This document shows, piece after piece, positions 1 to 64,000 of a DNA stretch of 64,000 bases. The stretch is from an uncultured Candidatus Binatia bacterium (GTDB taxonomy: Bacteria; Desulfobacterota; Binatia; HRBIN30). The stretch spans positions 82,145 to 146,144 of the forward strand of contig CAYJOD010000003.1 of NCBI GenBank assembly GCA_964371655.1, given 5' to 3'. Numbering within the stretch: position 1 is the first letter of the stretch; every line of letters begins with the position of its first letter. The notes below the pieces were generated by a model that searched no databases, was not told where the DNA came from, and saw only the letters and a list, made by a program, of their open reading frames with translations. The position numbers and the translations under genes were made by a program.

Positions 1-2
1 CG

Positions 3-875
3 ATCGCGATCTACATGGACGCGGGCTTGTATGCGGTGGGGCGGTGGGGAGTCGAGCGTGCGGCGGCGCGCGGCGTGCCCGTGCGGAGCTTTCGCCACCA
101 CGATCCGCAGGCGTTGGATGCCGTGCTCGCGTGTGGCCGGACCGGCACTCGCCGGCCGTTGATTGTCACCGACGGGTTCTGCCCGGCCTGCGGCACGCCC
201 GCTCCACTACGAGCTTACCTGGAATGTGCGCGTCGATACCGTGGACAGCTGGTAATCGACGACACCCAGGCGCTCGGCGTGCTCGGTCACATGCCGAGCG
301 CACACATGCCGTATGGGTTCGGCGGCGGCGGGTCGCTGCGTTGGCATCGAATACGCGGTGCTGACGTCATGGTCGTGAGCTCTCTGGCCAAGGGGTTCGG
401 GGTTCCGGTGGCGGTTCTCGCTGGGTCGCGGGAATGCGTCGATGGCTTTCAAGTGCGGAGCGACACGCTCGTCCACAGCAGCCCGCCATCGACAGCCGTG
501 TGCAGCGCCGCAACGAACGCTCTGACGATCAACCGCAGCAGTGGCGATGTGCTGCGAGCTCGGCTGGCAGGACGGGTCGCCAAGTTCCGGAAGTGTCTGG
601 CCGCGGTAGGTGTCCGACCGGCCGGGGCACAATTCCCTGTGCAGACCTTCCGCTTCGAGAGTCGCAGGGGGGCCGAGCAGTTTCACGATGCGTTGCTCAG
701 CCAGAACATCCGCAGTGTTCTCGTCGGGCCACGTGCCGAACACCGTGGCGGCGTCGCGTTGATCGTCACCGCGCGGCACACGGCCGATCAGATCGAATAC
801 GCCGCTCAGAAGATCGCCAGCGTGCTCTCCTGTGATGTGCGCGGGCTGGATGAACGGGAAAGGAGAGCTCAATGA
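3..875 (+). CDS. PLP-dependent alpha-oxoamine synthase family protein (BioF/Kbl-like, diverged), 5'-truncated by window edge
   Basis: Frame open from position 3; FRHHD, VTDG, IDDTQALG and SSLAKGFG (PLP lysine) motifs; stop overlaps next ATG (ATGA). Confidence 0.8.
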   Translation: MAIYMDAGLYAVGRWGVERAAARGVPVRSFRHHDPQALDAVLACGRTGTRRPLIVTDGFCPACGTPAPLRAYLECARRYRGQLVIDDTQALGVLGHMPSAHMPYGFGGGGSLRWHRIRGADVMVVSSLAKGFGVPVAVLAGSRECVDGFQVRSDTLVHSSPPSTAVCSAATNALTINRSSGDVLRARLAGRVAKFRKCLAAVGVRPAGAQFPVQTFRFESRRGAEQFHDALLSQNIRSVLVGPRAEHRGGVALIVTARHTADQIEYAAQKIASVLSCDVRGLDERERRAQ

Positions 876-1135
876 GAACCAATGCCGCACGTCGACTGAG
901 TCCGTGGCTTGATCCTGACACCGAGCTGGATTCGATCGTCCGAGAGCTCGGGAGCAGCTCTGGATCCGGGGCGGATCGCGTCAGATGGATCCAGCAGTCG
1001 CTCAACCGGATTCTGGGTTTGAAGCTCGCTGAAGACGGCATCATGGGCCCACAGACGCGCAGCGTGATTCGCAGCTTCCAATCGAAGTACGGGTTGCGTG
1101 TCGATGGGATCGTTGGGCCACAAACGGAGGCCGCG
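633..1135 (+). repeat. Imperfect ~500 bp direct repeat, copy 1 (BioF-like 3' end + RBS + leader/PG-binding start)
   Basis: Aligns by eye with ~2613-3110. Confidence 0.9.
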
Positions 1136-2185
1136 TTGCGGTCAGCGGTGAGCGGTGCACGCGGAGGCACCGCACCACCAACCCAAGGGGGCTCGCGAGG
1201 ATCTGCAGCAGATCGCGTTAAATGGGTCCAGCAGTCGCTCAATCGAGTGGCTGGTGAACGACTAGTGGAGGACGGAATCGCCGGGCCAGCCACGACGGCT
1301 GCTATCAAGCGGTTCCAGGCCCGACGAGGCCTGTCCCCGGATGGAGTCGCCGGCCCACGAACGCAAGCGGCACTCGTATCTGCCGGTGCTACACCCCCAC
1401 CGCTAACCACAGCACCTGACGCCACGCTCAAGAACTTCGACTTTGACCGGGCTGACATCCAGCCCTTTCATCGGCCACAAATGGAGCAGATCGCGGCGCG
1501 TATCGCAGAAAGCTGGCGTACAGGAGCGGCTGTCCACACGGTTGTCCTTGTAGGCCACACTGATCCTGTCGGTTCAGCAGACTACAACGTTCGTCTGGGC
1601 ATGCGGCGCGGTTTGGCAGTACGCGCTGCACTGGCCCGAGCGCTTGAGCTACAGCAACGCGGTCTCAGTTCTCGAGTTTTTATCCGCGTGACCAGCAAAG
1701 GCGAGCAAGACGCTGTTGATAATGATCCCGGTAGCAATCGGCGCGTTGAAGTGTTCTTGTCAACACGTAAGCTGCAACCGCGCAGACCGCCTCCCCCGCC
1801 GCCAGGACCGCAGCCGCCACCTCCGAAGCCGACCAACGGCGATCAACCCAAGCCGAAGCCTCGGGGCTGCGACTGGGAAACGAGCATCGATTGGGATGAA
1901 AAGTTCGAACGGAACTTCCAGAGTTGTTGCACCAGCCTCTACGCAGCCCGAAGCTTCTGCCCACTCGTCCCCGAATGGGCGAAATTGCTGCCGGAGTTCG
2001 AGATCTGTCGGCTGACGCCCGCGGAATTCGAAGCACGCGTCGACCAAGGCATTTTCCAGAACGTCCAATCAGAGGTCGTGCAGGAAACCGGTATCGTTGG
2101 GGGTGTCGGTAACTGCAGCCCGGCCGCTGTCACCGGCCGGCGGTTCACAGAGTGGAAGAGTCGTACTGGCAGGAAATGTTCTTGA
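872..2185 (+). CDS. Peptidoglycan-binding (2 repeats) + OmpA-like domain protein with Pro-rich linker and Cys-rich C-terminal domain
   Basis: Two WxQQSLN...DGxxGPxT repeats; OmpA motifs FDFDRADI, GHTD, NVRLGMRR, NRRVEV; RBS AAGGAG; no signal peptide visible. Confidence 0.85.
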   Translation: MRTNAARRLSPWLDPDTELDSIVRELGSSSGSGADRVRWIQQSLNRILGLKLAEDGIMGPQTRSVIRSFQSKYGLRVDGIVGPQTEAALRSAVSGARGGTAPPTQGGSRGSAADRVKWVQQSLNRVAGERLVEDGIAGPATTAAIKRFQARRGLSPDGVAGPRTQAALVSAGATPPPLTTAPDATLKNFDFDRADIQPFHRPQMEQIAARIAESWRTGAAVHTVVLVGHTDPVGSADYNVRLGMRRGLAVRAALARALELQQRGLSSRVFIRVTSKGEQDAVDNDPGSNRRVEVFLSTRKLQPRRPPPPPPGPQPPPPKPTNGDQPKPKPRGCDWETSIDWDEKFERNFQSCCTSLYAARSFCPLVPEWAKLLPEFEICRLTPAEFEARVDQGIFQNVQSEVVQETGIVGGVGNCSPAAVTGRRFTEWKSRTGRKCS

Positions 2186-2612
2186 GCGCGACGAACTTGT
2201 CCACACCGGCGAGCCGCAGCGCCGTGTCCGAGATCTCCGTGGGGATGCCCGTAACGTTGGGGCCGTCTGATACTGGGGCATGTCGAATCGGCAGTTAATA
2301 CGGGCGATATAGGCGGGTGTGCGTCAGCCCGCGCGATAGCGGTGTGACAGAGGCGCTGGAGCAACCGAGCAATTCACGGCAAGGGAGGTTCACAATGGCA
2401 TACAAGTATAAGCGCCTGGTCAGCCTCCCCCGACCGGGATTTGGCCGAAGCGTGCCGCGCAGCGTGCTAGGGGGGCGGGCTTGTGCGCCTTCCCCGGCTG
2501 GGCATCGGGCGTTCGGTTGCGCGGGAAGGATTCGCGGGTGAGTGGGAGTTGGGGGGATGTCGAGAGCCACTGCCGGCGCGATACACAGCGAGCAGGTTGC
2601 GCGTGTCACCGC

Positions 2613-2845
2613 TTTCCGGTGCGCACCTTCCTTTCGAGAGCAGTACACGTGCCCAGGAGTTTCACGACGCGCTCAGCCAGAACATTCGCAGCGTTCTGGT
2701 GGGGCCGCGGGCCGAACACCGCGGCGGCGTCGCGTTGATCGTCACCACGCAGCACACGGCCTAGCATATCCAATACGCCGCTCAGCAGATCGCCCTCGTG
2801 CATGATGCGCGCGCGTTAGACGAACCGGAAAGGAGAGCTCGATGA
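2613..2845 (+). pseudogene. Degenerate copy of the BioF-like gene 3' end
   Basis: Encodes EFHDALSQNIRSVLVGPRAEHRGGVALIVT like the first gene, but with indels and an in-frame TAG at 2762-2764. Confidence 0.85.
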
Positions 2846-3110
2846 GGACGAATACCGCACGTAGCGTGAGCCCGTGGCTCGATCCTGAGACCAAGCTTGA
2901 TTCGATCGTCCGAGAGATCGGGAGCAGTTCCGGAACCGGGGCGGATCGCGTTAGATGGATGCAGCAGTCGCTTAACCGGATTCTGGGCCTCAAGCTCGCT
3001 GAAGACGGTATCATGGGGACGCAGACGCGCAGCGCGATCCGGAGCTTCCAACAAACCCGAGGCTTGGCCGTCGACGGTGTTGCCGGGCCACGGACAGTGG
3101 CAGCGCTGAA
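2613..3110 (+). repeat. Imperfect ~500 bp direct repeat, copy 2
   Basis: Aligns with ~633-1135, e.g. shared gccgaacacc...ggcggcgtcgcgttgatcgtcacc and ggaaaggagagctc-N-atgag. Confidence 0.9.
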
Positions 3111-4548
3111 TGCGGCACTGACTGGGGCGACCCAGCCCGCCTCGACGGGCGACGTCAAGTGTCACGTGCTGGACGACTTCCTGTTCGATGCGGCAAGTAT
3201 GCCTGTGAAGCACATGCCAACAATCCGGCAGATCGCGAATCGTATTGTAGAGAGTCAGAGGACCGCTCAGCCGACCACCTCCATTCGCATTGAGGGCCAT
3301 ACGGATCCAAAGGGCACAGAGGCGTACAACCTCGATCTTGGTCGCCGCCGTGCGGAGGATGTCCGTGGCCACCTCGTGAGAGCGGTCGAGACCATCCGCC
3401 CCGGTCTCGCTGGCCGGCTCACTTTCATCGTCGAAAGCCGCGGTGAGAGCCACCCGATTGCCGTCGAGCCTCGGCGAAACCGCCGCGTCGAAGTGTCATT
3501 GCGAAGAGCGCGGAGGTCACTCGATCGAGACTCGGATGCACTCGTGCTTATTCCGAACCGTTTCGGCTACATATGGTCGGGGCGTTTCTTCCGTAGCTCG
3601 TCGAATTCGTTCAGCTCCAAGTCCGGCACGATCGCGGGTCCTGGCGTAATCCCGCCAGACAGTCGTCAGCGCGTTCGTGGGACGTTGGCAGTACCATTCC
3701 GGTTCATTTGCTCTCTCGTCACTGAATTCGGGGAAGACCCCGACATGCCGGGCGCGCCCATTCGAGCGTTCGGGACCGGGACATTGATAAGCCCAAGACA
3801 TGTTCTTACAGCGGGCCACAACGTCTTAAGGATGTTCCAGGGTCGCAAAGGGAGTTTCGCTCTACGGGGAGCCGAACGTGTAACCGTCTTGCCTGCCCGA
3901 AATGGAGGAAGCGCGAGGCACCCATACGGATCTGTGCCCCGCTTGGAAGCTACCGGGGACTGGCGAGTACCGCCGGAATGGCGCAAACAACCTGGGCTTG
4001 CGCGAGGCTTCGACTTCGCCTTGATCACGCTCAAGAGCGCGATCCCGAGCAACTGGGGGTTCTGGGGAACAGAGTCGACCATAGTGCAGGCCGTTGAACC
4101 ATCTGCGCTCATTGGCCTGCCCATAAACACGTCTGGCTACCCAGAAGAAAAGATCGAGAGCAAGCCAATCGGCAGCGATGCTTCGGAGGAAGATTGGGAA
4201 AGGACCTGCTCAACGCAATGGCGTTCCTCCGGCAAGGTAGAAGGGTGTGAGCAGGAGAAGGTAGAAGAGTGTGATCCACGGACGTTTGCAAATGACCTCG
4301 ATGGAACGAGTGGGCAATCGGGTAGCCCGATCTGGCTTGTATCAAAAGGCAACGGCATCAGAATCATGGCAGGCATCTTCACCAGAGCCATTCACGATAA
4401 AACAGAAACTGGAAAGCTCTATTACACCGGGGTGAACGGGGGCGTTCGGATTACATCCGACCTACTCGAAACCCTAAGCGGTTGGATGAAGGCGGACGAC
4501 GTTTCCAGCACAGTCGAGAAGGGAACCCTTCTGGTGAAAGCTCGATGA
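2842..4548 (+). CDS. Peptidoglycan-binding + OmpA-like + trypsin-like (V8-type) serine protease
   Basis: Same leader as 872..2185; GHTD/NLDLGRRRA/NRRVEV; catalytic triad motifs LTAGH, FDFALI, GQSGSP. Confidence 0.88.
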   Translation: MRTNTARSVSPWLDPETKLDSIVREIGSSSGTGADRVRWMQQSLNRILGLKLAEDGIMGTQTRSAIRSFQQTRGLAVDGVAGPRTVAALNAALTGATQPASTGDVKCHVLDDFLFDAASMPVKHMPTIRQIANRIVESQRTAQPTTSIRIEGHTDPKGTEAYNLDLGRRRAEDVRGHLVRAVETIRPGLAGRLTFIVESRGESHPIAVEPRRNRRVEVSLRRARRSLDRDSDALVLIPNRFGYIWSGRFFRSSSNSFSSKSGTIAGPGVIPPDSRQRVRGTLAVPFRFICSLVTEFGEDPDMPGAPIRAFGTGTLISPRHVLTAGHNVLRMFQGRKGSFALRGAERVTVLPARNGGSARHPYGSVPRLEATGDWRVPPEWRKQPGLARGFDFALITLKSAIPSNWGFWGTESTIVQAVEPSALIGLPINTSGYPEEKIESKPIGSDASEEDWERTCSTQWRSSGKVEGCEQEKVEECDPRTFANDLDGTSGQSGSPIWLVSKGNGIRIMAGIFTRAIHDKTETGKLYYTGVNGGVRITSDLLETLSGWMKADDVSSTVEKGTLLVKAR

Positions 4549-4723
4549 TCGGCGCGCCCCCCTCTGGCACGCAGGGCCGGGAGACGGGCTTATCACCCCG
4601 TGGGACGCCGCCCGACAGGGCCGGGATGTGATCCGGCCCTGCCGGGGCCAGTATGCGCCGCACCGTGTGCGGATGCTCGTGGGCGACAACCGTGCCACAG
4701 GCAATCACGCTAGGGAGGCCGGA

Positions 4724-6118
4724 ATGACCGCGAGCTGCTCAAACCATCTGGTCCTAGTAAAGCAGTTCGTTCGATTTCGCTCCGTCAGTGCGGATTCGAC
4801 GAACGGAGAGGCCCTCCGCGAATGTTCTGGTTGGTTGCGGGACCATTTGCACCGCATTGGCTTAGGCACTGCACGAGTTCTGTCGACTGCCGGTCATCCG
4901 GTCGTCTTCGGCGAATATCAGACCCTTCGCCGCCGGCCGACGGTCCTTGTCTACGGCCACTACGACGTGCAGCCGGCTGACCCGCTGCACGAGTGGCGCT
5001 CGCCGCCGTTCGAGCCGGTGATCCGCGGCGATTACCTGTACGGTCGTGGCGCGTGTGACGACAAGGGGCAGCTCTTCTGTCACGTGAAAGCGATCGAGTC
5101 GTACCTGAAAACCCACGGCGAGCTGCCTGTGAACGTTAAGCTCCTTATCGAGGGCGAAGAAGAAATTGGTAGCCCGAATCTCCACGCCTTCGTCGAGCGC
5201 CACCTCGACGAGCTGGCTGCCGATGTCGCGGTTATCTCAGACTCTCCCATGCGCGGTCCGAAGCAGCCGGCACTCACATATGCCTTGCGGGGGGCGTTGA
5301 GCCTGGATCTGGAGGTCCATGGGCTTGACCGTGATCTCCACTCCGGTCAGTTCGGTGGTGCTGTTCACAACCCCGCACAAGCGCTGGCCGAGATCCTCAG
5401 CCGGCTGCACGACAGAAACGGCCGTATCGCGATTCCGGGATTCTATGACCGCGTCCGTTCGGTAGCACCGGCGGAAAGGGCGTATCTCGCTCGGACCGGG
5501 CCGCGCGACGCGGAGATCTTGCACAATGCGGGAACAGCAGCGGGTTGGGGAGAAGCCGGGTACTCGCTGTATGAACGCACCACCATCCGTCCGGCGCTGA
5601 CCATCAACGGCATTACCGCTGGGTATCAAGGCCCCGGCGTCAAAGCGGTGATTCCACGGAGTGCGTCGGCCAAGCTGAACTTCCGGCTCGTACCGGATCA
5701 GGATCCACGCGAGATCGATCTCTTGTTCCGGAAATTTCTCGATAAAGTCACGCCGCTAACCGTGCGGATCGCTGTGCGTACGCAGATCGCGGCGAAACCA
5801 GTTCTGATTGATCACCGGCATTCTGCGATGCGCGCCGCGGCGCGCGCGTATGAGCGGACCTTCGGTGTCCCACCCGTCCTGATTCGCTCGGGCGGCACGA
5901 TCCCTGTCGTGAACATGTTCCAAGAGCTGCTGGGCATACCGACTGTCCTCATGGGATTCGGCCTTCCTGATGCCGGCATTCACGGGCCGAACGAGAGATT
6001 GCACCTGCCGACATTCTTCAAAGGAATTCAGACCTCAATCCATTTCCTTGCCGAAGCGGGGCGCTCGTTGAAGCCGCGGGCGATCTCTTGCGGTCAAGGC
6101 CGGGGGATCGCCGCATGA
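4724..6118 (+). CDS. M20 family metallopeptidase (dipeptidase, ArgE/DapE-like)
   Basis: YGHYDVQP, GRGACDDKGQ, EGEEE, HGPNE; RBS GGGAGG before ATG 4724. Confidence 0.9.
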   Translation: MTASCSNHLVLVKQFVRFRSVSADSTNGEALRECSGWLRDHLHRIGLGTARVLSTAGHPVVFGEYQTLRRRPTVLVYGHYDVQPADPLHEWRSPPFEPVIRGDYLYGRGACDDKGQLFCHVKAIESYLKTHGELPVNVKLLIEGEEEIGSPNLHAFVERHLDELAADVAVISDSPMRGPKQPALTYALRGALSLDLEVHGLDRDLHSGQFGGAVHNPAQALAEILSRLHDRNGRIAIPGFYDRVRSVAPAERAYLARTGPRDAEILHNAGTAAGWGEAGYSLYERTTIRPALTINGITAGYQGPGVKAVIPRSASAKLNFRLVPDQDPREIDLLFRKFLDKVTPLTVRIAVRTQIAAKPVLIDHRHSAMRAAARAYERTFGVPPVLIRSGGTIPVVNMFQELLGIPTVLMGFGLPDAGIHGPNERLHLPTFFKGIQTSIHFLAEAGRSLKPRAISCGQGRGIAA

Positions 6119-6993
6119 GCCGCCTGACACTCACGCCGGCGGCTCCGATGATCATCGACTGCCACTGTCACGCGGGAACGGGAGACGGTCTGACTGGTCC
6201 CTGGGACACGGCGGCCCGTCTCGATCGGTACATGCTGCGTGCGGCTCGGGCTGGCATTCAGCGCACCGTCATCTTCGCGGCGTTTCACTCTGACTACGCA
6301 AAAGCAAACCGCGAAGTAGCGCGGATTGTCAAGGCGCGTCCGCATCGCTTCTATGGCTTCGCCTTCGTCGATGCCGCTCGCGACCGCGGTCGCATTGCAA
6401 CTATGGTGCGTGAGGCCGTCGAGCAGCATGGCTTTGTCGGCATCAAGGTCCACCGCCACGATGCCCGCATCACGCGCGAAGTGTGCGACCTTGCCCGCGC
6501 CTACCGCCTGCCCGTTTTGTACGACGTCATGGGGGAGGTGGCGGTCGTTGAGCTGCTCGCCACCGAATATCGTGACGTCAACTTCATTATTCCTCACCTC
6601 GGCAGCTTCGGCGACGACTGGCGTGCGCAGCTGGCCCTCATCGATCATCTGGTGCGGCATCCGAACGTGTACACCGACACGTCGGGCGTGCGGCGCTTCG
6701 ACCTCCTGGCGGATGCGGTTGCCCGCGCCGGCGCTCACAAGGTGCTGTTCGGGACCGACGGTCCATGGTTGCACCCTGCAGTCGAGCTGGCGAAGATCCG
6801 AGCCTTGCAGCTCTCAGTCGACGACGAGCAACGCGTGGTCGCCGGCAACTTCCTCCGGCTCATTCGCGAGGTGCGCCGTGCCGGGTCATTCGCGGGAGGA
6901 GCGTCACGACGGAGCGGAGCGGATGTCAGCCGGCGCGATCCGTGCTTCGCGGATCCGTTTCCAACCTCCGAGTCGCTGCGACTTTCTCCGTAA
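6115..6993 (+). CDS. Amidohydrolase family protein (amidohydro_2 TIM barrel)
   Basis: IIDCHCH, GIKVH, IPHLG, FGTDGP; ATGA overlap with the M20 gene. Confidence 0.88.
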   Translation: MSRLTLTPAAPMIIDCHCHAGTGDGLTGPWDTAARLDRYMLRAARAGIQRTVIFAAFHSDYAKANREVARIVKARPHRFYGFAFVDAARDRGRIATMVREAVEQHGFVGIKVHRHDARITREVCDLARAYRLPVLYDVMGEVAVVELLATEYRDVNFIIPHLGSFGDDWRAQLALIDHLVRHPNVYTDTSGVRRFDLLADAVARAGAHKVLFGTDGPWLHPAVELAKIRALQLSVDDEQRVVAGNFLRLIREVRRAGSFAGGASRRSGADVSRRDPCFADPFPTSESLRLSP

Positions 6994-7181
6994 CCGTCGC
7001 CGTTATCCGCGCCGTGGATTCTTGCTCTTGGAGAAATCGGCACTCAAGGCGAGTTCCTCTACGACCGGCTCAAAGCTGGCGCTTCGCGCGCGATGCGCCA
7101 GCTTTGAGCTCCAACCCACGAGAACTGAATCATCCGCCCCACGTCCGCTTCGATCGCCTAGGGCGTGGCGGCAAAGGCACG

Positions 7182-7748
7182 CTATTGCGGCCCCGGCCCG
7201 CGTACGCACCAATAATTGATGAAATTCGTCTTGTTAAGACCGCTGGCCACCCCCCCATTAGCCAAGTTGGGAACACGCGTAGCGCTCCGATCCGGGGTCG
7301 CGTCATTCGAAGCCGCCTCGGTGCTGGTCCAATAGTACGTGTTCTGGACGTTGACGAAGGGGTGCCCCAGGGGCAGTGCGGGATTCGACCGCGTCATATC
7401 AATGAGGGAATAGAGTTCCGTCGTAGTTGGGAGGCGCCACCCACCCCGCCCTCCGATGGTAGCTTTGGAACAACAGTTGACCGCGAGGGCCCAGTTACCT
7501 GGATTACCACACCCGCCGACGGTAGCCGCACCCGCATCCAGCTGCCACACCAGTCCGGTCTCCTTGTCGAGCACCGCCTCAGAGTTGAAGTTCGTCAAGA
7601 CCTTGAACCGCGACGGCGTATCGAAAGTCGCACTCCACGGCTTCAGCGACGCAGCACCCGCTGAGCTGACCACTGTCAAGGAGCCTGCCAAGCCAAGCGC
7701 GGCACCGATTACCACTCTGGCCAATATTTCATGTCGTTTCGATTTCAT
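7182..7748 (-). CDS. Secreted DUF1566/Lcl C-terminal domain protein (C-type lectin-like fold)
   Basis: Signal peptide; VLDKETGLVWQ, GWRLPTxxEL, YYWTST; RBS AAGGAGGAG. Confidence 0.8.
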   Translation of the reverse strand: MKSKRHEILARVVIGAALGLAGSLTVVSSAGAASLKPWSATFDTPSRFKVLTNFNSEAVLDKETGLVWQLDAGAATVGGCGNPGNWALAVNCCSKATIGGRGGWRLPTTTELYSLIDMTRSNPALPLGHPFVNVQNTYYWTSTEAASNDATPDRSATRVPNLANGGVASGLNKTNFINYWCVRGPGPQ

Positions 7749-7967
7749 GTCTCCTCCTTCTGCTCACCAAGCAACCGGGTCGGGCCCGCGAGTCGCGTGA
7801 GACGTGAGAACTAGTCTGTTTCCAGGGGCGGCATACCGGCCGCTCTGTTTTTTTCTTGGCACTGGTCATACCATGGTATCAGCCCCTATCGAGCCGCGAG
7901 CGTGACGTAAGTCATGCTCGCCATTGACCACAGTCCCCGTCTCTGACGCGAACCTGTTTTGCCCCAG

Positions 7968-8040
7968 GTGACGCTCCTCGATCATCTGGCTCGGCATCCG
8001 AACGTGTACACCTATGCACCGGGGGTGTGTGGCGCGCACC
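7968..8040 (+). pseudogene. Remnant duplicate of an internal amidohydrolase segment
   Basis: 7978-8012 matches 6641-6675 at 33/35 nt (LDHLARHPNVYT vs IDHLVRHPNVYT). Confidence 0.75.
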
Positions 8041-8046
8041 TCAGTC

Positions 8047-9489
8047 TCAGACATCCGGGTCGCCACCATTTCCTCCGCAACCGTAGCCGTTACCCGCGCT
8101 ACCGCTCTTCTCTCGAGAATCAGCACGCCGCATTTGCAAAGCGCGGTCGGTGACGCCCAAGTGCTTGGCGGCGCGCTGCAGATTCCCTTGTTCTTCGGAT
8201 ATGGCGATGCGGATCGCCCAGTCGGAAGTCGTGCGGCTGATCTCTTTCAGGCCGACTCCTTGGTTGAGCGCACAACGAAGCGCGTGCTCGAACCCTCCAT
8301 CTCGCCAGTCGCTGCTTTCTCCTTCGACGAGCGGTCGTTCATCTGGGGGAACGTCGCCAACCGTTATCGGCCCACCACCCACATGGCGGTAGCGCATCCG
8401 AGCGACGAGCTGCCGTAGATCACGGACATTGCCAGGGTAGTTGCGCGCGAGGACGTAGCCGCGCACGGGATCATCGAGGTCTGGAAGTGCGTCCTGGGGC
8501 CGAAGTTGTGCGAGGAAATGGCGGATCAGAATCGGAATGTCTTCGCGGCGCTCGCGGAGTGGCGGCAGATGGCAGGTGACCGCTGCAATCCGATAGTAAA
8601 GATCGCGGCGGAACCGCCCCGACGCGACCTCATCGAGTAAGTTCCGGTTCGTCGCGCACAGCAGCCGGAAGTCGGTACGTTGCCAGGTGTTTCCTCCGAC
8701 GCGCTTATGGGTCCCTTCCTGAACGACGCGCAACAGCTGCGCTTGCATTGGCAGCGGTAGTTCCCCGACCTCGTCGAGGAAAAGGGTTCCGCCGTTGGCG
8801 AGCGCGAACGCTCCGTCGCGTGTCGATACGGCGCCCGTGAATGCACCGCGCTCGTGGCCGAAGAACTCACTTCCGGCGAGCTCCGGCACGATCGTGGTGC
8901 AATCAAGAACTACCAGATCACCTTTCGTCGGGCGGGGATCGAGGGTGTGCACGAGCCGAGCAATGAGTTCCTTGCCGGTGCCGCTCTCGCCCGAGATCAG
9001 GACCCTGGCATCGGTGAAGCGTGCGACCTCGATCACATGGCGCAGCGTTGCAATCCAAGCGGGACTGCGGCCGACCACATTGTCTCTGACCAGCGTCGAG
9101 TGCAGAAGCTCGTCGATAGCCGCCCAGCGTGTAAAGCGTTCGACGATCTCGTCCACGCGCCACGCCGACTCGCTGCACGCCAGAACATCCGCCGCTCCAG
9201 TCTGTAGCAGCTGCCATGCTTGCTGAGCCGTCACTCCAGATACTCCTATCGATACTGCAAGGACCCGGTGGAAGCCCGCCGCACTTGCGATGCGTAGCTG
9301 CGCGCACACCTCGTCGGAGGGATCCTCAAAGAAAACAATCCCCGGCCCTGGTGCGTCCTCCCAGCCGCCGTCGCGGACGCGGATGCCCGCGTCGCTCAAG
9401 GCCTGTCGAACCGCTGGCGCAGCCGACAGCGTATGCCCGTGAAAACTGCACCATACCTCGAGTGAGAGACCTGACCCTGCTCCAGACAT
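8047..9489 (-). CDS. Sigma-54-dependent transcriptional activator (bEBP) with degenerate receiver-like N-terminus
   Basis: GESGTGKE, GAFTGA, LFLDEVGE, FRRDLYYR, YPGNVRDL, C-terminal HTH (AAKHLG). Confidence 0.93.
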   Translation of the reverse strand: MSGAGSGLSLEVWCSFHGHTLSAAPAVRQALSDAGIRVRDGGWEDAPGPGIVFFEDPSDEVCAQLRIASAAGFHRVLAVSIGVSGVTAQQAWQLLQTGAADVLACSESAWRVDEIVERFTRWAAIDELLHSTLVRDNVVGRSPAWIATLRHVIEVARFTDARVLISGESGTGKELIARLVHTLDPRPTKGDLVVLDCTTIVPELAGSEFFGHERGAFTGAVSTRDGAFALANGGTLFLDEVGELPLPMQAQLLRVVQEGTHKRVGGNTWQRTDFRLLCATNRNLLDEVASGRFRRDLYYRIAAVTCHLPPLRERREDIPILIRHFLAQLRPQDALPDLDDPVRGYVLARNYPGNVRDLRQLVARMRYRHVGGGPITVGDVPPDERPLVEGESSDWRDGGFEHALRCALNQGVGLKEISRTTSDWAIRIAISEEQGNLQRAAKHLGVTDRALQMRRADSREKSGSAGNGYGCGGNGGDPDV

Positions 9490-9616
9490 GCAGCACCCGA
9501 CGACGCAACATGCAATGCCTGCGCAACCCCAACAGTGCGGCCCGCAGGCTCACCATGAGACCGACTCACCTACAGCGAGCCAGAGTGTATGTGACCGAAT
9601 GGCTAAGAAAGACCGA

Positions 9617-10414
9617 CTAGCGCGCGCAACGAAAGCCAAAGGCACTGCCCGAGGTGAACGGCCCCCATTCGCCGCGGACCGCGAGCGGGCCGGTGCCCGG
9701 GCTGTTGAACATGCCGCCACGCGTTAGCGCGCCGGGCTCCCCTGTGGTCGCCGCCCCCGCCAGGCACTGAGGGTCCCCGCTCCCGCTCCAAGTGCCACAG
9801 GTCGTCGACCGCGGCACCCAGTCCGCCACCCACTCGTATACGTTCCCCACCATGTCGAAGGCACCCCAGCTCGATTTGCAGCTGCTGCGCGAGCCGGTGT
9901 CCACTACGGCGATGACGCTCTGTGTATTGCAGTCCGTCGACCCGTTGTCCGGTCCCGGGTCCGGCGTGCCCGACACCGCTCCCTGCCACTCGGCGTTGCT
10001 CGGCAGTCGTTTGAGTGCATTGAAACACGCCTGCTGCGCCTGGAACCACGTCACGCATGAGGTGGGGTGGACGCCGGGGATGGACACGGCATACAGCGGT
10101 TCCGTCCACTGTCCGTTGGCCGGAAACGTCGCCGGAAATGCCGGCGCGCAAGTGTTGACGGAGGGGACGCTAATCTGCGTCGCCCCGCCGGCCTGCAGAT
10201 CGGCCAGCGTCGCCTTGCCGTTTTGAATCTTCTTGACCAGTGCCTTGTTAGCTATCGTCGGGTCCGGCACTTGCCACACGCTCGCCTCGTACTTGTCCAT
10301 ACACACCGAGCCGGCCTTCACGGCGTCGGCCGCGCACTTCGGCAAGCCGGCATGAGCTGGTGCGGCTAGTGCCACGGCCACCAATCCTGTTGCGAATCCC
10401 AATCTGTTCATCAT
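9617..10414 (-). CDS. Secreted FGE-sulfatase/SUMF1-like domain protein (C-type lectin-like fold)
   Basis: Signal peptide; CMDKYEASV, KRLPSNAEW, DMVGNVYEW, RGG, GFRCAR. Confidence 0.85.
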   Translation of the reverse strand: MMNRLGFATGLVAVALAAPAHAGLPKCAADAVKAGSVCMDKYEASVWQVPDPTIANKALVKKIQNGKATLADLQAGGATQISVPSVNTCAPAFPATFPANGQWTEPLYAVSIPGVHPTSCVTWFQAQQACFNALKRLPSNAEWQGAVSGTPDPGPDNGSTDCNTQSVIAVVDTGSRSSCKSSWGAFDMVGNVYEWVADWVPRSTTCGTWSGSGDPQCLAGAATTGEPGALTRGGMFNSPGTGPLAVRGEWGPFTSGSAFGFRCAR

Positions 10415-10876
10415 CGTCTCCTTTCTGAAACTTGGCTGTACTGGCTACGTTTCGGTGAATATGGGGAAGGGGGCGGCCGCACCCTGGAGGTTGCCACTTC
10501 ATGTGGCCGCAGCAGCCCTTGCCCATGGCAAGATCGCCAGCGAAGACTGGACGCGGGCCGAGGCCAGCACGCCGGTCACAGCTTGCCGAAACTGCGCTAC
10601 CGGTACGTGCTCGCGGGCCGCGACCGTAGTTAGAAGAGAGAAAGAGAGAGTGTGTGTGAAATTCGCGCCAGGCATCACTGCTGTGCGAATTTGATCCGAA
10701 CTATGCGGCGCGCCCCTCTCCACAGTGCCCCCGTGCATGACGTTGAAAGAGGCGGACCGCCTACTGTGCTTTGAGTTGTTGCGTCAAGAAAAAACCAAGG
10801 GTCTCGTTGTCGATCATCTCGAAACATGATCGATGTCACACTCTGGTGACCTCCGGCGGACTGGGGAAACCACCAG

Positions 10877-12133
10877 CTACTGCGGTCCGCGGAGCAGCAA
10901 GCCAACCGGGAAATTGTACACGCGCCGGCTGATGCGCTCGACGCGGGGGTGCATCGAGATCAGCAGGGCGCGCTGCGCCTGTTTCGGATAGAGATCGAGG
11001 AACGTCTCAAGCGCCCGCACGTCGCGGGCGTGGGTACTGGACGCGTGCTTGATCTCGATCGGTACGAGGCGACCTCCGGCATTGAGCACGAGATCGCACT
11101 CCATGCCTTGCGGTGTGCGCCAGAAGTACGCGTCGCAGGCCTTGCCCGCGTGGCCGTATGTCTTGCGGATCTCGGCTAACACAAACGCCTCGAACAGCCG
11201 TCCAAAGTGTGGTGCGTTCAGCAGGCCTGGAATGGTGTCGATCGCCTGCAAGTGGAGCCCCAGGCCGCTGTCGGCAAAAATCCACTTTGGGCGCTTGACC
11301 AGACGTTTGGTCGCGTTTTCCGTGTACGGCAGCAGGCGAAATGCCTGGTAGCCGGTTTCGAGTAGAGACAGCCAGCGCTCGACGGTGCTGTCGTCGATGC
11401 CGAGCACATTGCCGATCTCGGATTTGTTGATCACGGTGCCGCTGCGACCGGCGACCAACACCAGAAAGCGATCGAACTTGCCGAGGTCGGCCACCTGACT
11501 CAATTCGCGTACGTCACGTTGCAGATAGGTACGCCGATAGGATTCGAACCAATCGGCGTCCGGTCCTTCAAGCAGCGGCACCGGAAAACCGCCGGCGCGC
11601 ATCGCGGGAGCGATGTGCTGCGGGTCATTCACCGGAAAGGCCTGGCCAAGGAGATCGGCGAGTGCGTCGGGCTGCTGGAGCAACTTGATCGTCTCCTCGG
11701 GCTTGGCGCCGCGCGCCTCCTGCACCGTGAAAGGCCACAGGTCGAGCACGGCCACCCGACCGGCCAGGGATTCCGTCACTCCTCGCATGAGAGGGAAATG
11801 TTGGCTGCCCGTGAGAAAGAAACGGAGTCTGCGGCCGCCACGATCGATCTCGTGCTTGAGGTAGGGAAAGATGTCGGGAACCTGCTGGATTTCGTCGAGG
11901 AGCAGGGGGCCCGGGTGGTTGGCGAAGAACAACTCGGGATCGCGGCGAAACGCGGCGATCTGGCTCGGAGTATCGAAAGAAACGACGGCGGCCGCATCGC
12001 CGTGAAGCTGGCGATGGAGCCGGGTCAGAAGTGAGGTCTTTCCCGCCTGCCGCGGACCCGTTACCAACACGGCCGCAAAGCGTCGGGCGAGTGCGGTAAT
12101 CTTCGCTTCGAGGGCTCTTTGGCGATAGGCCAT
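10877..12133 (-). CDS. AAA+ ATP-binding protein (AAA_14 + DUF4143 type)
   Basis: GPRQAGKT, LDEIQ, LTGS, ESLAGR, FEAFV, ECDLV...IEIK. Confidence 0.9.
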   Translation of the reverse strand: MAYRQRALEAKITALARRFAAVLVTGPRQAGKTSLLTRLHRQLHGDAAAVVSFDTPSQIAAFRRDPELFFANHPGPLLLDEIQQVPDIFPYLKHEIDRGGRRLRFFLTGSQHFPLMRGVTESLAGRVAVLDLWPFTVQEARGAKPEETIKLLQQPDALADLLGQAFPVNDPQHIAPAMRAGGFPVPLLEGPDADWFESYRRTYLQRDVRELSQVADLGKFDRFLVLVAGRSGTVINKSEIGNVLGIDDSTVERWLSLLETGYQAFRLLPYTENATKRLVKRPKWIFADSGLGLHLQAIDTIPGLLNAPHFGRLFEAFVLAEIRKTYGHAGKACDAYFWRTPQGMECDLVLNAGGRLVPIEIKHASSTHARDVRALETFLDLYPKQAQRALLISMHPRVERISRRVYNFPVGLLLRGPQ

Positions 12134-12134
12134 G

Positions 12135-12173
12135 CCCTTGCATTATTCGTATGTCATCCGAATAATGCAAGGG
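12135..12173. promoter_or_regulatory. Perfect 15-bp inverted repeat directly upstream of the ATPase start (putative operator)
   Basis: cccttgcattattcg-N9-cgaataatgcaaggg. Confidence 0.55.
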
Positions 12174-12607
12174 TTGTGTCAATACCTGCCGAAGGACCGA
12201 GTTACCTGAGACCCGTCTGGTCTAACCTCTGCAACCTGCTGAATGAAATCAAACTAGGTTCCGTTCGCCCTGAGGAGCAGCCCGTTTCGGGCGGCGTCTC
12301 GAAGGACAGGTCTGCGAGAAGATCGACAGGCTCCTCCCTCGCCGTGATGCAGGAAAGGAGTGCTGTCAAACATGGGCGCTGTTTCGTAAGTCGCGACGCT
12401 GCGGAACGGTCTTGGTCGTGGAGGCACTGCACCGGATCGCTCGCGTCGCCGACGTTGCCGGAGTGGCGCTGGGGACGTTGTTCACAAAGCTAGACAACGG
12501 AGACTCGTGGTGCATCGAACGCAAGCGAGCGGGTGCGTGAGATCGATGCATGATTCACAGGGTGAGAAGCCTATGAATCCGTTCAATCCATAATGACGGC
12601 TGGGAGG

Positions 12608-12709
12608 TTTCTCGCGCCAAGGCGCCAAGAGCGCAAAGGTGCTGTCCGAGACAGTCCTCGGAGCGAAGCGATCTCTTGCTTTGCGGGCTTTGCGCCTTTG
12701 CGCGAGAAA
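12608..12709. repeat. Intergenic palindromic short-repeat element (CGCCAAG/CGCAAAG type)
   Basis: tttctcgcgccaaggcgccaagagcgcaaag ... ctttgcgggctttgcgcctttgcgcgagaaa; related copy ~44608-44675. Confidence 0.75.
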
Positions 12710-12843
12710 TTATTCTTTCAGGAAAGGCAGCGCTGATGCACCTTGACAGCTGCCAACTAACCAATGGGCACGGGCAGGGGCAGGTGAGGTCTTCGAAAAA
12801 GACGCTTTGCTCGGGTGCGAGCAAGTGGGGTAGAAAGGCGGGC

Positions 12844-14274
12844 ATGGCGCTGCACGAGGTACTCACACACGAGATCGACGCCGGACCGTCAGGTCCGCAG
12901 ATCGGCGCGTTGTTCGACGTTGATCGCACCTTGATCGCCGGATTCTCTGCGTACGAGTTCCTGCGCGACGGCGTGCGCACGGGTGTAGTCGGGCCGCTTG
13001 CGCTCGGCGATGCCTTGGCAACGGCGCTACGGTTCCAAAGCCGGCAAATGGACTTTTCGGGGTTCGTGGCCGCGGTCAGCAGCATTATGCGCGGGCGCTC
13101 CGAAGCCGACTTCGAAGCCACCGGTGGCAGGATCTTCGCCGAGCGTCTGGCCGGCAGCATTTATCCCGAAGCGCGCGCTCTGGTCGAGGCGCATTTCCGC
13201 AAGGGGCACACCGTGGCTCTGGTGTCGGCGGCATCGCGTTATCAAGTCGAGCCGCTGGCGCGCGACCTCGGTATCGAGCACGTGTTGTGCACCCAGCTCG
13301 AAGTCCGAGACGGCAAGTTCACCGGTGCCGTCGTGCATCCAACCTGTTACGGCGACGGCAAGGCGCTGTACGCCCGGCGCTTGGCGAAGCGAACCCACGT
13401 GCACCTGTCGCAGAGCTACTTCTACACCGACAGCCACGAAGACCTGCCGCTGCTGAATATCGTCGGCAAGCCGCGGCCGCTGAACCCGGATCGCAGGCTG
13501 ACGGAAATCGCCACGGCGCGCGGTTGGCCGACGCGACGCTTCAGCAGTCGCGGCACTCCAAGCGTTACCGACGTGGTTCGCACCGGCCTGGCGATCGGGA
13601 GCATCGTGCCGTCGTTCCTACTCGGCTTGCCGGCGGCGGCGCTCGACGGCAGCTGGCGGCGCGCGGTGAATATCGCCACGGCGACGTGGGGAGAGCTGGG
13701 GGCGGCGCTGGCCGGTGTCGACGTTCGCGTCGTCGGCGAAGAGCATCTGTGGTCGCAGCGGCCCGCGGTCTTCACCTTCAACCATCAAAGTGGCATCGAC
13801 ATGCTGCTTATCGCCAAGCTGCTGCGTCGCGACGTCGTCGCCGTGGCCAAGCAGGAGCTGCGCAGCAATCCGATCTGGGGCCCGGTCTTCGCCTTGGCCG
13901 GCACCGTGTTCATCGATCGCTTCAACCGCGACAAAGCCATCGATGCGCTACAGCCCGCCGTCGATGCGCTACGCCAAGGTCTGTCGCTGGCGATCGCCCC
14001 CGAAGGGACGCGCAGTCCGACGCCACGACTGGGGCGCTTCAAGAAGGGGGCCTTTCATCTGGCGATGGCGGCCAACGTGCCGATCGTGCCGATCGTGTTT
14101 CGCAACGCCCTCGACGCCCTACCCAAGCATGCGCTCATTGTCCGCTCGACCGTGATCGAAGCGGTCGTGCACCCGCCGATCGCCACCGACACGTGGACGG
14201 CAGACAACCTCGACGACAAGATCGCATCGGTTCGCCGCCTCTACCTCGAGACCCTCGGGCAACAGGAGGAGTAG
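12844..14274 (+). CDS. HAD-IB phosphatase / lysophospholipid acyltransferase (PlsC-like) fusion
   Basis: FDVDRTL, YTDS..D HAD motifs; NHQSGID, FIDR, PEGTRS acyltransferase motifs. Confidence 0.9.
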   Translation: MALHEVLTHEIDAGPSGPQIGALFDVDRTLIAGFSAYEFLRDGVRTGVVGPLALGDALATALRFQSRQMDFSGFVAAVSSIMRGRSEADFEATGGRIFAERLAGSIYPEARALVEAHFRKGHTVALVSAASRYQVEPLARDLGIEHVLCTQLEVRDGKFTGAVVHPTCYGDGKALYARRLAKRTHVHLSQSYFYTDSHEDLPLLNIVGKPRPLNPDRRLTEIATARGWPTRRFSSRGTPSVTDVVRTGLAIGSIVPSFLLGLPAAALDGSWRRAVNIATATWGELGAALAGVDVRVVGEEHLWSQRPAVFTFNHQSGIDMLLIAKLLRRDVVAVAKQELRSNPIWGPVFALAGTVFIDRFNRDKAIDALQPAVDALRQGLSLAIAPEGTRSPTPRLGRFKKGAFHLAMAANVPIVPIVFRNALDALPKHALIVRSTVIEAVVHPPIATDTWTADNLDDKIASVRRLYLETLGQQEE

Positions 14275-14331
14275 GCGCGAGCGGCGGCACGGCGGGACAG
14301 CTCCCCCACCGCGATCGTGATACAAGAGGGA

Positions 14332-14478
14332 TTCACCGCTGAGGCGCAGAGAGCGCAGAGAGGAGAAAGCCAGGAGCCCGAGCCTCTCAACAAACTCTCT
14401 TCGAAATGAGTTCCAAACACGCTCCTGAATCATGCCTCGCCCTAATCTCCGCGCCTCTGCGTCTCTGCGGTGAAAATC
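14332..14478. repeat. Intergenic inverted pair of CACCGCAGAGACGCAGAG-type repeats
   Basis: ttcaccgctgaggcgcagagagcgcagag ... ctccgcgcctctgcgtctctgcggtgaa. Confidence 0.8.
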
Positions 14479-14502
14479 GTTCGGCTGCGTTCGCGATCCT
14501 CT

Positions 14503-16311
14503 TCACCGGCTGAGGACGAAGATCGCGACGTCGGCGTTCAAGTTCGGATCGTCGCTCACCCAGTTCCCGGTTTCACTGTCGAGGTAGACCTTGCGGTGCA
14601 TGCGGATTCCCTTGGCGTTGCAGAAGTCCTCGACGTCGGCAATCGAGGGGAAGCGGCGGTTCGGGGTATTGTACCACTCGAAGCGGTAGGCGCCGCCGCC
14701 CTTCGGCGAGCGCCCTTCGCGATACAGCATCGCGCGCAGCTTGTGGTAGGCGAAGTTCGGGAAGCTGACGATGCACTGGCGCCCAACCCGCAGCATCTCG
14801 TTGAGAATTCCCTCGGTGTCGACGATCGACTGCAACGTCTGCGACAAAAGCACGACGTCGAACGAAGCATCCGTGAACCAAGACAGACCGTGCTCGAGGT
14901 CGGCCTGGATCACGTCGAGGCCACGCACGACGCTGGCGAGGACGGCGCGCTCGTCGAGCTCGACGCCGACCAGGCGCCCGGCACCGCGCTTGCGCAAGCG
15001 TGATAGCAGCTCGCCCTGGCCGCAGCCTAGATCGAGGACACTGGCGTCGGGCGCGATCAGATCGAGAATCACGTCGTAGTCGAGCCGCTGGTCGTGGAAG
15101 ATGCTCGTCGGTTCGATTGGTATCTGCAGCGCCTGCGGTGCGGATGAGCGCGGCGCCTCACCACCGGCGCGGGCAAGAAACGCAGCCACCATGCCGCCGT
15201 AGATGTCGACCTTTTCCTCCAGCAGAAAGGCGTCATGTCCGCCGGAAGCCTGGACGTCGCAGTAGGTCACCGAGCGCCCGGCGGCGATCAAGGCCTCGAC
15301 GATGTGACCGCTCTGCTCCGGCGGGAACAGCCAGTCGCTGGAGAAGCTCAGCACCAGCCACGGGCAGCTGCTACGTCCCAACACGTCCTGCAGCTCGGCG
15401 CGCGTCGCCCCGAAATCGAAAAGGTCCATCGCCATCGACAGGGTCACGTAGCTGTTGGCATCGAAGCGCTCGACGAACTTATGCCCCTGGTAGGCCAGGT
15501 AGGAGCCCACCGAGAACTTCTTCTCGAACGCGGTCGCGATCTCGCGCGGTCGCAGGCGGCTGGGGCCGAACTTGGCGGTCATCGATTCGCGCGACAGGTA
15601 AGTGATGTGTGCCAGCATGCGCGCCAGGGCCAGGCCGACGGTGGGGCCGTTGCCGTGCTCATAGTATTGGCCGCCGTGGTAGCCCGGGTCGCGCAGGATG
15701 GCGTTGCGACCGACGACGTCGAACGCCAGCGCTTGGCTGGTGAGACGGGGCGACGTCGCCAGCGCGATGCAGCTGCGCACGCGTCCTGGATCACGCACGG
15801 CGAAGCTCATCGCCTGGTGGCCGCCGAGCGAGCCACCGACGACGGCACGCAACGTATCGAGACCGAGATGATCGGTGAGACGCCGATGCACGTCGACCAT
15901 GTCGCCGACCGTGAGCGCCGGAAAGTCAGCGCCATACGGGTGGCCGTTGTGTGGATTGATGCTGTTGGGGCCGGTTGTGCCACGGCAGCCACCGAGCACG
16001 TTGGGGCAAATCACGAAATAGCGCTCGGTGTCGATCGGCTTGCCGGCACCGACGAGTACCTCCCACCAGCCCGGATCGTCCTCGGCACTGTGTCGCGCCA
16101 CGTGCGAGTCGCCACTGATCGCATGACAGATCAACACGGCGTTGTCGCGCTGCGCGTTGAGCCGACCGTAGGTTTCGTAGGTTACCGTGACCGCCGGCAG
16201 CCGACCGCCGAGCTCGAGGCTCAGTGCGGTGTCGAAGGTCACCTGCTGCGCGTGCCGCAAAGGCACGGCGCTGCGCAGGCTGTCGCTACTATCGAAGGTC
16301 GGCTCTGACAT
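14503..16311 (-). CDS. metX: Homoserine O-acetyltransferase MetX fused to MetW (SAM-binding) domain
   Basis: HAISGDSH, GGSLGG, RFDANSY, GHDAFL; C-terminal LDLGCGQG, LSQTLQ, VSFPNF, WYNTPN. Confidence 0.93.
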   Translation of the reverse strand: MSEPTFDSSDSLRSAVPLRHAQQVTFDTALSLELGGRLPAVTVTYETYGRLNAQRDNAVLICHAISGDSHVARHSAEDDPGWWEVLVGAGKPIDTERYFVICPNVLGGCRGTTGPNSINPHNGHPYGADFPALTVGDMVDVHRRLTDHLGLDTLRAVVGGSLGGHQAMSFAVRDPGRVRSCIALATSPRLTSQALAFDVVGRNAILRDPGYHGGQYYEHGNGPTVGLALARMLAHITYLSRESMTAKFGPSRLRPREIATAFEKKFSVGSYLAYQGHKFVERFDANSYVTLSMAMDLFDFGATRAELQDVLGRSSCPWLVLSFSSDWLFPPEQSGHIVEALIAAGRSVTYCDVQASGGHDAFLLEEKVDIYGGMVAAFLARAGGEAPRSSAPQALQIPIEPTSIFHDQRLDYDVILDLIAPDASVLDLGCGQGELLSRLRKRGAGRLVGVELDERAVLASVVRGLDVIQADLEHGLSWFTDASFDVVLLSQTLQSIVDTEGILNEMLRVGRQCIVSFPNFAYHKLRAMLYREGRSPKGGGAYRFEWYNTPNRRFPSIADVEDFCNAKGIRMHRKVYLDSETGNWVSDDPNLNADVAIFVLSR

Positions 16312-16339
16312 CTAGCCTTGATGTGACGGAAAAGGACGC

Positions 16340-16485
16340 ACCGCAGAGACGCTGAGGCGCCGAGGAAGAGACTCTTCGGAGCGAACCTGAAGAATCCGCA
16401 ACTGCATTGTTGATGGCCTTTGAGTCTTGGCCATCTGATCACTTTCGCAGGGATTTCTCTGCGTCTCGGCGCCTCTGCGGTGAAG
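16340..16485. repeat. Intergenic CACCGCAGAG-type inverted pair between metY and metX
   Basis: caccgcagagacgctgaggcgccgag ... ctctgcgtctcggcgcctctgcggtg. Confidence 0.8.
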
Positions 16486-16504
16486 ATCGTTTGTCATATT
16501 GAGG

Positions 16505-17815
16505 CTAGCCCTGGGACGCGCGCAGGGCCTGGTCGAGGTCGGCGATGATGTCGGCGCTATCCTCGATACCGATCGACAGGCGCACGTACTCCGGCGTCAC
16601 GCCCGTCTGCGCTTGCTCTTCGGTGCTGAGCTGCGAGTGCGTCGTCGAGGCTGGATGAATGACCAGCGTCTTGGCATCGCCGATGTTTGCCAGATGGCTG
16701 CAGAGCTTGACGTTCTTGATGAAGCGGACGCCGGCGTCGCGGCCGCCCTTGATTCCGAAGCCGAGGACCGCACCCTGTCCGCTCGGCAGATAGCGCTTGG
16801 CGCTGGCGTGATCGGGATGGCTCGCCAGCCCTGGGTAGTTCACCCATTCCACCAGCGGATGCTTCTGCAGGAACTCGGCAACCGTGACGGTGTTGGCGCA
16901 GTGTCGCTGCATGCGCAGGTGCAGGGTCTCGAGGCCGAGCAGAAACAGAAACGCCGCAAATGGGCTCATGCAGGCACCGGTGTCGCGCAGCCAGTGGGTG
17001 CGGATGTGCAGAATGTAGGCGATGTTGCCGACCGGGCGCAGCGCCTCTTCGAGGACAACGCCGTGATACGACGGATCGGGCGCGCAGAATTCCGGCCATT
17101 TCTGCGGCGTCTTTGCCCATGGAAACTTGCCGCTGTCGACGATGACACCGCCGATGTGCACGCCGTGACCACCGATGAACTTGGTCGTCGAGTAGACGAC
17201 GATATCGATGCCGTGCTCGATCGGGCGCAGCAGCATCGGTGTCATCACCGTGTTGTCGCAGATCACCGGTAGGTCGAGAGCGTGCGCGGCGTCGGCAATG
17301 CCGCGGAAGTCCGGCACGTCGTTCTTCGGATTCCCCAAGCTCTCCAAGTACACGCAGCGTGTGTTCGCGTCCGCGAGCTCGGCAATCTTCTCGGGATGGT
17401 GCGGATCGAAGAAGCGCACCTCGATGCCGAGCTTCACCAGCGTCTGCGTGAACAGCGTCCACGTGCCGCCATAGAGGCTCGTCGCCGAAATGAAATTCTG
17501 GCCGCTGTGGCAGATCGTCAGCAACGCCGCCGTGATCGCCGCCTGCCCGGAGGCGAAGGCCAAGCCGGCGGCGCCGCCGTCGAGCGCCGCCAGACGCTTC
17601 TCGAGCACGTCGTTGGTCGGGTTCATCAAGCGCGTGTAGATGTTGCCGAACTCCGCCAGCGCAAACAGGCTGGCGGCGTGCTCGGGGCTGTCGAACACGT
17701 ACGACGTCGTCGCGTAGATCGGCACCGCGCGTGCCTTCGTGGTCGGATCGACCTCCTGGCCCGCATGCACGGCGAGGGTTCCAAGCCCTGGGGTACGTTT
17801 CTGATCGGCGCTCAT
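16505..17815 (-). CDS. metY: O-acetylhomoserine aminocarboxypropyltransferase (sulfhydrylase)
   Basis: VPIYATTSY, GNIYTRLMNPT, STTKFIGGHG, LANIGDAKTLVIHPASTTH. Confidence 0.95.
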   Translation of the reverse strand: MSADQKRTPGLGTLAVHAGQEVDPTTKARAVPIYATTSYVFDSPEHAASLFALAEFGNIYTRLMNPTNDVLEKRLAALDGGAAGLAFASGQAAITAALLTICHSGQNFISATSLYGGTWTLFTQTLVKLGIEVRFFDPHHPEKIAELADANTRCVYLESLGNPKNDVPDFRGIADAAHALDLPVICDNTVMTPMLLRPIEHGIDIVVYSTTKFIGGHGVHIGGVIVDSGKFPWAKTPQKWPEFCAPDPSYHGVVLEEALRPVGNIAYILHIRTHWLRDTGACMSPFAAFLFLLGLETLHLRMQRHCANTVTVAEFLQKHPLVEWVNYPGLASHPDHASAKRYLPSGQGAVLGFGIKGGRDAGVRFIKNVKLCSHLANIGDAKTLVIHPASTTHSQLSTEEQAQTGVTPEYVRLSIGIEDSADIIADLDQALRASQG

Positions 17816-17894
17816 GATTCCTCCTCAGAAAAGATTGACACTGCAATTAACCATCGGGACGCGGGCGGCGCTAGTCCGCGAATCTCACAGAGAC

Positions 17895-18052
17895 TTCACC
17901 GCAGAGACGCAGAGGCGCGGAGAGGAAGATATTCCGAGAAGAATTGCACATCCGCCGGAACAGCAGAGTGTACGGAATCGATCCGGCCAAGATCATGATT
18001 TCTTCCAACCATCCAAAGCTTTCTCTGCGTCTCGGCGTCTCTGCGGTGAGAA
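17895..18052. repeat. Intergenic CACCGCAGAG-type inverted pair
   Basis: ttcaccgcagagacgcagaggcgcggag ... ctctgcgtctcggcgtctctgcggtgag. Confidence 0.8.
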
Positions 18053-18067
18053 ATCCAGGCAGCGTAG

Positions 18068-19348
18068 TCACGATTCGAGCCAGCGCCGCATCTGCTCGTA
18101 GACGTCGGGATGGTTGAGCAGCTGCATGTGCGTCATCGGGCCAAAGTGACGGCCGTCGCCGAAGGGGACGCGCAGATGGCGCCAGCGTCGACTCGGTGTG
18201 GCACTGGCCTCGCGTACCATCCAGTCGCCGATCGCGACGCCGAGAGGGTGGCGGGGGTCGCGTGTCAGGGTGGCGGCGACGAAGTAATGGTTGGCACCTT
18301 CGAGGAGTGGCACAGCGCCGGTACGGTCGTCGAGCAACGCATCCGGATCGCCACCGTGCCAGTGCTCATCGAGGATGGCGCCGAAGCGCAGGTCTTTGAT
18401 GGCGGCGCTGCGCTTGTTGATGAAGGTGGCCAGCGCCCGACTGACGTCGAAGCGATCGAGAACCCACGCGGCGACGTTGCCGAACTTCTCCAACGGCGCG
18501 CCCAGATGCGGCGAGCCCAGGAAGAAGACGTGGCGCACGTGCGACGCCCAGCTCAGGCCGTCGCGCCTCGCATAGTGACAGGCACTGCGCACCACCAATC
18601 CACCGAGGCTGTGGCCGACCACGACGATCTCCTCGACCGGCACTGGCCAAGCGCTGACGACGCGCTCGAGGAGAGCGGCGAGACGCGCGCCGTTTTCGGA
18701 GATGTGCAGGCCGCTGTTGTAGCGCACGTAGAGCGGTGTGTGTCCGAGATCGTCACGCAAGCGCGAGCCGTAGGTGGTGCGGTCGTCGCCGTAGTGCTCT
18801 TGGGCATAGAAGCGCCAAGTGCTCTCATTGCCAGCGAGACCATGGACGAACAACGCCAAGCGCGGCGAGGCGTCGGGAAAGGCGGCCGCCAGGGCCTCGC
18901 GTTCCGGCGCGACCATCTGCTCGCCGTTGCGTAGCGCCATGGTTACCGCCAGCGGATTGCGGTCACGCTCGAGACGGTCGCCGGCGACGCCGTTGATCGC
19001 GGCCACGGCCAGATCCGCGGCGGAGCCGGCGCGCGGCTCACGGTCTTCGATCGCAGCCGCATTGGCCGCGGCCTTCGCAGCGACGGCGAGAACATCGATG
19101 CCGGCACGCATGCCGCCGTAGATCCCGGCGGTAACGCCGTCGTGAAGAGCACGCACGAGCTCCGACACCTCGCCGACGCCGGGAGCGAAACGTAGCGCCG
19201 CAAACGGCTTGCTCGCGATTGCCGCGTGCATGTCTTCGACCGTGGCCAGACCGTCCTGCAATACGCCGGTTGCGGCATCGATCGCACCTTCGAGTCGGGT
19301 TCGCTCCGCTGTGGCGCTCCCGGTTGCGCCGAAGGGTACTTGTTTCAC
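18068..19348 (-). CDS. Alpha/beta hydrolase (PGAP1-like lipase/esterase)
   Basis: FVHGL, YNSGLHISENG, GHSLGG, GSPHLGAPLE; GTG start after GGGAGG. Confidence 0.85.
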   Translation of the reverse strand: MKQVPFGATGSATAERTRLEGAIDAATGVLQDGLATVEDMHAAIASKPFAALRFAPGVGEVSELVRALHDGVTAGIYGGMRAGIDVLAVAAKAAANAAAIEDREPRAGSAADLAVAAINGVAGDRLERDRNPLAVTMALRNGEQMVAPEREALAAAFPDASPRLALFVHGLAGNESTWRFYAQEHYGDDRTTYGSRLRDDLGHTPLYVRYNSGLHISENGARLAALLERVVSAWPVPVEEIVVVGHSLGGLVVRSACHYARRDGLSWASHVRHVFFLGSPHLGAPLEKFGNVAAWVLDRFDVSRALATFINKRSAAIKDLRFGAILDEHWHGGDPDALLDDRTGAVPLLEGANHYFVAATLTRDPRHPLGVAIGDWMVREASATPSRRWRHLRVPFGDGRHFGPMTHMQLLNHPDVYEQMRRWLES

Positions 19349-19452
19349 GTCACACCTCCCTGGCCCAGTCATCATGGTTCCCGCCGAATTCATTAACCAT
19401 ACCCACACCCGGCGCTGCAACGCGCATCGTGGCGCAGGCTGAAGTCCTGCGC

Positions 19453-19623
19453 GGCTTTGCACATAAATTCGTCGTGGGACGATCTGTGGACACGATCAGT
19501 TGTGGAGTGCGGTGGCTTGCCACCGCTTTGTCCGATTCGGCGCCGTGAGCCGTGGGGCGACAGAAAAGCGGGAGCAAGCTCCCGCACTCCAAAGCGCCCC
19601 CGGCCGAATTTATGTGCAAAGCC
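19453..19623. mobile_element. MITE with 19-bp perfect terminal inverted repeats and 9-bp target duplication, inserted in a GTAG-type REP and carrying a GGAGTGC REP doublet
   Basis: TIR ggctttgcacataaattcg; gtcctgcgc at 19444-19452 and 19624-19632. Confidence 0.85.
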
Positions 19624-19794
19624 GTCCTGCGCCTACAGCCCGCCTTCGCGGGCTATGCAAGAATGTAGGTGCAGGACGGCTTTGCGCATAGATCCTCCCT
19701 TCTGTTCACTTGACAGTTCGCGGCGCTCCCCGTTAAGTCGGCGGATCATTAGCAATGTTGCGGCAACCGACTCTGGTATTCGAGGAGAGGGGAC

Positions 19795-21030
19795 ATGATG
19801 AAGAGCACACGTCTTGCGTTCTTGGTTGGGCTTGCGTCGATGCAGCTACTGCGGCCGTTTCCGTTGCATGCGGTGACCTTTGGCGGCGACGTCGTCGAAC
19901 CGCCGAGCGGCAGGACGCTCATGGAGCGATTGAGCGATCGCCCCAAGAAGACGTTCATGCCGATCGAGTGGAGCAACAAGGACTGGTCGATCTCGCCCTG
20001 GGGTTACGTCCGACTCGAATACGAGAGCGTGCAGAACGACGACCGTGTCACCAATCCGCCGATTGGACGCAACGATGGTTTCATTCTCGACAACGCCCGG
20101 CTGGGGCTTGATCTGACCTATCGCGATCAGCTGAGCTTTCTGATGTCGTTGGAAGGCGCCAGCGACATCCAGAACAGCTTCAATTCGCCGAGTGGCCAAA
20201 TCGACGTCCGCCTGCGCGATGCCTACGTCCGTTGGGACCCGATTCGATACATCGGCATCCAGGGCGGACAGTTCAAAGCTCCGTTCGACGCCGAAGATCT
20301 GCGCCCGACTCCCGATCTGTTGTTCGCGTCGACCGCGGTTGGTTGGCAGGGCGTGTTGGCGGGCCGCGGGTATCAGGAAGCCGGGATTTCGCTGGATCGA
20401 CAGCTCGGCGTGATGCTCTCGCCGAACGCCCCGATTCGCTACGGCGACTTCGGCGGCATGTACTACTTCATGATCGGCAACGGCAACGGCACCAACCAAT
20501 TGCTCAACGACAACAGCCGTCTCACCATCATCGGGCGCGTCGAGGCCATGTATTCCAAGCTCGTCACTCTCGGCGCCGCCGGCTTCACCAATGATCGCAC
20601 CATCGCCGACCCTCCGAACCAAGCGCGTGAAGATGACACCGGCGTCGCCGCCGACTTGATGATCAATCCCGATCCGTTCGAGGTCTTCTTCCAGTTTGGA
20701 CAAGTGGAGACCGACTTCCCGACCACCGGTGTGTCGAGCCGAATCCGGCGCACCTGGCATGCCCAAGCCGGCTACCGCATCGACACTCCGTGGTCCTTCA
20801 GCGTCACCCCGGCCTATCGCTACGCGTTCTACGATCCGTGGGCCAACGCCGGCTCCAACTCCGGCGCCAGCGAAAACGCCCTGGCGCTGTACTACCACAC
20901 CTTTGGCATGCGCCTCGCCCATACCGGGCTGCCGCTGACGTTGTTCATCAACTACACGCTGGCCGAGGAACAAAATCCACGGCAGCTCACCAACGACCAG
21001 TTCCAGATCTTGGCCCAGGTAGTCTTCTAG
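19795..21030 (+). CDS. Outer-membrane beta-barrel porin (OprO/OprP-like)
   Basis: Signal peptide; F.L.NARLG, LRDAYV, GQFKAPF; C-terminal Phe. Confidence 0.7.
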   Translation: MMKSTRLAFLVGLASMQLLRPFPLHAVTFGGDVVEPPSGRTLMERLSDRPKKTFMPIEWSNKDWSISPWGYVRLEYESVQNDDRVTNPPIGRNDGFILDNARLGLDLTYRDQLSFLMSLEGASDIQNSFNSPSGQIDVRLRDAYVRWDPIRYIGIQGGQFKAPFDAEDLRPTPDLLFASTAVGWQGVLAGRGYQEAGISLDRQLGVMLSPNAPIRYGDFGGMYYFMIGNGNGTNQLLNDNSRLTIIGRVEAMYSKLVTLGAAGFTNDRTIADPPNQAREDDTGVAADLMINPDPFEVFFQFGQVETDFPTTGVSSRIRRTWHAQAGYRIDTPWSFSVTPAYRYAFYDPWANAGSNSGASENALALYYHTFGMRLAHTGLPLTLFINYTLAEEQNPRQLTNDQFQILAQVVF

Positions 21031-24000
21031 ATGTTGTCGCCCGCCCACCGTATTACGTCGCTCCCCCTCTCCCTCTGTTTCGTCGTCGCCGTCGCTGGCT
21101 GCGGTGGCTCCGGTGCCCCGGACGGCGGACGCGCCACCGCCCAGCGTGCCGTCAATCGAAGTCAGCTGGTGGGCGGCGAACGTGCGCTCGGCGAAGTCGG
21201 CGACATCGTCATGGAGAACGAGAAGATCCGGCTCGTGATTCAGAAGGAGGGATATTCGCGTGGCTTCGGCGTCTACGGGGGCAGCCTGATCGACGCCGAC
21301 TTGCGCCGTACCGACGAGCAAGGGAACAGCTTTGCCGGCATCGGCAACGACCAATTCGCTGAGCTCTTCCCTGCCTTCTTCGTGCAGGCCATCAAGGTCG
21401 ACAGCGTGGAGATCCTCGACGACGGCAGAAACGGCGGGCCGGCGCGCGTCGAGGCCTCGGGGAGCGCCGGCGACTTTCTCGAGCTCGCCGGCGTGCTCAA
21501 TCGTGCCGTCACCGGCTCCAATCAACAGTTCCGCAATCCCAACAGCCCGCCGCGTATTCGGTATTCGACGATCTACGAGCTCGAGCCCAACAAGCAGTAC
21601 GTCACCATGCGCTTCAGCGTGAAGAACATCTCGACGGCGGCGTTGACCTTTCCCGGCCGCGATGCGCGTACGCTGTTCGGCGTGCTCGGCCTGCCGCTCG
21701 AAGGGTTCACCGTGCCCTCAGGCGATATCGCTCTGTTCGGAGCCACCAGCAAAGTCTTCATCCCGGGTGTCGGTTTCGACCTGCGCTTCGGACTCGATCG
21801 CGCCTACGCGCGCGGCATCGACTTCCCGGCGTTCCCCGGCTTTGTCACCGAATACATCGCCAGCCGTGGCGACGGCGCCAGCTACGGCATCGTCGTCGAC
21901 GAGACTGAGAATAACTACGCCTACAACAAGCGCGATATCTACGGCGACGAGCACACTCCGATCACCCGGTCGTCGCTCTTGATTCCCTTCGTCGCCAGCT
22001 CGTTCGTCGGCATCTTCCACCAGGAGGCGCCAGCCACCCTGCCGCCCGGCGCATCCTTTGAGATCGCCAAACACTTCATTGTCGGATCAGGCGACGTCGG
22101 ATCCGTCCTCGATGTCGTGAACGAGATCCGCGGCAACGACGTCGGCCGCTTGGGCGGCCAACTCATCGACGCCGCCACCAGTGAAGCTCTCAAGGGTCTC
22201 AGCGTCGTCATCTATCAGCGCTTCGCCGACGGCTTCCATCGCCCCTATGCGCAGTACGACACGCGTGAGGACGGCCTGTTCGGCGGCACCTTGGTGCCGG
22301 GCAGCTACAGCCTGAAGGTCGTCGGTGACGGCAGGCCGGTCACCGACTTCATCGACTTCGAGATCAGCGCGGGACAAAGGACATCGCTGCGCGTCCACTC
22401 GACACCACCGGGCCGCATCTTCGTTCGCATTCTCGATGATCACGGCAATGCACTGCCGGCCAAGGCGTCGGCGATCGGACATTTTGCCGCGGAGCTCTCC
22501 GGTCGACTGACCCCGGAATTCTTGTTCGATCTTGAGGCCGGCCAAGCTTTCCTCAGCAGCGACTTGGTCACCGACGATCCGAACAATCCCGACACTCGAC
22601 AGTATATTGAAGCCTACGGCTTCAGCTCCAACGGCATCGTCGAGCTGGCGGTGCGGCCGGGCGAGTACGACATCGTCAGCAGCCGCGGCCCCGAGTACGA
22701 TACGGCGACGTCGCACGTGTCGGTTGGTCCGGCTCAAGCCGTGAGCGTCGATCAGCGCCTGCGTCGCGTTGTCGACACCACGGGCTGGATGGCGCTCGAT
22801 TCGCACGTGCACAGCCGTGCCAGCATCGATTCCGACATGAGTCTGGACGAGCGCGTGCGCGCGCTGGCTGCCGAAGGCGTCGAGCTCGCGGTGGCGACGG
22901 ATCATAACTTCGTCACCGATTACAGCCCGTATGTCGCGCGCAACGACCTCAATCGCTGGATCCATTCGACCGTCGGTATCGAGATGACCACGCTCGAGTC
23001 CGGCCATTTCAACGGCTACCCACTGCGCTATCAGGCTGGTCCGATCACGCACGGATCGTTCGAATGGGCGCGGCGTACACCGGATGAGATTTTCGGCGAC
23101 TTGCGCGGGCTCGGCCTCTACGGACCCGCCGATACCATCGTCCAGGCGAACCATCCGCGCGATCAAATCCTCGGGTACTACACGCAATACAATCGCGATC
23201 CGCTCACCGCCCGGGAGATGCCTTCCAACTTCCTCGATCAGTTCGTCACGCCGACCGGCCCGGCCTTCAAGAATGCCGACGGCAGCACGACCTTCTCGAT
23301 GAACTACGAGGCGGTCGAGCTGTTGAACGGCAAGCTTTACTACGAGACTCGCCACTACCGGGTGCCGGAAGAGCTACCACCCGGAAACCTGCCGTCTCCG
23401 ATCCCACCGACCGGCACCATTCTGCGCGGCGCCGACGGCAGCGTCGGTTTTCCCGGCGTCGTCGATGATTGGTTCAACCTGCTTAACTTGGGTTACCGCT
23501 ACATCGGCGTCGGCACCGGCGATTCGCATACCGGCTTCGACGAAGCCGGACAATTCCGCACGATGGTCTATCTCGGCGTCGACGCCCCGGACGAGGTGAA
23601 CGACAAGATGATCGTCAACGGCCTGCGCAGCCGCCGTGTCGTTTCCACCAACGGCCCGCTCATCGATTTTTCGATTGATGATCCGGTGCTCGGCGAGATG
23701 GGGCAGACGATCGAAACCAACGCCGACACAGTTGCGTTGACCTACCGGGTCACGGCGGCGCCGTGGATCAGCATTCAGCGCATCCATATATACCGCAACG
23801 GCGTGATCGCGATGACACGCGAGATCGATCCCAATCGCGACCTGGCTGCACAGCCGTTTGAGGAAACGGTCGAGCTGGAGCTCGCGCACGACGGCGATGG
23901 CAACCCGATCGACAGCTGGTTTGTCGTCGATGCGACCGGCTATCGCAGCATGCACCCCGTCGTCCGCACCTTCGAAATCCCGCCCTTGCTGTTGACCGAC

Positions 24001-24387
24001 GCCTTGGCAAGCCTGGCCGGTCCGTTGGGTCTATCCAACGACGAGTTCGGTGATCTGCGTCCACCCGAAGCGTATCCGATTACGCCTTACGCCATCACCA
24101 ACCCGGTGTGGGTGACGACGCACTCCGGCGATTTTCAAGCGCCGGGCACGGTGCCGCTCGAGATCCAGGACCTTCCCGAGAACGATCCCAAGTGGCAAGC
24201 GGGAATCAACGTCGTGTCGACGATCCGCCCCCCGAAACGCATCGCCGACATGCGCTCGCGTCTGGGCCGGGTCAACACCGGCGGCCACCGCAACGTGCCG
24301 CTCTTCTATCCGTTCTCGGACGATATCGAGGATGTGCGTAAGGTGATGGCCCGCCTCGGCGCCCTCGGGCGTCACGGGCCGAATTGA
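21031..24387 (+). CDS. Large lipoprotein with C-terminal PHP-type (CehA/McbA-like) metallohydrolase domain
   Basis: Lipobox VAGC; DSHVHS, ATDHN, GHFN, NHPR, GDSH. Confidence 0.78.
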   Translation: MLSPAHRITSLPLSLCFVVAVAGCGGSGAPDGGRATAQRAVNRSQLVGGERALGEVGDIVMENEKIRLVIQKEGYSRGFGVYGGSLIDADLRRTDEQGNSFAGIGNDQFAELFPAFFVQAIKVDSVEILDDGRNGGPARVEASGSAGDFLELAGVLNRAVTGSNQQFRNPNSPPRIRYSTIYELEPNKQYVTMRFSVKNISTAALTFPGRDARTLFGVLGLPLEGFTVPSGDIALFGATSKVFIPGVGFDLRFGLDRAYARGIDFPAFPGFVTEYIASRGDGASYGIVVDETENNYAYNKRDIYGDEHTPITRSSLLIPFVASSFVGIFHQEAPATLPPGASFEIAKHFIVGSGDVGSVLDVVNEIRGNDVGRLGGQLIDAATSEALKGLSVVIYQRFADGFHRPYAQYDTREDGLFGGTLVPGSYSLKVVGDGRPVTDFIDFEISAGQRTSLRVHSTPPGRIFVRILDDHGNALPAKASAIGHFAAELSGRLTPEFLFDLEAGQAFLSSDLVTDDPNNPDTRQYIEAYGFSSNGIVELAVRPGEYDIVSSRGPEYDTATSHVSVGPAQAVSVDQRLRRVVDTTGWMALDSHVHSRASIDSDMSLDERVRALAAEGVELAVATDHNFVTDYSPYVARNDLNRWIHSTVGIEMTTLESGHFNGYPLRYQAGPITHGSFEWARRTPDEIFGDLRGLGLYGPADTIVQANHPRDQILGYYTQYNRDPLTAREMPSNFLDQFVTPTGPAFKNADGSTTFSMNYEAVELLNGKLYYETRHYRVPEELPPGNLPSPIPPTGTILRGADGSVGFPGVVDDWFNLLNLGYRYIGVGTGDSHTGFDEAGQFRTMVYLGVDAPDEVNDKMIVNGLRSRRVVSTNGPLIDFSIDDPVLGEMGQTIETNADTVALTYRVTAAPWISIQRIHIYRNGVIAMTREIDPNRDLAAQPFEETVELELAHDGDGNPIDSWFVVDATGYRSMHPVVRTFEIPPLLLTDALASLAGPLGLSNDEFGDLRPPEAYPITPYAITNPVWVTTHSGDFQAPGTVPLEIQDLPENDPKWQAGINVVSTIRPPKRIADMRSRLGRVNTGGHRNVPLFYPFSDDIEDVRKVMARLGALGRHGPN

Positions 24388-24405
24388 GCTGGGACTACGT
24401 AGAAA

Positions 24406-24504
24406 AGACGCGGAGACGCGGAGACACGGAGACGCGGAGAGAAGCCAACGGATGGGGTTTTCGACATTGTTCCCCTCTCCGCGTCTCCGCGTCTCCGTGT
24501 CTTC
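24406..24504. repeat. Inverted pair of 8-mer tandem repeats (GGAGACRC)
   Basis: agacgcggagacgcggagacacggagacgcggag ... ctccgcgtctccgcgtctccgtgtct. Confidence 0.8.
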
Positions 24505-24526
24505 TTCTCTTCCCCAGTGAGATCAA

Positions 24527-25639
24527 ATGAACCAAGAGCCCATCCTGCTCACGCCGGGGCCGCTGACCACGGCGCTTACGACGCGTGAGGCGATGCTGCG
24601 CGATTGGGGTTCGCGCGACGCCGCTTTCATCGCGATGAACGCCCGGGTTCGCGACCACGTCGTGCGCATCGCCGACGCGGAGGAAACCCACGTGTGCGTG
24701 CCGGTGCAGGGCAGCGGCACGTTTGCGGTCGAGGCCACCATCGGCACGCTGGTACCGCGTCACGGCAAGCTGCTGGTGCTGATCAACGGCGCCTACGGCC
24801 AGCGCATGGTGAAGATCTGCCAGATCGCCGGCATCGCCTGCGTGGCGCAAGAGTGGCCGGAGCTGGAGCCGGTCAGCGCCGCGGTTACGGCGCGCTTACT
24901 CGATGCCGATGCGGGCATCACCCATGTCGCGGTGGTGCAGTGCGAGACCACGACCGGGATGCTCAATCCGGTGGACGCCGTGGCGGCCGTGGTCGCCGAA
25001 CGCAAGCGCAGCCTGATCGTCGACGCGATGAGTGCCTTCGGGGCGCTCGAGCTCAGCGCCCGCCGCGTCCGTTACGACGCGCTCGCGGCGTCGAGCAATA
25101 AGTGCCTCGAGGGCGCGCCAGGGATCGGGTACGCCGTGATCCGCAAGGAGGTGCTGGAGAACTGCGAGGGTCAGGCGCGTTCTCTCAGCCTCGATCTGTA
25201 CGATCAGTGGCGGGCCATGGAGAAGACCAAGCAGTGGCGCTTCACGCCGCCGACGCACGTGCTCGCCGCTTTCGATCGCGCCCTGCGCAGCCATGAGGAG
25301 GAGGGCGGCGTCGCCGCGCGCGGCGCGCGCTACCGCGAGAACTGCAAGGTGCTCGTCGAGGGCATGCGCGCCATGGGATTTCAGACGGCCCTGCCCGACG
25401 AGCTGCAGGCTCCCATCATCGTCACCTTTCTGTTGCCCAAGGATCCGCGCTTCGCGTTCGAGACGTTCTACCTGTGCCTCGCCCGCCGCGGGTTCTTGAT
25501 CTACCCGGGCAAGCTGACCAAGGCGGATACGTTTCGAATCGGATGCATCGGGCACGTCCGGCCCGACGATATGCGTCGCGCCTTGACCGCGGTGCGTGAG
25601 GGGCTCGACGAAATGGGCGTGAAGGAGTGTGCTCCATGA
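24527..25639 (+). CDS. phnW: 2-aminoethylphosphonate--pyruvate transaminase
   Basis: LLTPGPLTT, QGSGTFAVE, CETTTG, DAMS, SSNKCLEG, QWRFTPPTH. Confidence 0.95.
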   Translation: MNQEPILLTPGPLTTALTTREAMLRDWGSRDAAFIAMNARVRDHVVRIADAEETHVCVPVQGSGTFAVEATIGTLVPRHGKLLVLINGAYGQRMVKICQIAGIACVAQEWPELEPVSAAVTARLLDADAGITHVAVVQCETTTGMLNPVDAVAAVVAERKRSLIVDAMSAFGALELSARRVRYDALAASSNKCLEGAPGIGYAVIRKEVLENCEGQARSLSLDLYDQWRAMEKTKQWRFTPPTHVLAAFDRALRSHEEEGGVAARGARYRENCKVLVEGMRAMGFQTALPDELQAPIIVTFLLPKDPRFAFETFYLCLARRGFLIYPGKLTKADTFRIGCIGHVRPDDMRRALTAVREGLDEMGVKECAP

Positions 25640-26466
25640 GCTTTCGCTACTGCCGCCGCTACACGGGTGCGGTGCAGGCCGTGATCTTCGATTGGGCCGG
25701 GACCACGGTCGATCACGGCAGCTGTGCGCCGGCCGGTGTGTTCGTGCAGGCCTTCGCCCAGCATGGCCTGCAGGTGAGCGTGACGCAGGCACGTGGTCCG
25801 ATGGGCATCCACAAGCGTGAGCATGTGCGCACCTTGCTCGATCTCGAGTCGGTTCGCGAGCAGTTCGAGAAGGTGCAGCGGCGCGCGGCGACCGAAGCCG
25901 ACATCGACACCATCTACAAGGACGCGACGCGCTTGCAGATCGATTGTCTGAAGGACTACGCCGATCCGATCTCTGGGGTTGTGGAAACCCTCGCGCAACT
26001 GCGGCAGCGCCGCATCAAGATCGGTTCGTGCACCGGCTACGTCACCGCGATGATGGACGTCCTGGTCCCGGCCGCGGCAGCGAAGGGTTTTGTACCCGAC
26101 ACCTGGGTGTGCGCCAGCGACGTGACCTCGGCACGGCCCTCGCCGCAGATGGCTTTGCTCAACGTCATACGGCTCGATGCCGGGCCGATACAGGCATGCG
26201 TGAAGGTTGGCGATACGGTGGCCGACGTCGAGGAAGGACTGAACGCCGGCATGTGGTCGGTGGCAGTCACGCTCACCGGCAACGAGGTCGGTCTGAACGA
26301 AAAGGATCTGGCGGGGCTCGACCCGGCCGAGCGCGAGAGAAGGCGTGCCCGCGCCGCCGACAAGCTGGCGCGCGCCGGCGCGCATTACGTGATCGATGCC
26401 GTCAGCGACTTGCCCGGAGTGATCGCAGATATCGAAGCGCGTCTGGCGCGCGGTGAAGCGCCGTAA
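25636..26466 (+). CDS. phnX: Phosphonoacetaldehyde hydrolase
   Basis: FDWAGTTVDHG, RGPMGIHKREH, KVGDTVAD; ATGA overlap with phnW. Confidence 0.95.
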   Translation: MSFRYCRRYTGAVQAVIFDWAGTTVDHGSCAPAGVFVQAFAQHGLQVSVTQARGPMGIHKREHVRTLLDLESVREQFEKVQRRAATEADIDTIYKDATRLQIDCLKDYADPISGVVETLAQLRQRRIKIGSCTGYVTAMMDVLVPAAAAKGFVPDTWVCASDVTSARPSPQMALLNVIRLDAGPIQACVKVGDTVADVEEGLNAGMWSVAVTLTGNEVGLNEKDLAGLDPAERERRRARAADKLARAGAHYVIDAVSDLPGVIADIEARLARGEAP

Positions 26467-26473
26467 CTCCTAT

Positions 26474-26612
26474 TTGGAGTGCGGCGGCTCGCCGCCGCTT
26501 TGGCGCACGGATCAAGGGTCCGAGGGTTCAAGGGATCAAGGGTCCGACCCCCCAAGCCCTTGACCCCTCTCTTCGGCCCTCCGACAAAGCGGGAGCAAGC
26601 TCCCGCACTCCA
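26474..26612. repeat. GGAGTGC REP doublet enclosing CAAGGGTY 8-mer repeats
   Basis: ttggagtgcggcggctcgccgccgctttgg ... caaagcgggagcaagctcccgcactccaa. Confidence 0.8.
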
Positions 26613-26730
26613 AAACTCGAGGCCAGTAAACGTAGCCGCCGTCGCACTCCGTCCTCCGAAGCCGAGTGACGAAGGAGGAAGACGGTGGCCGTCGGGTGGA
26701 AGGGCAAACGCCTTCGGCCACGCTTTTGGC

Positions 26731-26930
26731 GAGGTCGTCTCAAAACCCCCTCCACATGCGGCGCAGGCCAGCGCAGAGCCGCGACCGTAAGGGAGCGGTG
26801 ATTCGTGGGATATCCAACGCGCTGGTTCTGAGACGGTCATCATGAAGCTGCTGCTTCGCCCGAGAGGATGGAAACTCGGTTCCCGAGCCCCCAGCCCCGA
26901 GGCTCCAGCCCCTATTTTCGAGACAACCTC
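26731..26930. mobile_element. MITE-like element (GAGGTYGTCTC ends), copy 1
   Basis: Ends gaggtcgtctcaaaa / ttttcgagacaacctc flanked by TGGC on both sides; right ~105 bp near-identical to 54652-54759. Confidence 0.75.
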
Positions 26931-26961
26931 TGGCGAGCGCGGCTACGTTGCGCTCCATAGA

Positions 26962-28278
26962 TCAACGGCTGTGGGAGCGGCGCTGGTTGAGCAGGAACAG
27001 CAGCGCCAACAGGGTCGACGCCGCCGCCACCGCGGCAAGGATCAAGAAGGCGCCGCTCCAACCGTAGAGCACCGTGGCGCGGGCGATGCCGTCGCCGGCG
27101 AGAACACCGCCGAGATAGCCGACGCCGTCGATGATGCCGCACGCCGTGGCGCTGCCGCGTTTGCCGCCGAAGTCGAGGGCGATCGCACCACCGAGATACG
27201 AGTACGGTCCAATCATGACGAAGGCGATGCCGGAAATGAGCCAGACCGGCACGCGTAGCGCCGCGCCGAAGTCGACGACGGCGAGCAGTGCCAGCATCAG
27301 CGTCGAAATCAACAAGGCGACGAAGATGAGCCAGGCTCGCCCGTGATGGCCGAGACGATCGCTGGCATAGCCGGCGAGCAAGACGGAAACGCCGCCGAAG
27401 AAGGGGAACCAGGCGCTGTGGCTTGCCGCGTCGGCCTGGCTCAGGCCCAACGCTTCTGTGAAGTATGTCGGCGTCCACGTGTTGAAGGTTTCGCGCACCA
27501 GGGTGAAGCCGAGCGACAACACGCACACAAACCAGAATGCCGGAGAGCGCAGCAATGGCGCCAACAGAGAGCCCAGTCTCTGCGGCTCGGCATCCTCGGC
27601 GTCATCGCCGAAGAGGCTGTCGGGGTTGGCTTCCGGCTCCGCCAGGCCGACGGCGCGCGGCGATTCGTGCAGGAAGAAGAAGGTCACGATGAAGATGACG
27701 AAGAGCACCGCCGCGGCGATGGCGAAGATCGCGCGCCAGCCGAAGCCGAGCGCCAGCAGCCATGCCATGAACGCGCGTGCGGCGGCGTCACCGAAGAGAT
27801 AGCTCAGACTGATCACGCCCATGGCGCTGCCGTAAGCGGAATACGAGAACCAGCGTGAGGTGAGCTTGATCATACCCACCCATCCGGTGGACTGGATGGC
27901 GCGATTGCCGATCCATGCCAGGGTGAACAGCGGCAGGCCTCCCCCGCAGGCAAACAGCAGACTGAACAGAACCGAGCCGGCCATACCGAGCAGGAAATTG
28001 CGGCGCCCGCCGATGAAGTCTGCCAGGCCGCCACTGACGAACTTGCCGAGCGCATACGCGAGCACTCCGATCGACGCGATCGTGCCCAGCCGGATCTTGG
28101 CGATCTCGGGCGACATGCCGGTGCGCGCCAGCTCGTCGACCAGGAGCGGTAGACTCACCGAAAAGGTCGAGCGGCACAGGTAGTAGCCCGAGTAGCCGAC
28201 GACCATCAGGCCAACGGTAACCGCCTGCCAGTTCTTCAGGCTGGCGGCCTGTTGGGAAGTGGTCATCGGGTTCGGCAC
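26962..28278 (-). CDS. MFS transporter, organophosphate:phosphate antiporter (GlpT/UhpC) family
   Basis: YSGYYLCRSTFS, GGLADFIGGRR, GYASDRLG, GIIDGVGYLG; many hydrophobic segments. Confidence 0.88.
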   Translation of the reverse strand: MPNPMTTSQQAASLKNWQAVTVGLMVVGYSGYYLCRSTFSVSLPLLVDELARTGMSPEIAKIRLGTIASIGVLAYALGKFVSGGLADFIGGRRNFLLGMAGSVLFSLLFACGGGLPLFTLAWIGNRAIQSTGWVGMIKLTSRWFSYSAYGSAMGVISLSYLFGDAAARAFMAWLLALGFGWRAIFAIAAAVLFVIFIVTFFFLHESPRAVGLAEPEANPDSLFGDDAEDAEPQRLGSLLAPLLRSPAFWFVCVLSLGFTLVRETFNTWTPTYFTEALGLSQADAASHSAWFPFFGGVSVLLAGYASDRLGHHGRAWLIFVALLISTLMLALLAVVDFGAALRVPVWLISGIAFVMIGPYSYLGGAIALDFGGKRGSATACGIIDGVGYLGGVLAGDGIARATVLYGWSGAFLILAAVAAASTLLALLFLLNQRRSHSR

Positions 28279-28463
28279 GGCGCCGAGTTATCCGATGCCC
28301 AGGGCCGAAGGGCAACAGAAACGGGATCTTTTCACGGTCTTGTAACGTGAACGACCGCACCAGCGCGGCCGCTCCGATTGCGGTGACCACGGCACTCGAA
28401 GATGTATTCTGGTTGCCGTGCATCGGCAATTTGGGTATTTGGAGCGGCGGGTAGGAGGGCAAC

Positions 28464-29342
28464 ATGCGGCGTATTGCGGTGGTTTTAGGGATTCTGGTTC
28501 TGGCGAAGATTGCTTCGGCGCAAACCCTCTATTCGGTCAACGCGGACGATGACCAATTGCGCACGATCGACCCGACAACGGCGGCGACCACCAGTAGTAT
28601 TGCGATTACTCTGGCTGGAAAGACCGTGACTGGTGGGACGGCGATGGCGACGCACCCGATGACCGGGCAGCTGTGGGCGATCTTGAAGGTCAACCCCGGG
28701 GGTAAGCGAGTCCTGGTCACGATCAACCCCGTCACCGGAGTCGCCAGCCAGATCGGAGGCGACCAGATAAGCTTTGCGGCACTTACTTTCGATGCGGCGG
28801 GCACCCTGTACGCCGATAGCGGCGACGGTGCGACGCCATCGGAGACGCTCTTCACGATCAATACAGCGACTGGCGTTGCCACCCTGTTGTGCGCGTTGGG
28901 CAATGGTAACGACGGTGAGGCCATCGCCTTCAACCCGACCGATGGATTGCTGTACCACGCCTCCGGGCATACCGGGAATGGCAACGTAATCTTCGAAAAG
29001 ATCACCAGTACCGGCACCAATCCGTGTACGGTGATGGACATCAACATCATGAACACGGCGCTTGTCGATGAGGAAGCCCAGGCCTTGGTCTGGTGGCCGG
29101 CGCAGGGGCTATTCCTTTGGAAGCAGGATCACGGTACCGGGCCGTTATTCCGCGTAACCACTTCAGGTGCGCCGACGCTTATCGGCGGCGTCGACCACCA
29201 AGCCAGAGGCCTCGCCTTCGCCGTGGCAGTGAGGACGACGGCACCGACGATGCAGAGCACGGGGCTAGCCCTGGTGACGGTGTCCCTGTTTGTCCTCGGG
29301 ATTTGGTCGGTCCGACGGCGAGCGCTCGCCGCCGCCGCTTGA
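28464..29342 (+). CDS. Secreted beta-propeller-like protein with IPTL-CTERM-like sorting tail
   Basis: Signal peptide; repeated L.TI(D/N)..TG units; C-terminal APTMQSTGL + TM helix + RRR. Confidence 0.7.
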   Translation: MRRIAVVLGILVLAKIASAQTLYSVNADDDQLRTIDPTTAATTSSIAITLAGKTVTGGTAMATHPMTGQLWAILKVNPGGKRVLVTINPVTGVASQIGGDQISFAALTFDAAGTLYADSGDGATPSETLFTINTATGVATLLCALGNGNDGEAIAFNPTDGLLYHASGHTGNGNVIFEKITSTGTNPCTVMDINIMNTALVDEEAQALVWWPAQGLFLWKQDHGTGPLFRVTTSGAPTLIGGVDHQARGLAFAVAVRTTAPTMQSTGLALVTVSLFVLGIWSVRRRALAAAA

Positions 29343-29344
29343 AC

Positions 29345-29731
29345 CTACGACGCCTGACGTGCCTGACCTGTGAGGCCGTCGCGTACGGCGGCCTCGAGGT
29401 CGTCAAGATCATCAAGGCGCTTCAGATCGGCGCTCGATAGAAACACTCGCAGCTCACCGCTGTCCGTCTCGGCAAACACCGCCGGAAACTCGGTGTCGCG
29501 CAGCTTCGGGTGCTGCGCGTAAAACTGGTCCTTCGTGTAGAAGACGCTGCTCACCGGCAGCGACCATACGAACATCTGCCAGGTCGGTTTCTTCATGAAG
29601 CGGCCATAGGTGATGTCGCAGAGCTTGCACGGATAGGTCTCCGGATCTGTGAGCCGATGCACGAAGTCGCGCACCAGGGCCGAGACGTTGAGCTCGACGT
29701 TGTAGACGAAGTGCAGCTTGCGAATCGGCAT
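29345..29731 (-). CDS. Conserved hypothetical protein with CxxC (thioredoxin-like fold possible)
   Basis: LHFVYN...YPCKLCDITYG...FPAVF; upstream ORF extension is repeat-derived. Confidence 0.65.
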   Translation of the reverse strand: MPIRKLHFVYNVELNVSALVRDFVHRLTDPETYPCKLCDITYGRFMKKPTWQMFVWSLPVSSVFYTKDQFYAQHPKLRDTEFPAVFAETDSGELRVFLSSADLKRLDDLDDLEAAVRDGLTGQARQAS

Positions 29732-29746
29732 CGGTACCCGGTTGAC

Positions 29747-30038
29747 CCGTATCTCGTATCTCGAATCTCGTCGAGGCAAGGAAGACGAGATACAGGGCCA
29801 CGGCAAAGTCGAGTCACGGAGGGCTTCGGCCAAAGAATCGCTCATTTCCGCCCCCCGGCGGACGAGCCGTCCGCGCTCCCAGCGATTGCCTGAAACCAGC
29901 GCCCCGAGCGGAATATCATCGCCGGGAGCGCGGGCGGCCCGCCCGCTTTGTTCAGCACCTCTGCGGTGCACGCAGGCTCCGTCAGCGACTTTGCCGTGGC
30001 CCTGGAACGAGATACGCTTCACGAGATACGAGATACGA
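29747..30038. repeat. ATCTCGT/ACGAGAT heptamer inverted pair interrupted by a 212-bp element (29793-30004)
   Basis: Inner perfect 19-bp IR cagggccacggcaaagtcg enclosing a GGGAGCGCGG REP-like doublet. Confidence 0.8.
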
Positions 30039-30046
30039 GTGAGCCG

Positions 30047-30796
30047 TCAGATCTTCATGACGCCACGGCGCGGCGAGGTCGTGGCGAACGTCTCCTTGGT
30101 CAGACGCACGCCCATCTCGGCAAGCACGCGGCGATGCTCCGCCGGCGGTGTGCGGATGATGCGGTCCTCGATCGGCTTGAGCTTTTGGAAGCTGTCGACG
30201 GTGAGGACGCGATCAACGAAGGCGGCGGTCTGCGGCCATCGCGTTGCATCGACGCGAAAGCGCGCGAAGGCGGCATTGCGGAAGAAGACGGCGAGCGACA
30301 CGTCGGCAATCGATAGGCTGCCGAACAAGAACCCTTGCGCCGGAACCTGGGCTTCGAGGTAGTCGAGGACGTGCGGTATCTCGATGTTGAGGACGTTGTT
30401 CAAGATCTCTTGATCGGTCGGTTGTCCGAATACGAACGGGTTGATCGCGACCTGATTGAAGAGGCCCCAGATGAAGACCTCGCCCATGCGTGTGTCGGCG
30501 AACTCTTCCAACCAACGCGCCCACGCCCGCTCGACGATGTCGGTGGGATACATGGCGGGCTGCGGGTAACGGTCTTCGAGATACTGGCAGATGACCGATG
30601 AGTCGGTCAGCGTCACCAAGTCGTCGGTGAACACTGGGATGCGACGAATCGGGCTCAGCTCCGAAAAGCGTTCGTTGCCGAAGAACGGAATGATCGGATC
30701 GATCTCGTAGTCGAGACCCTTGCGGTCGAGGAACACGAGCACCTTGCGGACATAGGGTGAGAGGAAGCTACCGATGATACGGACTGGATCTGCCAT
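30047..30796 (-). CDS. Glutathione S-transferase family protein
   Basis: SPYVRKV, RIPV, DSSVICQYLE, SIADVS. Confidence 0.9.
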   Translation of the reverse strand: MADPVRIIGSFLSPYVRKVLVFLDRKGLDYEIDPIIPFFGNERFSELSPIRRIPVFTDDLVTLTDSSVICQYLEDRYPQPAMYPTDIVERAWARWLEEFADTRMGEVFIWGLFNQVAINPFVFGQPTDQEILNNVLNIEIPHVLDYLEAQVPAQGFLFGSLSIADVSLAVFFRNAAFARFRVDATRWPQTAAFVDRVLTVDSFQKLKPIEDRIIRTPPAEHRRVLAEMGVRLTKETFATTSPRRGVMKI

Positions 30797-30891
30797 ACGG
30801 GTATGGTCCTAGGCGAAAGTCAGACTCTCGAGTGTTTGCGTGTCCGGATGGTGTGTCGCGACACACCATGGAGATTGTCTTAAGACGGGCA

Positions 30892-30955
30892 GGGCGCGCC
30901 GCCGCGCGCCCCTACGCAATTGGGTTCGTCCCGTAGGGGCGCATGGCGTGCGCCC
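30892..30955. repeat. GTAGGGGCG REP doublet
   Basis: gggcgcgccgccgcgcgcccctacg ... cgtaggggcgcatggcgtgcgccc. Confidence 0.75.
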
Positions 30956-31011
30956 TCTTGGGGCGGTGTTGAGATAAACTCCATGTCGTGCACCGACGGC
31001 GACGAGCTCCG

Positions 31012-31410
31012 TCAAGACGCGGTAGCCTCCTGGAGCGCCGCCGCCAGACGCGGCCCGACTTCGGCGAGCAGCGCTTCCATCGCCGAGCGTGGCCGCACCA
31101 TGACTGTGAGATCGGCGACTTGGCCCGCGGCGTTGAAACGCAACAGGTCGATTCCTTGCGCGTCGCGGTTACGCACCTTGGCGGAAAAGATCAGCGCCTT
31201 GGTGCCATCGGCGCCGTCGAGCTCGTCGGTGTAATGAAAACCCTGAAACACCTCCATGATGATGCCGAGCAAACGGCGGATCGCCGCTTTGCCTTCGAAC
31301 GGCTGAAACGTAATCGGGCTGTGCAGGACGGCGTCGTCGGCAAAGTGGGCCATGATTTGGTTCAGGTCGCCGCTTTCAACGGCGCGCCGGAATTGAGCTC
31401 GATCCATCAT
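31012..31410 (-). CDS. SnoaL/NTF2-like protein
   Basis: FADDAVLHSPI, GIDLLRF, TVMVRP. Confidence 0.85.
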   Translation of the reverse strand: MMDRAQFRRAVESGDLNQIMAHFADDAVLHSPITFQPFEGKAAIRRLLGIIMEVFQGFHYTDELDGADGTKALIFSAKVRNRDAQGIDLLRFNAAGQVADLTVMVRPRSAMEALLAEVGPRLAAALQEATAS

Positions 31411-31532
31411 CCTTTGCGCTCCTCGTTCCCACCCCCTATCGCGGCCGCCTCCCGTAAGACAAGAGCGGCCAGGCGGTTGTTAGGTTGTTGGTTGTTAGGG
31501 AAGATGCGCCTAACAACCAACCCTCCGAATAC

Positions 31533-31979
31533 TCAGGTATACGACGGGTCGAGCTCGACGCCGTTGTCGCGCTGCCACGCCAGCGCCGCTTCCTCCATGC
31601 TGGGCTCGTAGGCATCGCCGAGGTAAACGATCTTGCCGTCGCCGTAACGGACCACCGAGCGCCCGCGCAAAACGTAGGGTGTCCAGCCTGCCTTGGCGTA
31701 GGTGACCTCCCAGCTCATGCGAATCTCGGAAGCATCGACCTCGGGGCCGCTGCTGACCTTGATGTTGCGGCCCTCGAACTTGCGATCGAAGCCGTCGAGA
31801 GACTTCTTCATTCCCTTGAAGATCGCGTCGGGACCTTGGAGCCGGCAGCCGAACGACTTGGCTTTTACCTCATAGACCGCGTCGTCGGCGAAGTACTGCC
31901 GCAATCGTGTCCAGTCATCGTCGGTCAGGGTCTTTTCGAAGTCACCCGCGTACGCCAGGAACGACTGTAGTATGCTCAT
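31533..31979 (-). CDS. SnoaL/NTF2-like protein
   Basis: YFADDAVYEV, G.DAI, DGKIVYLGD. Confidence 0.75.
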   Translation of the reverse strand: MSILQSFLAYAGDFEKTLTDDDWTRLRQYFADDAVYEVKAKSFGCRLQGPDAIFKGMKKSLDGFDRKFEGRNIKVSSGPEVDASEIRMSWEVTYAKAGWTPYVLRGRSVVRYGDGKIVYLGDAYEPSMEEAALAWQRDNGVELDPSYT

Positions 31980-32155
31980 AGTGCGCGACTTATCACTTTG
32001 GCCTTTCCCGGGGAACGCGAGTCGGAGAGAAAAGGCACCCGTAAATTTTGCGTAACGCATTGTGTCCTGGCTGCTGGTACGCTGCGCGACGACGGGACCT
32101 GGGTTTCTCGAGAGTCCCGCATCCGATCGTGAGTACCGACTGGAGGAGCGAATCT

Positions 32156-34858
32156 ATGCGGCGAAGGGCAGTTCTCCGTGCGGCAGTGTTCTCGTGGCTT
32201 ACGCTGATGATCTCGGCGGCCTACGGTCAGGGCGGGCCGGCGACGTCGAACCCCATCCTCTTCGTGACCCAGGTGCCGGTCGGTATCTTCACCTCGGTGA
32301 CCAGCACCTTTGGGAATCATGTACCGAGTATCGAGCAAGCACCGCGCGGCGGCGACTTGGTGATCCGCTTTGGCGACGGGAGCTTGCGGTTCCTCACCCA
32401 GGAAGCCGGTTTCGGCAGTGCCGGCATGCAAGGTGCCAATGCCATCGCCGTGCGCGAGCCGTGCGTGCATTGGAGCGGCGGCAAAGCGTTGTTTGCCATG
32501 GTCGTTGGCGCGCCAACGCAGCGCTACCAGGTCAACCAGTACCACTGGCAGATTTATGAGGTCACCGGCATAGGCCAGGGGGAGATCGCCAGCATTCGCC
32601 TAGTGGCCGGGCAGCCGGCCAACTTCAACAACGTCGCGCCCATTTATGCCACCGATGGTCGCATTCTTTTTACTTCCGACCGGCCGCCAAGCGGCGCGGC
32701 GCATCATTACCCGCAACGCGATGAGTACGAGTCGGCGGCCACCGTGACCGGGATCTACTCGCTTGACGAAGCCACCGGCACGTTGACGCTGATCGAGCAC
32801 GCCCCGAGTGGGGTCTTCTCGCCGTCGCTCGACAGCTTCGGGCGCGTCATCTTCACCAAGTGGGATCATCTGCAGCGTGACCAGCAAGGCGACGCGCCGG
32901 CGACGGCCGCCGCGTACCAGGCCTTCACGTATGCGAGCGAAGCGGCCGATGCCGCGACGACAACCAGTCTGATCGGTGCCGAGGTGTTTCCGGAACCACG
33001 CACTGCGAATGATCCGGCCTATTCGCCGGCACTGTCGACACACTCGTTCAACCATTTCTTCCCCTGGGAGATCAACGAAGACGGAAGCGCGGAAGAGACG
33101 CTCAATCACGTCGGCCGCCACGAGCTTGGCGGCAGTTACACCGACGGTAGCTTCAGCGCCGATCCCAATTTGAGCTACTACGTGTCGCCCAACCTGCATG
33201 CGAATCAAACCACGCTCACGGGTTCGGCGGGGCTCTTCCATCTCCGTGAAGATCCCGTCAACCCCGGCGAGTTTCTGGCGACCTACTCGCAGGAGTTCGG
33301 CACCGCTACGGGTGGGACGTTGATGCGTTTGACCGGGGCACCGTCGATCAACGCCGACGCGATGGTTCTGAGCGCCGTTACCCCGACGGGCAACGATGCT
33401 CAGGTGCCGCAGGCGACCGGCTACTTTCGCAATCCGCTGCCCTTGTCGGACGGCTCGCTGGTTGCCGTACATACGCCGGCGAGTGGGTATCTCACCAACC
33501 TGGGGAGTAGCTCGTCGCCCGACTGGTCGTACGACTTCCGTCTCAAGCTGCTCATGCCGCAGGGAACTTTCTGGGCTCCGGCCGCGAACCTGACCAACGG
33601 GCTGCAAAAGGACCTGAGCTGGTGGACACCCGATTTGCTGGCTTCGTACAACGGCCCGCTGTGGGAGCTCGATCCGGTCGAGGTGAGGAGCCGGCCGATC
33701 CCGCTCGCACGTGCGGCGGCGCTGCCGGCGATTGAAGCGGGCGTGTTCGACCAGGAAGGCGTCGACGTGGAGTCCTTCAAGACCTTCCTGCGTGGTAACC
33801 AACTGGCGCTGATCGTCAGTCGCAACGTGACGCAGCGTGATCGTGCCGATCGCCAGCAGCCGTTCAACCTGCAGGTGCCCGGCGGCGCCAGCTCGATCGC
33901 TGCCGGCGGGCAAGTCTACGACGTCGGCTATCTGCAGATCTTCCAGGGCGACGCCCTGCGCGGTTATGGCGACCCGAGCCAACCGGGCCGCGGCCGTCGC
34001 TTGCTGGCGCGGCCGATGCACGCGAGCGGTGTCTCGCAAGTGCCGGGCGCACCGAGCGGCGCGGTGGCGATTGGGCTCGACGGCTCGATGGCCGCCTTGG
34101 TGCCGGCGCGGCGTGCGTTGACTTGGCAGCTCACCGATCCGAACGGAAGCGGGGTGGTTCGCGAACGCAACTGGATCAGCTTTCAGTCCGGCGAGATCCG
34201 CGTGTGTGCGAGCTGTCACGGCATCAACACCCTCAGCCAAACCGGGGCCTTGCCACCGACCAATGCGCCGCAGGCGCTGCACGATCTGCTGAATCAATGG
34301 AAGCAGCAAAACGGTGGTACGCCGCTGCCGAGCCCGACCGCTACGCCCGCGTCTACGGCGATGGCCACACCGACAATCGGTAGTAGCGTTTGTAACAGTG
34401 GCATCGGCATCGAGAAGGCGCGCCTGCGCGCCAGGCCGGCATCGGGAACCATCGTCATCCATGGCGAAGCGTTGATTCCGAAACCGTGGCACGGCGTCGC
34501 TCCGGCGACGAACGGCGTGCGACTTACGATCGACGGCGTTCTCGACATCACCGTACCCGGCGGGGCGGGCTGGACGACCAACTTCGTCGGCCAGAGCTGG
34601 CGCTTCCGCGACACCTCCGGCCAGAACGGTGGCGTGCGTCGCATCGAGATCTCCGACCGCTCGGCACGGCAGGACGGCAGGCTGTCGTTCACAGTGCGCC
34701 TTGACGGTGCTCCATCGGTGCCGGCGATCGGTGCGCAGGACGTGTCGATCGGATTTGGCGAGGCGGACGAATGCGCCACGGCGCACTTCAATGGACCAGA
34801 AGCGTCGAGCCCACGTTGTCGGGGCAACGTCGTGACCTTGGTGTGTGGGCGCGGCTAA
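32156..34858 (+). CDS. Secreted beta-propeller protein related to hydrazine synthase alpha subunit, single CxxCH haem motif
   Basis: Signal peptide; AVREPCVHWSG, DGRILFTSDRP, GRVIFTKWDH, GEIRVCASCHG; Pro/Thr linker; RBS GGAGG. Confidence 0.7.
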   Translation: MRRRAVLRAAVFSWLTLMISAAYGQGGPATSNPILFVTQVPVGIFTSVTSTFGNHVPSIEQAPRGGDLVIRFGDGSLRFLTQEAGFGSAGMQGANAIAVREPCVHWSGGKALFAMVVGAPTQRYQVNQYHWQIYEVTGIGQGEIASIRLVAGQPANFNNVAPIYATDGRILFTSDRPPSGAAHHYPQRDEYESAATVTGIYSLDEATGTLTLIEHAPSGVFSPSLDSFGRVIFTKWDHLQRDQQGDAPATAAAYQAFTYASEAADAATTTSLIGAEVFPEPRTANDPAYSPALSTHSFNHFFPWEINEDGSAEETLNHVGRHELGGSYTDGSFSADPNLSYYVSPNLHANQTTLTGSAGLFHLREDPVNPGEFLATYSQEFGTATGGTLMRLTGAPSINADAMVLSAVTPTGNDAQVPQATGYFRNPLPLSDGSLVAVHTPASGYLTNLGSSSSPDWSYDFRLKLLMPQGTFWAPAANLTNGLQKDLSWWTPDLLASYNGPLWELDPVEVRSRPIPLARAAALPAIEAGVFDQEGVDVESFKTFLRGNQLALIVSRNVTQRDRADRQQPFNLQVPGGASSIAAGGQVYDVGYLQIFQGDALRGYGDPSQPGRGRRLLARPMHASGVSQVPGAPSGAVAIGLDGSMAALVPARRALTWQLTDPNGSGVVRERNWISFQSGEIRVCASCHGINTLSQTGALPPTNAPQALHDLLNQWKQQNGGTPLPSPTATPASTAMATPTIGSSVCNSGIGIEKARLRARPASGTIVIHGEALIPKPWHGVAPATNGVRLTIDGVLDITVPGGAGWTTNFVGQSWRFRDTSGQNGGVRRIEISDRSARQDGRLSFTVRLDGAPSVPAIGAQDVSIGFGEADECATAHFNGPEASSPRCRGNVVTLVCGRG

Positions 34859-34878
34859 CTGGGCCGGGAGCGCTGCGG

Positions 34879-34954
34879 CGTATCTCGTATCTCGTGAAGC
34901 GTATCTCGTTGCTCTCTTATCCTGTCTTCGACGAGATACGAGATACGAGATACG
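34879..34954. repeat. ATCTCGT/ACGAGAT heptamer inverted pair
   Basis: cgtatctcgtatctcgtgaagcgtatctcg ... acgagatacgagatacgagatacg. Confidence 0.8.
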
Positions 34955-35063
34955 GGCCCGCCGTTAGACCTCCCTCGCCCCGCCTTGTCTTCTCGCTCCC
35001 GGTCAGATCTAAGCAGCTGACGCCCGCGGCACGTCTCGGGAGAAATTGCACAAGGAGCGATCG

Positions 35064-36758
35064 ATGATTCTTCTCAATCCCAAGCAGCACACGCGACCCT
35101 ATCCCGACCCGCGCTCGCGGGAGATCATGCTGAAGACGATCGAGTTCTTCGAGAGCAAAGGGAAGCGCAAGCTCAAAGAGGATGATCGTGATCGGGTCTG
35201 GTACGCCGACTTCCTCGACTTCGTGCGCCGCGAGCGCATCTTTGCGACCTTGCTCACGCCCTCCGGCTACGGCGACGCCGATGCGCGTTGGGATACGTGG
35301 CGGCTGTGCGAGTTCGCCGAGATTCTCGGATTCTACGGGTTGGCCTACTGGTACACGTGGCAGGTCTCCGTGCTCGGCCTCGGTCCGATCTGGATGAGCG
35401 CCAACGACGAGCTCAAACGCGAGGCCGCCAAACATCTTGAGGAGGGTGGGATCTTCGCCTTCGGTCTGTCGGAGCGCACCCACGGCGCCGACGTCTACTC
35501 GACCGAGGTGCGCCTGCGCCCGATCGATGAAGGACGTTACCTGGCCAACGGCGAGAAGTACTACATCGGCAACGCCAATCAGGCGGCGATGGTGTCGACC
35601 TTCGGCAAGCTCGGCGACGGCAAGGACTACGTCTTCTTCGTCACCCACCCGACGCACGAGAGCTACGAGTGCGTGCGCAACGTCTGCAACACGCAGTCGT
35701 TCGTCGGCCAATTCGCCCTGCACGATTACCCGATCACCGAGGCCGAGATCTTGTCGAAGGGGCAAGCGGCATGGGACTCGGCGTTGAACACGGTCAACAT
35801 CGGCAAGTTCAACCTCGGCTGGGCCTCGATCGGCATCTGCACGCACGCCTTCTACGAGGCCATCCATCACGCCGCCCACCGCCGTCTCTACGACATGGCG
35901 GTCACCGATTTCCCGCACGTGCGCCGTCTGTTCACCGACGCCTACGTGCGTCTGGTGGCGATGAAGCTGGTGGCGCTGCGCGCCGCCGACTATCTGCGCT
36001 CGGCGACGCGCGACGACCGCCGTTACCTGCTCTACAACCCGGTGGTGAAGATGAAGGTGACGACCCAGGGTGAGGACGTCATCAACCACCTGTGGGACGT
36101 CATCGCCGCCAAGGGTTTCGAAAGCGACATGTACTTCGAGATGGCGGCGCGCGACATCCGCGGCCTGCCCAAGCTCGAGGGCACCGTGCACGTCAATATC
36201 GCGCTCATCGTGAAGTTCATGATCAACTACTTCACCAACCACGCCGACTTCGCCACCATTCCACGGCGCGACGACGCGGCCAACGACGACTTTCTCTTCG
36301 ACCAGGGAACCACGCGCGGTCTCGGGAAGATCCGTTTCCACGACTACGAGCCGGCGTTCGCCGCGTTCGACTTGCCAAACGTCAGACTGTTTCGCGAGCA
36401 GCTCGAGACCTTCAAACAGTGCATGATGACCGCGACCCCCGATCCGGCGCAGATGCGCGACACCGACTTCCTGCTGTCGGTCGGCGAGATCTTCACTACC
36501 ATCGTCTACGCCCAGCTCATCGCCGAGAACGCGAAGATCTACGGGATCGCCGACGACCTGGTGGATCAGATCTTCGATGTTCTCGTGCGCGATCTTTCGG
36601 GTTTTGCCCTGCAGCTCTACGGCAGACCGGTGACCAACGCGGCGCAGATGGAGTTCTGCCTGCGTCTGATCCGCAAGCCGGTCGCGGCCGAGGAACGTAG
36701 CCGCCGCATGTGGGACGAGGTATTGGCGCTGAAGGATGCCTACGAGATGAATCCCTGA
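35064..36758 (+). CDS. Acyl-CoA dehydrogenase family protein
   Basis: AFGLSERTHGAD, NGEKYYIGN, LPKLEGT. Confidence 0.9.
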   Translation: MILLNPKQHTRPYPDPRSREIMLKTIEFFESKGKRKLKEDDRDRVWYADFLDFVRRERIFATLLTPSGYGDADARWDTWRLCEFAEILGFYGLAYWYTWQVSVLGLGPIWMSANDELKREAAKHLEEGGIFAFGLSERTHGADVYSTEVRLRPIDEGRYLANGEKYYIGNANQAAMVSTFGKLGDGKDYVFFVTHPTHESYECVRNVCNTQSFVGQFALHDYPITEAEILSKGQAAWDSALNTVNIGKFNLGWASIGICTHAFYEAIHHAAHRRLYDMAVTDFPHVRRLFTDAYVRLVAMKLVALRAADYLRSATRDDRRYLLYNPVVKMKVTTQGEDVINHLWDVIAAKGFESDMYFEMAARDIRGLPKLEGTVHVNIALIVKFMINYFTNHADFATIPRRDDAANDDFLFDQGTTRGLGKIRFHDYEPAFAAFDLPNVRLFREQLETFKQCMMTATPDPAQMRDTDFLLSVGEIFTTIVYAQLIAENAKIYGIADDLVDQIFDVLVRDLSGFALQLYGRPVTNAAQMEFCLRLIRKPVAAEERSRRMWDEVLALKDAYEMNP

Positions 36759-36764
36759 GCTTTC

Positions 36765-36910
36765 CCGAGGGTTCAAGGGTTCAAGGGTCCTAGGGTTCAA
36801 GTCCGAGGGTTCAAGCGTCCGAACCCCCGAACCCCCGAACCCTTGAACCCTTGGACCCTCTCTTCAGATCCACCCGCCAACAGCGGCGGCATAGCCGCCG
36901 CACTCCACAA
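36765..36910. repeat. AGGGTTCA 8-mer inverted pair plus GGAGTGC REP
   Basis: gagggttcaagggttcaagggtcc ... gaacccttgaacccttggaccc; agcggcggcatagccgccgcactcca. Confidence 0.75.
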
Positions 36911-36979
36911 TAAGCCGCCCCAGGTGGTTCCAATGCGCTGCCGTGCAGTGTTAGACACGGCGGCAAAGGAGTCACTCGT

Positions 36980-37363
36980 ATGGCGCTGGTTTCCCTGGTC
37001 GTGGTCTTGGCATTGGTAGAGTACTTCATCTTCGGCCTGATGGTCGGTCGGGCCCGGTTGCAGCATGGAGTCGAAGCACCGGCGACGTCGGGTCATCCCG
37101 TCTTCGATCGCACCATGCGCGTGCAGCAAAACACCCTCGAGCAGTTGGTGATCTTCATCCCCTCGATGTACCTGTTCGGGCAGTTCGTCAGCACCGGCTT
37201 CGCGGCCCTGCTCGGCGTCGTCTTCATTGTCGGACGTGCGGTTTACTATCGCGCGTACGTCGAGGACCCGAAGACACGCAGCGTCGGCTTCGCCCTGTCG
37301 GTGATCCCGCAGGTCATCCTCCTGCTCGGGGCGCTCCTCGGGGCGGCGGTCGCGGCGCTTTGA
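36980..37363 (+). CDS. MAPEG family membrane protein
   Basis: VGRAR...APA, R.QQNTLEQ, GRAVY. Confidence 0.88.
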   Translation: MALVSLVVVLALVEYFIFGLMVGRARLQHGVEAPATSGHPVFDRTMRVQQNTLEQLVIFIPSMYLFGQFVSTGFAALLGVVFIVGRAVYYRAYVEDPKTRSVGFALSVIPQVILLLGALLGAAVAAL

Positions 37364-37475
37364 GTGCGATGAGCCCGGCCCGGTCGTAAACGGTGCTTGG
37401 ACACGTTGACCCTCCTGATACGATGGCGGCAGCAGGTCGGAAGCGGCATCCGACTTCGTCAGAGGAGGTGGGACC

Positions 37476-37868
37476 ATGCGGGGCAGTTGTCGTTGTGGCG
37501 GCGTTGAGTTCGAGGCTAACAGCGTCTTCCTTTTCGGCCACTGTCACTGTTCGATGTGTCGTAAGGCGCACGGCGCTGCGTTTGCGACCTACGCCGAGAT
37601 TCGAGCCACACAGTTCCGTTTCGTCAAGGGCGAGGATCTCGTGCAGCTCTACCAATCCTCGCCGCAAGGTCATCGCGGCTTCTGCCGGGTCTGCGGTTCC
37701 AATGTCCCGGTGTACTCCCGCAACCGCAAGACGGTGTGGGTTCCCGCCGGCACGCTCGATGATGATCCCGGGATGCGGTCCACCTTTCACATGTTTGTCG
37801 GCTCCAGAGCGCCGTGGATGGCCCTCGACGACGAGCTTGCGAAGTACGACGAGTCTCCGCCGGAGTAA
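37476..37868 (+). CDS. GFA/CENP-V family protein
   Basis: GSCRCG, CHCSMCRK, FCRVCGS. Confidence 0.92.
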   Translation: MRGSCRCGGVEFEANSVFLFGHCHCSMCRKAHGAAFATYAEIRATQFRFVKGEDLVQLYQSSPQGHRGFCRVCGSNVPVYSRNRKTVWVPAGTLDDDPGMRSTFHMFVGSRAPWMALDDELAKYDESPPE

Positions 37869-38116
37869 CGGAGTAGGCCCGGAGCGCAGACTTCAGACTT
37901 CGGACCACAGGTTGCAGACTTGAGGAGCTTGCCAGCGAGCGGATGGCGTTCTCGTCCGTCGCAGGGCTCCGGAGGACGACTCCGGAGTGCGGCGTCGCAG
38001 GCGAAGGCCACAAGCCTGAAGTCCGAAGCCCGAAGCCTCCTTCGAATCGCACACGGCCTCGTTCCCGGTTGAATGCAGTGCGCTTGCCGGTCATACCGTG
38101 CTGTGGAGGATTGGCA

Positions 38117-38587
38117 ATGGCAAACAAGGCACCGCAACCGTGGACAGCCACGCAAGAACGAGTCGGCAACGTCGTGATCAAATGGATGTCGCTCGCCAAT
38201 ACCTTGCTCTACCGCATGAGCGGTGGTCGCCTGGGCGGACGCTTCCCGGGCGGCGCGCCGGTGTTGCTGCTGACGACAATCGGGCGCAAGTCGGGCCAGC
38301 CGCGCACCGCGCCGTTACTCTACCTCGAAGACGGCGATCGCCTGGTCGTGGTCGCGTCGAAAGGCGGCTTCGCGCACAGCCCGCTGTGGTTCCACAACCT
38401 CCAAGCCAACCCCGAGTGCGAGGTCGAAATCGGCGCGCAGAAGATTCCCATGCTCGCCCGCCACGCCAGCGCCGAAGAGAAGAAGGCGCTGTGGCCGAAG
38501 CTGGTGGCGATGTATCGTAGCTACGACGAGTATCAGGCGCGCACGACGCGCGACATTCCGGTGTTGATCTTGACGAAGAGAATCTAG
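38117..38587 (+). CDS. Deazaflavin (F420)-dependent nitroreductase family protein
   Basis: LLTTIGRKSGQPR, VASKGG, WFHNLQANP, YQARTTRDIP. Confidence 0.92.
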   Translation: MANKAPQPWTATQERVGNVVIKWMSLANTLLYRMSGGRLGGRFPGGAPVLLLTTIGRKSGQPRTAPLLYLEDGDRLVVVASKGGFAHSPLWFHNLQANPECEVEIGAQKIPMLARHASAEEKKALWPKLVAMYRSYDEYQARTTRDIPVLILTKRI

Positions 38588-38604
38588 TCCCAATCAAAAA
38601 AGAC

Positions 38605-38752
38605 TTTACCGCTGAGGCGCCGAGACGCTGAGCCAGCGCCGAGAAGAGAGAGGCAAACACGAGGGCAGGAAGCTGCTGCAAGTGAGATTGGCGGCCAGTC
38701 CCCTTAGCAACTGAAGAACTCGTTCCTCTGCGCCTCTGCGTCTCTGCGGTGC
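38605..38752. repeat. Intergenic CACCGCAGAG-type inverted pair
   Basis: taccgctgaggcgccgagacgctgag ... ctctgcgcctctgcgtctctgcggtg. Confidence 0.78.
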
Positions 38753-38883
38753 AGCTCTTTTCTAGGATCAGGACTCATTGTCGCTGTCGAGGCGGACTCC
38801 ACGTCGGGTCAGCGCGATTGATTTAAAGGGGGGCCTCGTCTATCGTCGCGCGGCCTGAAATCCAGACATTCGAGGTACACTTT

Positions 38884-40842
38884 GTGTTGAAGTTCATTCG
38901 CAGGAACGCCGGGGCGTTTTGGATCAAGATCATCTTCGGCGCCATTGTCGTCGTTTTCATCCTCTGGGGGGTTGGCGGCGGCATCGCCACCGGTAACCGA
39001 GAAGACTTCGTCGTGCGCGTGAACGAGAAATCGATCGAGCCGATCGAGTTCCGCCGCGCCCACGACAATTTGTACCGAGTTTACGAGAGTATCTACAAGG
39101 ATAACTTCAAGCCCGAGATCGCGAAGATGCTCGATCTGAAGACCAAGGCCGTCGATCAGCTGGTACGCGTCGCTCTCTTGCGCCAGGAGGCGGAACGTCT
39201 GGGCCTGGGCGCCAGCGACGCCGAGGTGCGCAACGCGATCGCCGGGATGAAGGCCTTCCAGACCGAGAGCGGTGGCTTCGACAAAGACCGCTATCTGCGC
39301 GTCCTGCGCGGCAGCCGCCTGACGGCGGGAGAATTTGAAGCCTCGGAGCGCGAGGAGATCGTTGTCAACAAGCTGCAGGACGTGATCGCCGCCGGTGTGC
39401 ACGTCGGTGAGGCGGAAGCGCTCGATCGCTTCCACTTCGAAAATGACAAGATCACGCTCAAGTTCATCAAGTTCGACTCCTCCACCTTCCTCACCGAGGT
39501 CGAGGCGACGGACGACGAGTTGCAGAAGCACTACGACGCCAATCAGGAGCAGCTCCGTGACCCGGACAAGGTACGCATCGACTTCGTGCACTACGTACCT
39601 GACAAATTCGTCGACAAGCTCAACGTGAGCGACGACGATCTACGGGCGTACTACGACGCGCACACGAGCGACTACGAGAAGCCGGAGCAAGTGGCGGCGC
39701 GGCACATCCTGCTGAAGGTCGACGAAGCGGCTGGCGAAGAAGCCAAAGCCGCGGTCCGCAAGAAGGCGGAGGCGCTCCTGGCGAAAGCGAAAGCCGGCGA
39801 CGACTTCGCAGCCTTGGCTAGCGCCAACTCCGAAGACGAAGGCAGCGCCACGAAGGGTGGCGACCTGGGTACCTTCGGGCGTGGGGCGATGGTGAAGCCT
39901 TTCGAAGACGCGGCGTTCGCGCTCAATCCGGGCGAGGTCAGCGACATCGTCGAAAGCCAGTACGGTTTTCATATCATCAAGGTCGAGAGCAAGGTCCCCG
40001 CGCACACGCAACCGTTCGACGAGGTGCGCACCAATATCGGGTTCACGGTAAGGACCGAGCAGGTGCGCCGGTTGGCGCATGAGCAGGCGGACGCGGACCA
40101 TGCGAAAGTCGAGGCGGGGGCGAGCCTGAGCAGCGTCGCGGAGTCTTCTGGGTTCAAGATGGAATCGCCGGAACCGTTCGCGCAAGGCGATAGCCCGGCG
40201 GGGATCGGACCTGGACCCGTGACCAAAGTGGCGTTTGCCACCGAAGCCGGCAAGCTCGGACCGGTTGTCGACGCGCCGGCCGGGTTTTACGTCTTCGTGG
40301 TCAAAGAGAGGATCGCTTCCAGGGTTCCGCCGCTGCCCGAGGTTCGTGAGCGCGTTCAGACCGCCGTGCGCGAGAAGAAGGCCGAGGCTGTCGCCAAGAC
40401 CAAGGCGGAGGCGGCATTGGCAGCGCTGCGTGCTTCCGGCGACATCGATGCCGTCGCGCAGTCGCTCAACGTTAGCGGCGACGAGACCGGCGAGTTCGCA
40501 CGCCCAGGGGAGTACATCTCGAAGATCGGCAGCTCTCCCGAGCTCAAGACCGCAGCCTTCAAGCTCACGCCCAAGGAGCGGGTCGCGCCGGAAGTGTATG
40601 CGGTCTCGGGCAGCAGCGTCATCGCGGTCCTGAAGGATGTGAGCAACGCCGACGAGGAGAAGTTCAAGTCCGACAAGGACAACCTGATGCGTCAGCTCGA
40701 GGAACGGCGCAAGGGGCAGGCGTTGGAAGAGTTCGTAAACTACCTCAAGGCGCGCGCGACCATCGAGCTGAATCAGGACTATCTCGCCGCCATCCCGGAT
40801 ACGGGTCGTCTGCTCGGCGGCGAAACGCGCGGCCGGCCATAG
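38884..40842 (+). CDS. ppiD: Periplasmic chaperone / parvulin peptidyl-prolyl isomerase PpiD
   Basis: N-terminal TM anchor, SurA-N-like region, [27 protein letters not shown]. Confidence 0.88.
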
Positions 40843-40880
40843 GTTGGTGGCCTGAGTCAGACGTCCGCCAAGACGTAAGG

Positions 40881-41127
40881 ACCCTCACCCTAACCCTCTC
40901 CCAAAGGGAGAGGGGAGCTTGTCCTTCTCCCTCTCCCCCTGGGAGAGGAGACTGTCGATAAATCCGAATGGAAAACAGGAAACGGAAAACCGGAAACCGG
41001 AAACTGAGCTATGGTTACGCAGAAGGGCCGGTTTTTCATTTTCGGTTTCCGGTTTCCTGTTTTCCATTCTCCGAGCGACGGCCTGTTGCGGAGAGAATCG
41101 ACATTCACAGAGGGCAGGGGTGAGGGT
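40881..41127. repeat. CCCTCACCC/CCCTCTCCC REP doublet interrupted by a 161-bp element (40948-41108) carrying GGAAACC heptamer repeats
   Basis: AGAG duplicated at 40944-40947 and 41109-41112; degenerate ends gagactgtcgat / atcgacattcac. Confidence 0.7.
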
Positions 41128-41144
41128 GATCGGCGCAGTTCCAG

Positions 41145-41990
41145 ATGCCCCATTCCGTTCTTGAACCTACGACATCACCGCCTGTGCCCTCCGCACCCAC
41201 CCCTGCGTGGAGCGGTCCCTTCCATTGGCGTGGCGGCGATACGACCTGTCTGCTCATCCACGGTTTTACCGCGACGCCGCAGGAGATGCGCTTTCTCGGT
41301 GAACGCCTGCACGCCGCTGGGCATACGGTCTACGGTGCCCGTGTCGCCGGGCATGCAACTTCCGTAGAGGATCTCGAACGTGCGAGCTGGCGCGACTGGT
41401 ACGCGTCGGTGCGCGAGCCGCTGGCGGAAGTCCACCGCCAGTCCAAACACGTCGTCGTCGTCGGCCAATCCATGGGGGCGCTGCTGGCGTTGGCACTGGC
41501 CGCGCAACACCCGCAAGAGATCGCGGCCGTCGTTCTCCTCGCCCCCGCGCTCGTGCTGCAGCAGCGCTGGCTGCAGCGCGTGCGGCCGCTCCTGCCGCTG
41601 CTGGCGAAGATGCCGGGGCAACGTCTGCGATTCCTGGCCAAGGGGCGGAGCGATATCGCCGATCCGGCCGCACATCTCGATCGCGAATCCTACGATCGCA
41701 TCCCGCTGCGCGCCGTGCATCAACTCCTGTCCCTGCAGCGGCACGTGCGGCGGCAGTTACCTAGAGTTCGGCAACCGGTGCTCGTGATTCAATCGCGTCA
41801 GGACCATAGCTGCTCGAGCGCGGGGGTTCGGCAGCTCCAGCGCGAGTTGGCCGGCCCGCTGGACGTCATCATGCTCGACGACAGCTATCATGTCGTCAGC
41901 GTCGACTTCGATCGCGAACGCGTGGCCGCCGCCGTGGACGCGTTTGCTACGAAGACCCGGCGGCTCGATGCGGGACCGATTGAGTCTTGA
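41145..41990 (+). CDS. Carboxylesterase (alpha/beta hydrolase)
   Basis: LIHGFT, GQSMG, QDH, SYHV. Confidence 0.9.
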   Translation: MPHSVLEPTTSPPVPSAPTPAWSGPFHWRGGDTTCLLIHGFTATPQEMRFLGERLHAAGHTVYGARVAGHATSVEDLERASWRDWYASVREPLAEVHRQSKHVVVVGQSMGALLALALAAQHPQEIAAVVLLAPALVLQQRWLQRVRPLLPLLAKMPGQRLRFLAKGRSDIADPAAHLDRESYDRIPLRAVHQLLSLQRHVRRQLPRVRQPVLVIQSRQDHSCSSAGVRQLQRELAGPLDVIMLDDSYHVVSVDFDRERVAAAVDAFATKTRRLDAGPIES

Positions 41991-42039
41991 TTGGCCCGGG
42001 TGGCTTGAGTACTGCTTCCGAGCGTAGGGAGGATTGTGC

Positions 42040-43497
42040 ATGATGAAGACGCTGTTTCTCGGACCGCCATCGTTCGACGACTTCGATGGCGGAGCAGGAT
42101 CACGCTACCAGGCGCGACGCGAAGTGCGCTCGTTCTGGTATCCCACCTGGCTCGCACAGGCGGCGGCGCTGATTCCGGACAGCACTCTCATCGACGCACC
42201 ACCGCATGACCTGACGCTTGAGGACGTCACCCGGCAGGCGGCCGGGCACGACTTGATCGTCATTCACACCTCGACTCCGTCGCTCGCTTCCGACGCCAAG
42301 ACCGCGGCGCATCTCAAGCAAGCGTTCCCGCGCGCCATCGTTGGTTTCGTCGGGGCGCACACGATGATTCTTCCCGACGAGACCCTGAAAGCCGCTCCGG
42401 CAGTGGATTTCGTCAGCCTCGGCGAGTTCGACTACGTCATCAAGGAGCTCGCCGAAGGGCGCCCATTCTCGGAGGTCGCCGGCCTCGCCTATCGCGCCGA
42501 AGACGGACAGGTGCGCAAGACGGCACTGCGACCGCCGATTCACGACCTCGATGTTTTCCCCTTTGTCACCGACGTCTACGCCAAGCACTTGCAGATCGAG
42601 AAGTACTTCATCGGCTACCTGCTCCATCCGTACGTGTCGCTGTACACCGGGCGCGGCTGCCGCAGCAAATGTAGCTTCTGCCTATGGCCACAGACCATTG
42701 CCGGCCACGTCTACCGGACGCGCAGCGCCGAGCACGTGATCGCCGAGATGGCACACGCCAAGAAGTTGTTTCCGCAGGTGCGCGAGTTCTTCTTCGATGA
42801 CGACACCTTCACCGACGACCGCGTCCGCGCCGAGGAAGTCGCGCGCGGGCTCGGCAAGCTCGGCATCACCTGGTCGTGCAACGCCAAGGCCAACGTCCCC
42901 TACGAGACCCTGAAGATTCTGCGCGACAACGGCCTGCGTTTGCTGTTGGTCGGGTTCGAGACCGGCAACCAGCACATCCTCAACAATATCCGCAAAGGCA
43001 CCCGCGTCGATCGTGCCGTCGAGTTCATGAAGGATTGCCACAAGCTCGGCATCCTCGTGCACGGCACCTTCATCGTCGGGCTTCCCGGCGAGACGCTGGA
43101 GACGATTCAGACGACGATCGACTTCGCCAAGGAGATCGACCCCTACAGCTTGCAAGTGTCGCTGGCGGCGCCTTATCCCGGCACCGCGCTGTACGAGGAG
43201 GCCATTGCCAAGGGCTGGCTCACGCACGAGCGCGAGCGCGATCTGGTTCAAGACGCCGGCATTCAGGAAGCCGTGATGGCGTACGACGGATTGTCGTCGG
43301 AGCAGATCCACGACGCGCTCGAACGCTTCTACCGCGCCTACTACCTGCGACCGCGGCCGATCATCCGGATCGTGAAGGACATGCTGCGCGATCGTGAGGT
43401 CATGGTGCGACGCCTGCGCGAGGCGCGCGAATTCTTCACGTTCATGGCGCAACGACGATTGAACCACCGCACGCAGAGCCCGGCCACCGTGGCGTGA
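42040..43497 (+). CDS. hpnJ: Hopanoid biosynthesis-associated radical SAM protein HpnJ
   Basis: FDGGAGSRYQARREVRSFWYPTWLAQ; GRGCRSKCSFCLWP; FFDDDTFT. Confidence 0.93.
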   Translation: MMKTLFLGPPSFDDFDGGAGSRYQARREVRSFWYPTWLAQAAALIPDSTLIDAPPHDLTLEDVTRQAAGHDLIVIHTSTPSLASDAKTAAHLKQAFPRAIVGFVGAHTMILPDETLKAAPAVDFVSLGEFDYVIKELAEGRPFSEVAGLAYRAEDGQVRKTALRPPIHDLDVFPFVTDVYAKHLQIEKYFIGYLLHPYVSLYTGRGCRSKCSFCLWPQTIAGHVYRTRSAEHVIAEMAHAKKLFPQVREFFFDDDTFTDDRVRAEEVARGLGKLGITWSCNAKANVPYETLKILRDNGLRLLLVGFETGNQHILNNIRKGTRVDRAVEFMKDCHKLGILVHGTFIVGLPGETLETIQTTIDFAKEIDPYSLQVSLAAPYPGTALYEEAIAKGWLTHERERDLVQDAGIQEAVMAYDGLSSEQIHDALERFYRAYYLRPRPIIRIVKDMLRDREVMVRRLREAREFFTFMAQRRLNHRTQSPATVA

Positions 43498-43520
43498 GGC
43501 GAGAGCCCTGAGTCGGCACC

Positions 43521-43642
43521 GCCGGAACCGAACTGGAAAGAAATGGAAAACAGGAAACCGAAAACCGGAAATGGAAAACCGGTCAATTGATCGGTTTTGA
43601 ATTTCCGGTTTCCTGTCTGCGGTTTTCCATTTTCTTTCCGTC
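43521..43642 (+). repeat. GCCGGAACCGAA-led GGAAAAC/GGAAACC heptamer hairpin element, copy 1 of 3
   Basis: Similar copies at ~46377-46495 and ~47584-47702 in the same orientation. Confidence 0.85.
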
Positions 43643-43711
43643 TCATCTCTGTGCCCTCTGTGGTTCAAAATCTGCTCTCCCGGCTCAACCTGGAATCGTC
43701 GGGATCTGAAG

Positions 43712-44527
43712 ATGCTATTTGCCATCCTCGCCAGCACGCTGATGACGCTCGGCCTCTACTTGATGAAGCGCCAAGCCGAGCGCCTGCCTTCTCTTGGCGG
43801 CGGGTGGCGCATCGACGGCTGGGTCGCGTTTGCACGTGATCCGCTCTGGATCGCCGGCGTGATCCTGCAGATCGGCGGCTATGGACTCTACCTCACGGCC
43901 TTGCGCGAAACGCCCTTGTCGATCGTCCACACCGCTCTCAATGGCGGCATCGCTCTCTTCGTTGTCTTGGCGGTATTGGGTCTTGGCGAAGAGCCGCGGC
44001 CACTGGAGTGGCTCGGCGCCGCCGCCGTCGCGCTCGGATTGATGGCGTTGGGGGCGTCCTCTTTGCCCGAGACGCAGGGTGTCGGGACAGGAGTCGTGAG
44101 CACCGCTGCCTTCGCGGTGGTGACGATCGGCGCCGCACTCGCTGCGCTCACCCTCGACCCTCGTGCCGGCCGCTCGGTTGGCTTGAGCGTGGCCAGCGGG
44201 CTCATGCTCGGCCTTGCCGCGTTGTATGCGAAACAGCTCGCGGCATCCGAGTCGGTTGGCGCGGCGGTCGTCAGTCTTCCCCTCGCGCAGACACTCGGCG
44301 CCAACATGATCGGTTTCGCACTCATGCAGGGTTCGTTGCAGTCCGGCAAGGGAGTCGTCGTCGTACCCATCTTCTCAACCCTATCGAATCTGGTTCCGAT
44401 TGTTGCCGGCGTCCTCGTCTACGGAGAACCTCTGCCCACGGAGCCGGCTCAGGTCGTGCTGCGGCTTGCCGCAGTCGCACTCGCCCTCGGCGGCGCGGCG
44501 GTGCTCGGCACTGCCGGGGGGAGGTGA
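43712..44527 (+). CDS. DMT/EamA-like membrane protein
   Basis: Many hydrophobic segments; WIAG, ALRETPLSIV, LGLGE, GVLVYGE. Confidence 0.7.
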   Translation: MLFAILASTLMTLGLYLMKRQAERLPSLGGGWRIDGWVAFARDPLWIAGVILQIGGYGLYLTALRETPLSIVHTALNGGIALFVVLAVLGLGEEPRPLEWLGAAAVALGLMALGASSLPETQGVGTGVVSTAAFAVVTIGAALAALTLDPRAGRSVGLSVASGLMLGLAALYAKQLAASESVGAAVVSLPLAQTLGANMIGFALMQGSLQSGKGVVVVPIFSTLSNLVPIVAGVLVYGEPLPTEPAQVVLRLAAVALALGGAAVLGTAGGR

Positions 44528-44794
44528 CAAGAACCGGTGCTGCGCTCGCACTCGCTCGCAACTCAGTAGCCTGTTCTCTTTTCCGGGTAGTAGTGTGAAC
44601 CAGGCACTTTGCGATTTTGCGTCTTGGCGCGAGAAACGTCTGAGCTTGTCTCGCGCCAAGACGCAGAGGCGCATAGGGGAAGATGCGAGGAGCGCTATCG
44701 GGACCTCCCCTCATGCTTGTGCCCGTCTTGCGCTCGAGTCTCGCATTTGACTCGCTCGGTCTCGGTGGTAGGCTCCGCGCACGGAAGTAATGAA

Positions 44795-45400
44795 ATGGGT
44801 CTCGCCGCTGCGTTGTTCTCTGACGATCCGCTGCTCATCCACTCGACGCGTAGCCTGAAGCGGATGAGCGACCGCGAGTTCTTCGACTTCTGCCAGATCA
44901 ACAGGGATCTCCGTATCGAGCGCACGAAGACGGGGGATATTCTCATCGTGCCACCGACAGGGGGAGAAACGGGTCGGCGCAACTTCCTTCTCACCGGACT
45001 GTTCACTGCCTGGGTGGAGGCCGACGGCACCGGCGTTGGTTTTGATTCGTCGACACTCTTCACCCTTCCCAACGGCGCTAAGCGATCTCCAGATGCATCA
45101 TGGGTGAAGCGCTCGCGCTGGGAGCGGTTAACAAGCCGGCAGAAGGACGAGTTTCCGCCGCTGTGCCCTGACTTCGTGGTGGAGCTACGCTCGCCATCGG
45201 ACTCCCTGCGGACGCTGCAGGACAAGATGGAAGAGTACATGGCCAACGGCGCGCGGCTCGGATGGCTGATTGATCCCATCGAACAGCGCGTCTACGTCTA
45301 CCGCCGCCGCCGCCGGCCACAGCGTTTGGACGATCCAACCATTGTGCGTGGCGATCCCGAGCTGCCCGGCCTTGCGCTCGATGTGTCGCGGTTGTGGTGA
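44795..45400 (+). CDS. Uma2 family endonuclease
   Basis: RIER..GDI, FDSS, RSPDASW, PDFVVELRSPSD, KMEEY..NG.RLGWLIDP. Confidence 0.92.
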   Translation: MGLAAALFSDDPLLIHSTRSLKRMSDREFFDFCQINRDLRIERTKTGDILIVPPTGGETGRRNFLLTGLFTAWVEADGTGVGFDSSTLFTLPNGAKRSPDASWVKRSRWERLTSRQKDEFPPLCPDFVVELRSPSDSLRTLQDKMEEYMANGARLGWLIDPIEQRVYVYRRRRRPQRLDDPTIVRGDPELPGLALDVSRLW

Positions 45401-45453
45401 CTAGGGGGCTGGGGACTTGGGGCTCGGGACTGGGGAAGGCAAACTCCCGAGTC

Positions 45454-46362
45454 TCACGCCAGTTCGTCATACCTGATACACCGCACTCCGGCGCGCTCCA
45501 GCGCCTCGCGGACCCGTGGGCTCTTGAGCGCCGCTAGCTCGCCTTCACATTCGTAGCTCGGCGGACGCCAGCGTCGTGCTTCGGCGTCGACGATCGAGGC
45601 GTGGGTGTAGATCTCGGTCACGCCGGGTGGCAGTCGATCGATCAGTCCGAGCATGTAGCTCGCCGTCATGTGTCCGCTCTGGTGCAGGCCGAACACTTGG
45701 TCCGCTACACGTACGGCGCGTGCTGCAATGCGTGGCGCGGCGTAGGCAGCGAGGCCGCGGAAGGTCATCGACTCCGCCGTCTTTCGAGCTCGCTCCGTCG
45801 CATCGAGTGCCAACGAGATCGCCAACGGCTCGCGTGGCAGGCGTAGGGCGCGAATCCCATATTCCTCGGCGACATCCAACAAGATCGCCAGAACCGTAGG
45901 ATGCATGTGGATATTGAGGTGGCCATCGACATGCGACAGCGGCAGTCCGGTGCAGCGAAACTTGTCGAGCTGAGCACGGATCTCGCGCCGCAGCTGGGCG
46001 CGCAGGCCCGGCGTGAAGAAGTAACGGAAGCCGACCGCCACCGCGTTGTTGCTGAACATGCCGTCGGCGTCGACCAGACCCGGTATCTGCCGGCGCTCGC
46101 AAGCGGCCTGTCCTTGCACCAGGACCAGATGCAGCCCGACACCCAACGCCGGGTTCTGCCGCGCCAACTCGACGGCTTCTGCGAATGCCACCGCGTTCAC
46201 CATCAGACTAGCGTTGGTGAGGATGCCGTGGGTGTGGGCGTCGATGATGCCAGCATTGACACCCGGAGACAGACCGAAGTCGTCGGCGGAGATGATGACG
46301 CGGCGGTCGGCGCCTCGCGACTCAGTCGCAGATCGGGAGGATCGTACCAGCGCGGTCCGCAT
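45454..46362 (-). CDS. hpnK: Hopanoid biosynthesis-associated deacetylase HpnK (YdjC/ChbG family)
   Basis: ADDFG, GLHLVL, HVDGHLNIHMHP, TEIYTH; near hpnJ. Confidence 0.88.
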   Translation of the reverse strand: MRTALVRSSRSATESRGADRRVIISADDFGLSPGVNAGIIDAHTHGILTNASLMVNAVAFAEAVELARQNPALGVGLHLVLVQGQAACERRQIPGLVDADGMFSNNAVAVGFRYFFTPGLRAQLRREIRAQLDKFRCTGLPLSHVDGHLNIHMHPTVLAILLDVAEEYGIRALRLPREPLAISLALDATERARKTAESMTFRGLAAYAAPRIAARAVRVADQVFGLHQSGHMTASYMLGLIDRLPPGVTEIYTHASIVDAEARRWRPPSYECEGELAALKSPRVREALERAGVRCIRYDELA

Positions 46363-46376
46363 CCTTCACCAGTAGG

Positions 46377-46495
46377 GCCGGAACCGAACCGGAAGAAATG
46401 GAAAACAGGAAACCGGAAACCGGAGATGGAAAACCGGCAAATTGACCAGTGTTCGGTTTCCTGTTTCCTGTTTCCGGTTTTCCATTTCCTTCTCG
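46377..46495 (+). repeat. Heptamer hairpin element, copy 2 of 3
   Basis: gccggaaccgaaccggaagaaatggaaaacaggaaacc...ggttttccatttc. Confidence 0.85.
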
Positions 46496-46554
46496 CACTG
46501 GGCAGGACCTTCGGAAAGGTGAGGTTGCCCGCCTGTGCCGTTCATCGCTTGCGA

Positions 46555-47559
46555 CTACGCCGAGACCTCGACCCGAGCGCGCCGCCCGAGCCGCCGTCGC
46601 GACGCGATTGCCAGTCCGATCATCGCCCACGTCAGCTCGCGAATTCGCCGCAAGAGTCCGAGCGTCAATCCCTTTGCCGGATCGAGGCCGAGCAGCGTGA
46701 AGATCAGCACCTTGCCGCCCTCCTGCGTGCCGGCCTTCATGGGGACGAAGAAGAGCATGCCGTCGATCGCCACCGATAGCACCTCGACCGTGAGCGCCGT
46801 GTGCAGTGTTGCTGGCAAGCCGAGAAAGCGCAGGACCAGGTAGACCTCTACCACGCCCATGCACCACCCGGCGAAGAAGCAGGCGGCCGACAGAAGAAAC
46901 GGCGCGCTCGCTTCCACGTGCAGGCGCGCGATCTCCGCGTCTAGACGTTGCAGGCGACGCATCAGATCCGGGGCGCTCGCCGACAGCCGTAAGCGCTGCG
47001 CCAGACGCAACAGCGGCGCGAACATGCCGCGGCGCTGCCCCAGCACCAGCGCCGCGGCCAGGCAGGAAAAGATCACGAGTCCGAGGAGCACGCCGTTGCG
47101 CACCTGCGGCGGCAGCGGCGTGTCGTCGAGGATGATGGCGAGGCCGACGAGGATGAACGTCACCTGCCCGACGGTTTGGCTGACCTTGGCGACGGCGAGC
47201 GACGCAACAATCGTCGTGGAGCTGCCGAATCCACGCAATAGACGCGAGCGCACGAACTCTCCGCCAATCGTCGCCGTCGGCGTGAGGTAGTTGACCGCGT
47301 CGCCGGCGAGGCGCGCGGCGAGCAGCTGGCGAAACGGAATGGCTGGCTTCGGTGAGGTGAACGCGCACCACCAGCCGAGCGTGTTCGCCGTAATCGCGAT
47401 AGACTCCTGACCAATGATCAGAAGGATGCCCCAGCCGACCATGCGCAGATCGGTCGCGACCTCACGCACGTCGAGCTGATAGATGAGGAAGCCGAGCAGC
47501 AGGGCCCCGGCCGCCAGGAGAAGTCGCTCAACCAGTCGAAGTAGACGCGCGGGACGCAT
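46555..47559 (-). CDS. Flippase-like / lysylphosphatidylglycerol synthase TM domain protein (HpnL-like)
   Basis: RLAGDAVNYLTP...GGE, VP..AGTQEGG, RRIRE. Confidence 0.85.
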   Translation of the reverse strand: MRPARLLRLVERLLLAAGALLLGFLIYQLDVREVATDLRMVGWGILLIIGQESIAITANTLGWWCAFTSPKPAIPFRQLLAARLAGDAVNYLTPTATIGGEFVRSRLLRGFGSSTTIVASLAVAKVSQTVGQVTFILVGLAIILDDTPLPPQVRNGVLLGLVIFSCLAAALVLGQRRGMFAPLLRLAQRLRLSASAPDLMRRLQRLDAEIARLHVEASAPFLLSAACFFAGWCMGVVEVYLVLRFLGLPATLHTALTVEVLSVAIDGMLFFVPMKAGTQEGGKVLIFTLLGLDPAKGLTLGLLRRIRELTWAMIGLAIASRRRLGRRARVEVSA

Positions 47560-47583
47560 GCGAGGTGTGACTGCCCTACGACA

Positions 47584-47702
47584 GCCGGAACCGAACAGGA
47601 AGAAATGGAAAACAGGAAACCGAAAACCGGAGATGGAAAACCGGTAAATTGACCAGTTTCCTGCTTCCGGTTTCCTGTTTTCGGTTCTTCATTTTCTTTC
47701 CG
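47584..47702 (+). repeat. Heptamer hairpin element, copy 3 of 3
   Basis: gccggaaccgaacaggaagaaatggaaaacaggaaacc...ttcattttctttcc. Confidence 0.85.
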
Positions 47703-47800
47703 TGCTGTTCAAGATTGTTCCGGTAAGGGACTAACCCTCTCCCGCAAGTAATGCGGGAGAGGGGAGCTTGCCACGGTCACGTCTCTCCGCTGCATCAGGC

Positions 47801-49000
47801 TCAACGCGCGTCGCGCCACTTGTAGACCAGAATCAGCAGGATCCCAAAGCCGTAGGTGCCGAACGCCGCGCCCCACAGAAACCAATGCAGGCGATCGGCG
47901 ACGGCGAGAACGAGGAGCAGATAGGCGAAGTCGCGGTTCATCATCGCTTCCAACGACGCCAGGATGCGTTGGCGCATCTTCCCCTTCCACGTCGCCGGCG
48001 TGCCGCCACTGGTCGCGAAGTTCGGACGCTTTACGAGAAAGAAGTAGCTGAGGAAGCCGTCGAAGGCGAAGCCGCCCAACAAGATCGCAATGAGCATCAG
48101 GTAGGGGGCATCGGGGTGAGCGCGGTACAACCCAAGCGCAAGACCAACGAAGATGGCGACGTGTACGATGTTGTCGGTGATGACATCGAACTTCTGCCCG
48201 AACGATGAATCGAGAAACTTCATGCGCGCCACTTCGCCGTCGCAACCATCGATGATCGTGGCGCACAGGAAGAGCAGCGTCCCCGCGACTCCGGTCGCGT
48301 ACGAACCCACCGCCAGCAGGGCCCCCGCCAGCAGTCCGATCGACGTACCGATCGTGGTGATGTGATTGGGCCGCAAGCCGGTGTGGGCGACGATCCAGCG
48401 GCTGATGCGCAACGATACGCGGCGATCGACCCAGTGTGCCAACGGGCCGTCACTGGCCTTGCTGTCGTGGCGCATGCGCTCGCAGAACGCGCGCTCGGCC
48501 TGCTGCGCCGTGTGTGCATCGGTGACCGCGAGGCAAACGGCGCCATCCAAGTTGAGCACCTGGGCATCGAGCCCACGCACCGCGGCGAAGATGGCGGCCG
48601 TTCCCTTGGGGTCGAGATCGGTGAGATCGATGCTGGACCACGTGGTGATCCGGCAGCGCGCTGCCTGGTCGCTGTCGGCACCCACAAATAGCAGCGCCCG
48701 TCCATCCAGATTCGTCGTGGCGATCTGTTGAATCGTCGCCGGGGTCACGAACGTGTCACTGCGCACGATCGTCACTTCATCGCCTTCGAGAAGCGGGAAG
48801 TGCTCGCTGACCTCCACCGCACGGGTGCGGGCATCGCCGCGTAGCAGCTCGCGCACTTTGGCGGTGTGTTCGCGGCCGACGACCACGATGCGATCGAAGT
48901 CGGATCGCAGCACCGAGAGCACCACTCGCTGCAACAGTGGCAGGCCAGCGACTTTGTGAAAGCTCGCCTCGTTGGGGGGAAGAATCAGTGCCGTCTTCAC
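47801..49000 (-). CDS. CDP-alcohol phosphatidyltransferase with degenerate N-terminal nucleotidyltransferase-like domain
   Basis: PNHIT, DGCDGEVAR, FG..FD...D; N-terminal VAGLPLLQR. Confidence 0.88.
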   Translation of the reverse strand: MKTALILPPNEASFHKVAGLPLLQRVVLSVLRSDFDRIVVVGREHTAKVRELLRGDARTRAVEVSEHFPLLEGDEVTIVRSDTFVTPATIQQIATTNLDGRALLFVGADSDQAARCRITTWSSIDLTDLDPKGTAAIFAAVRGLDAQVLNLDGAVCLAVTDAHTAQQAERAFCERMRHDSKASDGPLAHWVDRRVSLRISRWIVAHTGLRPNHITTIGTSIGLLAGALLAVGSYATGVAGTLLFLCATIIDGCDGEVARMKFLDSSFGQKFDVITDNIVHVAIFVGLALGLYRAHPDAPYLMLIAILLGGFAFDGFLSYFFLVKRPNFATSGGTPATWKGKMRQRILASLEAMMNRDFAYLLLVLAVADRLHWFLWGAAFGTYGFGILLILVYKWRDAR

Positions 49001-50055
49001 GCGCCTGGCATGTCACCTTTCAAAGAAATCTGTTCCGGTATCGGCAGCGGTCGCGCCTCCTGCGCGCCCGAGGTGTAGGCCAGCGATAGCATCAGGACGC
49101 AGAGCTCAGCTTCGGTCCGATTGACGCGGCGCGCGTCCGGATCGTCGAGGGCGCGCCGGAACTCGGTGATCACGCCGCCGAACCAGTCTGGATGATGCGA
49201 GCCTGCCGACAGCGGACTGGCGAGTCGCCGCACCCGCTCCGGGCCCTTCCCGCGCAGAACCACGCGATCGTCGTCGATCTCCAGCTCGCCGGCATCGCCC
49301 GACAACTGCCAGCGCGTGTGCCGTTCCTCCGCCGCCCAGGTCAGACGAATCTCGCCGACCACGGACGGGAAGTCGACAGCACAGGTGACGGTATCCTCGA
49401 CCGCTGCGTCGACGTAGCGGCGTCTTTCCAAAGCGGCGCGAATCCGCTGCGGTCGCTGCTGTGCCAGCGCCAGCATCAGGTAGAACGCGTGCCAGCCATG
49501 ATCGACCAGGATGCCGCCGCCGGCCACGGCCGCATCGACGCGCCAGTTCTCGCCTGTCGCCACCGAGCAACCATTACGCGCGGTATCGAAGACGATCGAC
49601 CGCAACGATCCCAGCTGTCCTGCGGCAACGACCCGCTGCGCGAGCTGAAAGGCCTCGGAGTGCTTCCAGTTGTGAATCGTATGCAAGACGACGCCGGCGC
49701 GCTCGACGGCGCGCTTCAGCTCCAGGTAGTCGGGCAAGGACGTCGTCAGCGGCTTCTCGCACAGGACGTGCACGCCGGCTTGGGCCGCGGCGGTGATCGC
49801 CGCCGGGTGGAACACGGGCGGCGCCGCGATATCGACGAAATCGAGGCGCTCGTGCTGCAGCAGGGTCGCGACATCGGGGTACGTCCGCGCGCCGGGGACG
49901 GCGTCGGCCGCCAGCGCCCGGCGTTCAGGGTCGGGATCTACGATGGCAACGATCTGGAAATCGGAACGTGTCTTCCAACCGGGCAGATGTCCGTTCGCCG
50001 CAACGTTGCCGAATCCGATGATGGCACCGCGGCGAACGTTTGCGTCGGCGGTCAT
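48997..50055 (-). CDS. Gfo/Idh/MocA family oxidoreductase
   Basis: IIGFGNVA, CEKP, GGGILVDHGWH. Confidence 0.9.
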   Translation of the reverse strand: MTADANVRRGAIIGFGNVAANGHLPGWKTRSDFQIVAIVDPDPERRALAADAVPGARTYPDVATLLQHERLDFVDIAAPPVFHPAAITAAAQAGVHVLCEKPLTTSLPDYLELKRAVERAGVVLHTIHNWKHSEAFQLAQRVVAAGQLGSLRSIVFDTARNGCSVATGENWRVDAAVAGGGILVDHGWHAFYLMLALAQQRPQRIRAALERRRYVDAAVEDTVTCAVDFPSVVGEIRLTWAAEERHTRWQLSGDAGELEIDDDRVVLRGKGPERVRRLASPLSAGSHHPDWFGGVITEFRRALDDPDARRVNRTEAELCVLMLSLAYTSGAQEARPLPIPEQISLKGDMPGA

Positions 50056-51407
50056 TGCCGATACACACCCGAGCGCGAGATTTCACCGAATACTTCGTCG
50101 AGGATGGCGACACCGTCGCGGGCTTCGGTTTCGGTGAGGATCAGCGGTGGGTTGATACGCATACGCGAGAAGTAGCCCATCAGCAGCAGGCCGCGCCGCA
50201 ACGCTGCGAGGAAGATGCTCTCGGTGACTTGCTTGGCGAGCGGTTCCTTGGTCTTGCGGTCCTTCACCAGATCGAGGCCGATCAGCAAGCCGGAGCCGCG
50301 CACGTCGCCGATGAACTCGTACTTCTCCTGCAGCTTCTTGAGCTCATGCAGAAGCATCGCGCCGACGCGTTCGGCGTTGTCGACAAGATCCTCCGATAGA
50401 ATCGTCTCGACCGTCGTCAGCGCCGCCGTTGCCGCCAGTGGATTGCCGCCGTAGCTCGAAGAGGAGGAGCTCGGCTTCGCAAACGGCATCGCCGCCGTGA
50501 TCTCGTCGGTCGAGATCAAGCCGGTCACCGGGAAGCCGCATCCGAAGCCCTTGCCGATGGTCATCACGTCGGGGGTCGTTTGGGTATGGTCGCAACCAAA
50601 CATGGACCCCGTTCGCCCGAAGCCGGTGATCATCTCGTCGGCGATCAGCAGCGCCTCGTTCTCGTGCGCGATGTCGAGGACGCCGGGCAGGAACTCCTTC
50701 GGCGGCACGACGTTGCCGGCGGTGCCCTGCATCGGCTCGATGATGATCGCGGCGATCTGCCCGCCGGTGGTCGTCTTCAGCGACTGACGCATGAAGTCGA
50801 GGCAGAACATCCCGCAGTTCGGGTAGGTCATCTTGAACGGACAGCGATAGCAATCGGCGTAGGGCACCAGGTGGGTGCCGGTCGCGAGCGGGCCCCATTT
50901 TTGTTTCCACTCGTCGCCGATGAGACCCATGACGCCACCGGTCTTGCCGTGAAAGCCGCCCCAGAAGCCGACGACCTCGAACTTCTTGGTGTAGGCCTTG
51001 GCGAGGCGAATGGCGGCCTCGACGGCTTCCGAGCCGCCGCTGTAGAGCTGTGTTCGCTTCAACCCGCCGGGCGTCAGCTCGGCGATGAGCTTGAGCAGCT
51101 GCATGCGCGGCTCGGTCGTGAAGCTGCCCACCGCGAGTCGCTGCAATTGTTGGGTCAGGGCCGCCACGAAGCGCGGGTGCGAGTGGCCGAGACTGGCGAC
51201 GGCGACGCCGGCAAAAAAATCCAGGTATTGATTACCGTCGGCATCGGTCAAGCGGCAGCCTTTGCCCTCCACCATCGCGGCTTGCGAAAGCTGCGCGATA
51301 CGCTGGATGCCGGGTGCGAGAAACTGAGCTTCCGCCTCAATCAGGGCTCGCGATTTGGGCCCTGGAAAAGGGATCGAGGTGGACGCAGAGTTCGATGCTG
51401 TCTTCAC
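50052..51407 (-). CDS. Class III PLP aminotransferase
   Basis: YLDFFAG, SGGSEAVE, GFHGKT, EPMQG, ADEMITGFGRTG, IGKG; GTG start overlaps upstream stop. Confidence 0.92.
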   Translation of the reverse strand: MKTASNSASTSIPFPGPKSRALIEAEAQFLAPGIQRIAQLSQAAMVEGKGCRLTDADGNQYLDFFAGVAVASLGHSHPRFVAALTQQLQRLAVGSFTTEPRMQLLKLIAELTPGGLKRTQLYSGGSEAVEAAIRLAKAYTKKFEVVGFWGGFHGKTGGVMGLIGDEWKQKWGPLATGTHLVPYADCYRCPFKMTYPNCGMFCLDFMRQSLKTTTGGQIAAIIIEPMQGTAGNVVPPKEFLPGVLDIAHENEALLIADEMITGFGRTGSMFGCDHTQTTPDVMTIGKGFGCGFPVTGLISTDEITAAMPFAKPSSSSSSYGGNPLAATAALTTVETILSEDLVDNAERVGAMLLHELKKLQEKYEFIGDVRGSGLLIGLDLVKDRKTKEPLAKQVTESIFLAALRRGLLLMGYFSRMRINPPLILTETEARDGVAILDEVFGEISRSGVYRQ

Positions 51408-52225
51408 GGTGCTGCGACTTTCTCCAGGTGGGTGGCGATGGATTTGGATGCCCCAAAAAGGCAAGCAGAGTAGCTAGGCCAATCATTCAAGTCAATTAAG
51501 TTGACCTCGCCGTCGGCGCCGATGACGCAATCGCCGCCGTAGATTTCTACGCCGAGAGTGTCGGCAGCCCGGCGTCCGACCGCGTCCACCTGTCGCAAGA
51601 CATCGGCGTCGAACTGCGCTACCGCTGCCGGCTGCACACAGTGAAAGAAACCCCCGCGTACGCCGTAGAATTTGACGACGGTCCCCGGCCGGTGCTGTTG
51701 CACGACGGCTCGTTGGATGTCGCGTTCCTGGAAGCGCGCCAACGCGGCCTGCGCGGCGGCGACGTCGACGACGTAGACCACGTCATCGGCGTCGATCGCG
51801 TGCACGTCGCCGCGTTTGATCCAGGCACCGGCTTCGTCGATCCACTCGGGAAGCGGCGCCGACTCGGCCGCCGGCGAGCGAGTGTCGACGATCGCAGTAC
51901 GCGGAAAGCCGACATCGGAGCCGCTCAGCAGCAACACCGTGCGGTGGCGTTGGCAGTTGAGAATCGCCTCGGCGCAATTGACGACGCGAATCCCGTCGAT
52001 CTCCCATTCACGCAGGTGCTGCAAGGCCGATCGCCCCTGGCTCATCGTGAACACCACGGTGCCCGGCTGCGGCTGTGGCCACTCGGCCTCGGTCTCCGTA
52101 AACATGTCGATCGCGTGTCCGGCGTCGCGCAGACACGTCGCGGTCATCTCCAAGATGCGTCGATCCGCCTCCACCTTGCCCGGCGAAAAGCGTGCGTCGC
52201 GAGCGATGCCGAGAAAGCGGCTCAT
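51404..52225 (-). CDS. ATP-grasp-like protein
   Basis: RFSPG..E.D, WIKRGDVH, VKFYGV, YGGD, IDLNDWPS. Confidence 0.72.
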   Translation of the reverse strand: MSRFLGIARDARFSPGKVEADRRILEMTATCLRDAGHAIDMFTETEAEWPQPQPGTVVFTMSQGRSALQHLREWEIDGIRVVNCAEAILNCQRHRTVLLLSGSDVGFPRTAIVDTRSPAAESAPLPEWIDEAGAWIKRGDVHAIDADDVVYVVDVAAAQAALARFQERDIQRAVVQQHRPGTVVKFYGVRGGFFHCVQPAAVAQFDADVLRQVDAVGRRAADTLGVEIYGGDCVIGADGEVNLIDLNDWPSYSACLFGASKSIATHLEKVAAP

Positions 52226-52926
52226 GCGGCGAACCCGCTGCGCACGAACGCCTCGGCGGTGGCGACGTCCTCGGCGCGATCGACGTCGACTGCCTTGCCC
52301 ACCGGCTCGCCGTAGATCCGATAACCGGAGTCGACGAGATGCCCGAGAAACTGCCGCAATGCGGTGAAACGCTGCAGCGCGACTTCAGCATCGAGGAAGA
52401 TCGAGGCGTCGAAGGTGTAGAAGCCCGCGGTGATCCAACCGCTCTTGCGTGCCGCTGGTCCGAGCGCGACCACCCGGTTCTTGGCATCGAGGCGGGCCCA
52501 TAAGGGTTTTTCGTCGTCCACAAACCGGGTCACGGCGAGAACGCCGTTGGCATCCACATGCGTCGCCGCGGCTTCGAGGAAGCGCCGCAAGACATCGGGT
52601 GAGAACACCGAGTCGACGGTCAACAAGACGAAACGCTCGCCGGACAACAGCGGCGCCAGGGTGAAGAGACTTTCCATCGAGCTCGCGGTGGTGCGGCGCA
52701 CGAACTCGAAGCTCAGCTGTGGCCAGGTGCGGCGGCAGTGCTCCTCGATCCCGGCCGACTGCTCGTTCACGATACAAGCAACCTCGGCAAGTCCCGCCGC
52801 GGTGATCGCCGCCAGGGCGTAATCGATCAGGGCCCGCCCGGCGACAGGAACAAGGGGTTTCGGTTGCTCATAGCCGGCAGCGAGCAGGCGTTCGCCGTGG
52901 CCCGCCGCAATGATGGCTGCTTTCAT
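52222..52926 (-). CDS. Nucleotidyltransferase (NTP transferase) family protein
   Basis: IIAAGHGERL, PKPLV, TVD, DVDR.ED. Confidence 0.9.
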   Translation of the reverse strand: MKAAIIAAGHGERLLAAGYEQPKPLVPVAGRALIDYALAAITAAGLAEVACIVNEQSAGIEEHCRRTWPQLSFEFVRRTTASSMESLFTLAPLLSGERFVLLTVDSVFSPDVLRRFLEAAATHVDANGVLAVTRFVDDEKPLWARLDAKNRVVALGPAARKSGWITAGFYTFDASIFLDAEVALQRFTALRQFLGHLVDSGYRIYGEPVGKAVDVDRAEDVATAEAFVRSGFAA

Positions 52927-53603
52927 TCGATCATGGTCTCCAGATCAGTGAGGCGCCGCAGGCGGATGTCGACGAGCTCCGGTGCCGGGCAAGGGCGATC
53001 CGCCTCGCCCACCAACCAGGCCGAACGCAGACCTGCTCGGCGCGCACCGACGACGTCCTTCTCGAAGGAGTCGCCCACATATAAAACGTCTGCCGCGCTA
53101 CAGCCGAGGTCGTCGAGCGCCAGCCGAAAAATTCCCGGTTCGGGCTTGCTCACTCCGACGCGATTGGAATCGATAATCGTGGCCAACAGCGGCGCGATAC
53201 CGGCTTCCGCGAGGACGCGGTCGACATTGCCGTAAAAATTCGAGATCACGCCCAACGAATAATGCTCCTGCAAGCGCTCGAGAACCTCACGGCTTTGATC
53301 GAGCGCGGCCCACGCGTCGTCGAGGAAGACGGCGAGGATGTCCGCGGCGCGCTGTGGGTCACTGATCCCGAGGTGTTCGAATTGCCGTGCGACGTGGAAC
53401 TCGGCCAAGTCGCGCAGCCCCATGTCGGCCACCCGCGCGTCGGCGTAGCCGCTGCGGGTGGCATGGCCAAAGGCCGCGCGCAGGTCGTCAAATGGTACCG
53501 ACAGCCCGACCCCGGCGTACAGACGCGCGAAGCGAGGCAACCAGTGGTCCGCCGGGCCATCTAACGTTCCGCCAAAGTCAAAGCACACCGCCTCGACTTG
53601 CAT
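52923..53603 (-). CDS. HAD family hydrolase
   Basis: FDFGGTLD, ISN, KP, VGDS..KD. Confidence 0.9.
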   Translation of the reverse strand: MQVEAVCFDFGGTLDGPADHWLPRFARLYAGVGLSVPFDDLRAAFGHATRSGYADARVADMGLRDLAEFHVARQFEHLGISDPQRAADILAVFLDDAWAALDQSREVLERLQEHYSLGVISNFYGNVDRVLAEAGIAPLLATIIDSNRVGVSKPEPGIFRLALDDLGCSAADVLYVGDSFEKDVVGARRAGLRSAWLVGEADRPCPAPELVDIRLRRLTDLETMIE

Positions 53604-53682
53604 GATGCTTCGTAAAGCAGGCACGCATGCGTACGGCAACCGTAGCGTTGGCGTGGCGGTCGGCGCTGCTATCTAGAGCGAC

Positions 53683-54483
53683 ATGCACGAGTTCGACGAA
53701 GACACACGCGTACAGCCGATCGGAAACGGCGCCTTTGCGGGCGAGCTCACCGAACGCTGGGGTATCGGGGAAGTCCCCAACGGGGGCTACCTGCTCGCCT
53801 TCGCGATGTCGGCGCTGCGGCAAGCGCTTCCGGATCGCGATCCGCTTTCTGTGACTGCACACTATTTGCGCCCAGGAGCCACCGGCCCGGCGCGTGTCGC
53901 CGTGGAAATCATCAAGACCGGCCGTCGTTTCTCGACGCTCATGGCTAGGCTGATCCAGAACGGCGCAGAGGTGCTGCGCGTGCTCGCCACCTACGGCGAT
54001 CTCGAGTCGGGACCAGGGCCGCGCCATATCGACGGTGCGCCGCCGCTCTTGCCGCCGCGCTTGGCGCGGCCGCCGCTACCGCCGTCGGGTGGCGTGATGA
54101 CCATCCTCGAGCGCTTCGACATTCAGTTCGATCCAGCCACCACTGCCTTCACGCGCGGCGAGCGTGCCGCTCAAGCAGCGATTCGCGGCTGGCTGCGTTT
54201 CGCCGATGGCCGCATGCCCGACGTGCACAGCATGGGGTTGATCGCCGATGCCTTCCCGCCAGCCGTGTTTCAAATCCTCGCTGCCGGATGGGTTCCAACC
54301 CTCGAGCTCACCGTCCACGTCCGCGCCCGCCCGCAGTCCGAATGGCTGGCGTGCGTCTTCCGCACCCGCTTCTTGCAGAACGGCCTGCTCGAAGAGGACG
54401 GCGAGATCTGGGACGAGAGCGGCACGCTGGTGGCGATGTCGCGGCAGCTCGCGATCCCACCGCGGCCGCTCGCGGGCGAGTAG
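53683..54483 (+). CDS. Thioesterase family protein (double hotdog)
   Basis: PNGGYL, HYLRP, DAFPP, WVPTLELTVH, EEDGEIWD. Confidence 0.88.
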   Translation: MHEFDEDTRVQPIGNGAFAGELTERWGIGEVPNGGYLLAFAMSALRQALPDRDPLSVTAHYLRPGATGPARVAVEIIKTGRRFSTLMARLIQNGAEVLRVLATYGDLESGPGPRHIDGAPPLLPPRLARPPLPPSGGVMTILERFDIQFDPATTAFTRGERAAQAAIRGWLRFADGRMPDVHSMGLIADAFPPAVFQILAAGWVPTLELTVHVRARPQSEWLACVFRTRFLQNGLLEEDGEIWDESGTLVAMSRQLAIPPRPLAGE

Positions 54484-54537
54484 AAAGGCGACATGGTGCG
54501 AGACCGCTGCGCCAAGCAAGTGTAGCCGCGCTTGTCA

Positions 54538-54759
54538 GAGGTTGTCTCACAACTTCTTGGCGGTACAGGCTAGAAGCCTATACCACCGAGGCTTTCTGCA
54601 CTGGGATTGGGTTCTTGGTGGTATAGGCCTTTGGCCTGTACCACCTTGCCGAGGTTTTGAGACAGTCATCATGAAGCTGCTGCTTCGCCCGAGAGGATGA
54701 AAACTCGGTTCCCGAGCCCCCAGCCCCGAGTCTCCAGCCCCCATTTTCAAAGCAACCTC
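54538..54759. mobile_element. MITE-like element (GAGGTTGTCTC ends), copy 2, carrying a GGTGGTATAGGC REP doublet
   Basis: Right part near-identical to 26825-26930; no clear target duplication. Confidence 0.7.
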
Positions 54760-54912
54760 GCCGGAGCGTGGCTGCCAGGTGTTAGCCATCTGGTGGTCAA
54801 GCCGGGACAGGCGCGAAATGCGACAGTACCGAACCTCGGACTCGTTTGACAAAGCGCCGGTACGCGGGGAAAGTAACGTGTCTCTCATTGTTGCGGGCGA
54901 AGGTTAGGTAAC

Positions 54913-56604
54913 ATGATTCATCTTGCGGAATTCTCGGCGCGGACGCGGACGAAGAACCTCGAGGCGCTGGCGCGCGAGCAGTTTGATCTGCTGGTCATCG
55001 GTGGCGGGATAACCGGCGCCGGGATCGCTCGTGACGCGGCGATGCGTGGGCTACGCGTGGCCCTGGTCGAGCGCCGCGACTTCGCGGCCGGTACGAGCAG
55101 CCGTTCCTCCAAGCTGGTTCATGGTGGCTTGCGTTATCTCGCCCAAGGGGACGTCGGGCTGGTGATGGAGGCGTCGAACGAACGCCGTGCCGTGCGCAAG
55201 CTGGCGCCGCACTTGGCAACACCGCTGCAGGTTCTCGTCCCCGTCTACAGCCGCTCGGGGTACGCCACGATCAGTGCCGGCCTGTGGACCTACGACCGCA
55301 TGGCTCGCGTCCTCAAGGAGGAGCGCAACCAGATGCTCGGGCGTGACGAGACGCTCGCGCTCGAACCCGGCTTACGCCCCGATCGCTTGTATGGCGCCGG
55401 CTTGTACTACGAGTATCTCACCGACGACGCGCGCCTGGTCATCGCCAACATTCAGACCGCCGCGGCGTTCGGTGCATCCATCGCCAACTACGCTGAAGTG
55501 GTGGCCCTGCACAGCGACGGTGGACACCTCGCGGCCGCCATCGTCCGCGATATGGAGTCCGAGGCGGAGTTCCGGGTCGGCGCCAAGATCATCGTCAATG
55601 CGGCGGGACCGTGGGTCGACGAGATTCGCATCATGCAAGGCGGCAACGAGAAACGGCGCCTGCATCTGGCGCAAGGCATCCATATTTCGATTCCCGCCGA
55701 GCGTCTGCCGATCTCGCGCATGGTCACCCTGGCGTCGCCCGACAAGCGTCCGGTATTCGCCATTCGGCGCGGGCCCCTCGTCTACATCGGCACCACCGAC
55801 ACCGAGTACGAGGGACGTTACGATGACCCGCCGATCGCGCTACGCGACGTCGAGTACTTGCTCGATGCGGCGAACCTCACCTTCAACGTCGAGCGTATCG
55901 GCGTCGACGACATCGTCGGGGCGTGGTCGGGTCTGCGCCCACTCGTGCACCAGGAAGGTAAGAAGACCTCGGAGATCTCGCGTAAAGACGAGGTCATCAT
56001 TGGCCCGACCGGACTCTTGTCGATCGCGGGTGGCAAGCTGACGACCTTCCGCAAGATGGCCGAACGTGTCACCGACCTGGTCGTCGAGCAATTGAAGGCG
56101 CGCGGTCAGACCGTCCCGGGCCGCAGGGCGGATGCGGACAACGGGCCTCTGGTCGGCGGCGATACCGGTGACAACGTCGAAGCTTTCGCCACCCGCCTCA
56201 AACAGCGCTGGCCGAAGGTTGCGGACGATATTGTCGATCACCTCGTGGAGGTCTACGGCAGCAACGGCGAGCGCATCGTTGAATCGATGGCCGGCGATCC
56301 GACCCTGGCGACGCGTTGCGCGCCGGATTCGCCGGTCACGCAGGGCGAGATCGCTTTCACCGTGCGTCTGGAGATGGCATTGACTGTCGAGGACTTTCTC
56401 GAACGTCGCGCCCGTCTGTTCCTATGGGAAGCGCACAACGGGCTTACCGTCGCCGGTGCCGTCGCGCAGCACATGGGGGCGCTACTTGGCTGGGATAGCA
56501 AGCGGGTCGCGAGCGAAGAGGCCGCCTATCGCGCCCATGTTCGTGACGTGAAGACGTTTCTCCCCGCCGCCGAGCCCGTCCCCCTGCGCGCCGCCCAAGG
56601 ATGA
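54913..56604 (+). CDS. glpD: FAD-dependent glycerol-3-phosphate dehydrogenase
   Basis: GGGITGAG, GTSSRSSKLVHGGLRYL, DDARL, GTTD, GGKLTTFR. Confidence 0.93.
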   Translation: MIHLAEFSARTRTKNLEALAREQFDLLVIGGGITGAGIARDAAMRGLRVALVERRDFAAGTSSRSSKLVHGGLRYLAQGDVGLVMEASNERRAVRKLAPHLATPLQVLVPVYSRSGYATISAGLWTYDRMARVLKEERNQMLGRDETLALEPGLRPDRLYGAGLYYEYLTDDARLVIANIQTAAAFGASIANYAEVVALHSDGGHLAAAIVRDMESEAEFRVGAKIIVNAAGPWVDEIRIMQGGNEKRRLHLAQGIHISIPAERLPISRMVTLASPDKRPVFAIRRGPLVYIGTTDTEYEGRYDDPPIALRDVEYLLDAANLTFNVERIGVDDIVGAWSGLRPLVHQEGKKTSEISRKDEVIIGPTGLLSIAGGKLTTFRKMAERVTDLVVEQLKARGQTVPGRRADADNGPLVGGDTGDNVEAFATRLKQRWPKVADDIVDHLVEVYGSNGERIVESMAGDPTLATRCAPDSPVTQGEIAFTVRLEMALTVEDFLERRARLFLWEAHNGLTVAGAVAQHMGALLGWDSKRVASEEAAYRAHVRDVKTFLPAAEPVPLRAAQG

Positions 56605-56683
56605 CTCCATGCCGAGCCGCGATCCGAGTGCGCCTCACCGCGCCCGTGGCCCGCAACCGACCACTGACCACTGACCACTAAAC

Positions 56684-57088
56684 CTACCGAATCAGGTGCA
56701 GCACCCACCACAGGTAGATCAGGACCTGCGCGAAGAACAGATTGGCGCGGATCAGAACCGCGGGCACACTGGTTGAGATGATGTGGGTGATCGACTGCAG
56801 GATGCGGAAGACGAGAACCCACATTGCCAGGGGATCGGTGACGTTCAATTTGCCGGCGATACTGGCGCCGATGACGATCGCGGCGAATAGCGGCAGGGTT
56901 TCGTAGCAGTTGTCGCGCGCGCGCGTGAGCCGACGCCCGAGCGCGTCGAGATCCGAGCCATCGGTGGCAAAGCTGTTCGCCGCCTTCTTCCCTGCCAGCA
57001 CGGGCACGCTGCGGTAGATGGCCATTGCCAGTGTCAGCAGGGCGTACCAGCCTGCGAAGCCGAGCAATGCGGTTGCAGTAGTCGACAT
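56684..57088 (-). CDS. MAPEG family membrane protein
   Basis: RARDNCYETLP, RILQSITH; RBS GGGAGG. Confidence 0.85.
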   Translation of the reverse strand: MSTTATALLGFAGWYALLTLAMAIYRSVPVLAGKKAANSFATDGSDLDALGRRLTRARDNCYETLPLFAAIVIGASIAGKLNVTDPLAMWVLVFRILQSITHIISTSVPAVLIRANLFFAQVLIYLWWVLHLIR

Positions 57089-57196
57089 AGAATCCTCCCT
57101 TTCAGTATCGTCCAAATTATTGTCGTGGCGCCGCTGGTTATCTGGTAGCAGCGCGCCCATCGCAGGGTGCGTTGCTCCAGAGCAACACTACCGCAT

Positions 57197-57655
57197 TCAG
57201 CGCGGCGTTTCGACGTTCGCAACTTTCTTGCCGGCCAGGTCGCTGCCCGCCTCCAAACACAGCAGCCGCACGCGTCCGCTGGAAACGACACGACCGCTCT
57301 CGTCGCGAGCGGTTGCCTCCCAGATCTGGGAGCGGCGACCGCGGCTAAGCGGCGTTGCGGTGACGCGCACGCGCCCACTGCGTGCTGCGTGAATGAAGCT
57401 GGTGTGGTTCTCGACTCCGACCACCGCCTGGTTGCGGGCGATGGCGTTGATGCCGGCGGCCATCGAGCACGCGCTCTCGATCGCCGCGCAGTGCACTCCG
57501 CCATGGACGATGCCGTATGGTTGGTGGTGTCGTTCGTCGATGTCGTACTCGAGGATGACTTCATCCAGCGTCGCGTGCACGAGACGGAAACCCATCGTCT
57601 CGTCGAAACCGCAGCGCATCTGCTCCTGCAATCTGTTGGTCTTGTCGTCTTGCAT
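57197..57655 (-). CDS. PaaI family thioesterase
   Basis: HHQPYGIVHGG, VGVENHTSF. Confidence 0.9.
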   Translation of the reverse strand: MQDDKTNRLQEQMRCGFDETMGFRLVHATLDEVILEYDIDERHHQPYGIVHGGVHCAAIESACSMAAGINAIARNQAVVGVENHTSFIHAARSGRVRVTATPLSRGRRSQIWEATARDESGRVVSSGRVRLLCLEAGSDLAGKKVANVETPR

Positions 57656-57718
57656 CGCCGTACCGTACACTGTGTGCTTTGGATTCGCGAGACGAGTGAG
57701 TTACGGAGAGGAGATGCC

Positions 57719-58702
57719 ATGAGCGAGCCGACGATTAAGCTGACGGGATCCGACGTGCAGTTGCCGTTGATGGGTCTTGGTACCTGGGCGTGGGGAGACA
57801 AACGAACCTGGGGAATGAATGACTATGACCACAGCTACAACCTCGACACCATCCGCGCGGCCTACGCCGCCTCGGTTGCGGCGGGGGTGACGTTGCTCGA
57901 TACCGCCGAAATGTATGGCGCTGGAGAGAGCGAGCGCATCATCGGGCGGCTGCTCGAAGAGGATTCCGCCAACCGCGACCGTGTCATCGTGGCGACCAAG
58001 TTCTTTCCGGCGCCACAGAAGATCTTCGTGCACTCCGCCTTACTGTCGGCCTTGCGTTCCTCACTGGAGCGCCTGCGCCTGCCCTGGGTGCACCTCTACC
58101 AGGTACACGGGCCGATCAGCTTGCGCTCGCATCAAGCGATGGCGGATGCACTCGCGGCTGCAGTCTCGGCGAAGCTGGTGAAAGCGGTCGGCGTGTCGAA
58201 CTACTCCGAGCGCGAGACCCGTGCCATTCACGCGGCGCTGGCGCGTCGCGGGGTGCCGCTGGCCACCAACCAAGTGGAGTACTCGTTGCTGCGCACCTTG
58301 CCCGAAACCTCGGGGCTACTGCGTGCCTGCCGCGAGCTCGGCGTCGCCGTCTTGGCGTACTCGCCGCTTGGACAAGGGCGCCTGACGGCGAAGTACTCGG
58401 CGAGCAACCCGCCTCCGGGGCAACGCACCTTTTCGAATTACCCGATGGTCGAGATCCAACCTTTGATCGATGAGCTACGGCGCGTCGGCGACAAGCACGG
58501 CAAGAGCCCCGGGCAGGTCGCTTTGAGCTGGATCATCTGTAAGGGAGCGATCCCCATCCCCGGGGCGAAGAACAAAGAGCAGGCGGAACAGAACGCCGGC
58601 GCTCTGGGCTGGCAGCTGAGCGCGGAGGAAATCGACGAGCTCGATCGACTCAGCAAGAGCGGGCAGCGAACCTGGCGGCACCGCCTGTGGCAGCACGGAT
58701 AA
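57719..58702 (+). CDS. Aldo/keto reductase
   Basis: GLGTWAWG, DTAEMYG, ATK, VGVSN, AYSPL, IPG. Confidence 0.92.
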   Translation: MSEPTIKLTGSDVQLPLMGLGTWAWGDKRTWGMNDYDHSYNLDTIRAAYAASVAAGVTLLDTAEMYGAGESERIIGRLLEEDSANRDRVIVATKFFPAPQKIFVHSALLSALRSSLERLRLPWVHLYQVHGPISLRSHQAMADALAAAVSAKLVKAVGVSNYSERETRAIHAALARRGVPLATNQVEYSLLRTLPETSGLLRACRELGVAVLAYSPLGQGRLTAKYSASNPPPGQRTFSNYPMVEIQPLIDELRRVGDKHGKSPGQVALSWIICKGAIPIPGAKNKEQAEQNAGALGWQLSAEEIDELDRLSKSGQRTWRHRLWQHG

Positions 58703-58792
58703 GCGCGGGGTAGGCTTCCGAATCCATCGCGGGCTGTGCCCGCATTCTTGCGGGAGAAAGCGGGAGTGAAGGATCCGAAATCGCGCTCGCCC

Positions 58793-58923
58793 GGCTTTGC
58801 ACGGCAATTCACTTTCGAGGCGTCATTGCCCATGCCCTTGCCCGAATTCGCACGATTGTTCCCTCAATCTTACAGGGCATAGGCAACGGCAAGGGCACGG
58901 CCAAGGAATTGGCGTGCAAAGCC
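58793..58923. mobile_element. MITE of the GGCTTTGCAC-end family, second copy with different internal repeats
   Basis: ggctttgcacggcaattc / gaattggcgtgcaaagcc (17/18 IR); flanking 9-mers match 6/9. Confidence 0.7.
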
Positions 58924-59029
58924 AGTTTGCCCCACACACCCCGCACCAATTTGTGCGTTTCGTACAAGAACCGCGTACCGAAGCGTGCGCCAGCTCTGCC
59001 GTGGCCCTACCACCTCCGCGCGCGCCGCT

Positions 59030-59044
59030 TGGCACGGGGCTTGC
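59030..59044 (+). promoter_or_regulatory. Sigma-54 (-24/-12) promoter
   Basis: TGGCACG-GGGC-TTGC, consensus match, ~30 nt upstream of an ATG with GGAGG RBS. Confidence 0.7.
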
Positions 59045-59073
59045 CTTTCTACCTGGCTGTTGGAGGTGCAGCG

Positions 59074-59244
59074 ATGAGGTTGTTGGCAAGTGGAAAGTGG
59101 TCGAAGGTGGAGCGGGGTTGGAAGATGGTGGTGGCGCTGCGATCGCCGACGGAACGAATAGGCCGGAGCATCCGCCCGGCCGCAGAGCGCACGGACAACG
59201 GCGCGGCGCAGGTCGTCCGCTTGGCCGAGTGGCGGATGCGTTGA
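59074..59244 (+). CDS. Small basic hypothetical protein (56 aa)
   Basis: Sigma-54 promoter + GGAGG RBS + downstream hairpin. Confidence 0.5.
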   Translation: MRLLASGKWSKVERGWKMVVALRSPTERIGRSIRPAAERTDNGAAQVVRLAEWRMR

Positions 59245-59271
59245 TCTCTCCCCGAGGCTAGGCGCAACCAG

Positions 59272-59306
59272 GCGCCGAGCAGTGTCCCCTGCACGGCTCG
59301 GCGCCG
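59272..59306. terminator. GC-rich hairpin between convergent small ORFs
   Basis: ggcgccgagc...gctcggcgcc; no U tract. Confidence 0.35.
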
Positions 59307-59385
59307 CACCTAGTGACTCCACGGTCGGGAGTCTCAAACAGCGGCGTCCGCCGCCTTCAGGCGGCGATTGCATTCTTTGCAGAGC

Positions 59386-59718
59386 CTAGGCACTGCGCCG
59401 CTCCGTTGCCGCCGAGCCCTCCGGGCTCACGGGCTCTCCGAAAACACAATGGACGCAATACACGCTGTCATGATCGACCGGGTCATAGCAGACGGCCTCT
59501 AGCCTGCGGCCGCAAGCGCTACATTCGGTCTTTGGAACGAGACTGCGGTCGACGAGCCAACGGCGCCTGTCGATCAGCACCTGCACGTGTGTCTTGCTGC
59601 GCACTCGGTCGCTGACGTGATCGATGAGATTTTGCCGATCGTACGGCGTGCGTACCGGTAAGAACAATCCGCCGCCCTTGAAGGACACGTGGGCAACTCC
59701 GGGAGAAAGCAGGCTCAT
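59386..59718 (-). CDS. Hypothetical protein with C-terminal CxxC...CxxC (zinc-binding)
   Basis: RBS AAAGGAG; CSAC and CVHC. Confidence 0.6.
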   Translation of the reverse strand: MSLLSPGVAHVSFKGGGLFLPVRTPYDRQNLIDHVSDRVRSKTHVQVLIDRRRWLVDRSLVPKTECSACGRRLEAVCYDPVDHDSVYCVHCVFGEPVSPEGSAATERRSA

Positions 59719-60149
59719 GAGGTTATCTCCTTTCGGTGAAAGCGAGCTGGCCGCGCTGCGTCTGTGACGAACGCGAGCGGCACCATCGAGGAAGCCTTTG
59801 TGCCCTGCTGTTTTCAGTGGACAGCGCCGGCGCCGTGCGTCGGTGAACCGAGAAAACAGAGGACACGAGTGGTCGGCACCTCTTGGGCCGTAGAGACGTT
59901 CGAAAGGGACATTCGCTTCACAAAAAAACTACGCCGCTCTCAATTCGAGCCGCGATGAATCCTCCGCGCCTTCATGGCTGATCCTCGCAATCGACGAGCG
60001 CGTCCGTCACTGTGGAATGTACTTACGTCGCCAGCTCGGCGCAGGCGGAGGCTCGCCGCCCCTCGATACGGCCGCTGGAAAAACGCGGCCTACTCGGGGC
60101 GAACGGAGAATGGGCAGATATAGGTCAGCGTAATTGTGAACGGCAGTAC

Positions 60150-61466
60150 TTACGGGAATTGCCCCTTCACCCACTCGATGGCCTGCTCGCGGCTATGCAG
60201 CGTGCCCTCGAGTTGCGCCTCGACGACGGCGTCGAGAATGCGCTTGAAGCGCGGGCCGGGCTCGTGGCCAAGCGCGATCAAGTCGGTGCCGCGCAACAAA
60301 GGCGGCGGTTTGATGCCGTCCACACTCAGCTCCCGCAGCCGCTGCTGGCAGAAATCGTAATGGCTCAGGTCTTTATTGGATGCCAGCGCATCGAGACGGG
60401 CGAGCGCCAAGAGCTCTTCGACGGCGTCGTGGGCCAGGAAGCGCTTGAGCGTGCTCAAACGCATTTCCTTTGCACTGGTCAGTCGCAGGTGGTCTTTGAC
60501 CAGAAAGCCGGCGCGCTCCCAGGTCTCGCGGCTACGACGCAGTCGCTGGCAGATTTCGATCGTCATCTCCGCACCGATCTCGCAGTGCCCGTAAAACGTG
60601 ATGCGGTGCTCGCGGCGCTGGAAGCAGCGCGGTTTGGCGACATCGTGGAGCAGCGCAGCGAGAGCCAGGGTCTCGCTGGGTTGGTCGAGCTGCTCGAGCA
60701 GAAGCATCGTATGCACGAACACGTCGCCCTCAGGGTGATAGTCCGGCGACTGCTCGACACCCTTCATCGCCGCGACTTCCGGCAGGATCGGCGCCAGCAG
60801 GCCGCTCTGGTCGAGAAGCTCGAAGGCGACGCGGGCGCTGCCTCTACTGCTGTCGCACAGCATACGCACGACCTCGTCGCCAATCCTCTCCCAGGCGATG
60901 TCCGTGATCGTGGCGGCAGCCCGGCGGATGGCGTCGAACGTGTCGGTGTCGATGCGAAACCCCAAGCGCGCTGCCAGGCGCACTGCCCGCAGCATGCGCA
61001 GGCGGTCTTCGTGCAGGCGCGCGGCAGGGTTGCCGATCGCGCGGATCACGCCGGCGTCGAGGTCGGCGCGCCCGCCGACGTAATCGATGATGCGGTCGTC
61101 GGCGGGGTCGAGGAACATGCCGTTGATCGTGAAGTCGCGGCGCTGCGCGTCCTCCTGCGGCGAGCTGAAGCGCACCGTGACCGGATGGCGTCCGTCGACG
61201 TAGACCGAATCGGAACGAAACGTCGCGACTTCGATCGGCTGCTCGTCGAGGATGACCAGCACGACTCCGAATTGGACGCCCACCGGAATTGTCTTCGCGA
61301 AGTGGGCTTGCACGACCTCGGCGGGTGCGTCGGTGGCGACGTCGTAGTCTTTCGGCGTGCGGCCGAGAAGGCGGTCGCGGACGCAGCCGCCGGCGAGGTA
61401 GGCGATGTATCCCACCGCGCGCAATTGCGCGGCAACGGCGCGAGCGGCTTGTTCGGCGCGGTTCAC
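60150..61466 (-). CDS. CCA tRNA nucleotidyltransferase / poly(A) polymerase family with HD domain
   Basis: GGCVRD, DYDVAT, RRDFTIN, EDRLRMLR, LLHDVAK. Confidence 0.92.
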   Translation of the reverse strand: MNRAEQAARAVAAQLRAVGYIAYLAGGCVRDRLLGRTPKDYDVATDAPAEVVQAHFAKTIPVGVQFGVVLVILDEQPIEVATFRSDSVYVDGRHPVTVRFSSPQEDAQRRDFTINGMFLDPADDRIIDYVGGRADLDAGVIRAIGNPAARLHEDRLRMLRAVRLAARLGFRIDTDTFDAIRRAAATITDIAWERIGDEVVRMLCDSSRGSARVAFELLDQSGLLAPILPEVAAMKGVEQSPDYHPEGDVFVHTMLLLEQLDQPSETLALAALLHDVAKPRCFQRREHRITFYGHCEIGAEMTIEICQRLRRSRETWERAGFLVKDHLRLTSAKEMRLSTLKRFLAHDAVEELLALARLDALASNKDLSHYDFCQQRLRELSVDGIKPPPLLRGTDLIALGHEPGPRFKRILDAVVEAQLEGTLHSREQAIEWVKGQFP

Positions 61467-61536
61467 GCCGTGATGCTTGCAAGGCGGGGGCGCAGCGTCA
61501 ACCTCGGGTCGGTCAGACCGCGACAGGTGAGAGTTG

Positions 61537-62523
61537 CTAGACTGGCTCGATGGATTCGACCGCCTCGGCTTTACCGGACTCGGACGATCGGTAGCATGCC
61601 TCGGCGATGGCGACGGCGCGCAGGCCTTCCTCGAGAGGGATCGGCATGGGCTTGCCGTGCACCACCGCGTCGGTGAAGTCGGCGAGAATCTCGCGCACGG
61701 TTTGTAGGGGCGCAGGGATCTCCAGCGCGACGGTGGTCGAACCCTGACAAAGTGCGGCATGGTTGAAGAGGTGGTCGCCGATTAGCTGACCCTTTTCACC
61801 GGCCACCTCGATCCCTCCGGAACGGCTCGCCGTGGCGCGCGAGCCGGCGATCGAGGCGAGCACTGTGCCGCCGCCCATGCGCAGCACGGCGGCGAAGTTG
61901 TCGTCGGTGGCGACGGTCCGTACGGCTCCGACGCGGCACATCGCCTCGTCGGCCTCGACGCCGCTGAGCAGACGCGCCAGATCGAAGCAGTGCACGCCGG
62001 TCATAAGGGTAACGCCGCCGCCGGAAAGGCTCGGGTCGTCGACCCAGCCCGGACGCGACGGCTCGAAACGCTGGCCGAGACGAAGCGCGTGGATGGCGCC
62101 GATGCGCGGCAGCGCCGCGCGCACGGCACGTACGACGCCGTTGTAGCGCAAGGTCTGGGCGACCATGACGGGAATGCCCGCCTGGCGCACGGCGCGCAGC
62201 ATCTTGCGTCCGGTGGCGACGCTGTGGGCGGCCGGCTTCTCGAGCAGCACCGGTTTGCCTGCGGCCGCCGCGGCCTCGATGATCTCCAGGTGCAGCATGG
62301 GTGGCACGACGATCGCCACCACGTCGACGTCGGAGGCGGTGAGCAGGTCGCGATAATCGGCGTAGCCCCGGCAGCGGAACTGCTCTGTCGCTGCTCGTCG
62401 CCCCTCCTCATCGCGGCGCGCGATGGCGACCAGGCGCAGCTGCGGCAGGTCCTCGGTGATGTGCTTGGCGTAACGACTTCCGTGCTTGCCGACCCCGATT
62501 AGGCCGATCCCGAGCTGCGACAT
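61537..62523 (-). CDS. Gfo/Idh/MocA family oxidoreductase
   Basis: IGVGKHG, LEKP, GGGV...GVHCFD. Confidence 0.88.
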   Translation of the reverse strand: MSQLGIGLIGVGKHGSRYAKHITEDLPQLRLVAIARRDEEGRRAATEQFRCRGYADYRDLLTASDVDVVAIVVPPMLHLEIIEAAAAAGKPVLLEKPAAHSVATGRKMLRAVRQAGIPVMVAQTLRYNGVVRAVRAALPRIGAIHALRLGQRFEPSRPGWVDDPSLSGGGVTLMTGVHCFDLARLLSGVEADEAMCRVGAVRTVATDDNFAAVLRMGGGTVLASIAGSRATASRSGGIEVAGEKGQLIGDHLFNHAALCQGSTTVALEIPAPLQTVREILADFTDAVVHGKPMPIPLEEGLRAVAIAEACYRSSESGKAEAVESIEPV

Positions 62524-62594
62524 CAACGCGGCTCTACTTGCCGCAGGCATGGCTTGCAAGGCCGCGCCGGTTGGTTGTCGGGGAATGTCCTGGT

Positions 62595-63257
62595 ATGCAG
62601 CCTCCTATGAAGCAGCTCACTCCGGCGCTGCGTCTCGATGCGCAAGGCGTCCGCATCGGAATGCGGCATCTCCGCAAGGTCGATCCGCGCTTGCGAACGA
62701 TCGTCGACGCCGCCGGACCATGTGCGCTACGTTCTCGCGCCACGATTTACGAAGCCTTGTTCCGCTCGGTGCTGTTTCAGCAGCTCGCCGGTGCCGCGGC
62801 GACGACGATCCTCAAGCGCGTGTGCGCGCCGTACGGCACCCGCATCCCGACGCCGGCGCAGCTGCTGGCGGCGCCGGATGAGCAGCTACGAGCCGCGGGC
62901 TTGTCCCGCCAAAAGCTCTCCTACCTGCGCGATCTCGCTGCAGCGTTTGCCGATGGCCGGCTGCGCCCGCAGCAGCTCGCCCGCCGCTCTGATGAGGACA
63001 TTGTCGCCGCGGTGACGACCGTGCATGGCATCGGTGAATGGACCGCGCACATGCTGCTGATCTTCTGCCTGCGCCGGCCCGACGTGCTGCCGGTCGGCGA
63101 TTACGGCGTACGCAAGGGCATGCAGCGCGTGTACGAGCTTGCTGACCTGCCGAAGCCGCCGGAGATGCACCGCATCGCCGAACCGTGGCGGCCGTATCGC
63201 AGTCTCGGAGCCTGGTACCTGTGGCGCAGCTTGGAGATCGAGCTTCCGGATGGGTGA
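62595..63257 (+). CDS. alkA: DNA-3-methyladenine glycosylase II (HhH-GPD)
   Basis: QQL, GLSRQK, GIGEWTA, LPVGDYG, WRPYRS. Confidence 0.9.
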   Translation: MQPPMKQLTPALRLDAQGVRIGMRHLRKVDPRLRTIVDAAGPCALRSRATIYEALFRSVLFQQLAGAAATTILKRVCAPYGTRIPTPAQLLAAPDEQLRAAGLSRQKLSYLRDLAAAFADGRLRPQQLARRSDEDIVAAVTTVHGIGEWTAHMLLIFCLRRPDVLPVGDYGVRKGMQRVYELADLPKPPEMHRIAEPWRPYRSLGAWYLWRSLEIELPDG

Positions 63258-63296
63258 ATACGGTCGTTGTTGTCCCGGCAGTCCTTGCAGTCTCGG

Positions 63297-64000
63297 TCAG
63301 ACCCCGCTCTTGTCGCGCAAGAACTCACGCACCACCCGCAAGAACTCCTCCAGCTGATCATGATGCACCCAGTGCCCGGCTTTCTCGATGTTGACCACCG
63401 TCGCGTCGCGGAAGGCGGAGGCGCGGCCGTCCTGATTCGGATCGGAAGCCCACGACTCGGTGCCGCGCACGAGCAGGGTAGGGCAGGTGATCTGGCTCCA
63501 CAGCTCGCGCGCTTCGCCCTGGTTGAATAGGTACGGCGACGCGGCGCGGACGTAGTTGTCGAACTTCCACAGGTAGGTGCCGTCTTCATCGCGATAGGAG
63601 CCGTGGATGGCCAGGTCGCGCGCCTTCTCCGGCGCCAGATGCGGATTGGCGTCGCGCATGCGCGCAATGGCTTCGTCGCGGGTGGCGTAGCGATGCGGAT
63701 GACGCCGGGACAGCGACTGCATCTCGACGATCCACGCCTGCATGCGATCCTTGGCCGGACGTTCCTGAATGAAACCTGGCGGCGGTCCGAGGCCTTCGAT
63801 CGCAACGACCTTGTTGACGCGCTCCGGATAGGTCCCCGTGTATTGCAGAGCGATGGCGCCGCCCAGAGAGTGGCCGATGATCGTGATCGGAAACGTCGGC
63901 AGCGCCGCGAGCAGCTGGGCGACGTCGAGCGTGTAGTCGACCAACGAGTACGAGCCGCCCACCGACCACTGGGAATCGCCATGGCCGCGCAGATCGGGGG
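63297..64000 (-). CDS. Alpha/beta hydrolase, 5'-truncated by window edge
   Basis: PDLRGHGDS, GHSLGG, AGHWVHHD. Confidence 0.88.
   Translation of the reverse strand, partial: PDLRGHGDSQWSVGGSYSLVDYTLDVAQLLAALPTFPITIIGHSLGGAIALQYTGTYPERVNKVVAIEGLGPPPGFIQERPAKDRMQAWIVEMQSLSRRHPHRYATRDEAIARMRDANPHLAPEKARDLAIHGSYRDEDGTYLWKFDNYVRAASPYLFNQGEARELWSQITCPTLLVRGTESWASDPNQDGRASAFRDATVVNIEKAGHWVHHDQLEEFLRVVREFLRDKSGV

Follow-up and report, generated by a model that had tools for sequence, protein, structure and literature searches.

In phage holin-endolysin(-spanin) cassettes and in 'type 10' secretion, muralytic enzymes that carry no export signal are encoded alongside a small membrane-active protein and are released by permeabilisation of the membrane. 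Gasdermin-protease pairs are protease-activated bacterial pore formers, pro-lysostaphin-type bacteriolysins carry acidic N-terminal propeptides, and polycation-endolysin fusions are engineered proteins. The locus compared with them here occupies the first 9,489 nt of the window, a 64,000-nt stretch of contig CAYJOD010000003.1 from an uncultured Candidatus Binatia bacterium, and belongs to a widespread, sigma-54-controlled operon that is apparently undescribed so far. As the initial annotation had supposed, searches of Pfam, NCBIfam, PADLOC and the literature turned up no characterised system of this composition. A literature search returned no description of such an operon, no model of the three databases covers the upstream proteins gz, HExxH and U502 (see below), and PADLOC has none for the BioF-like protein or the amidohydrolase either.

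Gene order and sigma-54 control

Table 1. Features in the first 9,489 nt of the window
Feature	Coordinates	Strand	Remarks
3' 290 codons of BioF/Kbl-like PLP enzyme gene	3..875	+	full gene G000:C3:81913-83019, 368 aa
pgA, slot gene 1	872..2185	+	437 aa; 2x PG_binding_1, OmpA-like, Pro-rich linker, Cys-rich C-terminal domain
Remnant of BioF-like 3' end	2633..2841	+	69 codons, in-frame TAG; repeat families D1, D2, D6; alignment A1; translation
pgB, slot gene 2	2842..4548	+	568 aa; PG_binding_1, OmpA-like, trypsin-like serine protease domain
Remnant of amidohydrolase 5' end	4550..4630	+	repeat D5; translations compared
M20 dipeptidase	4721..6118	+	Peptidase_M20 and M20_dimer (Pfam); ORF open from 4628
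Amidohydro_2 family metal hydrolase	6115..6993	+	Pfam 1.1e-17; start 6115 or 6148
Lcl_C (DUF1566-like) protein	7182..7748	-	Pfam 1.1e-19; signal-peptide-like N-terminus
Internal amidohydrolase remnant	7965..8042	+	26 codons; repeat D4, 76% nt identity; translations
Sigma-54 activator (bEBP)	8047..9489	-	Sigma54_activat 2.6e-56; GAFTGA AAA+; C-terminal HTH

The gene arrangement first reported for this region was confirmed (Table 1). The BioF-like gene and pgA are coupled by an ATGA at 872-875, which provides the stop of the former and the start of the latter, and the M20 stop (6116-6118) shares bases with an ATG at 6115 that may start the amidohydrolase, although the family alignment favours the start at 6148. 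The bEBP gene converges on the operon from the opposite strand. Interposed between the amidohydrolase and the bEBP gene, also on the minus strand, is an Lcl_C gene; none of 80 related loci carries one, and it is an insertion outside the conserved set. The short amidohydrolase remnant that abuts the bEBP stop marks the ancestral amidohydrolase/bEBP junction.

The initial annotation had advised looking upstream of the window for further core genes and a -24/-12 promoter, and both are present. The operon starts about 3.9 kb 5' of window base 1 with a promoter (TGGCAG-N5-TTGC, 72 nt 5' of the gz ATG), followed by one to three gz genes, the gene for an HExxH...E protein, U502, and then the border genes and the variable slot, with the activator convergent. 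Matches to the -24/-12 consensus with at most one mismatch occur upstream of the first gz gene in 47/67 loci, at a density of 1.41/kb vs 0.029/kb elsewhere on that strand; there is no such site on the plus strand of positions 1-9489. The genome carries rpoN, and the bEBP is a convergently transcribed NtrC-type activator of the GAFTGA type. Its N-terminal domain has a receiver fold with no conserved phospho-acceptor Asp, i.e. a pseudo-receiver (model pLDDT 88.7; top Foldseek matches are receiver domains, E 2e-4, TM 0.6-0.7).

The gz proteins are 200-260 aa long, largely acidic and disordered. Behind their acidic N-terminus (net charge -30 over residues 1-100 in this genome) come a conserved helix, a basic amphipathic segment, a glycine zipper of GxxxG type and, at the C-terminus, a fixed motif. 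They have no classical transmembrane helix (maximum KD19 1.39), match no Pfam family and no holin family, and gave a single weak PHROG match (E 0.0012), to a family of unknown function. Across 40 sequences of the metalloprotease-like HExxH...E protein, the HExxH motif, E224 and D228 do not vary. U502, an all-alpha protein of 500 aa, has many invariant His, Glu and Arg residues and is possibly an enzyme; certain homologues have beta-sandwich, CarboxypepD_reg-like N-terminal extensions typical of surface proteins.

Among the enzymes in the window, the BioF-like protein matches Aminotran_1_2 (Pfam, 6e-13) but scores only 81.8 bits against NCBIfam bioF (cut-off 426). K208 and D164/D165 are invariant in its family, with Y88 and Q167 in place of the AONS/KBL His. 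The M20 protein exceeds the cut-off of the NCBIfam dipeptidase model PRK08201 (509.9 vs 441 bits). The amidohydrolase, a frequent accessory that forms the downstream border of the slot, is 60-83% identical (aa) to copies in other phyla and has only distant relatives in the PDB (gamma-resorcylate decarboxylase, 1.8e-5).

Occurrence and mobility

The conserved set turns up in loci from 7 phyla (80 loci examined), together with a variable slot for PG-binding, OmpA-like or hydrolase genes. The proposal of a conserved core with exchangeable cargo is supported in that such a core exists, but not in its composition. In the 50 complete loci (those of the 80 whose flanks extend 3.5 kb or more upstream and 8 kb or more downstream), gz, HExxH, U502 and the bEBP are each present in 49, while the amidohydrolase (41/50), the BioF-like gene (35/50) and M20 (12/50), the enzymes originally counted among the core, are accessories. 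Counts over all 80 loci are 80 for U502, 78 for HExxH, 72 for gz, 62 for the bEBP, 54 for BioF, 53 for the amidohydrolase and 15 for M20. All-vs-all ORF clustering found no further conserved family within 10 kb on either side.

The operon is horizontally mobile. U502 was found in 0/40 relatives and in 1/300 other genomes of the phylum, and on the U502 tree there are 19 changes of phylum label where 6 would be the minimum. Carriers include Ensifer adhaerens, Cupriavidus, Myxococcota, ammonia oxidisers and cable bacteria, and, among cultured strains, Paraburkholderia phymatum STM815 and Acidobacteriaceae KBS 83; there was no U502 match in 50,697 phage records or in viral contigs.

The variable slot

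Both pgA and pgB are genes of this slot, which holds from none to about 8 ORFs, all devoid of hydrophobic signals; most of these join PG_binding_1 to a peptidoglycan hydrolase, a trypsin-like protease, a lipase or an OmpA-like domain. An ORF of at least 200 aa is present in 42 of the 50 complete loci, and a single locus can hold as many as 6 slot genes of 100 aa or more; many loci have a single slot gene and no partner ORF. The slot is empty in 5 of the 63 loci where it can be defined, so the core must work without cargo. Pfam matches (E<=1e-4) were obtained for 61/112 slot ORFs: PG_binding_1 (41), OmpA (12), Trypsin/Trypsin_2 (7), VanY (6), Amidase_2 (5), M23 (3), DUF2272 (3), Rv2525c-like (3), M74 (2), CHAP (2), lipases (2) and GH25 (1).

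No Sec-like hydrophobic segment (KD15>=2.0 in residues 1-150, or KD19>=1.8 anywhere) occurs in any of 89 slot ORFs; of 540 background long ORFs, 94 reach KD15>=2.0 in residues 1-45, a narrower test than that applied to the slot ORFs. An acidic/aromatic motif is common to the N-termini of slot ORFs from other loci (median 16.6 bits; 95th percentile of the background 4.3), and Arg/Pro-rich stretches often come after it; Arg, Lys and Pro account for 30% or more of residues 41-160 in 21/89 slot ORFs vs 12/540 of the background. The gz and slot N-termini of one locus resemble each other no more than those of different loci do (p=0.09).

As originally described, pgA and pgB are co-oriented, have the N-terminus, PG_binding_1 and OmpA-like parts in common and differ entirely in their C-termini (Pfam, BLASTP); neither has a visible signal (maximum Kyte-Doolittle 19-residue means 0.86 and 1.09, respectively). 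Pfam identified two PG_binding_1 domains and OmpA in pgA, and PG_binding_1, OmpA and a weak Trypsin_2 in pgB; no muralytic catalytic domain was recognised in either. The C-terminal 117 aa of pgA have no PDB sequence match. For pgB the PDB sequence matches are weak (serine protease, E 0.034; glutamyl endopeptidase, E 0.12), and similar trypsin-like parts occur in at least 8 loci (tblastn). The best NCBIfam match of pgB is YiaD_Gzip_OmpA. The acidic/aromatic motif is absent from both proteins (PWM scores of -3.3 for pgA and 0.17 for pgB, inside the background).

Immediately 3' of the pgB stop lies an amidohydrolase remnant that has lost the HxH metal motif, so that pgB is bracketed by remnants of both border genes, BioF-like on its 5' side and amidohydrolase on its 3' side. 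This suggests that cassettes are acquired through recombination inside the border genes. Locus L052 provides one further case.

Proposed function

Our tentative proposal, which we hold with less than even confidence, is that the operon encodes a sigma-54-gated, protease-licensed lysis or enzyme-release module built on holin/endolysin logic. The activator would switch on sigma-54 transcription of the whole operon, and gz would be produced as acidic pro-forms, the acidic part of which the HExxH protease would strip or neutralise. The cationic glycine-zipper part could then permeabilise the cytoplasmic membrane, giving the signal-less wall-binding enzymes access to peptidoglycan, as in holin/endolysin systems. 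The producer would lyse or leak, whether in altruistic defence or so as to set free a cocktail of bacteriolytic enzymes. The near-invariant architecture is consistent with this, as are the signs of sigma-54 control (GAFTGA bEBP, rpoN, -24/-12 site) and a slot rich in wall enzymes of which 0/89 have a hydrophobic signal. The pro-form idea draws on the charge profile and GxxxG run of gz, the acidic/aromatic motif of the slot proteins and the invariant HExxH/E224/D228; border-gene remnants accord with cassette entry, and the patchy distribution and U502 tree with mobility. Against it, gz has neither a classical transmembrane helix nor a holin-family match, there is no phage context or PADLOC model, pgA and pgB carry neither a recognised muralytic domain nor the acidic/aromatic motif, and some slots (5/63) are empty. 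The model leaves the conserved PLP enzyme and amidohydrolase without a role, U502 may be an enzyme and has homologues with surface-protein-type extensions, and gz and slot N-termini are no more alike within loci than between.

It is rather unlikely that the slot proteins, perhaps with gz and U502, are instead secreted by live cells, through a non-Sec pathway so far unrecognised, as an antibacterial or predatory enzyme cocktail. The acidic/aromatic N-termini would then be export or chaperone signals, the Arg/Pro-rich stretches would aid crossing of the target's outer membrane, and the core would be export and processing machinery. The amidase, muramidase, endopeptidase, lipase, protease and PG-binding repertoire is that of periplasm-targeting antibacterial effectors, and the several slot genes per locus (up to 6) with cassette turnover, the common N-terminal motif, the Arg/Lys/Pro enrichment and the CarboxypepD_reg-like extensions of some U502 homologues all fit. 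Some groups among Ensifer adhaerens, Cupriavidus and Myxococcota are predatory, but ammonia oxidisers and cable bacteria are also carriers. Moreover, the 10 kb on either side contain no conserved transporter, non-bEBP ATPase or known secretion gene, no candidate periplasmic immunity gene was found, none of the 89 slot ORFs has a hydrophobic N-terminus, and many loci have a lone slot gene with no partner.

Non-lethal envelope remodelling, in which a sigma-54-controlled stress or dormancy programme would trim and re-tether the cell wall with PG hydrolases and OmpA-like tethers entering the periplasm through transient gz-mediated leakage, appears improbable. Sigma-54 operons often have envelope functions, pgA and pgB look like wall binders or tethers plus a protease rather than obvious lysins, and glycine zipper/OmpA combinations such as that matched by pgB occur in envelope lipoproteins. 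The patchy distribution (0/40 relatives, 1/300 in the phylum) is, however, ill-suited to a housekeeping or stress role, cassette turnover fits badly, and envelope proteins usually have Sec signals, which the slot ORFs lack (0/89).

A small-molecule pathway is very improbable. In it, a signal or antibiotic would be synthesised or broken down by U502, perhaps acting as a metalloenzyme, together with the BioF-like enzyme, the amidohydrolase and M20, and the wall binders would be co-regulated passengers. Residues are strictly conserved in U502, the BioF-like clade and the amidohydrolase, and the BioF-like enzyme matches the NCBIfam alpha-hydroxyketone autoinducer synthase (5.6e-14, far under its cut-off), but these border and M20 enzymes are the dispensable parts, the near-invariant ones being gz, HExxH and U502, and gz and the slot would be left unexplained.

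Origin of the shared N-terminus

Residues 1-114 of pgA and 1-111 of pgB are 68% identical, compared with 49% over the PG_binding/OmpA part (BLASTP), and 21 of the first 27 residues match when counted on the translations. The similarity begins about 210 nt 5' of the pgB start codon. Positions 654-1081 and 2633-3051 of the window form a duplication of about 430 nt (86-88% nt identity), the upstream part of whose second copy is a stop-containing BioF-like 3' remnant (tblastn, 66.7% identity over 84 aa). Because the sharing reaches non-coding DNA and a pseudogene remnant, the common leader reflects shared descent of a DNA segment: it arose incidentally in a recent event, duplication or recombination, in which the BioF 3' end and about the first 70 slot-gene codons were copied. 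In this genome the leader occurs in pgA and pgB and in no other gene, a search of a 5.8-billion-protein database with pgA residues 1-40 returned only pgA itself, and a leader HMM run on the 80 loci gave no match (best E 0.094, outside the slot genes).

The initial annotation's reading of these ~27 residues (MRTNxARxxSPWLDP...) as a dedicated export or processing tag of polymorphic cargo, served by a PLP/M20/amidohydrolase/bEBP core, is thus largely refuted here and highly improbable: two adjacent genes do have the N-terminus in common, a vaguely similar 'LPWLDD' lies close to the N-terminus of a slot ORF in locus L081, and residues ~16-35 align with the linker preceding PG_binding_1 in other loci, but a local segmental duplication running into non-coding DNA and a pseudogene explains the likeness, no further copy exists in the genome, the 80 loci or the protein database, and M20 is not a core member.

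Comparison with known systems

The closest parallel is with holin-endolysin cassettes. Here too the muralytic enzymes are signal-less, with PG_binding_1 modules that match PHROG endolysin families (up to 3.8e-30), and a small putative membrane-active protein, gz, adjoins them; release would need permeabilisation. Unlike such cassettes, the operon has no phage context, includes a dedicated sigma-54 activator and three extra conserved proteins of unknown function, and has slots that may hold several genes, including proteases, lipases and OmpA-like binders. Unlike holins, gz is 200-260 aa long, largely acidic and disordered, and has no classical transmembrane helix or holin-family match.

As in gasdermin-protease pairs, a conserved protease gene adjoins that of a putative membrane-active protein with an inhibitory extension, and the system is mobile and patchily distributed. 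Neither sequence nor fold revealed a relationship, however; the gz extension is N-terminal and acidic, its cleavage by HExxH is putative, and gz, HExxH and U502 match no PADLOC model. Many loci have slot hydrolases with an acidic N-terminal extension and then a polycationic stretch, resembling pro-lysostaphin and polycation-endolysin fusions; those are Sec-exported or engineered, while the slot proteins have no signal and pgA and pgB lack both segments.

As in polymorphic toxins and the T6SS/T4SS PG-hydrolase effectors (Zhang et al. 2012; PMC3482391), a constant N-terminal module, here PG_binding_1, is combined with variable C-terminal enzymatic domains. Gene remnants from cassette turnover and an amidase, muramidase, peptidase and lipase repertoire are further common points, and Zhang et al. 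cover the proposal of OmpA-like domains as toxin domains. The operon differs in having no known secretion apparatus nearby and no adjacent signal-peptide immunity candidates, and what varies in it is entire genes, placed in a slot that conserved enzymes border, rather than the C-terminal tips of one giant protein.

Finally, the AAA+/HTH part of the bEBP matches PADLOC RtcR_PspF2 (3.7e-87) and NCBIfam RtcR (1e-81). No NCBIfam cut-off is reached, the N-terminal domain of the bEBP has a receiver fold and not CARF, and the operon content is unrelated to that of PspF-psp and RtcR-rtcBA, but as in both of these systems a dedicated bEBP adjoins its target operon.

Organization of the operon

The 5' end of the window carries the downstream part of a mobile, sigma-54-dependent operon, which combines a fixed core with a slot for wall-directed proteins that are interchangeable and lack a signal. 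The slot is the variable stretch between two border genes, coding for a BioF-like PLP enzyme and an amidohydrolase, and in the window it holds pgA and pgB. These have the features first ascribed to them: a common N-terminus (68% identity between residues 1–114 of pgA and 1–111 of pgB), PG_binding_1 and OmpA domains (49% identity over this portion), unrelated C-termini and no hydrophobic segment (KD19 maximum 0.86 in pgA and 1.09 in pgB). According to Pfam their domains are binding, OmpA-like, trypsin-like and one of no known family, with no known lysin domain; the last of these, the Cys-rich domain of pgA, has no sequence match in the PDB. The neighbours were likewise as described in the initial annotation, i.e. 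a BioF-like gene that overlaps the pgA start via ATGA, an M20 gene coding for a dipeptidase (NCBIfam PRK08201, 509.9 bits, above the curated cut-off of 441), an Amidohydro_2 gene and a convergent sigma-54 activator gene (bEBP). That annotation had also pointed upstream for further genes and a promoter, and both are present. Three more co-oriented ORFs without a Pfam or NCBIfam family were found in the 16 kb upstream of the window, preceded by a -24/-12 site (see below). They code for a glycine-zipper protein with an acidic N-terminus (gz), a metalloprotease-like protein (HExxH) and a predicted all-alpha protein of about 500 aa (U502).

Coordinates of genes in and beside the window (C3, contig of the same genome, on which the window spans 82145-146144; other positions are those of the window)
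Feature	Position	Orientation	Length	Remarks
gz	C3:78321-79094	co-oriented	257 aa	
HExxH protein	C3:79135-80376	co-oriented	413 aa	
U502	C3:80398-81906	co-oriented	502 aa	
BioF-like, full gene	C3:81913-83019			follows U502
pgA	872-2185	same as pgB	437 aa	Pfam: two PG_binding_1, OmpA
pgB	2842-4548	same as pgA	568 aa	Pfam: one PG_binding_1, OmpA, weak Trypsin_2
Lcl_C/DUF1566-like	7182-7748	-		on one side of the activator gene; signal-peptide-like N-terminus
FGE-sulfatase-like	9617-10414	-		on the other side of the activator gene; signal-peptide-like N-terminus
AAA_14/DUF4143 ATPase	10877-12133	-		adjoins the locus
Large ORF	19795-21030	+	411 aa	no Pfam at E<=1e-5
Large ORF, adjacent to the former	21031-24387	+	1118 aa	no Pfam at E<=1e-5
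ORF	32048-34858	+	936 aa	sole Pfam match: hydrazine synthase alpha middle domain, 3.5e-7

The Lcl_C, FGE-like and PlsB-like neighbours in the window were found in none of 80 related loci; FGE-like proteins are termed a T6SS immunity family in the title of a preprint. Scans of the window for tRNAs and Rfam families gave no match. Four sequencing runs, all from one study, contain this DNA, and none was listed as RNA.

Recurrence of the gene set

A search with U502, using one genome per species, returned 393 encoding stretches, and the best 80 of these 393 loci were used for comparison. They derive from Acidobacteriota (32), Pseudomonadota (29), Thermodesulfobacteriota (7), Chloroflexota (6), Myxococcota (4), Nitrospirota (1) and Planctomycetota (1). 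Fifty were considered flank-complete, having at least 3.5 kb upstream and at least 8 kb downstream of U502.

Occurrence of gene families in loci related to that of the window
Family	All loci	Flank-complete loci
U502	80/80 (search seed)	
HExxH	78/80	49/50
gz	72/80	49/50
bEBP	62/80	49/50
BioF-like	54/80	35/50
Amidohydrolase	53/80	41/50
pgB-like	47/80	
pgA-like	41/80	
M20	15/80	12/50

The gene order is gz (one to three copies), HExxH, U502, BioF-like (optional), slot, M20 (optional), amidohydrolase and a reversed bEBP gene, from which two loci depart, HExxH being reversed in L011 and downstream in L081. When all ORFs of 120 aa or more within 10 kb either side of U502 in the 80 loci were clustered all-vs-all, no other conserved family emerged, the remaining clusters being overlapping-frame shadows of the operon genes. 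The initial proposal of a conserved core with exchangeable cargo thus holds in so far as a gene set recurs, but the fixed members differ from those proposed, since M20 and the BioF-like gene occur in just 12 and 35 of the 50 flank-complete loci.

Contents of the slot

Among the 63 loci in which both borders are visible, the slot ranges from -9 to 7407 nt, and five have no slot gene. A simple greedy caller gave 127 ORFs of 70 aa or more from the slots of 58 loci; it starts each ORF at the first possible start codon, and in GC-rich DNA some of its calls may be false. The 112 that reach 100 aa were compared with Pfam, and 61 had a family at E<=1e-4 while 51 had none. PG_binding_1 was the most frequent (41), followed by OmpA (12), Trypsin/Trypsin_2 (7), VanY (6), Amidase_2 (5), Peptidase_M23, DUF2272 and Rv2525c-like (3 each), Peptidase_M74 and CHAP (2 each), with Glyco_hydro_25, LCAT, GDSL lipase, Extensin-like_C and HEAT_2 once each. 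None of the 89 slot ORFs on the + strand with at least 200 aa has a Sec-like or membrane stretch (KD15>=2.0 in residues 1–150, or KD19>=1.8 anywhere). As a yardstick, KD15>=2.0 in residues 1–45, which is the narrower test, was reached by 94 of 540 long ORFs from the window's own genome.

Many slot proteins have an alternating acidic/aromatic N-terminal segment (median 16.6 bits on a Gibbs-derived PWM, for which the background 95th percentile is 4.3 bits), often followed by Arg/Pro-rich stretches. For 'RDEN-LTN-RHPE', a recurrent segment of slot ORFs, a pattern written by hand gave zero matches. Slots of about 7 kb occur in a Nitrosomonas MAG (L022:12663-19496, 5 ORFs of at least 100 aa), with M74, GH25, two trypsin-like genes and an extra gz copy inside the slot (tblastn), and in a betaproteobacterial MAG (L010:12498-19460, 6 ORFs), with two M23 genes and one VanY gene. 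Two slot ORFs begin with a gz-like N-terminus (L081:9982-10833 and L055:11460-13565; MHDVD..., MANID...), and a GRW.R.G..IV motif, as at the C-terminal end of gz, lies near the N-terminus of slot ORFs L010:17196 (VanY) and L076:14821 (Rv2525c-like). The first pair hints that the extreme N-terminus may be common to gz and slot proteins in some loci; co-evolution of the two N-termini within loci was not significant (p=0.09).

Origin of the shared leader of pgA and pgB

The 27-aa leader shared by pgA and pgB had initially been taken as a tag, but it proved to belong to a stretch of DNA that has been duplicated. In direct-repeat analysis, nt 654-1081 of the window match nt 2633-3051 at 86–88% nucleotide identity, starting about 210 nt 5' of the pgB start codon. 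The part upstream of pgB corresponds to the 3'-terminal 69 codons of the BioF-like gene, broken by a TAG in translation (66.7% identity over 84 aa at the protein level). Immediately 3' of the pgB stop is a degenerate amidohydrolase N-terminus that has lost the HxH motif, and a third remnant, from the interior of the amidohydrolase, directly adjoins the activator gene at its stop. As remnants of both slot-border genes bracket pgB, this gene is considered a cassette, and the arrangement is read as probable entry by recombination inside the two border genes. Among the 80 related loci, a second such border-gene remnant was found in L052 only.

As a family-wide tag the leader was rejected, the following searches having found no further copies. 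It occurs nowhere else in the 6.96-Mb genome, an HMM of the two leaders, run on every stop-to-stop ORF in the 80 loci, gave nothing significant (best E 0.094), and residues 1–40 returned pgA alone from 5.8 billion proteins. In other loci the slot proteins have a linker ahead of PG_binding_1, with which leader residues ~16–35 align. On the family-wide acidic/aromatic PWM, pgA (-3.3 bits) and pgB (0.17 bits) score within background.

Sigma-54 control

In the window's own locus, TGGCAG-N5-TTGC (one mismatch to TGGCAC-N5-TTGC) lies 72 nt 5' of the gz ATG, with a Shine-Dalgarno sequence (GGGAGG) between the two; the + strand of window nt 1-9489 has no such site. The genome carries rpoN (contig C91; Sigma54_DBD, 212.9 bits), and the activator has PF00158 (Sigma54_activat, 2.6e-56), AAA_lid_14, an HTH and, in translation, GAFTGA. 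With GG and GC of the pattern TGGCAC-N5-TTGC held fixed, a match with at most one mismatch was found just 5' of the first gz gene in 47 of the 67 loci with enough upstream sequence, and in 62 when two mismatches were allowed. At up to one mismatch, match density is 1.41/kb upstream of gz versus 0.029/kb in the rest of the same strand, a 48-fold enrichment. Judging by these sites, sigma-54 control is a predicted property of the whole family.

By structure, the activator N-domain (model pLDDT 88.7) comes closest to response-regulator receiver domains, with E 2e-4 and TM 0.6–0.7 normalised to target. It is regarded as a probable pseudo-receiver because, in 29 sequences, there is no invariant or near-invariant Asp at the expected phospho-acceptor position, as assigned by eye.

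Distribution and mobility

U502 was not found in 40 relatives of the window's genome, down to order level, and occurs in one of 300 other genomes sampled from its phylum. It was found on four megaplasmids or chromids (Rhizobium, Ensifer, Paraburkholderia), and in no phage record or viral contig. A FastTree phylogeny built from 81 U502 sequences requires 19 changes of phylum label (minimum 6, shuffled mean 39), a pattern that is compatible with repeated transfer, short of proof.

Core and accessory proteins

In a 46-row alignment, gz begins with a near-fixed M-H-D-[IL]-D-R-[TN] (at least 59 of 103 gz ORFs) and an acidic, aromatic-rich region (net charge -30 over residues 1–100 in the window's genome). 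A conserved helix (EEMELA.ELL.V..E.ELDQFLG) is followed by a basic amphipathic stretch, a GxxxG run, a second conserved helix and the C-terminal motif SGRW.RRG.KIVL.G, the regex of which gave 43 matches, every one on the operon strand. There is no transmembrane helix (KD19 maximum 1.39), only the glycine zipper. There are over 1500 relatives, which the sources call only 'hypothetical' or 'DUF697 family'; among them (P0198, P0207 and P0121-P0214) are doubled forms of 400–470 aa and proteins of Nocardiopsis, an actinomycetote, so that the gz family extends to monoderm bacteria. Among solved structures the gz profile picked up only designed helical repeats, and these weakly, besides chance hits.

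Five residues of the HExxH protein (H181, E182, H185, E224 and D228) do not vary among 40 sequences, a pattern read as putatively gluzincin-like; the profile of this protein had no match among solved structures. U502 has at least 4771 relatives at E<=1e-3 among 8000 candidates scored, in 1309 representative clusters at 50% identity; among the 120 matches listed, all are named 'hypothetical' or 'uncharacterized protein'. Sequences are ~48% identical across phyla and have numerous invariant His, Glu and Arg residues, and many homologues carry N-terminal extensions of 100–260 aa (two of 20 tested match CarboxypepD_reg). The AF2 model (25 rows) is all-helical and of low confidence (pLDDT 58.4). 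No fold match was found for U502, with no Z >4.0 in a wide VIA-align search and no hit in a PDB profile search; the best ESM Atlas score, 0.87, is a lead only on that tool's scale.

The BioF-like protein scores 81.8 bits against a BioF family cut-off of 426. Its clade keeps the Schiff-base Lys208 and the PLP-binding Asp164/165, and has Tyr88 and Gln167, invariant in 27 sequences, in place of the AONS/KBL His pair; it is predicted to be a superfamily member that is a non-equivalog of the BioF/Kbl alpha-oxoamine synthases.

PADLOC-DB 2.0 had no family for gz, HExxH, U502, BioF-like or amidohydrolase, its generic models being matched only by the AAA+ part of the bEBP and by OmpA-like domains. PHROGs gave no match for HExxH, U502, BioF-like or amidohydrolase, and for gz a single weak one, to a family of unknown function (E 0.0012). 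With no Pfam, NCBIfam or PADLOC model and no credible sequence relative among solved structures, gz, HExxH and U502 are, as predicted proteins, three large, strongly conserved families new to Pfam/NCBIfam/PADLOC.

Possible functions

The reading preferred here, tentatively, is that the operon may be a holin/endolysin-like lysis or release module. Muralytic domains without a signal are found in many related loci (Amidase_2, GH25, VanY, M23, CHAP), and gz would be the sole core candidate for membrane action. In gz an acidic first third precedes the cationic parts with the glycine zipper, and the gene lies beside that of a metalloprotease; this layout suggests a pro-form that would be licensed by cleavage via this adjoining conserved enzyme. 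Against lysis or release stand the want of a true transmembrane helix in gz, the absence of phage context, the window's own cargo with no known lysin domain and the five loci without cargo; nor does it give a role to the PLP enzyme, the amidohydrolase or U502. It is somewhat doubtful, but conceivable, that gz, HExxH and U502 together with the sigma-54 activator are an unrecognised, widespread machine that moves folded, signal-less wall enzymes out of the cytoplasm. If so, bacteria of at least seven phyla would have a new lysis-or-secretion route that works with interchangeable enzyme cassettes.

Antagonism through secretion by live cells appears rather unlikely. Polymorphic toxins have a linked secretion system (T5/T6/T7/T4/PVC), which differs from the present case, where the 80 loci share no other conserved family within 10 kb of U502. 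In its accessible part, the polymorphic-toxin survey PMC3482391 mentions neither sigma-54 nor NtrC, and treats OmpA and PGB1 domains in other systems only. Non-lethal envelope remodelling is improbable, and a small-molecule pathway more improbable still.

Under the preferred reading of lysis or release, the altruistic form, if true, would give soil and sediment bacteria a transcriptionally gated cell-death module. A defined four-gene core that accompanies signal-less wall hydrolases in hundreds of genomes makes it testable how bacteria release such enzymes outside phage biology. The slot is also a natural library of lytic enzymes of Gram-negative origin with unusual acidic/polycationic extensions, which could interest enzybiotic research, and the operon offers a clean putative case of cassette exchange via recombination inside conserved flanking genes.

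Comparison with known systems

No published description of the gene set was found in the literature, although subscription journals or supplements might contain one, nor was it found in PADLOC, in line with the initial statement that no characterised pathway with these genes is known. In holin-endolysin cassettes the holin has at least one transmembrane helix, whereas gz has none, and they occur in a phage or prophage context, whereas here there is none and the window neighbours are metabolic. Effector-immunity systems have an adjacent immunity gene, whereas none of the 89 slot ORFs is signal-like or membrane-type and many loci have a single slot gene; this test is based on signal or membrane segments, which cytoplasmic immunity proteins would escape. 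Because the tested defining features of both fail, the operon is assigned neither to the holin-endolysin cassettes nor to the effector-immunity systems.

Follow-up and report, generated by a model that had tools for sequence, protein, structure and literature searches.

The scyllo-inosamine pathways to streptidine and rhizopine use an inositol-phosphate phosphatase, a Gfo/Idh/MocA-type inositol dehydrogenase, an aminotransferase and an inosamine kinase, in that order. Their products are soluble, and we know of no nucleotidyl activation or membrane transfer afterwards. DIPPS also makes a soluble solute. The HpnI-HpnK-HpnJ route of hopanoid producers, to bacteriohopanetetrol glucosamine and cyclitol ether, gives a membrane lipid whose cyclitol head group bears an amine; this head group derives from N-acetylglucosamine and is ether-linked. 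Canonical hpn clusters contain an HpnL protein as well, without an assigned role.

The putative "alternative" inositol-lipid cluster of Bacteroides vulgatus and Prevotella, of unconfirmed function, places an NTP transferase, a CDP-alcohol transferase and a HAD hydrolase by the inositol-phosphate synthase (MIPS) gene. An LPG-synthase homologue lies nearby, and a CDP-inositol (Kennedy-type) route has been proposed; the organisms carrying this type of cluster link it to inositol lipids (Heaver et al. 2022, PMC9246714). An earlier note on the DNA studied here had likened its gene set to this cluster, and the paper describes the cluster in the same terms.

The window analysed here is a 64,000-nucleotide stretch from an uncultured Candidatus Binatia soil bacterium. 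Open reading frames, Pfam and NCBIfam bear out the gene content that the earlier note had read from it, namely six linked genes, a flippase-like gene and hpnK, all eight on the minus strand and at the positions given. The features are as follows.

52923..53603, minus strand: HAD-IA family phosphatase, first of the six, ATG start (PF00702 63.9 bits, PF13419 60.2 bits)
52222..52926, minus strand: sugar/alcohol-phosphate nucleotidyltransferase (PF12804 48 bits, PF00483 44 bits)
51404..52225, minus strand: ATP-grasp protein, labelled AGL (fold from a structure model and structure matches)
50052..51407, minus strand: class III (omega-type) aminotransferase (PF00202 328 bits)
48997..50055, minus strand: Gfo/Idh/MocA NAD(P) dehydrogenase (PF01408 84 bits, PF22725)
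47801..49000, minus strand: CDP-alcohol phosphotransferase (PF01066 40.6 bits)
47584..47714, no strand: palindromic dispersed repeat, copy 1, between the transferase gene and the HpnL-like gene
46555..47559, minus strand: HpnL-like LPG_synthase_TM (MprF-flippase-type) membrane protein (PF03706 99.8 bits)
46377..46507, no strand: palindromic repeat, copy 2, in the gap ahead of hpnK
45454..46362, minus strand: HpnK, YdjC-type deacetylase (TIGR03473 344 bits, cut-off 232.6; PF04794 260.6 bits)
44609..45400: Uma2 gene, between hpnK and hpnJ
43712..44527, plus strand: EamA/DMT-type membrane protein (weak PF00892, 23.3 bits, cut-off 28.2)
42034..43497, plus strand: HpnJ, B12-binding radical SAM enzyme (TIGR03471 745.5 bits, cut-off 577.6)

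All five junctions in the six-gene block are 4-nt overlaps (ATGA three times, including the HAD/nucleotidyltransferase junction, and GTGA twice), and we read the six genes as one operon, that of a probable modular lipid head-group pathway. The aminotransferase has a GTG start that overlaps the AGL stop. Gaps of 241 nt (transferase gene to HpnL-like gene) and 192 nt (HpnL-like gene to hpnK) follow, each holding a copy of a palindromic repeat found at about 126 sites genome-wide. The flippase-like gene and hpnK lie on the same strand as the block, as the earlier note had it, but hpnK does not meet hpnJ directly, since the EamA-type and Uma2 genes intervene.

The likeness to the Bacteroidota cluster lies in the NTP-transferase-domain protein, the CDP-alcohol phosphatidyltransferase, the HAD hydrolase and the LPG-synthase homologue. 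A Bacteroidales locus (L048), in the order NTP-TetR-AGL-CDP transferase-LPG_synthase_TM-HAD-MIPS, also has a homologue of the window's ATP-grasp gene (37% identity), and it is of the published putative inositol-lipid cluster type. As described, the published cluster is carried by gut Bacteroidota, adjoins MIPS and is without a class III aminotransferase or a Gfo/Idh/MocA dehydrogenase. The window, in contrast, has this amination pair within the operon and hpnK and hpnJ as neighbours. No ino1 lies in the window, as had been noted; this genome carries its MIPS on another contig (C66).

AGL, of an unnamed family, is the signature gene of the cassette, and its relatives occur in 517 species genomes. 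We counted 71 loci with room upstream of AGL, 65 with room downstream and 49 wide loci (20 from Verrucomicrobiota, 29 from elsewhere). The nucleotidyltransferase gene is directly upstream of AGL in 69 of the 71 and a HAD gene upstream in 66. In 61 of the 65 the aminotransferase comes directly 3' of AGL, and in 59 the dehydrogenase comes right after it as well. The amination pair is thus kept with the lipid genes, a point on which the earlier note had staked its reading; in L032 and L040 AGL occurs with the NTP transferase, HAD and CDP transferase and without the pair. This five-gene core is conserved in at least seven phylum-level groups, with loci in Binatia, Verrucomicrobiota, Myxococcota, Acidobacteriota, Elusimicrobiota, Desulfobacterota and Methylomirabilota. 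The same gene order, repeated in dozens of genomes across several phyla, puts the arrangement far beyond chance. Comparison shows that a DIPPS/AF2299-type CDP-alcohol phosphotransferase accompanies the core (45 of the 49 wide loci have some CDP-alcohol transferase no more than 10 kb away), as does an MprF-flippase-like membrane protein outside Verrucomicrobiota (25 of the 29 wide loci there have a homologue of the HpnL-like protein next to the cassette). In Verrucomicrobiota the cassette stands in a ceramide-type locus: an Spt-like gene adjoins it in 20/20 wide loci, joined in many by a KDS-reductase-like SDR, a GNAT, a sphingolipid-desaturase-domain gene and a fatty-acid hydroxylase. The window's own genome yielded no Spt, desaturase or GNAT homologues of this type. 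We found no published description of the cassette, which is widespread and undescribed.

AGL matched no Pfam family at E≤0.01. Its ATP-grasp fold is confirmed by a structure model (pLDDT 90.7) together with structure matches, the best among those listed being RimK (Z 21.6), ArgX/LysX (Z 20.6) and Ddl (Z 19.8). Among these matches the fold is closest to ligases, and ITPK1 is not among the best 50 structure matches listed. ITPK1 is the best PDB sequence match of the AGL profile (E 0.033), across a Mg/ATP motif, GGDCV..LIDLNDWPSY. This weak motif match and pathway logic are the basis for a putative kinase step; AGL may be a kinase or a ligase.

The HAD protein has generic HAD-IA matches in NCBIfam, none above an equivalog cut-off, and we propose it as an inositol-phosphate or product phosphatase. 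The translated nucleotidyltransferase has a GxGxR-type N-terminus (AAGHGERL) and weak NCBIfam matches, among them IPCT/DIPPS (47.2 bits); its proposed role is that of a CTP:(amino)inositol-phosphate cytidylyltransferase. The CDP-alcohol phosphotransferase has, in translation, the complete D-x2-D-G-x2-A-R-x8-G-x3-D-x3-D motif, shared with the IPCT/DIPPS of hyperthermophiles (4MND) and AF2299 of Archaeoglobus fulgidus (4O6M), its best solved matches (44.2 and 68.7 bits). The three also share an N-terminal cytoplasmic cytidylyltransferase-like domain, but in the window's protein this is degenerate, without GxGxR, and among homologues it varies in length and in one is missing. Its NCBIfam matches, none of which reaches the cut-off, are to IPCT/DIPPS (69 bits), archaetidylinositol-phosphate (AIP) synthase (49 bits) and PIP synthase (43.5 bits). 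As judged from its sequence, the enzyme belongs to the inositol-phosphate-using branch of DIPPS, AIP synthase, PIP synthase and AF2299.

The aminotransferase is the best-conserved cassette gene (53-56% identity to the Verrucomicrobiota copies, where its neighbours reach 36-44%). Its nearest solved relatives are GABA/ornithine-type transaminases (7vno, 256 bits). The usual substrates of class III transaminases are aldehydes or omega-amines, and the known inosose aminotransferases are, to our knowledge, of another family. We propose that it converts a keto-inositol to an amino-inositol. The dehydrogenase, with inositol, inositol-phosphate or CDP-inositol as proposed substrate, has inositol 2-dehydrogenase IolG as top NCBIfam match and an aldose-aldose oxidoreductase as best solved relative. 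No cassette gene reaches an inositol-enzyme equivalog cut-off (IolG, 73.3 against 355 bits; IPCT/DIPPS, 69 against 580 bits), and that inositol itself is aminated is what we infer. The logic proposed is that of the scyllo-inosamine pathways, which differ from the cassette in aminotransferase family and in kinase fold.

The HpnL-like protein scores 172.1 bits with TIGR03476, under the 195.65 cut-off, and is the only copy found in its genome (tblastn with that protein). It shares the Pfam family LPG_synthase_TM with the MprF flippase domain, but is without the aminoacyl-transferase domain (its 19.4 bits on bifunctional MprF, where the cut-off is 600, are negligible). Like lysyl-phosphatidylglycerol, its proposed substrate would be a lipid with a free head-group amine.

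MIPS was above cut-off in 50/50 carrier genomes, compared with 9/200 in a Verrucomicrobiota sample; in Myxococcota the co-occurrence is uninformative because MIPS is common there anyway (126/200). MIPS adjoins the cassette in L048, L062 and L086 and leads the operon in G040. Hopanoid genes were also enriched among carriers (above cut-off, shc 36/50, HpnH 38/50, HpnJ 27/50). Tallying locus, shc, HpnJ and HpnH results, at least one marker occurs in 44/50 carriers, against a shc background of about 3.5-5% (7/200 Myxococcota, 9/200 Verrucomicrobiota, 8/150 Elusimicrobiota); carriers within one phylum are probably kin, so this enrichment counts lineages rather than independent events. The hopanoid link suggested by the earlier note is therefore real, and the cassette is confined almost wholly to hopanoid-making bacteria. 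All shc-positive carriers have HpnH and so make extended hopanoids. HpnJ was absent in 13/13 Verrucomicrobiota and 2/2 Elusimicrobiota carriers, so the cassette does not need HpnJ and HpnK. Of 15 wide Binatia-like loci, 12 have HpnK next to the cassette. An EamA gene accompanies hpnJ in Binatia, and the order HpnK/EamA/HpnJ recurs in L010, L013, L016, L027, L031, L053 and L058. The window's HpnJ is the only copy above cut-off in its genome.

We think it rather probable that the cassette makes a CDP-activated, probably aminated inositol phosphate, whose head group lineage-specific transferases attach to a membrane lipid. A possible but lesser reading is an ordinary non-hopanoid lipid, an amino-inositol glycerophospholipid or sphingolipid, with hpnK and hpnJ mere neighbours and the hopanoid tie only physiological (lipids cooperating in one membrane) or due to shared ancestry or habitat. 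It fits the 20/20 wide Verrucomicrobiota loci set among ceramide-type rather than hpn genes, the one Bacteroidales genome tested (that of L048), which has none of shc, HpnH and HpnJ, and the position of the own genome's HpnI on another contig. In the three genomes with shc and cassette on one long sequence (G004, G024 and G036), shc is far away, and in G036 HpnH is 17 kb off with housekeeping genes between. It fits less well with hopanoid genes in 39/39 genomes that have AGL, aminotransferase and dehydrogenase in a row, against the 3.5-5% background, or with the cassettes of Binatia, Myxococcota and Desulfobacterota that contain or adjoin HpnJ and/or HpnK. In G040 (Desulfobacterota) the cassette is embedded in a hopanoid cluster on one contig, with HpnH and an HpnN-like transporter on one side and HpnJ, HpnK, an HpnI-like gene and shc on the other.

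That G040 cluster holds a further class III aminotransferase, PigE/ArgD-like, which makes a better candidate for HpnO. It argues against an unlikely reading in which dehydrogenase, aminotransferase and ATP-grasp enzyme act not on inositol but on the hopanoid side chain or its glucosamine/cyclitol head group (for instance by aminating ribosylhopane in an HpnO-like way or N-acylating the cyclitol amine) and polyol phosphate is handled by NTP transferase, CDP-alcohol transferase and HAD only. L032 and L040, with AGL and no amination pair, also tell against it, as do AGL by MIPS in the hopanoid-free Bacteroidales genome and the same five-gene order by ceramide-type genes in Verrucomicrobiota. In its favour are the ligase-like fold, the dehydrogenase's aldose-aldose relative and the extended hopanoids of shc-positive carriers; HpnO, too, is a class III aminotransferase, and the ribosylhopane to bacteriohopanetetrol reductase is described as not established (PMC12583986). 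A soluble product, namely a compatible solute of the di-myo-inositol-phosphate (DIP) type, possibly aminated, is very unlikely. Hyperthermophiles make DIP with a cytidylyltransferase, a DIPPS-like membrane enzyme and a phosphatase. The transferase's best named match is IPCT/DIPPS, and the separate nucleotidyltransferase and phosphatase complete the exact DIP enzyme set, giving the phosphatase a natural role on DIP-phosphate. Yet all scores fall far under the equivalog cut-off, and the transferase keeps company with lipid genes, not solute genes: the MprF-flippase-like protein outside Verrucomicrobiota and the ceramide-type genes within. Going by record titles, most carriers are metagenome genomes from soil, peat and groundwater rather than hyperthermophiles, and the related type of cluster in Bacteroidota is linked with inositol lipids in its carriers (PMC9246714).

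Each testable part of the earlier note's reading of the cassette as an amino-polyol lipid pathway held. In the amino-inositol lipid pathway that we favour, all chemistry is assigned from family membership. The genome's inositol-phosphate synthase would supply myo-inositol phosphate (step 1), which dehydrogenase and aminotransferase would turn into an amino-inositol (inosamine-type) phosphate (step 2); in the simplest, six-step route, HAD would free inositol first and the ATP-grasp enzyme would re-phosphorylate the product. The nucleotidyltransferase would make the CDP-activated form (step 3), the membrane transferase would couple the phospho-head group to a lipid alcohol (step 4), and the HpnL-like protein would move the amine-bearing lipid across the membrane (step 5). 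Unlike the HpnI-HpnK-HpnJ route, of which the window has HpnK and HpnJ over curated cut-offs, the cassette relies on activation by a nucleotide and on a phosphotransferase, and whatever link it makes would therefore be a phosphodiester; it also occurs without HpnJ. The core would supply the donor, and the choice of acceptor would lie with lineage-specific transferases: ceramide, probably, for Verrucomicrobiota and Bacteroidota. The Binatia genome, in which ceramide genes were not found, would use diacylglycerol or a hopanoid polyol as acceptor. The pathway would depend on hopanoid producers, and in this genome it lies beside hpnK and hpnJ.

The six cassette genes occupy the minus strand from 53603 to 47801, HAD first, as read from open reading frames, Pfam and NCBIfam. 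At each of the five junctions the stop and start codons overlap by 4 nt (ATGA three times, GTGA twice), so the genes form one translationally coupled operon. The earlier note had reported six genes joined in this way, and all six, with their five overlaps, were verified. It had also placed a flippase-like gene and hpnK on the same strand, converging on hpnJ. The shared strand was confirmed, but hpnK does not converge directly on hpnJ, as an EamA-type gene and a Uma2 gene intervene. The features of the operon and its flank are as follows.

Minus strand, HAD-IA hydrolase
Minus strand, nucleotidyltransferase (NTP transferase) with an intact GxGxR-type N-terminus
Minus strand, ATP-grasp protein of 273 residues, without any Pfam family
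Minus strand, class III aminotransferase
Minus strand, Gfo/Idh/MocA dehydrogenase
Minus strand, CDP-alcohol phosphotransferase of 399 residues
Minus strand, LPG_synthase_TM membrane protein (flippase-like), after a 241-nt gap from the six-gene block
Minus strand, hpnK, after a 192-nt gap from the LPG_synthase_TM gene
42034-43497, plus strand, hpnJ, with the EamA-type gene and then the Uma2 gene downstream
40953-41072, 43522-43652, 46377-46507 and 47584-47714, copies of a palindromic repeat

HpnJ scores 745.5 bits on TIGR03471 (equivalog cut-off 577.6) and HpnK 344 bits on TIGR03473 (cut-off 232.6), which bears out the names first given to both. The flippase-like protein reaches 172.1 bits on the HpnL model TIGR03476, under its cut-off of 195.65. 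Homologues of it that are linked to cassettes score 101.8-133.6 bits; one of these comes from a Bacteroidales genome lacking hopanoid genes. A scan of the operon for sigma-70 promoters and terminators found none above shuffled expectation.

Several further features surround the operon. The palindromic intergenic repeat is about 110-130 nt long and consists of 14-nt GGAAAACCGGAAAC-like units. The four copies in the window sit around hpnJ, hpnK and the HpnL-like gene, one of them in each of the 241- and 192-nt gaps; genome-wide, blastn locates the repeat at about 126 sites spread over 72 contigs. It looks REP- or MITE-like and is possibly a signal for transcription or mRNA stability between operon parts. 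The Uma2-family gene (putative restriction endonuclease; 44609-45400, plus strand) lies between the EamA gene and hpnK. Related Binatia loci lack it here and read HpnK / EamA / HpnJ, and copies 49-50% identical to it occur on two other contigs. A mobile insertion is its probable origin. An acyl-CoA thioesterase (53683-54483, plus strand) and a GlpD-type glycerol-3-phosphate dehydrogenase (54913-56604, plus strand) lie upstream of the operon in divergent orientation. GlpD was considered as a pathway member in a serinol-type route and set aside. Of the 15 wide Binatia-like loci (those with 6 kb or more to either side), 9 have it beside the cassette and no locus elsewhere does; its adjacency was therefore treated as synteny. 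Farther out are a second Gfo/Idh/MocA dehydrogenase 8 kb from the operon (61537-62559, minus strand; 124 bits on IolG against 73 for the operon's enzyme, cut-off 355), a HAD-IB phosphatase fused to 1-acylglycerol-3-phosphate acyltransferase (12676-14274, plus strand), and a PhnW/PhnX pair for 2-aminoethylphosphonate breakdown adjoining an organophosphate MFS transporter (24527-28278).

We then asked how far the arrangement is conserved. The ATP-grasp family has 360 members at E<=0.001 in a clustered protein collection, and tblastn confirmed relatives in 517 species-level genomes, mostly of uncultured bacteria. Locus counts come from the best 80 loci, drawn from these 517 genomes. Where the contig leaves room, the ATP-grasp gene is preceded by a nucleotidyltransferase in 69 of 71 loci and by a HAD gene in 66 of 71, and followed by an aminotransferase in 61 of 65. 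The earlier proposal depended on the aminotransferase and dehydrogenase being kept with the lipid genes, and the two follow in that order in 59 of the 65 loci; in two of the remaining six the dehydrogenase lies upstream. These counts mark the five-gene core, the cassette minus its CDP-alcohol phosphotransferase, as a unit. The loci come from Binatia, Verrucomicrobiota (Chthoniobacterales), Myxococcota, Acidobacteriota, Elusimicrobiota, Desulfobacterota, Methylomirabilota and others, groups assigned by hand from genome labels and synteny. Some CDP-alcohol phosphotransferase is present in 45 of 49 wide loci. Because transferase and membrane protein differ in type and position between loci, gene order suggests a donor-making module served by lineage-specific transferases.

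Several features of the cassette point to inositol. The phosphotransferase matches PF01066 at 40.6 bits (gathering threshold 22) and has the motif D-x2-D-G-x2-A-R-x8-G-x3-D-x3-D, read as DGCDGEVARMKFLDSSFGQKFDVITD. Its matches all fall in the inositol-phosphate-using branch and stay under cut-off: 69 bits for IPCT/DIPPS, 49 for archaetidylinositol-phosphate synthase and 43.5 for PIP synthase. The IPCT/DIPPS match (NF041135, 69 vs 580 bits) covers the linker and first transmembrane part only. Among solved structures the phosphotransferase is closest to AF2299 (68.7 bits) and IPCT-DIPPS (44.2 bits). At its N-terminus the sequence is ILPPNEASFHKVAGLP, with no GxGxR-type motif; all 15 aligned homologues having this domain lack the motif too. 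The domain varies in length, is missing in one homologue and, judged by sequence, is a degenerate cytidylyltransferase-like domain; the intact motif sits in the separate NTP gene. The dehydrogenase has IolG (TIGR04380) as its best named match, at 73.3 bits against an equivalog cut-off of 355, a match generic to the Gfo/Idh/MocA family. Inositol-phosphate synthase (MIPS, encoded by ino1) is adjacent in the related loci L048, L062 and L086, among them two Thermoanaerobaculia loci with the full cassette, and in the Desulfobacterota genome G040 its gene immediately precedes HAD, in the same orientation. It is over cut-off in all 50 carrier genomes tested, compared with 9 of 200 sampled Verrucomicrobiota and 126 of 200 sampled Myxococcota, so the enrichment is informative only against the Verrucomicrobiota sample.

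The ATP-grasp protein belongs to no named family. Pfam gave nothing at E<=0.01, and at E<=10 the 26 members searched drew scattered weak matches (TCAD7 in 7, ATPgrasp_ST in 6, Ins134_P3_kin in 2). In a protein atlas the matches were confined to "hypothetical protein" clusters, in one of which 16% of members bear the name RimK. An alignment-based model (pLDDT 90.7, pTM 0.86) predicts a three-domain ATP-grasp fold. Foldseek and a second structure aligner both rank ligases first, namely RimK (Z 21.6, rmsd 3.0 over 254 residues), ArgX/LysX (Z 20.6) and D-Ala-D-Ala ligase (Ddl; Z 19.8). ITPK1 is not among the 50 structure-aligner matches listed. The RimK/LysX ligase model TIGR00768 scores 18.6 bits over residues 57-133 only, under its cut-off of 143.4. 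With a 26-member profile, the best PDB sequence matches are ITPK1-type inositol phosphate kinases, weakly (E 0.033), over the C-terminal Mg/ATP motif (GGDCV..LIDLNDWPSY vs GIDII..VIDINAFPGY); LysX follows, also weakly (E 0.074), over the N-terminal part. The window's protein has no match to PF05770, the ITPK1-type family, and 2 of 26 members match it weakly (best E 0.19). The enzyme may be either a kinase or a ligase. The gene accompanies NTP, HAD and CDP transferase genes in two loci without the aminotransferase/dehydrogenase pair (L032, L040), and it occurs in a Bacteroidales inositol cluster. Pathway logic favours a function independent of the amine.

The cassette was compared with known systems. 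The window's Pfam families agree with the published description of the alternative inositol-lipid cluster of Bacteroidota (Heaver 2022), but that cluster has MIPS in its vicinity and the window has none. The Bacteroidales locus L048, ordered NTP-TetR-ATP-grasp-CDP transferase-LPG_synthase_TM-HAD-MIPS, is such a cluster. It carries an ATP-grasp homologue, and the resemblance drawn in the earlier note held up when the neighborhoods were compared. In the available text of Heaver et al. (PMC9246714) this cluster is proposed but unconfirmed. Upstream of it, L048 also holds two GNATs, a HisC-like class I/II aminotransferase, a CDP-alcohol transferase, an NTP transferase and a LysE-type exporter (2688-8574), which may be a separate route to an amino-alcohol phosphate head group. 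In its way of working the cassette resembles the DIP pathway and the CDP-inositol pathway proposed for Bacteroidota. It differs from them in that its proteins stay under the equivalog scores, its transferase has no active fused cytidylyltransferase, and MIPS does not adjoin it in the window. The kind of pathway is CDP-alcohol head-group synthesis.

The surroundings point to a membrane lipid as the product. An MprF-flippase-like gene is found in 25 of 29 wide loci outside Verrucomicrobiota. Within Verrucomicrobiota, an Spt-like gene adjoins the cassette in all 20 wide loci, and many loci add a KDS-reductase-like SDR, a 381-residue GNAT, a second NTP/CDP-transferase pair, a fatty-acid hydroxylase and a gene with a sphingolipid-desaturase domain. 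This setting is probably a ceramide locus by its gene content, graded no higher because the Spt (319 vs 500 bits) and reductase (169 vs 400) matches are under curated cut-offs. The Verrucomicrobiota locus L047 and 19 other wide loci share an SDR, an NTP transferase, a CDP transferase (402 aa), a GNAT (381 aa), a second CDP transferase (335 aa), the five-gene core, the hydroxylase, the Spt-like gene and the desaturase-domain gene. Such loci are probably ceramide and head-group super-loci of Chthoniobacterales-type genomes with shc and hpnH. The Binatia genome has no homologues of the Verrucomicrobiota-type desaturase and GNAT genes, and its best Spt-like match is a BioF/Kbl-type gene, 39% identical.

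The names borne by homologues suggest that the source belongs to Candidatus Binatia. By its gene inventory, this Binatia genome is that of a hopanoid producer. Contig C51 groups shc, hpnC/D, hpnE and hpnH, and HpnI is solitary on C27 (411.5 bits, cut-off 310). The earlier remark that ino1 is absent from the window was upheld: the sole copy is on C66, amid unrelated genes. The cassette and the HpnL-like gene are each single copy.

On sequence grounds, we favour, with some reserve, the reading that the core makes a CDP-activated, amine-bearing inositol-phosphate head group for a membrane lipid. MIPS would supply inositol phosphate, and the dehydrogenase and aminotransferase would convert one ring hydroxyl to an amine. 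Amination could take place on free inositol after the HAD phosphatase, with the ATP-grasp enzyme re-phosphorylating; the order of the streptidine pathway resembles such dephosphorylation, amination and re-phosphorylation. It could also take place on the phosphate or on the CDP-bound form. The nucleotidyltransferase would then make the CDP-alcohol, a DIPPS/AF2299-type enzyme would join the phosphodiester to a membrane alcohol, and the HpnL-like protein would translocate the amine-bearing lipid. MprF, which translocates lysyl-phosphatidylglycerol, is a model for this last step. Ceramide is the probable acceptor in Verrucomicrobiota and Bacteroidota; for the Binatia genome the candidates would be diacylglycerol and a hopanoid polyol.

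Carriers of the cassette show a tie to hopanoids. The 50 carrier genomes are mostly incomplete metagenome bins. Of these, 36 have shc over cut-off and two more have it split between contigs; HpnH is present in 38 and HpnJ in 27. A tally over the marker searches finds at least one of the three in 44. All 39 carriers with ATP-grasp, aminotransferase and dehydrogenase in a row have at least one marker, and the six marker-free genomes all have a deviating arrangement (L048, L075, L076, L082, L033, L037). Random samples contained no further carriers (0 of 200 Myxococcota, 0 of 200 Verrucomicrobiota), so carriers were compared with background rates and not in a two-by-two table within one phylum. 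shc is over cut-off in 13 of 13 Verrucomicrobiota carriers (background 9/200), 4 of 8 Myxococcota-labelled carriers (5 with a split gene; 7/200) and 1 of 2 Elusimicrobiota carriers (2 with a split gene; 8/150). HpnJ and/or HpnK lie in or beside the cassette in Binatia and in four Desulfobacterota loci, and likewise, together with an HpnI-like gene, in two Myxococcales loci. In G040 one contig reads HpnH, IspH, a PigE/ArgD-like aminotransferase, CDP transferase, two radical SAM genes, an HpnN-like transporter, dehydrogenase, aminotransferase, ATP-grasp, NTP, HAD, MIPS, HpnJ, HpnK, an HpnI-like gene and shc.

This association raises the possibility that the product is itself covalently bound to a hopanoid, which we consider unlikely. 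Close kinship of carriers within a phylum is probable, so the hopanoid counts are not independent. HpnJ is absent from 13 of 13 Verrucomicrobiota and 2 of 2 Elusimicrobiota carriers. shc is far from the cassette in three carriers (G004, G024, G036), and in G036 HpnH is 17 kb off, with housekeeping genes between. The specific form, a phosphodiester-linked composite of bacteriohopanepolyol and an amino-inositol phosphate head group, is likewise a tentative proposal. A route via a CDP-activated intermediate on either partner would be possible, and the flipping of amine-bearing hopanoid head groups would fall to the HpnL family.

Other observations concern the hopanoid genes themselves. The second class III aminotransferase of G040, the PigE/ArgD-like one, lies beside the CDP transferase (L100, contig C22, 3784-8389) and is possibly HpnO, the hopanoid aminotransferase, for which no specific model exists according to the available text of a bioRxiv hopanoid preprint. 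The cassette aminotransferase was judged unlikely to be HpnO, since the G040 hopanoid cluster holds this different enzyme. The same locus encodes a B12-binding radical SAM protein that scores best on TIGR04072 (lipid biosynthesis B12-binding/radical SAM; 101.5 bits, under cut-off). Long frames around HpnJ (1583 aa in G050, 947 aa in G025) were considered as possible fusions and set aside, as these regions are 74% G+C, a composition at which long frames arise by chance. The window's HpnJ is 79-81% identical to that of Binatia-like loci with more distant cassette genes but only 51-52% identical to that of the loci with the closest cassette genes and the same synteny. This pattern, from a comparison between L010, L013 and L016 on one side and L027, L031, L053 and L058 on the other, suggests that HpnJ has two lineages or was replaced by transfer. 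In several carrier genomes two copies of HpnJ exceed the cut-off.

Hopanoids count among the major membrane lipids of bacteria and serve as geological biomarkers. Our literature search, over the text it could reach, found no description of the amination pair, the ATP-grasp family or the confinement to hopanoid producers. It found no paper linking hopanoids with CDP-alcohol transferases in the cassette sense, none joining bacteriohopanepolyol with inositol and composite, and nothing relevant for inosamine and membrane lipid. Recent hopanoid surveys (bioRxiv preprint, PMC12583986) make no mention of inositol in their searched text, and one none of CDP-alcohol. In the portions available, several hopanoid-cluster genes, including HpnL, are described as without known role (bioRxiv preprint, PMC12583986), and bacterial inositol lipids are considered rare (PMC9246714).

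The cassette would extend the bacterial lipid repertoire by an amine-bearing inositol-phosphate head group. It links inositol metabolism to hopanoid producers, places a conserved ATP-grasp family of unknown function in a pathway, and is a defined six-gene set open to expression and assay. If the acceptor is a hopanoid, the product would be a new compound class for environmental lipidomics. If the composite hopanoid exists, it would be a lipid class without prior report, would give HpnL its first role, and would account for the restriction of the cassette to hopanoid producers across at least six phylum-level groups.
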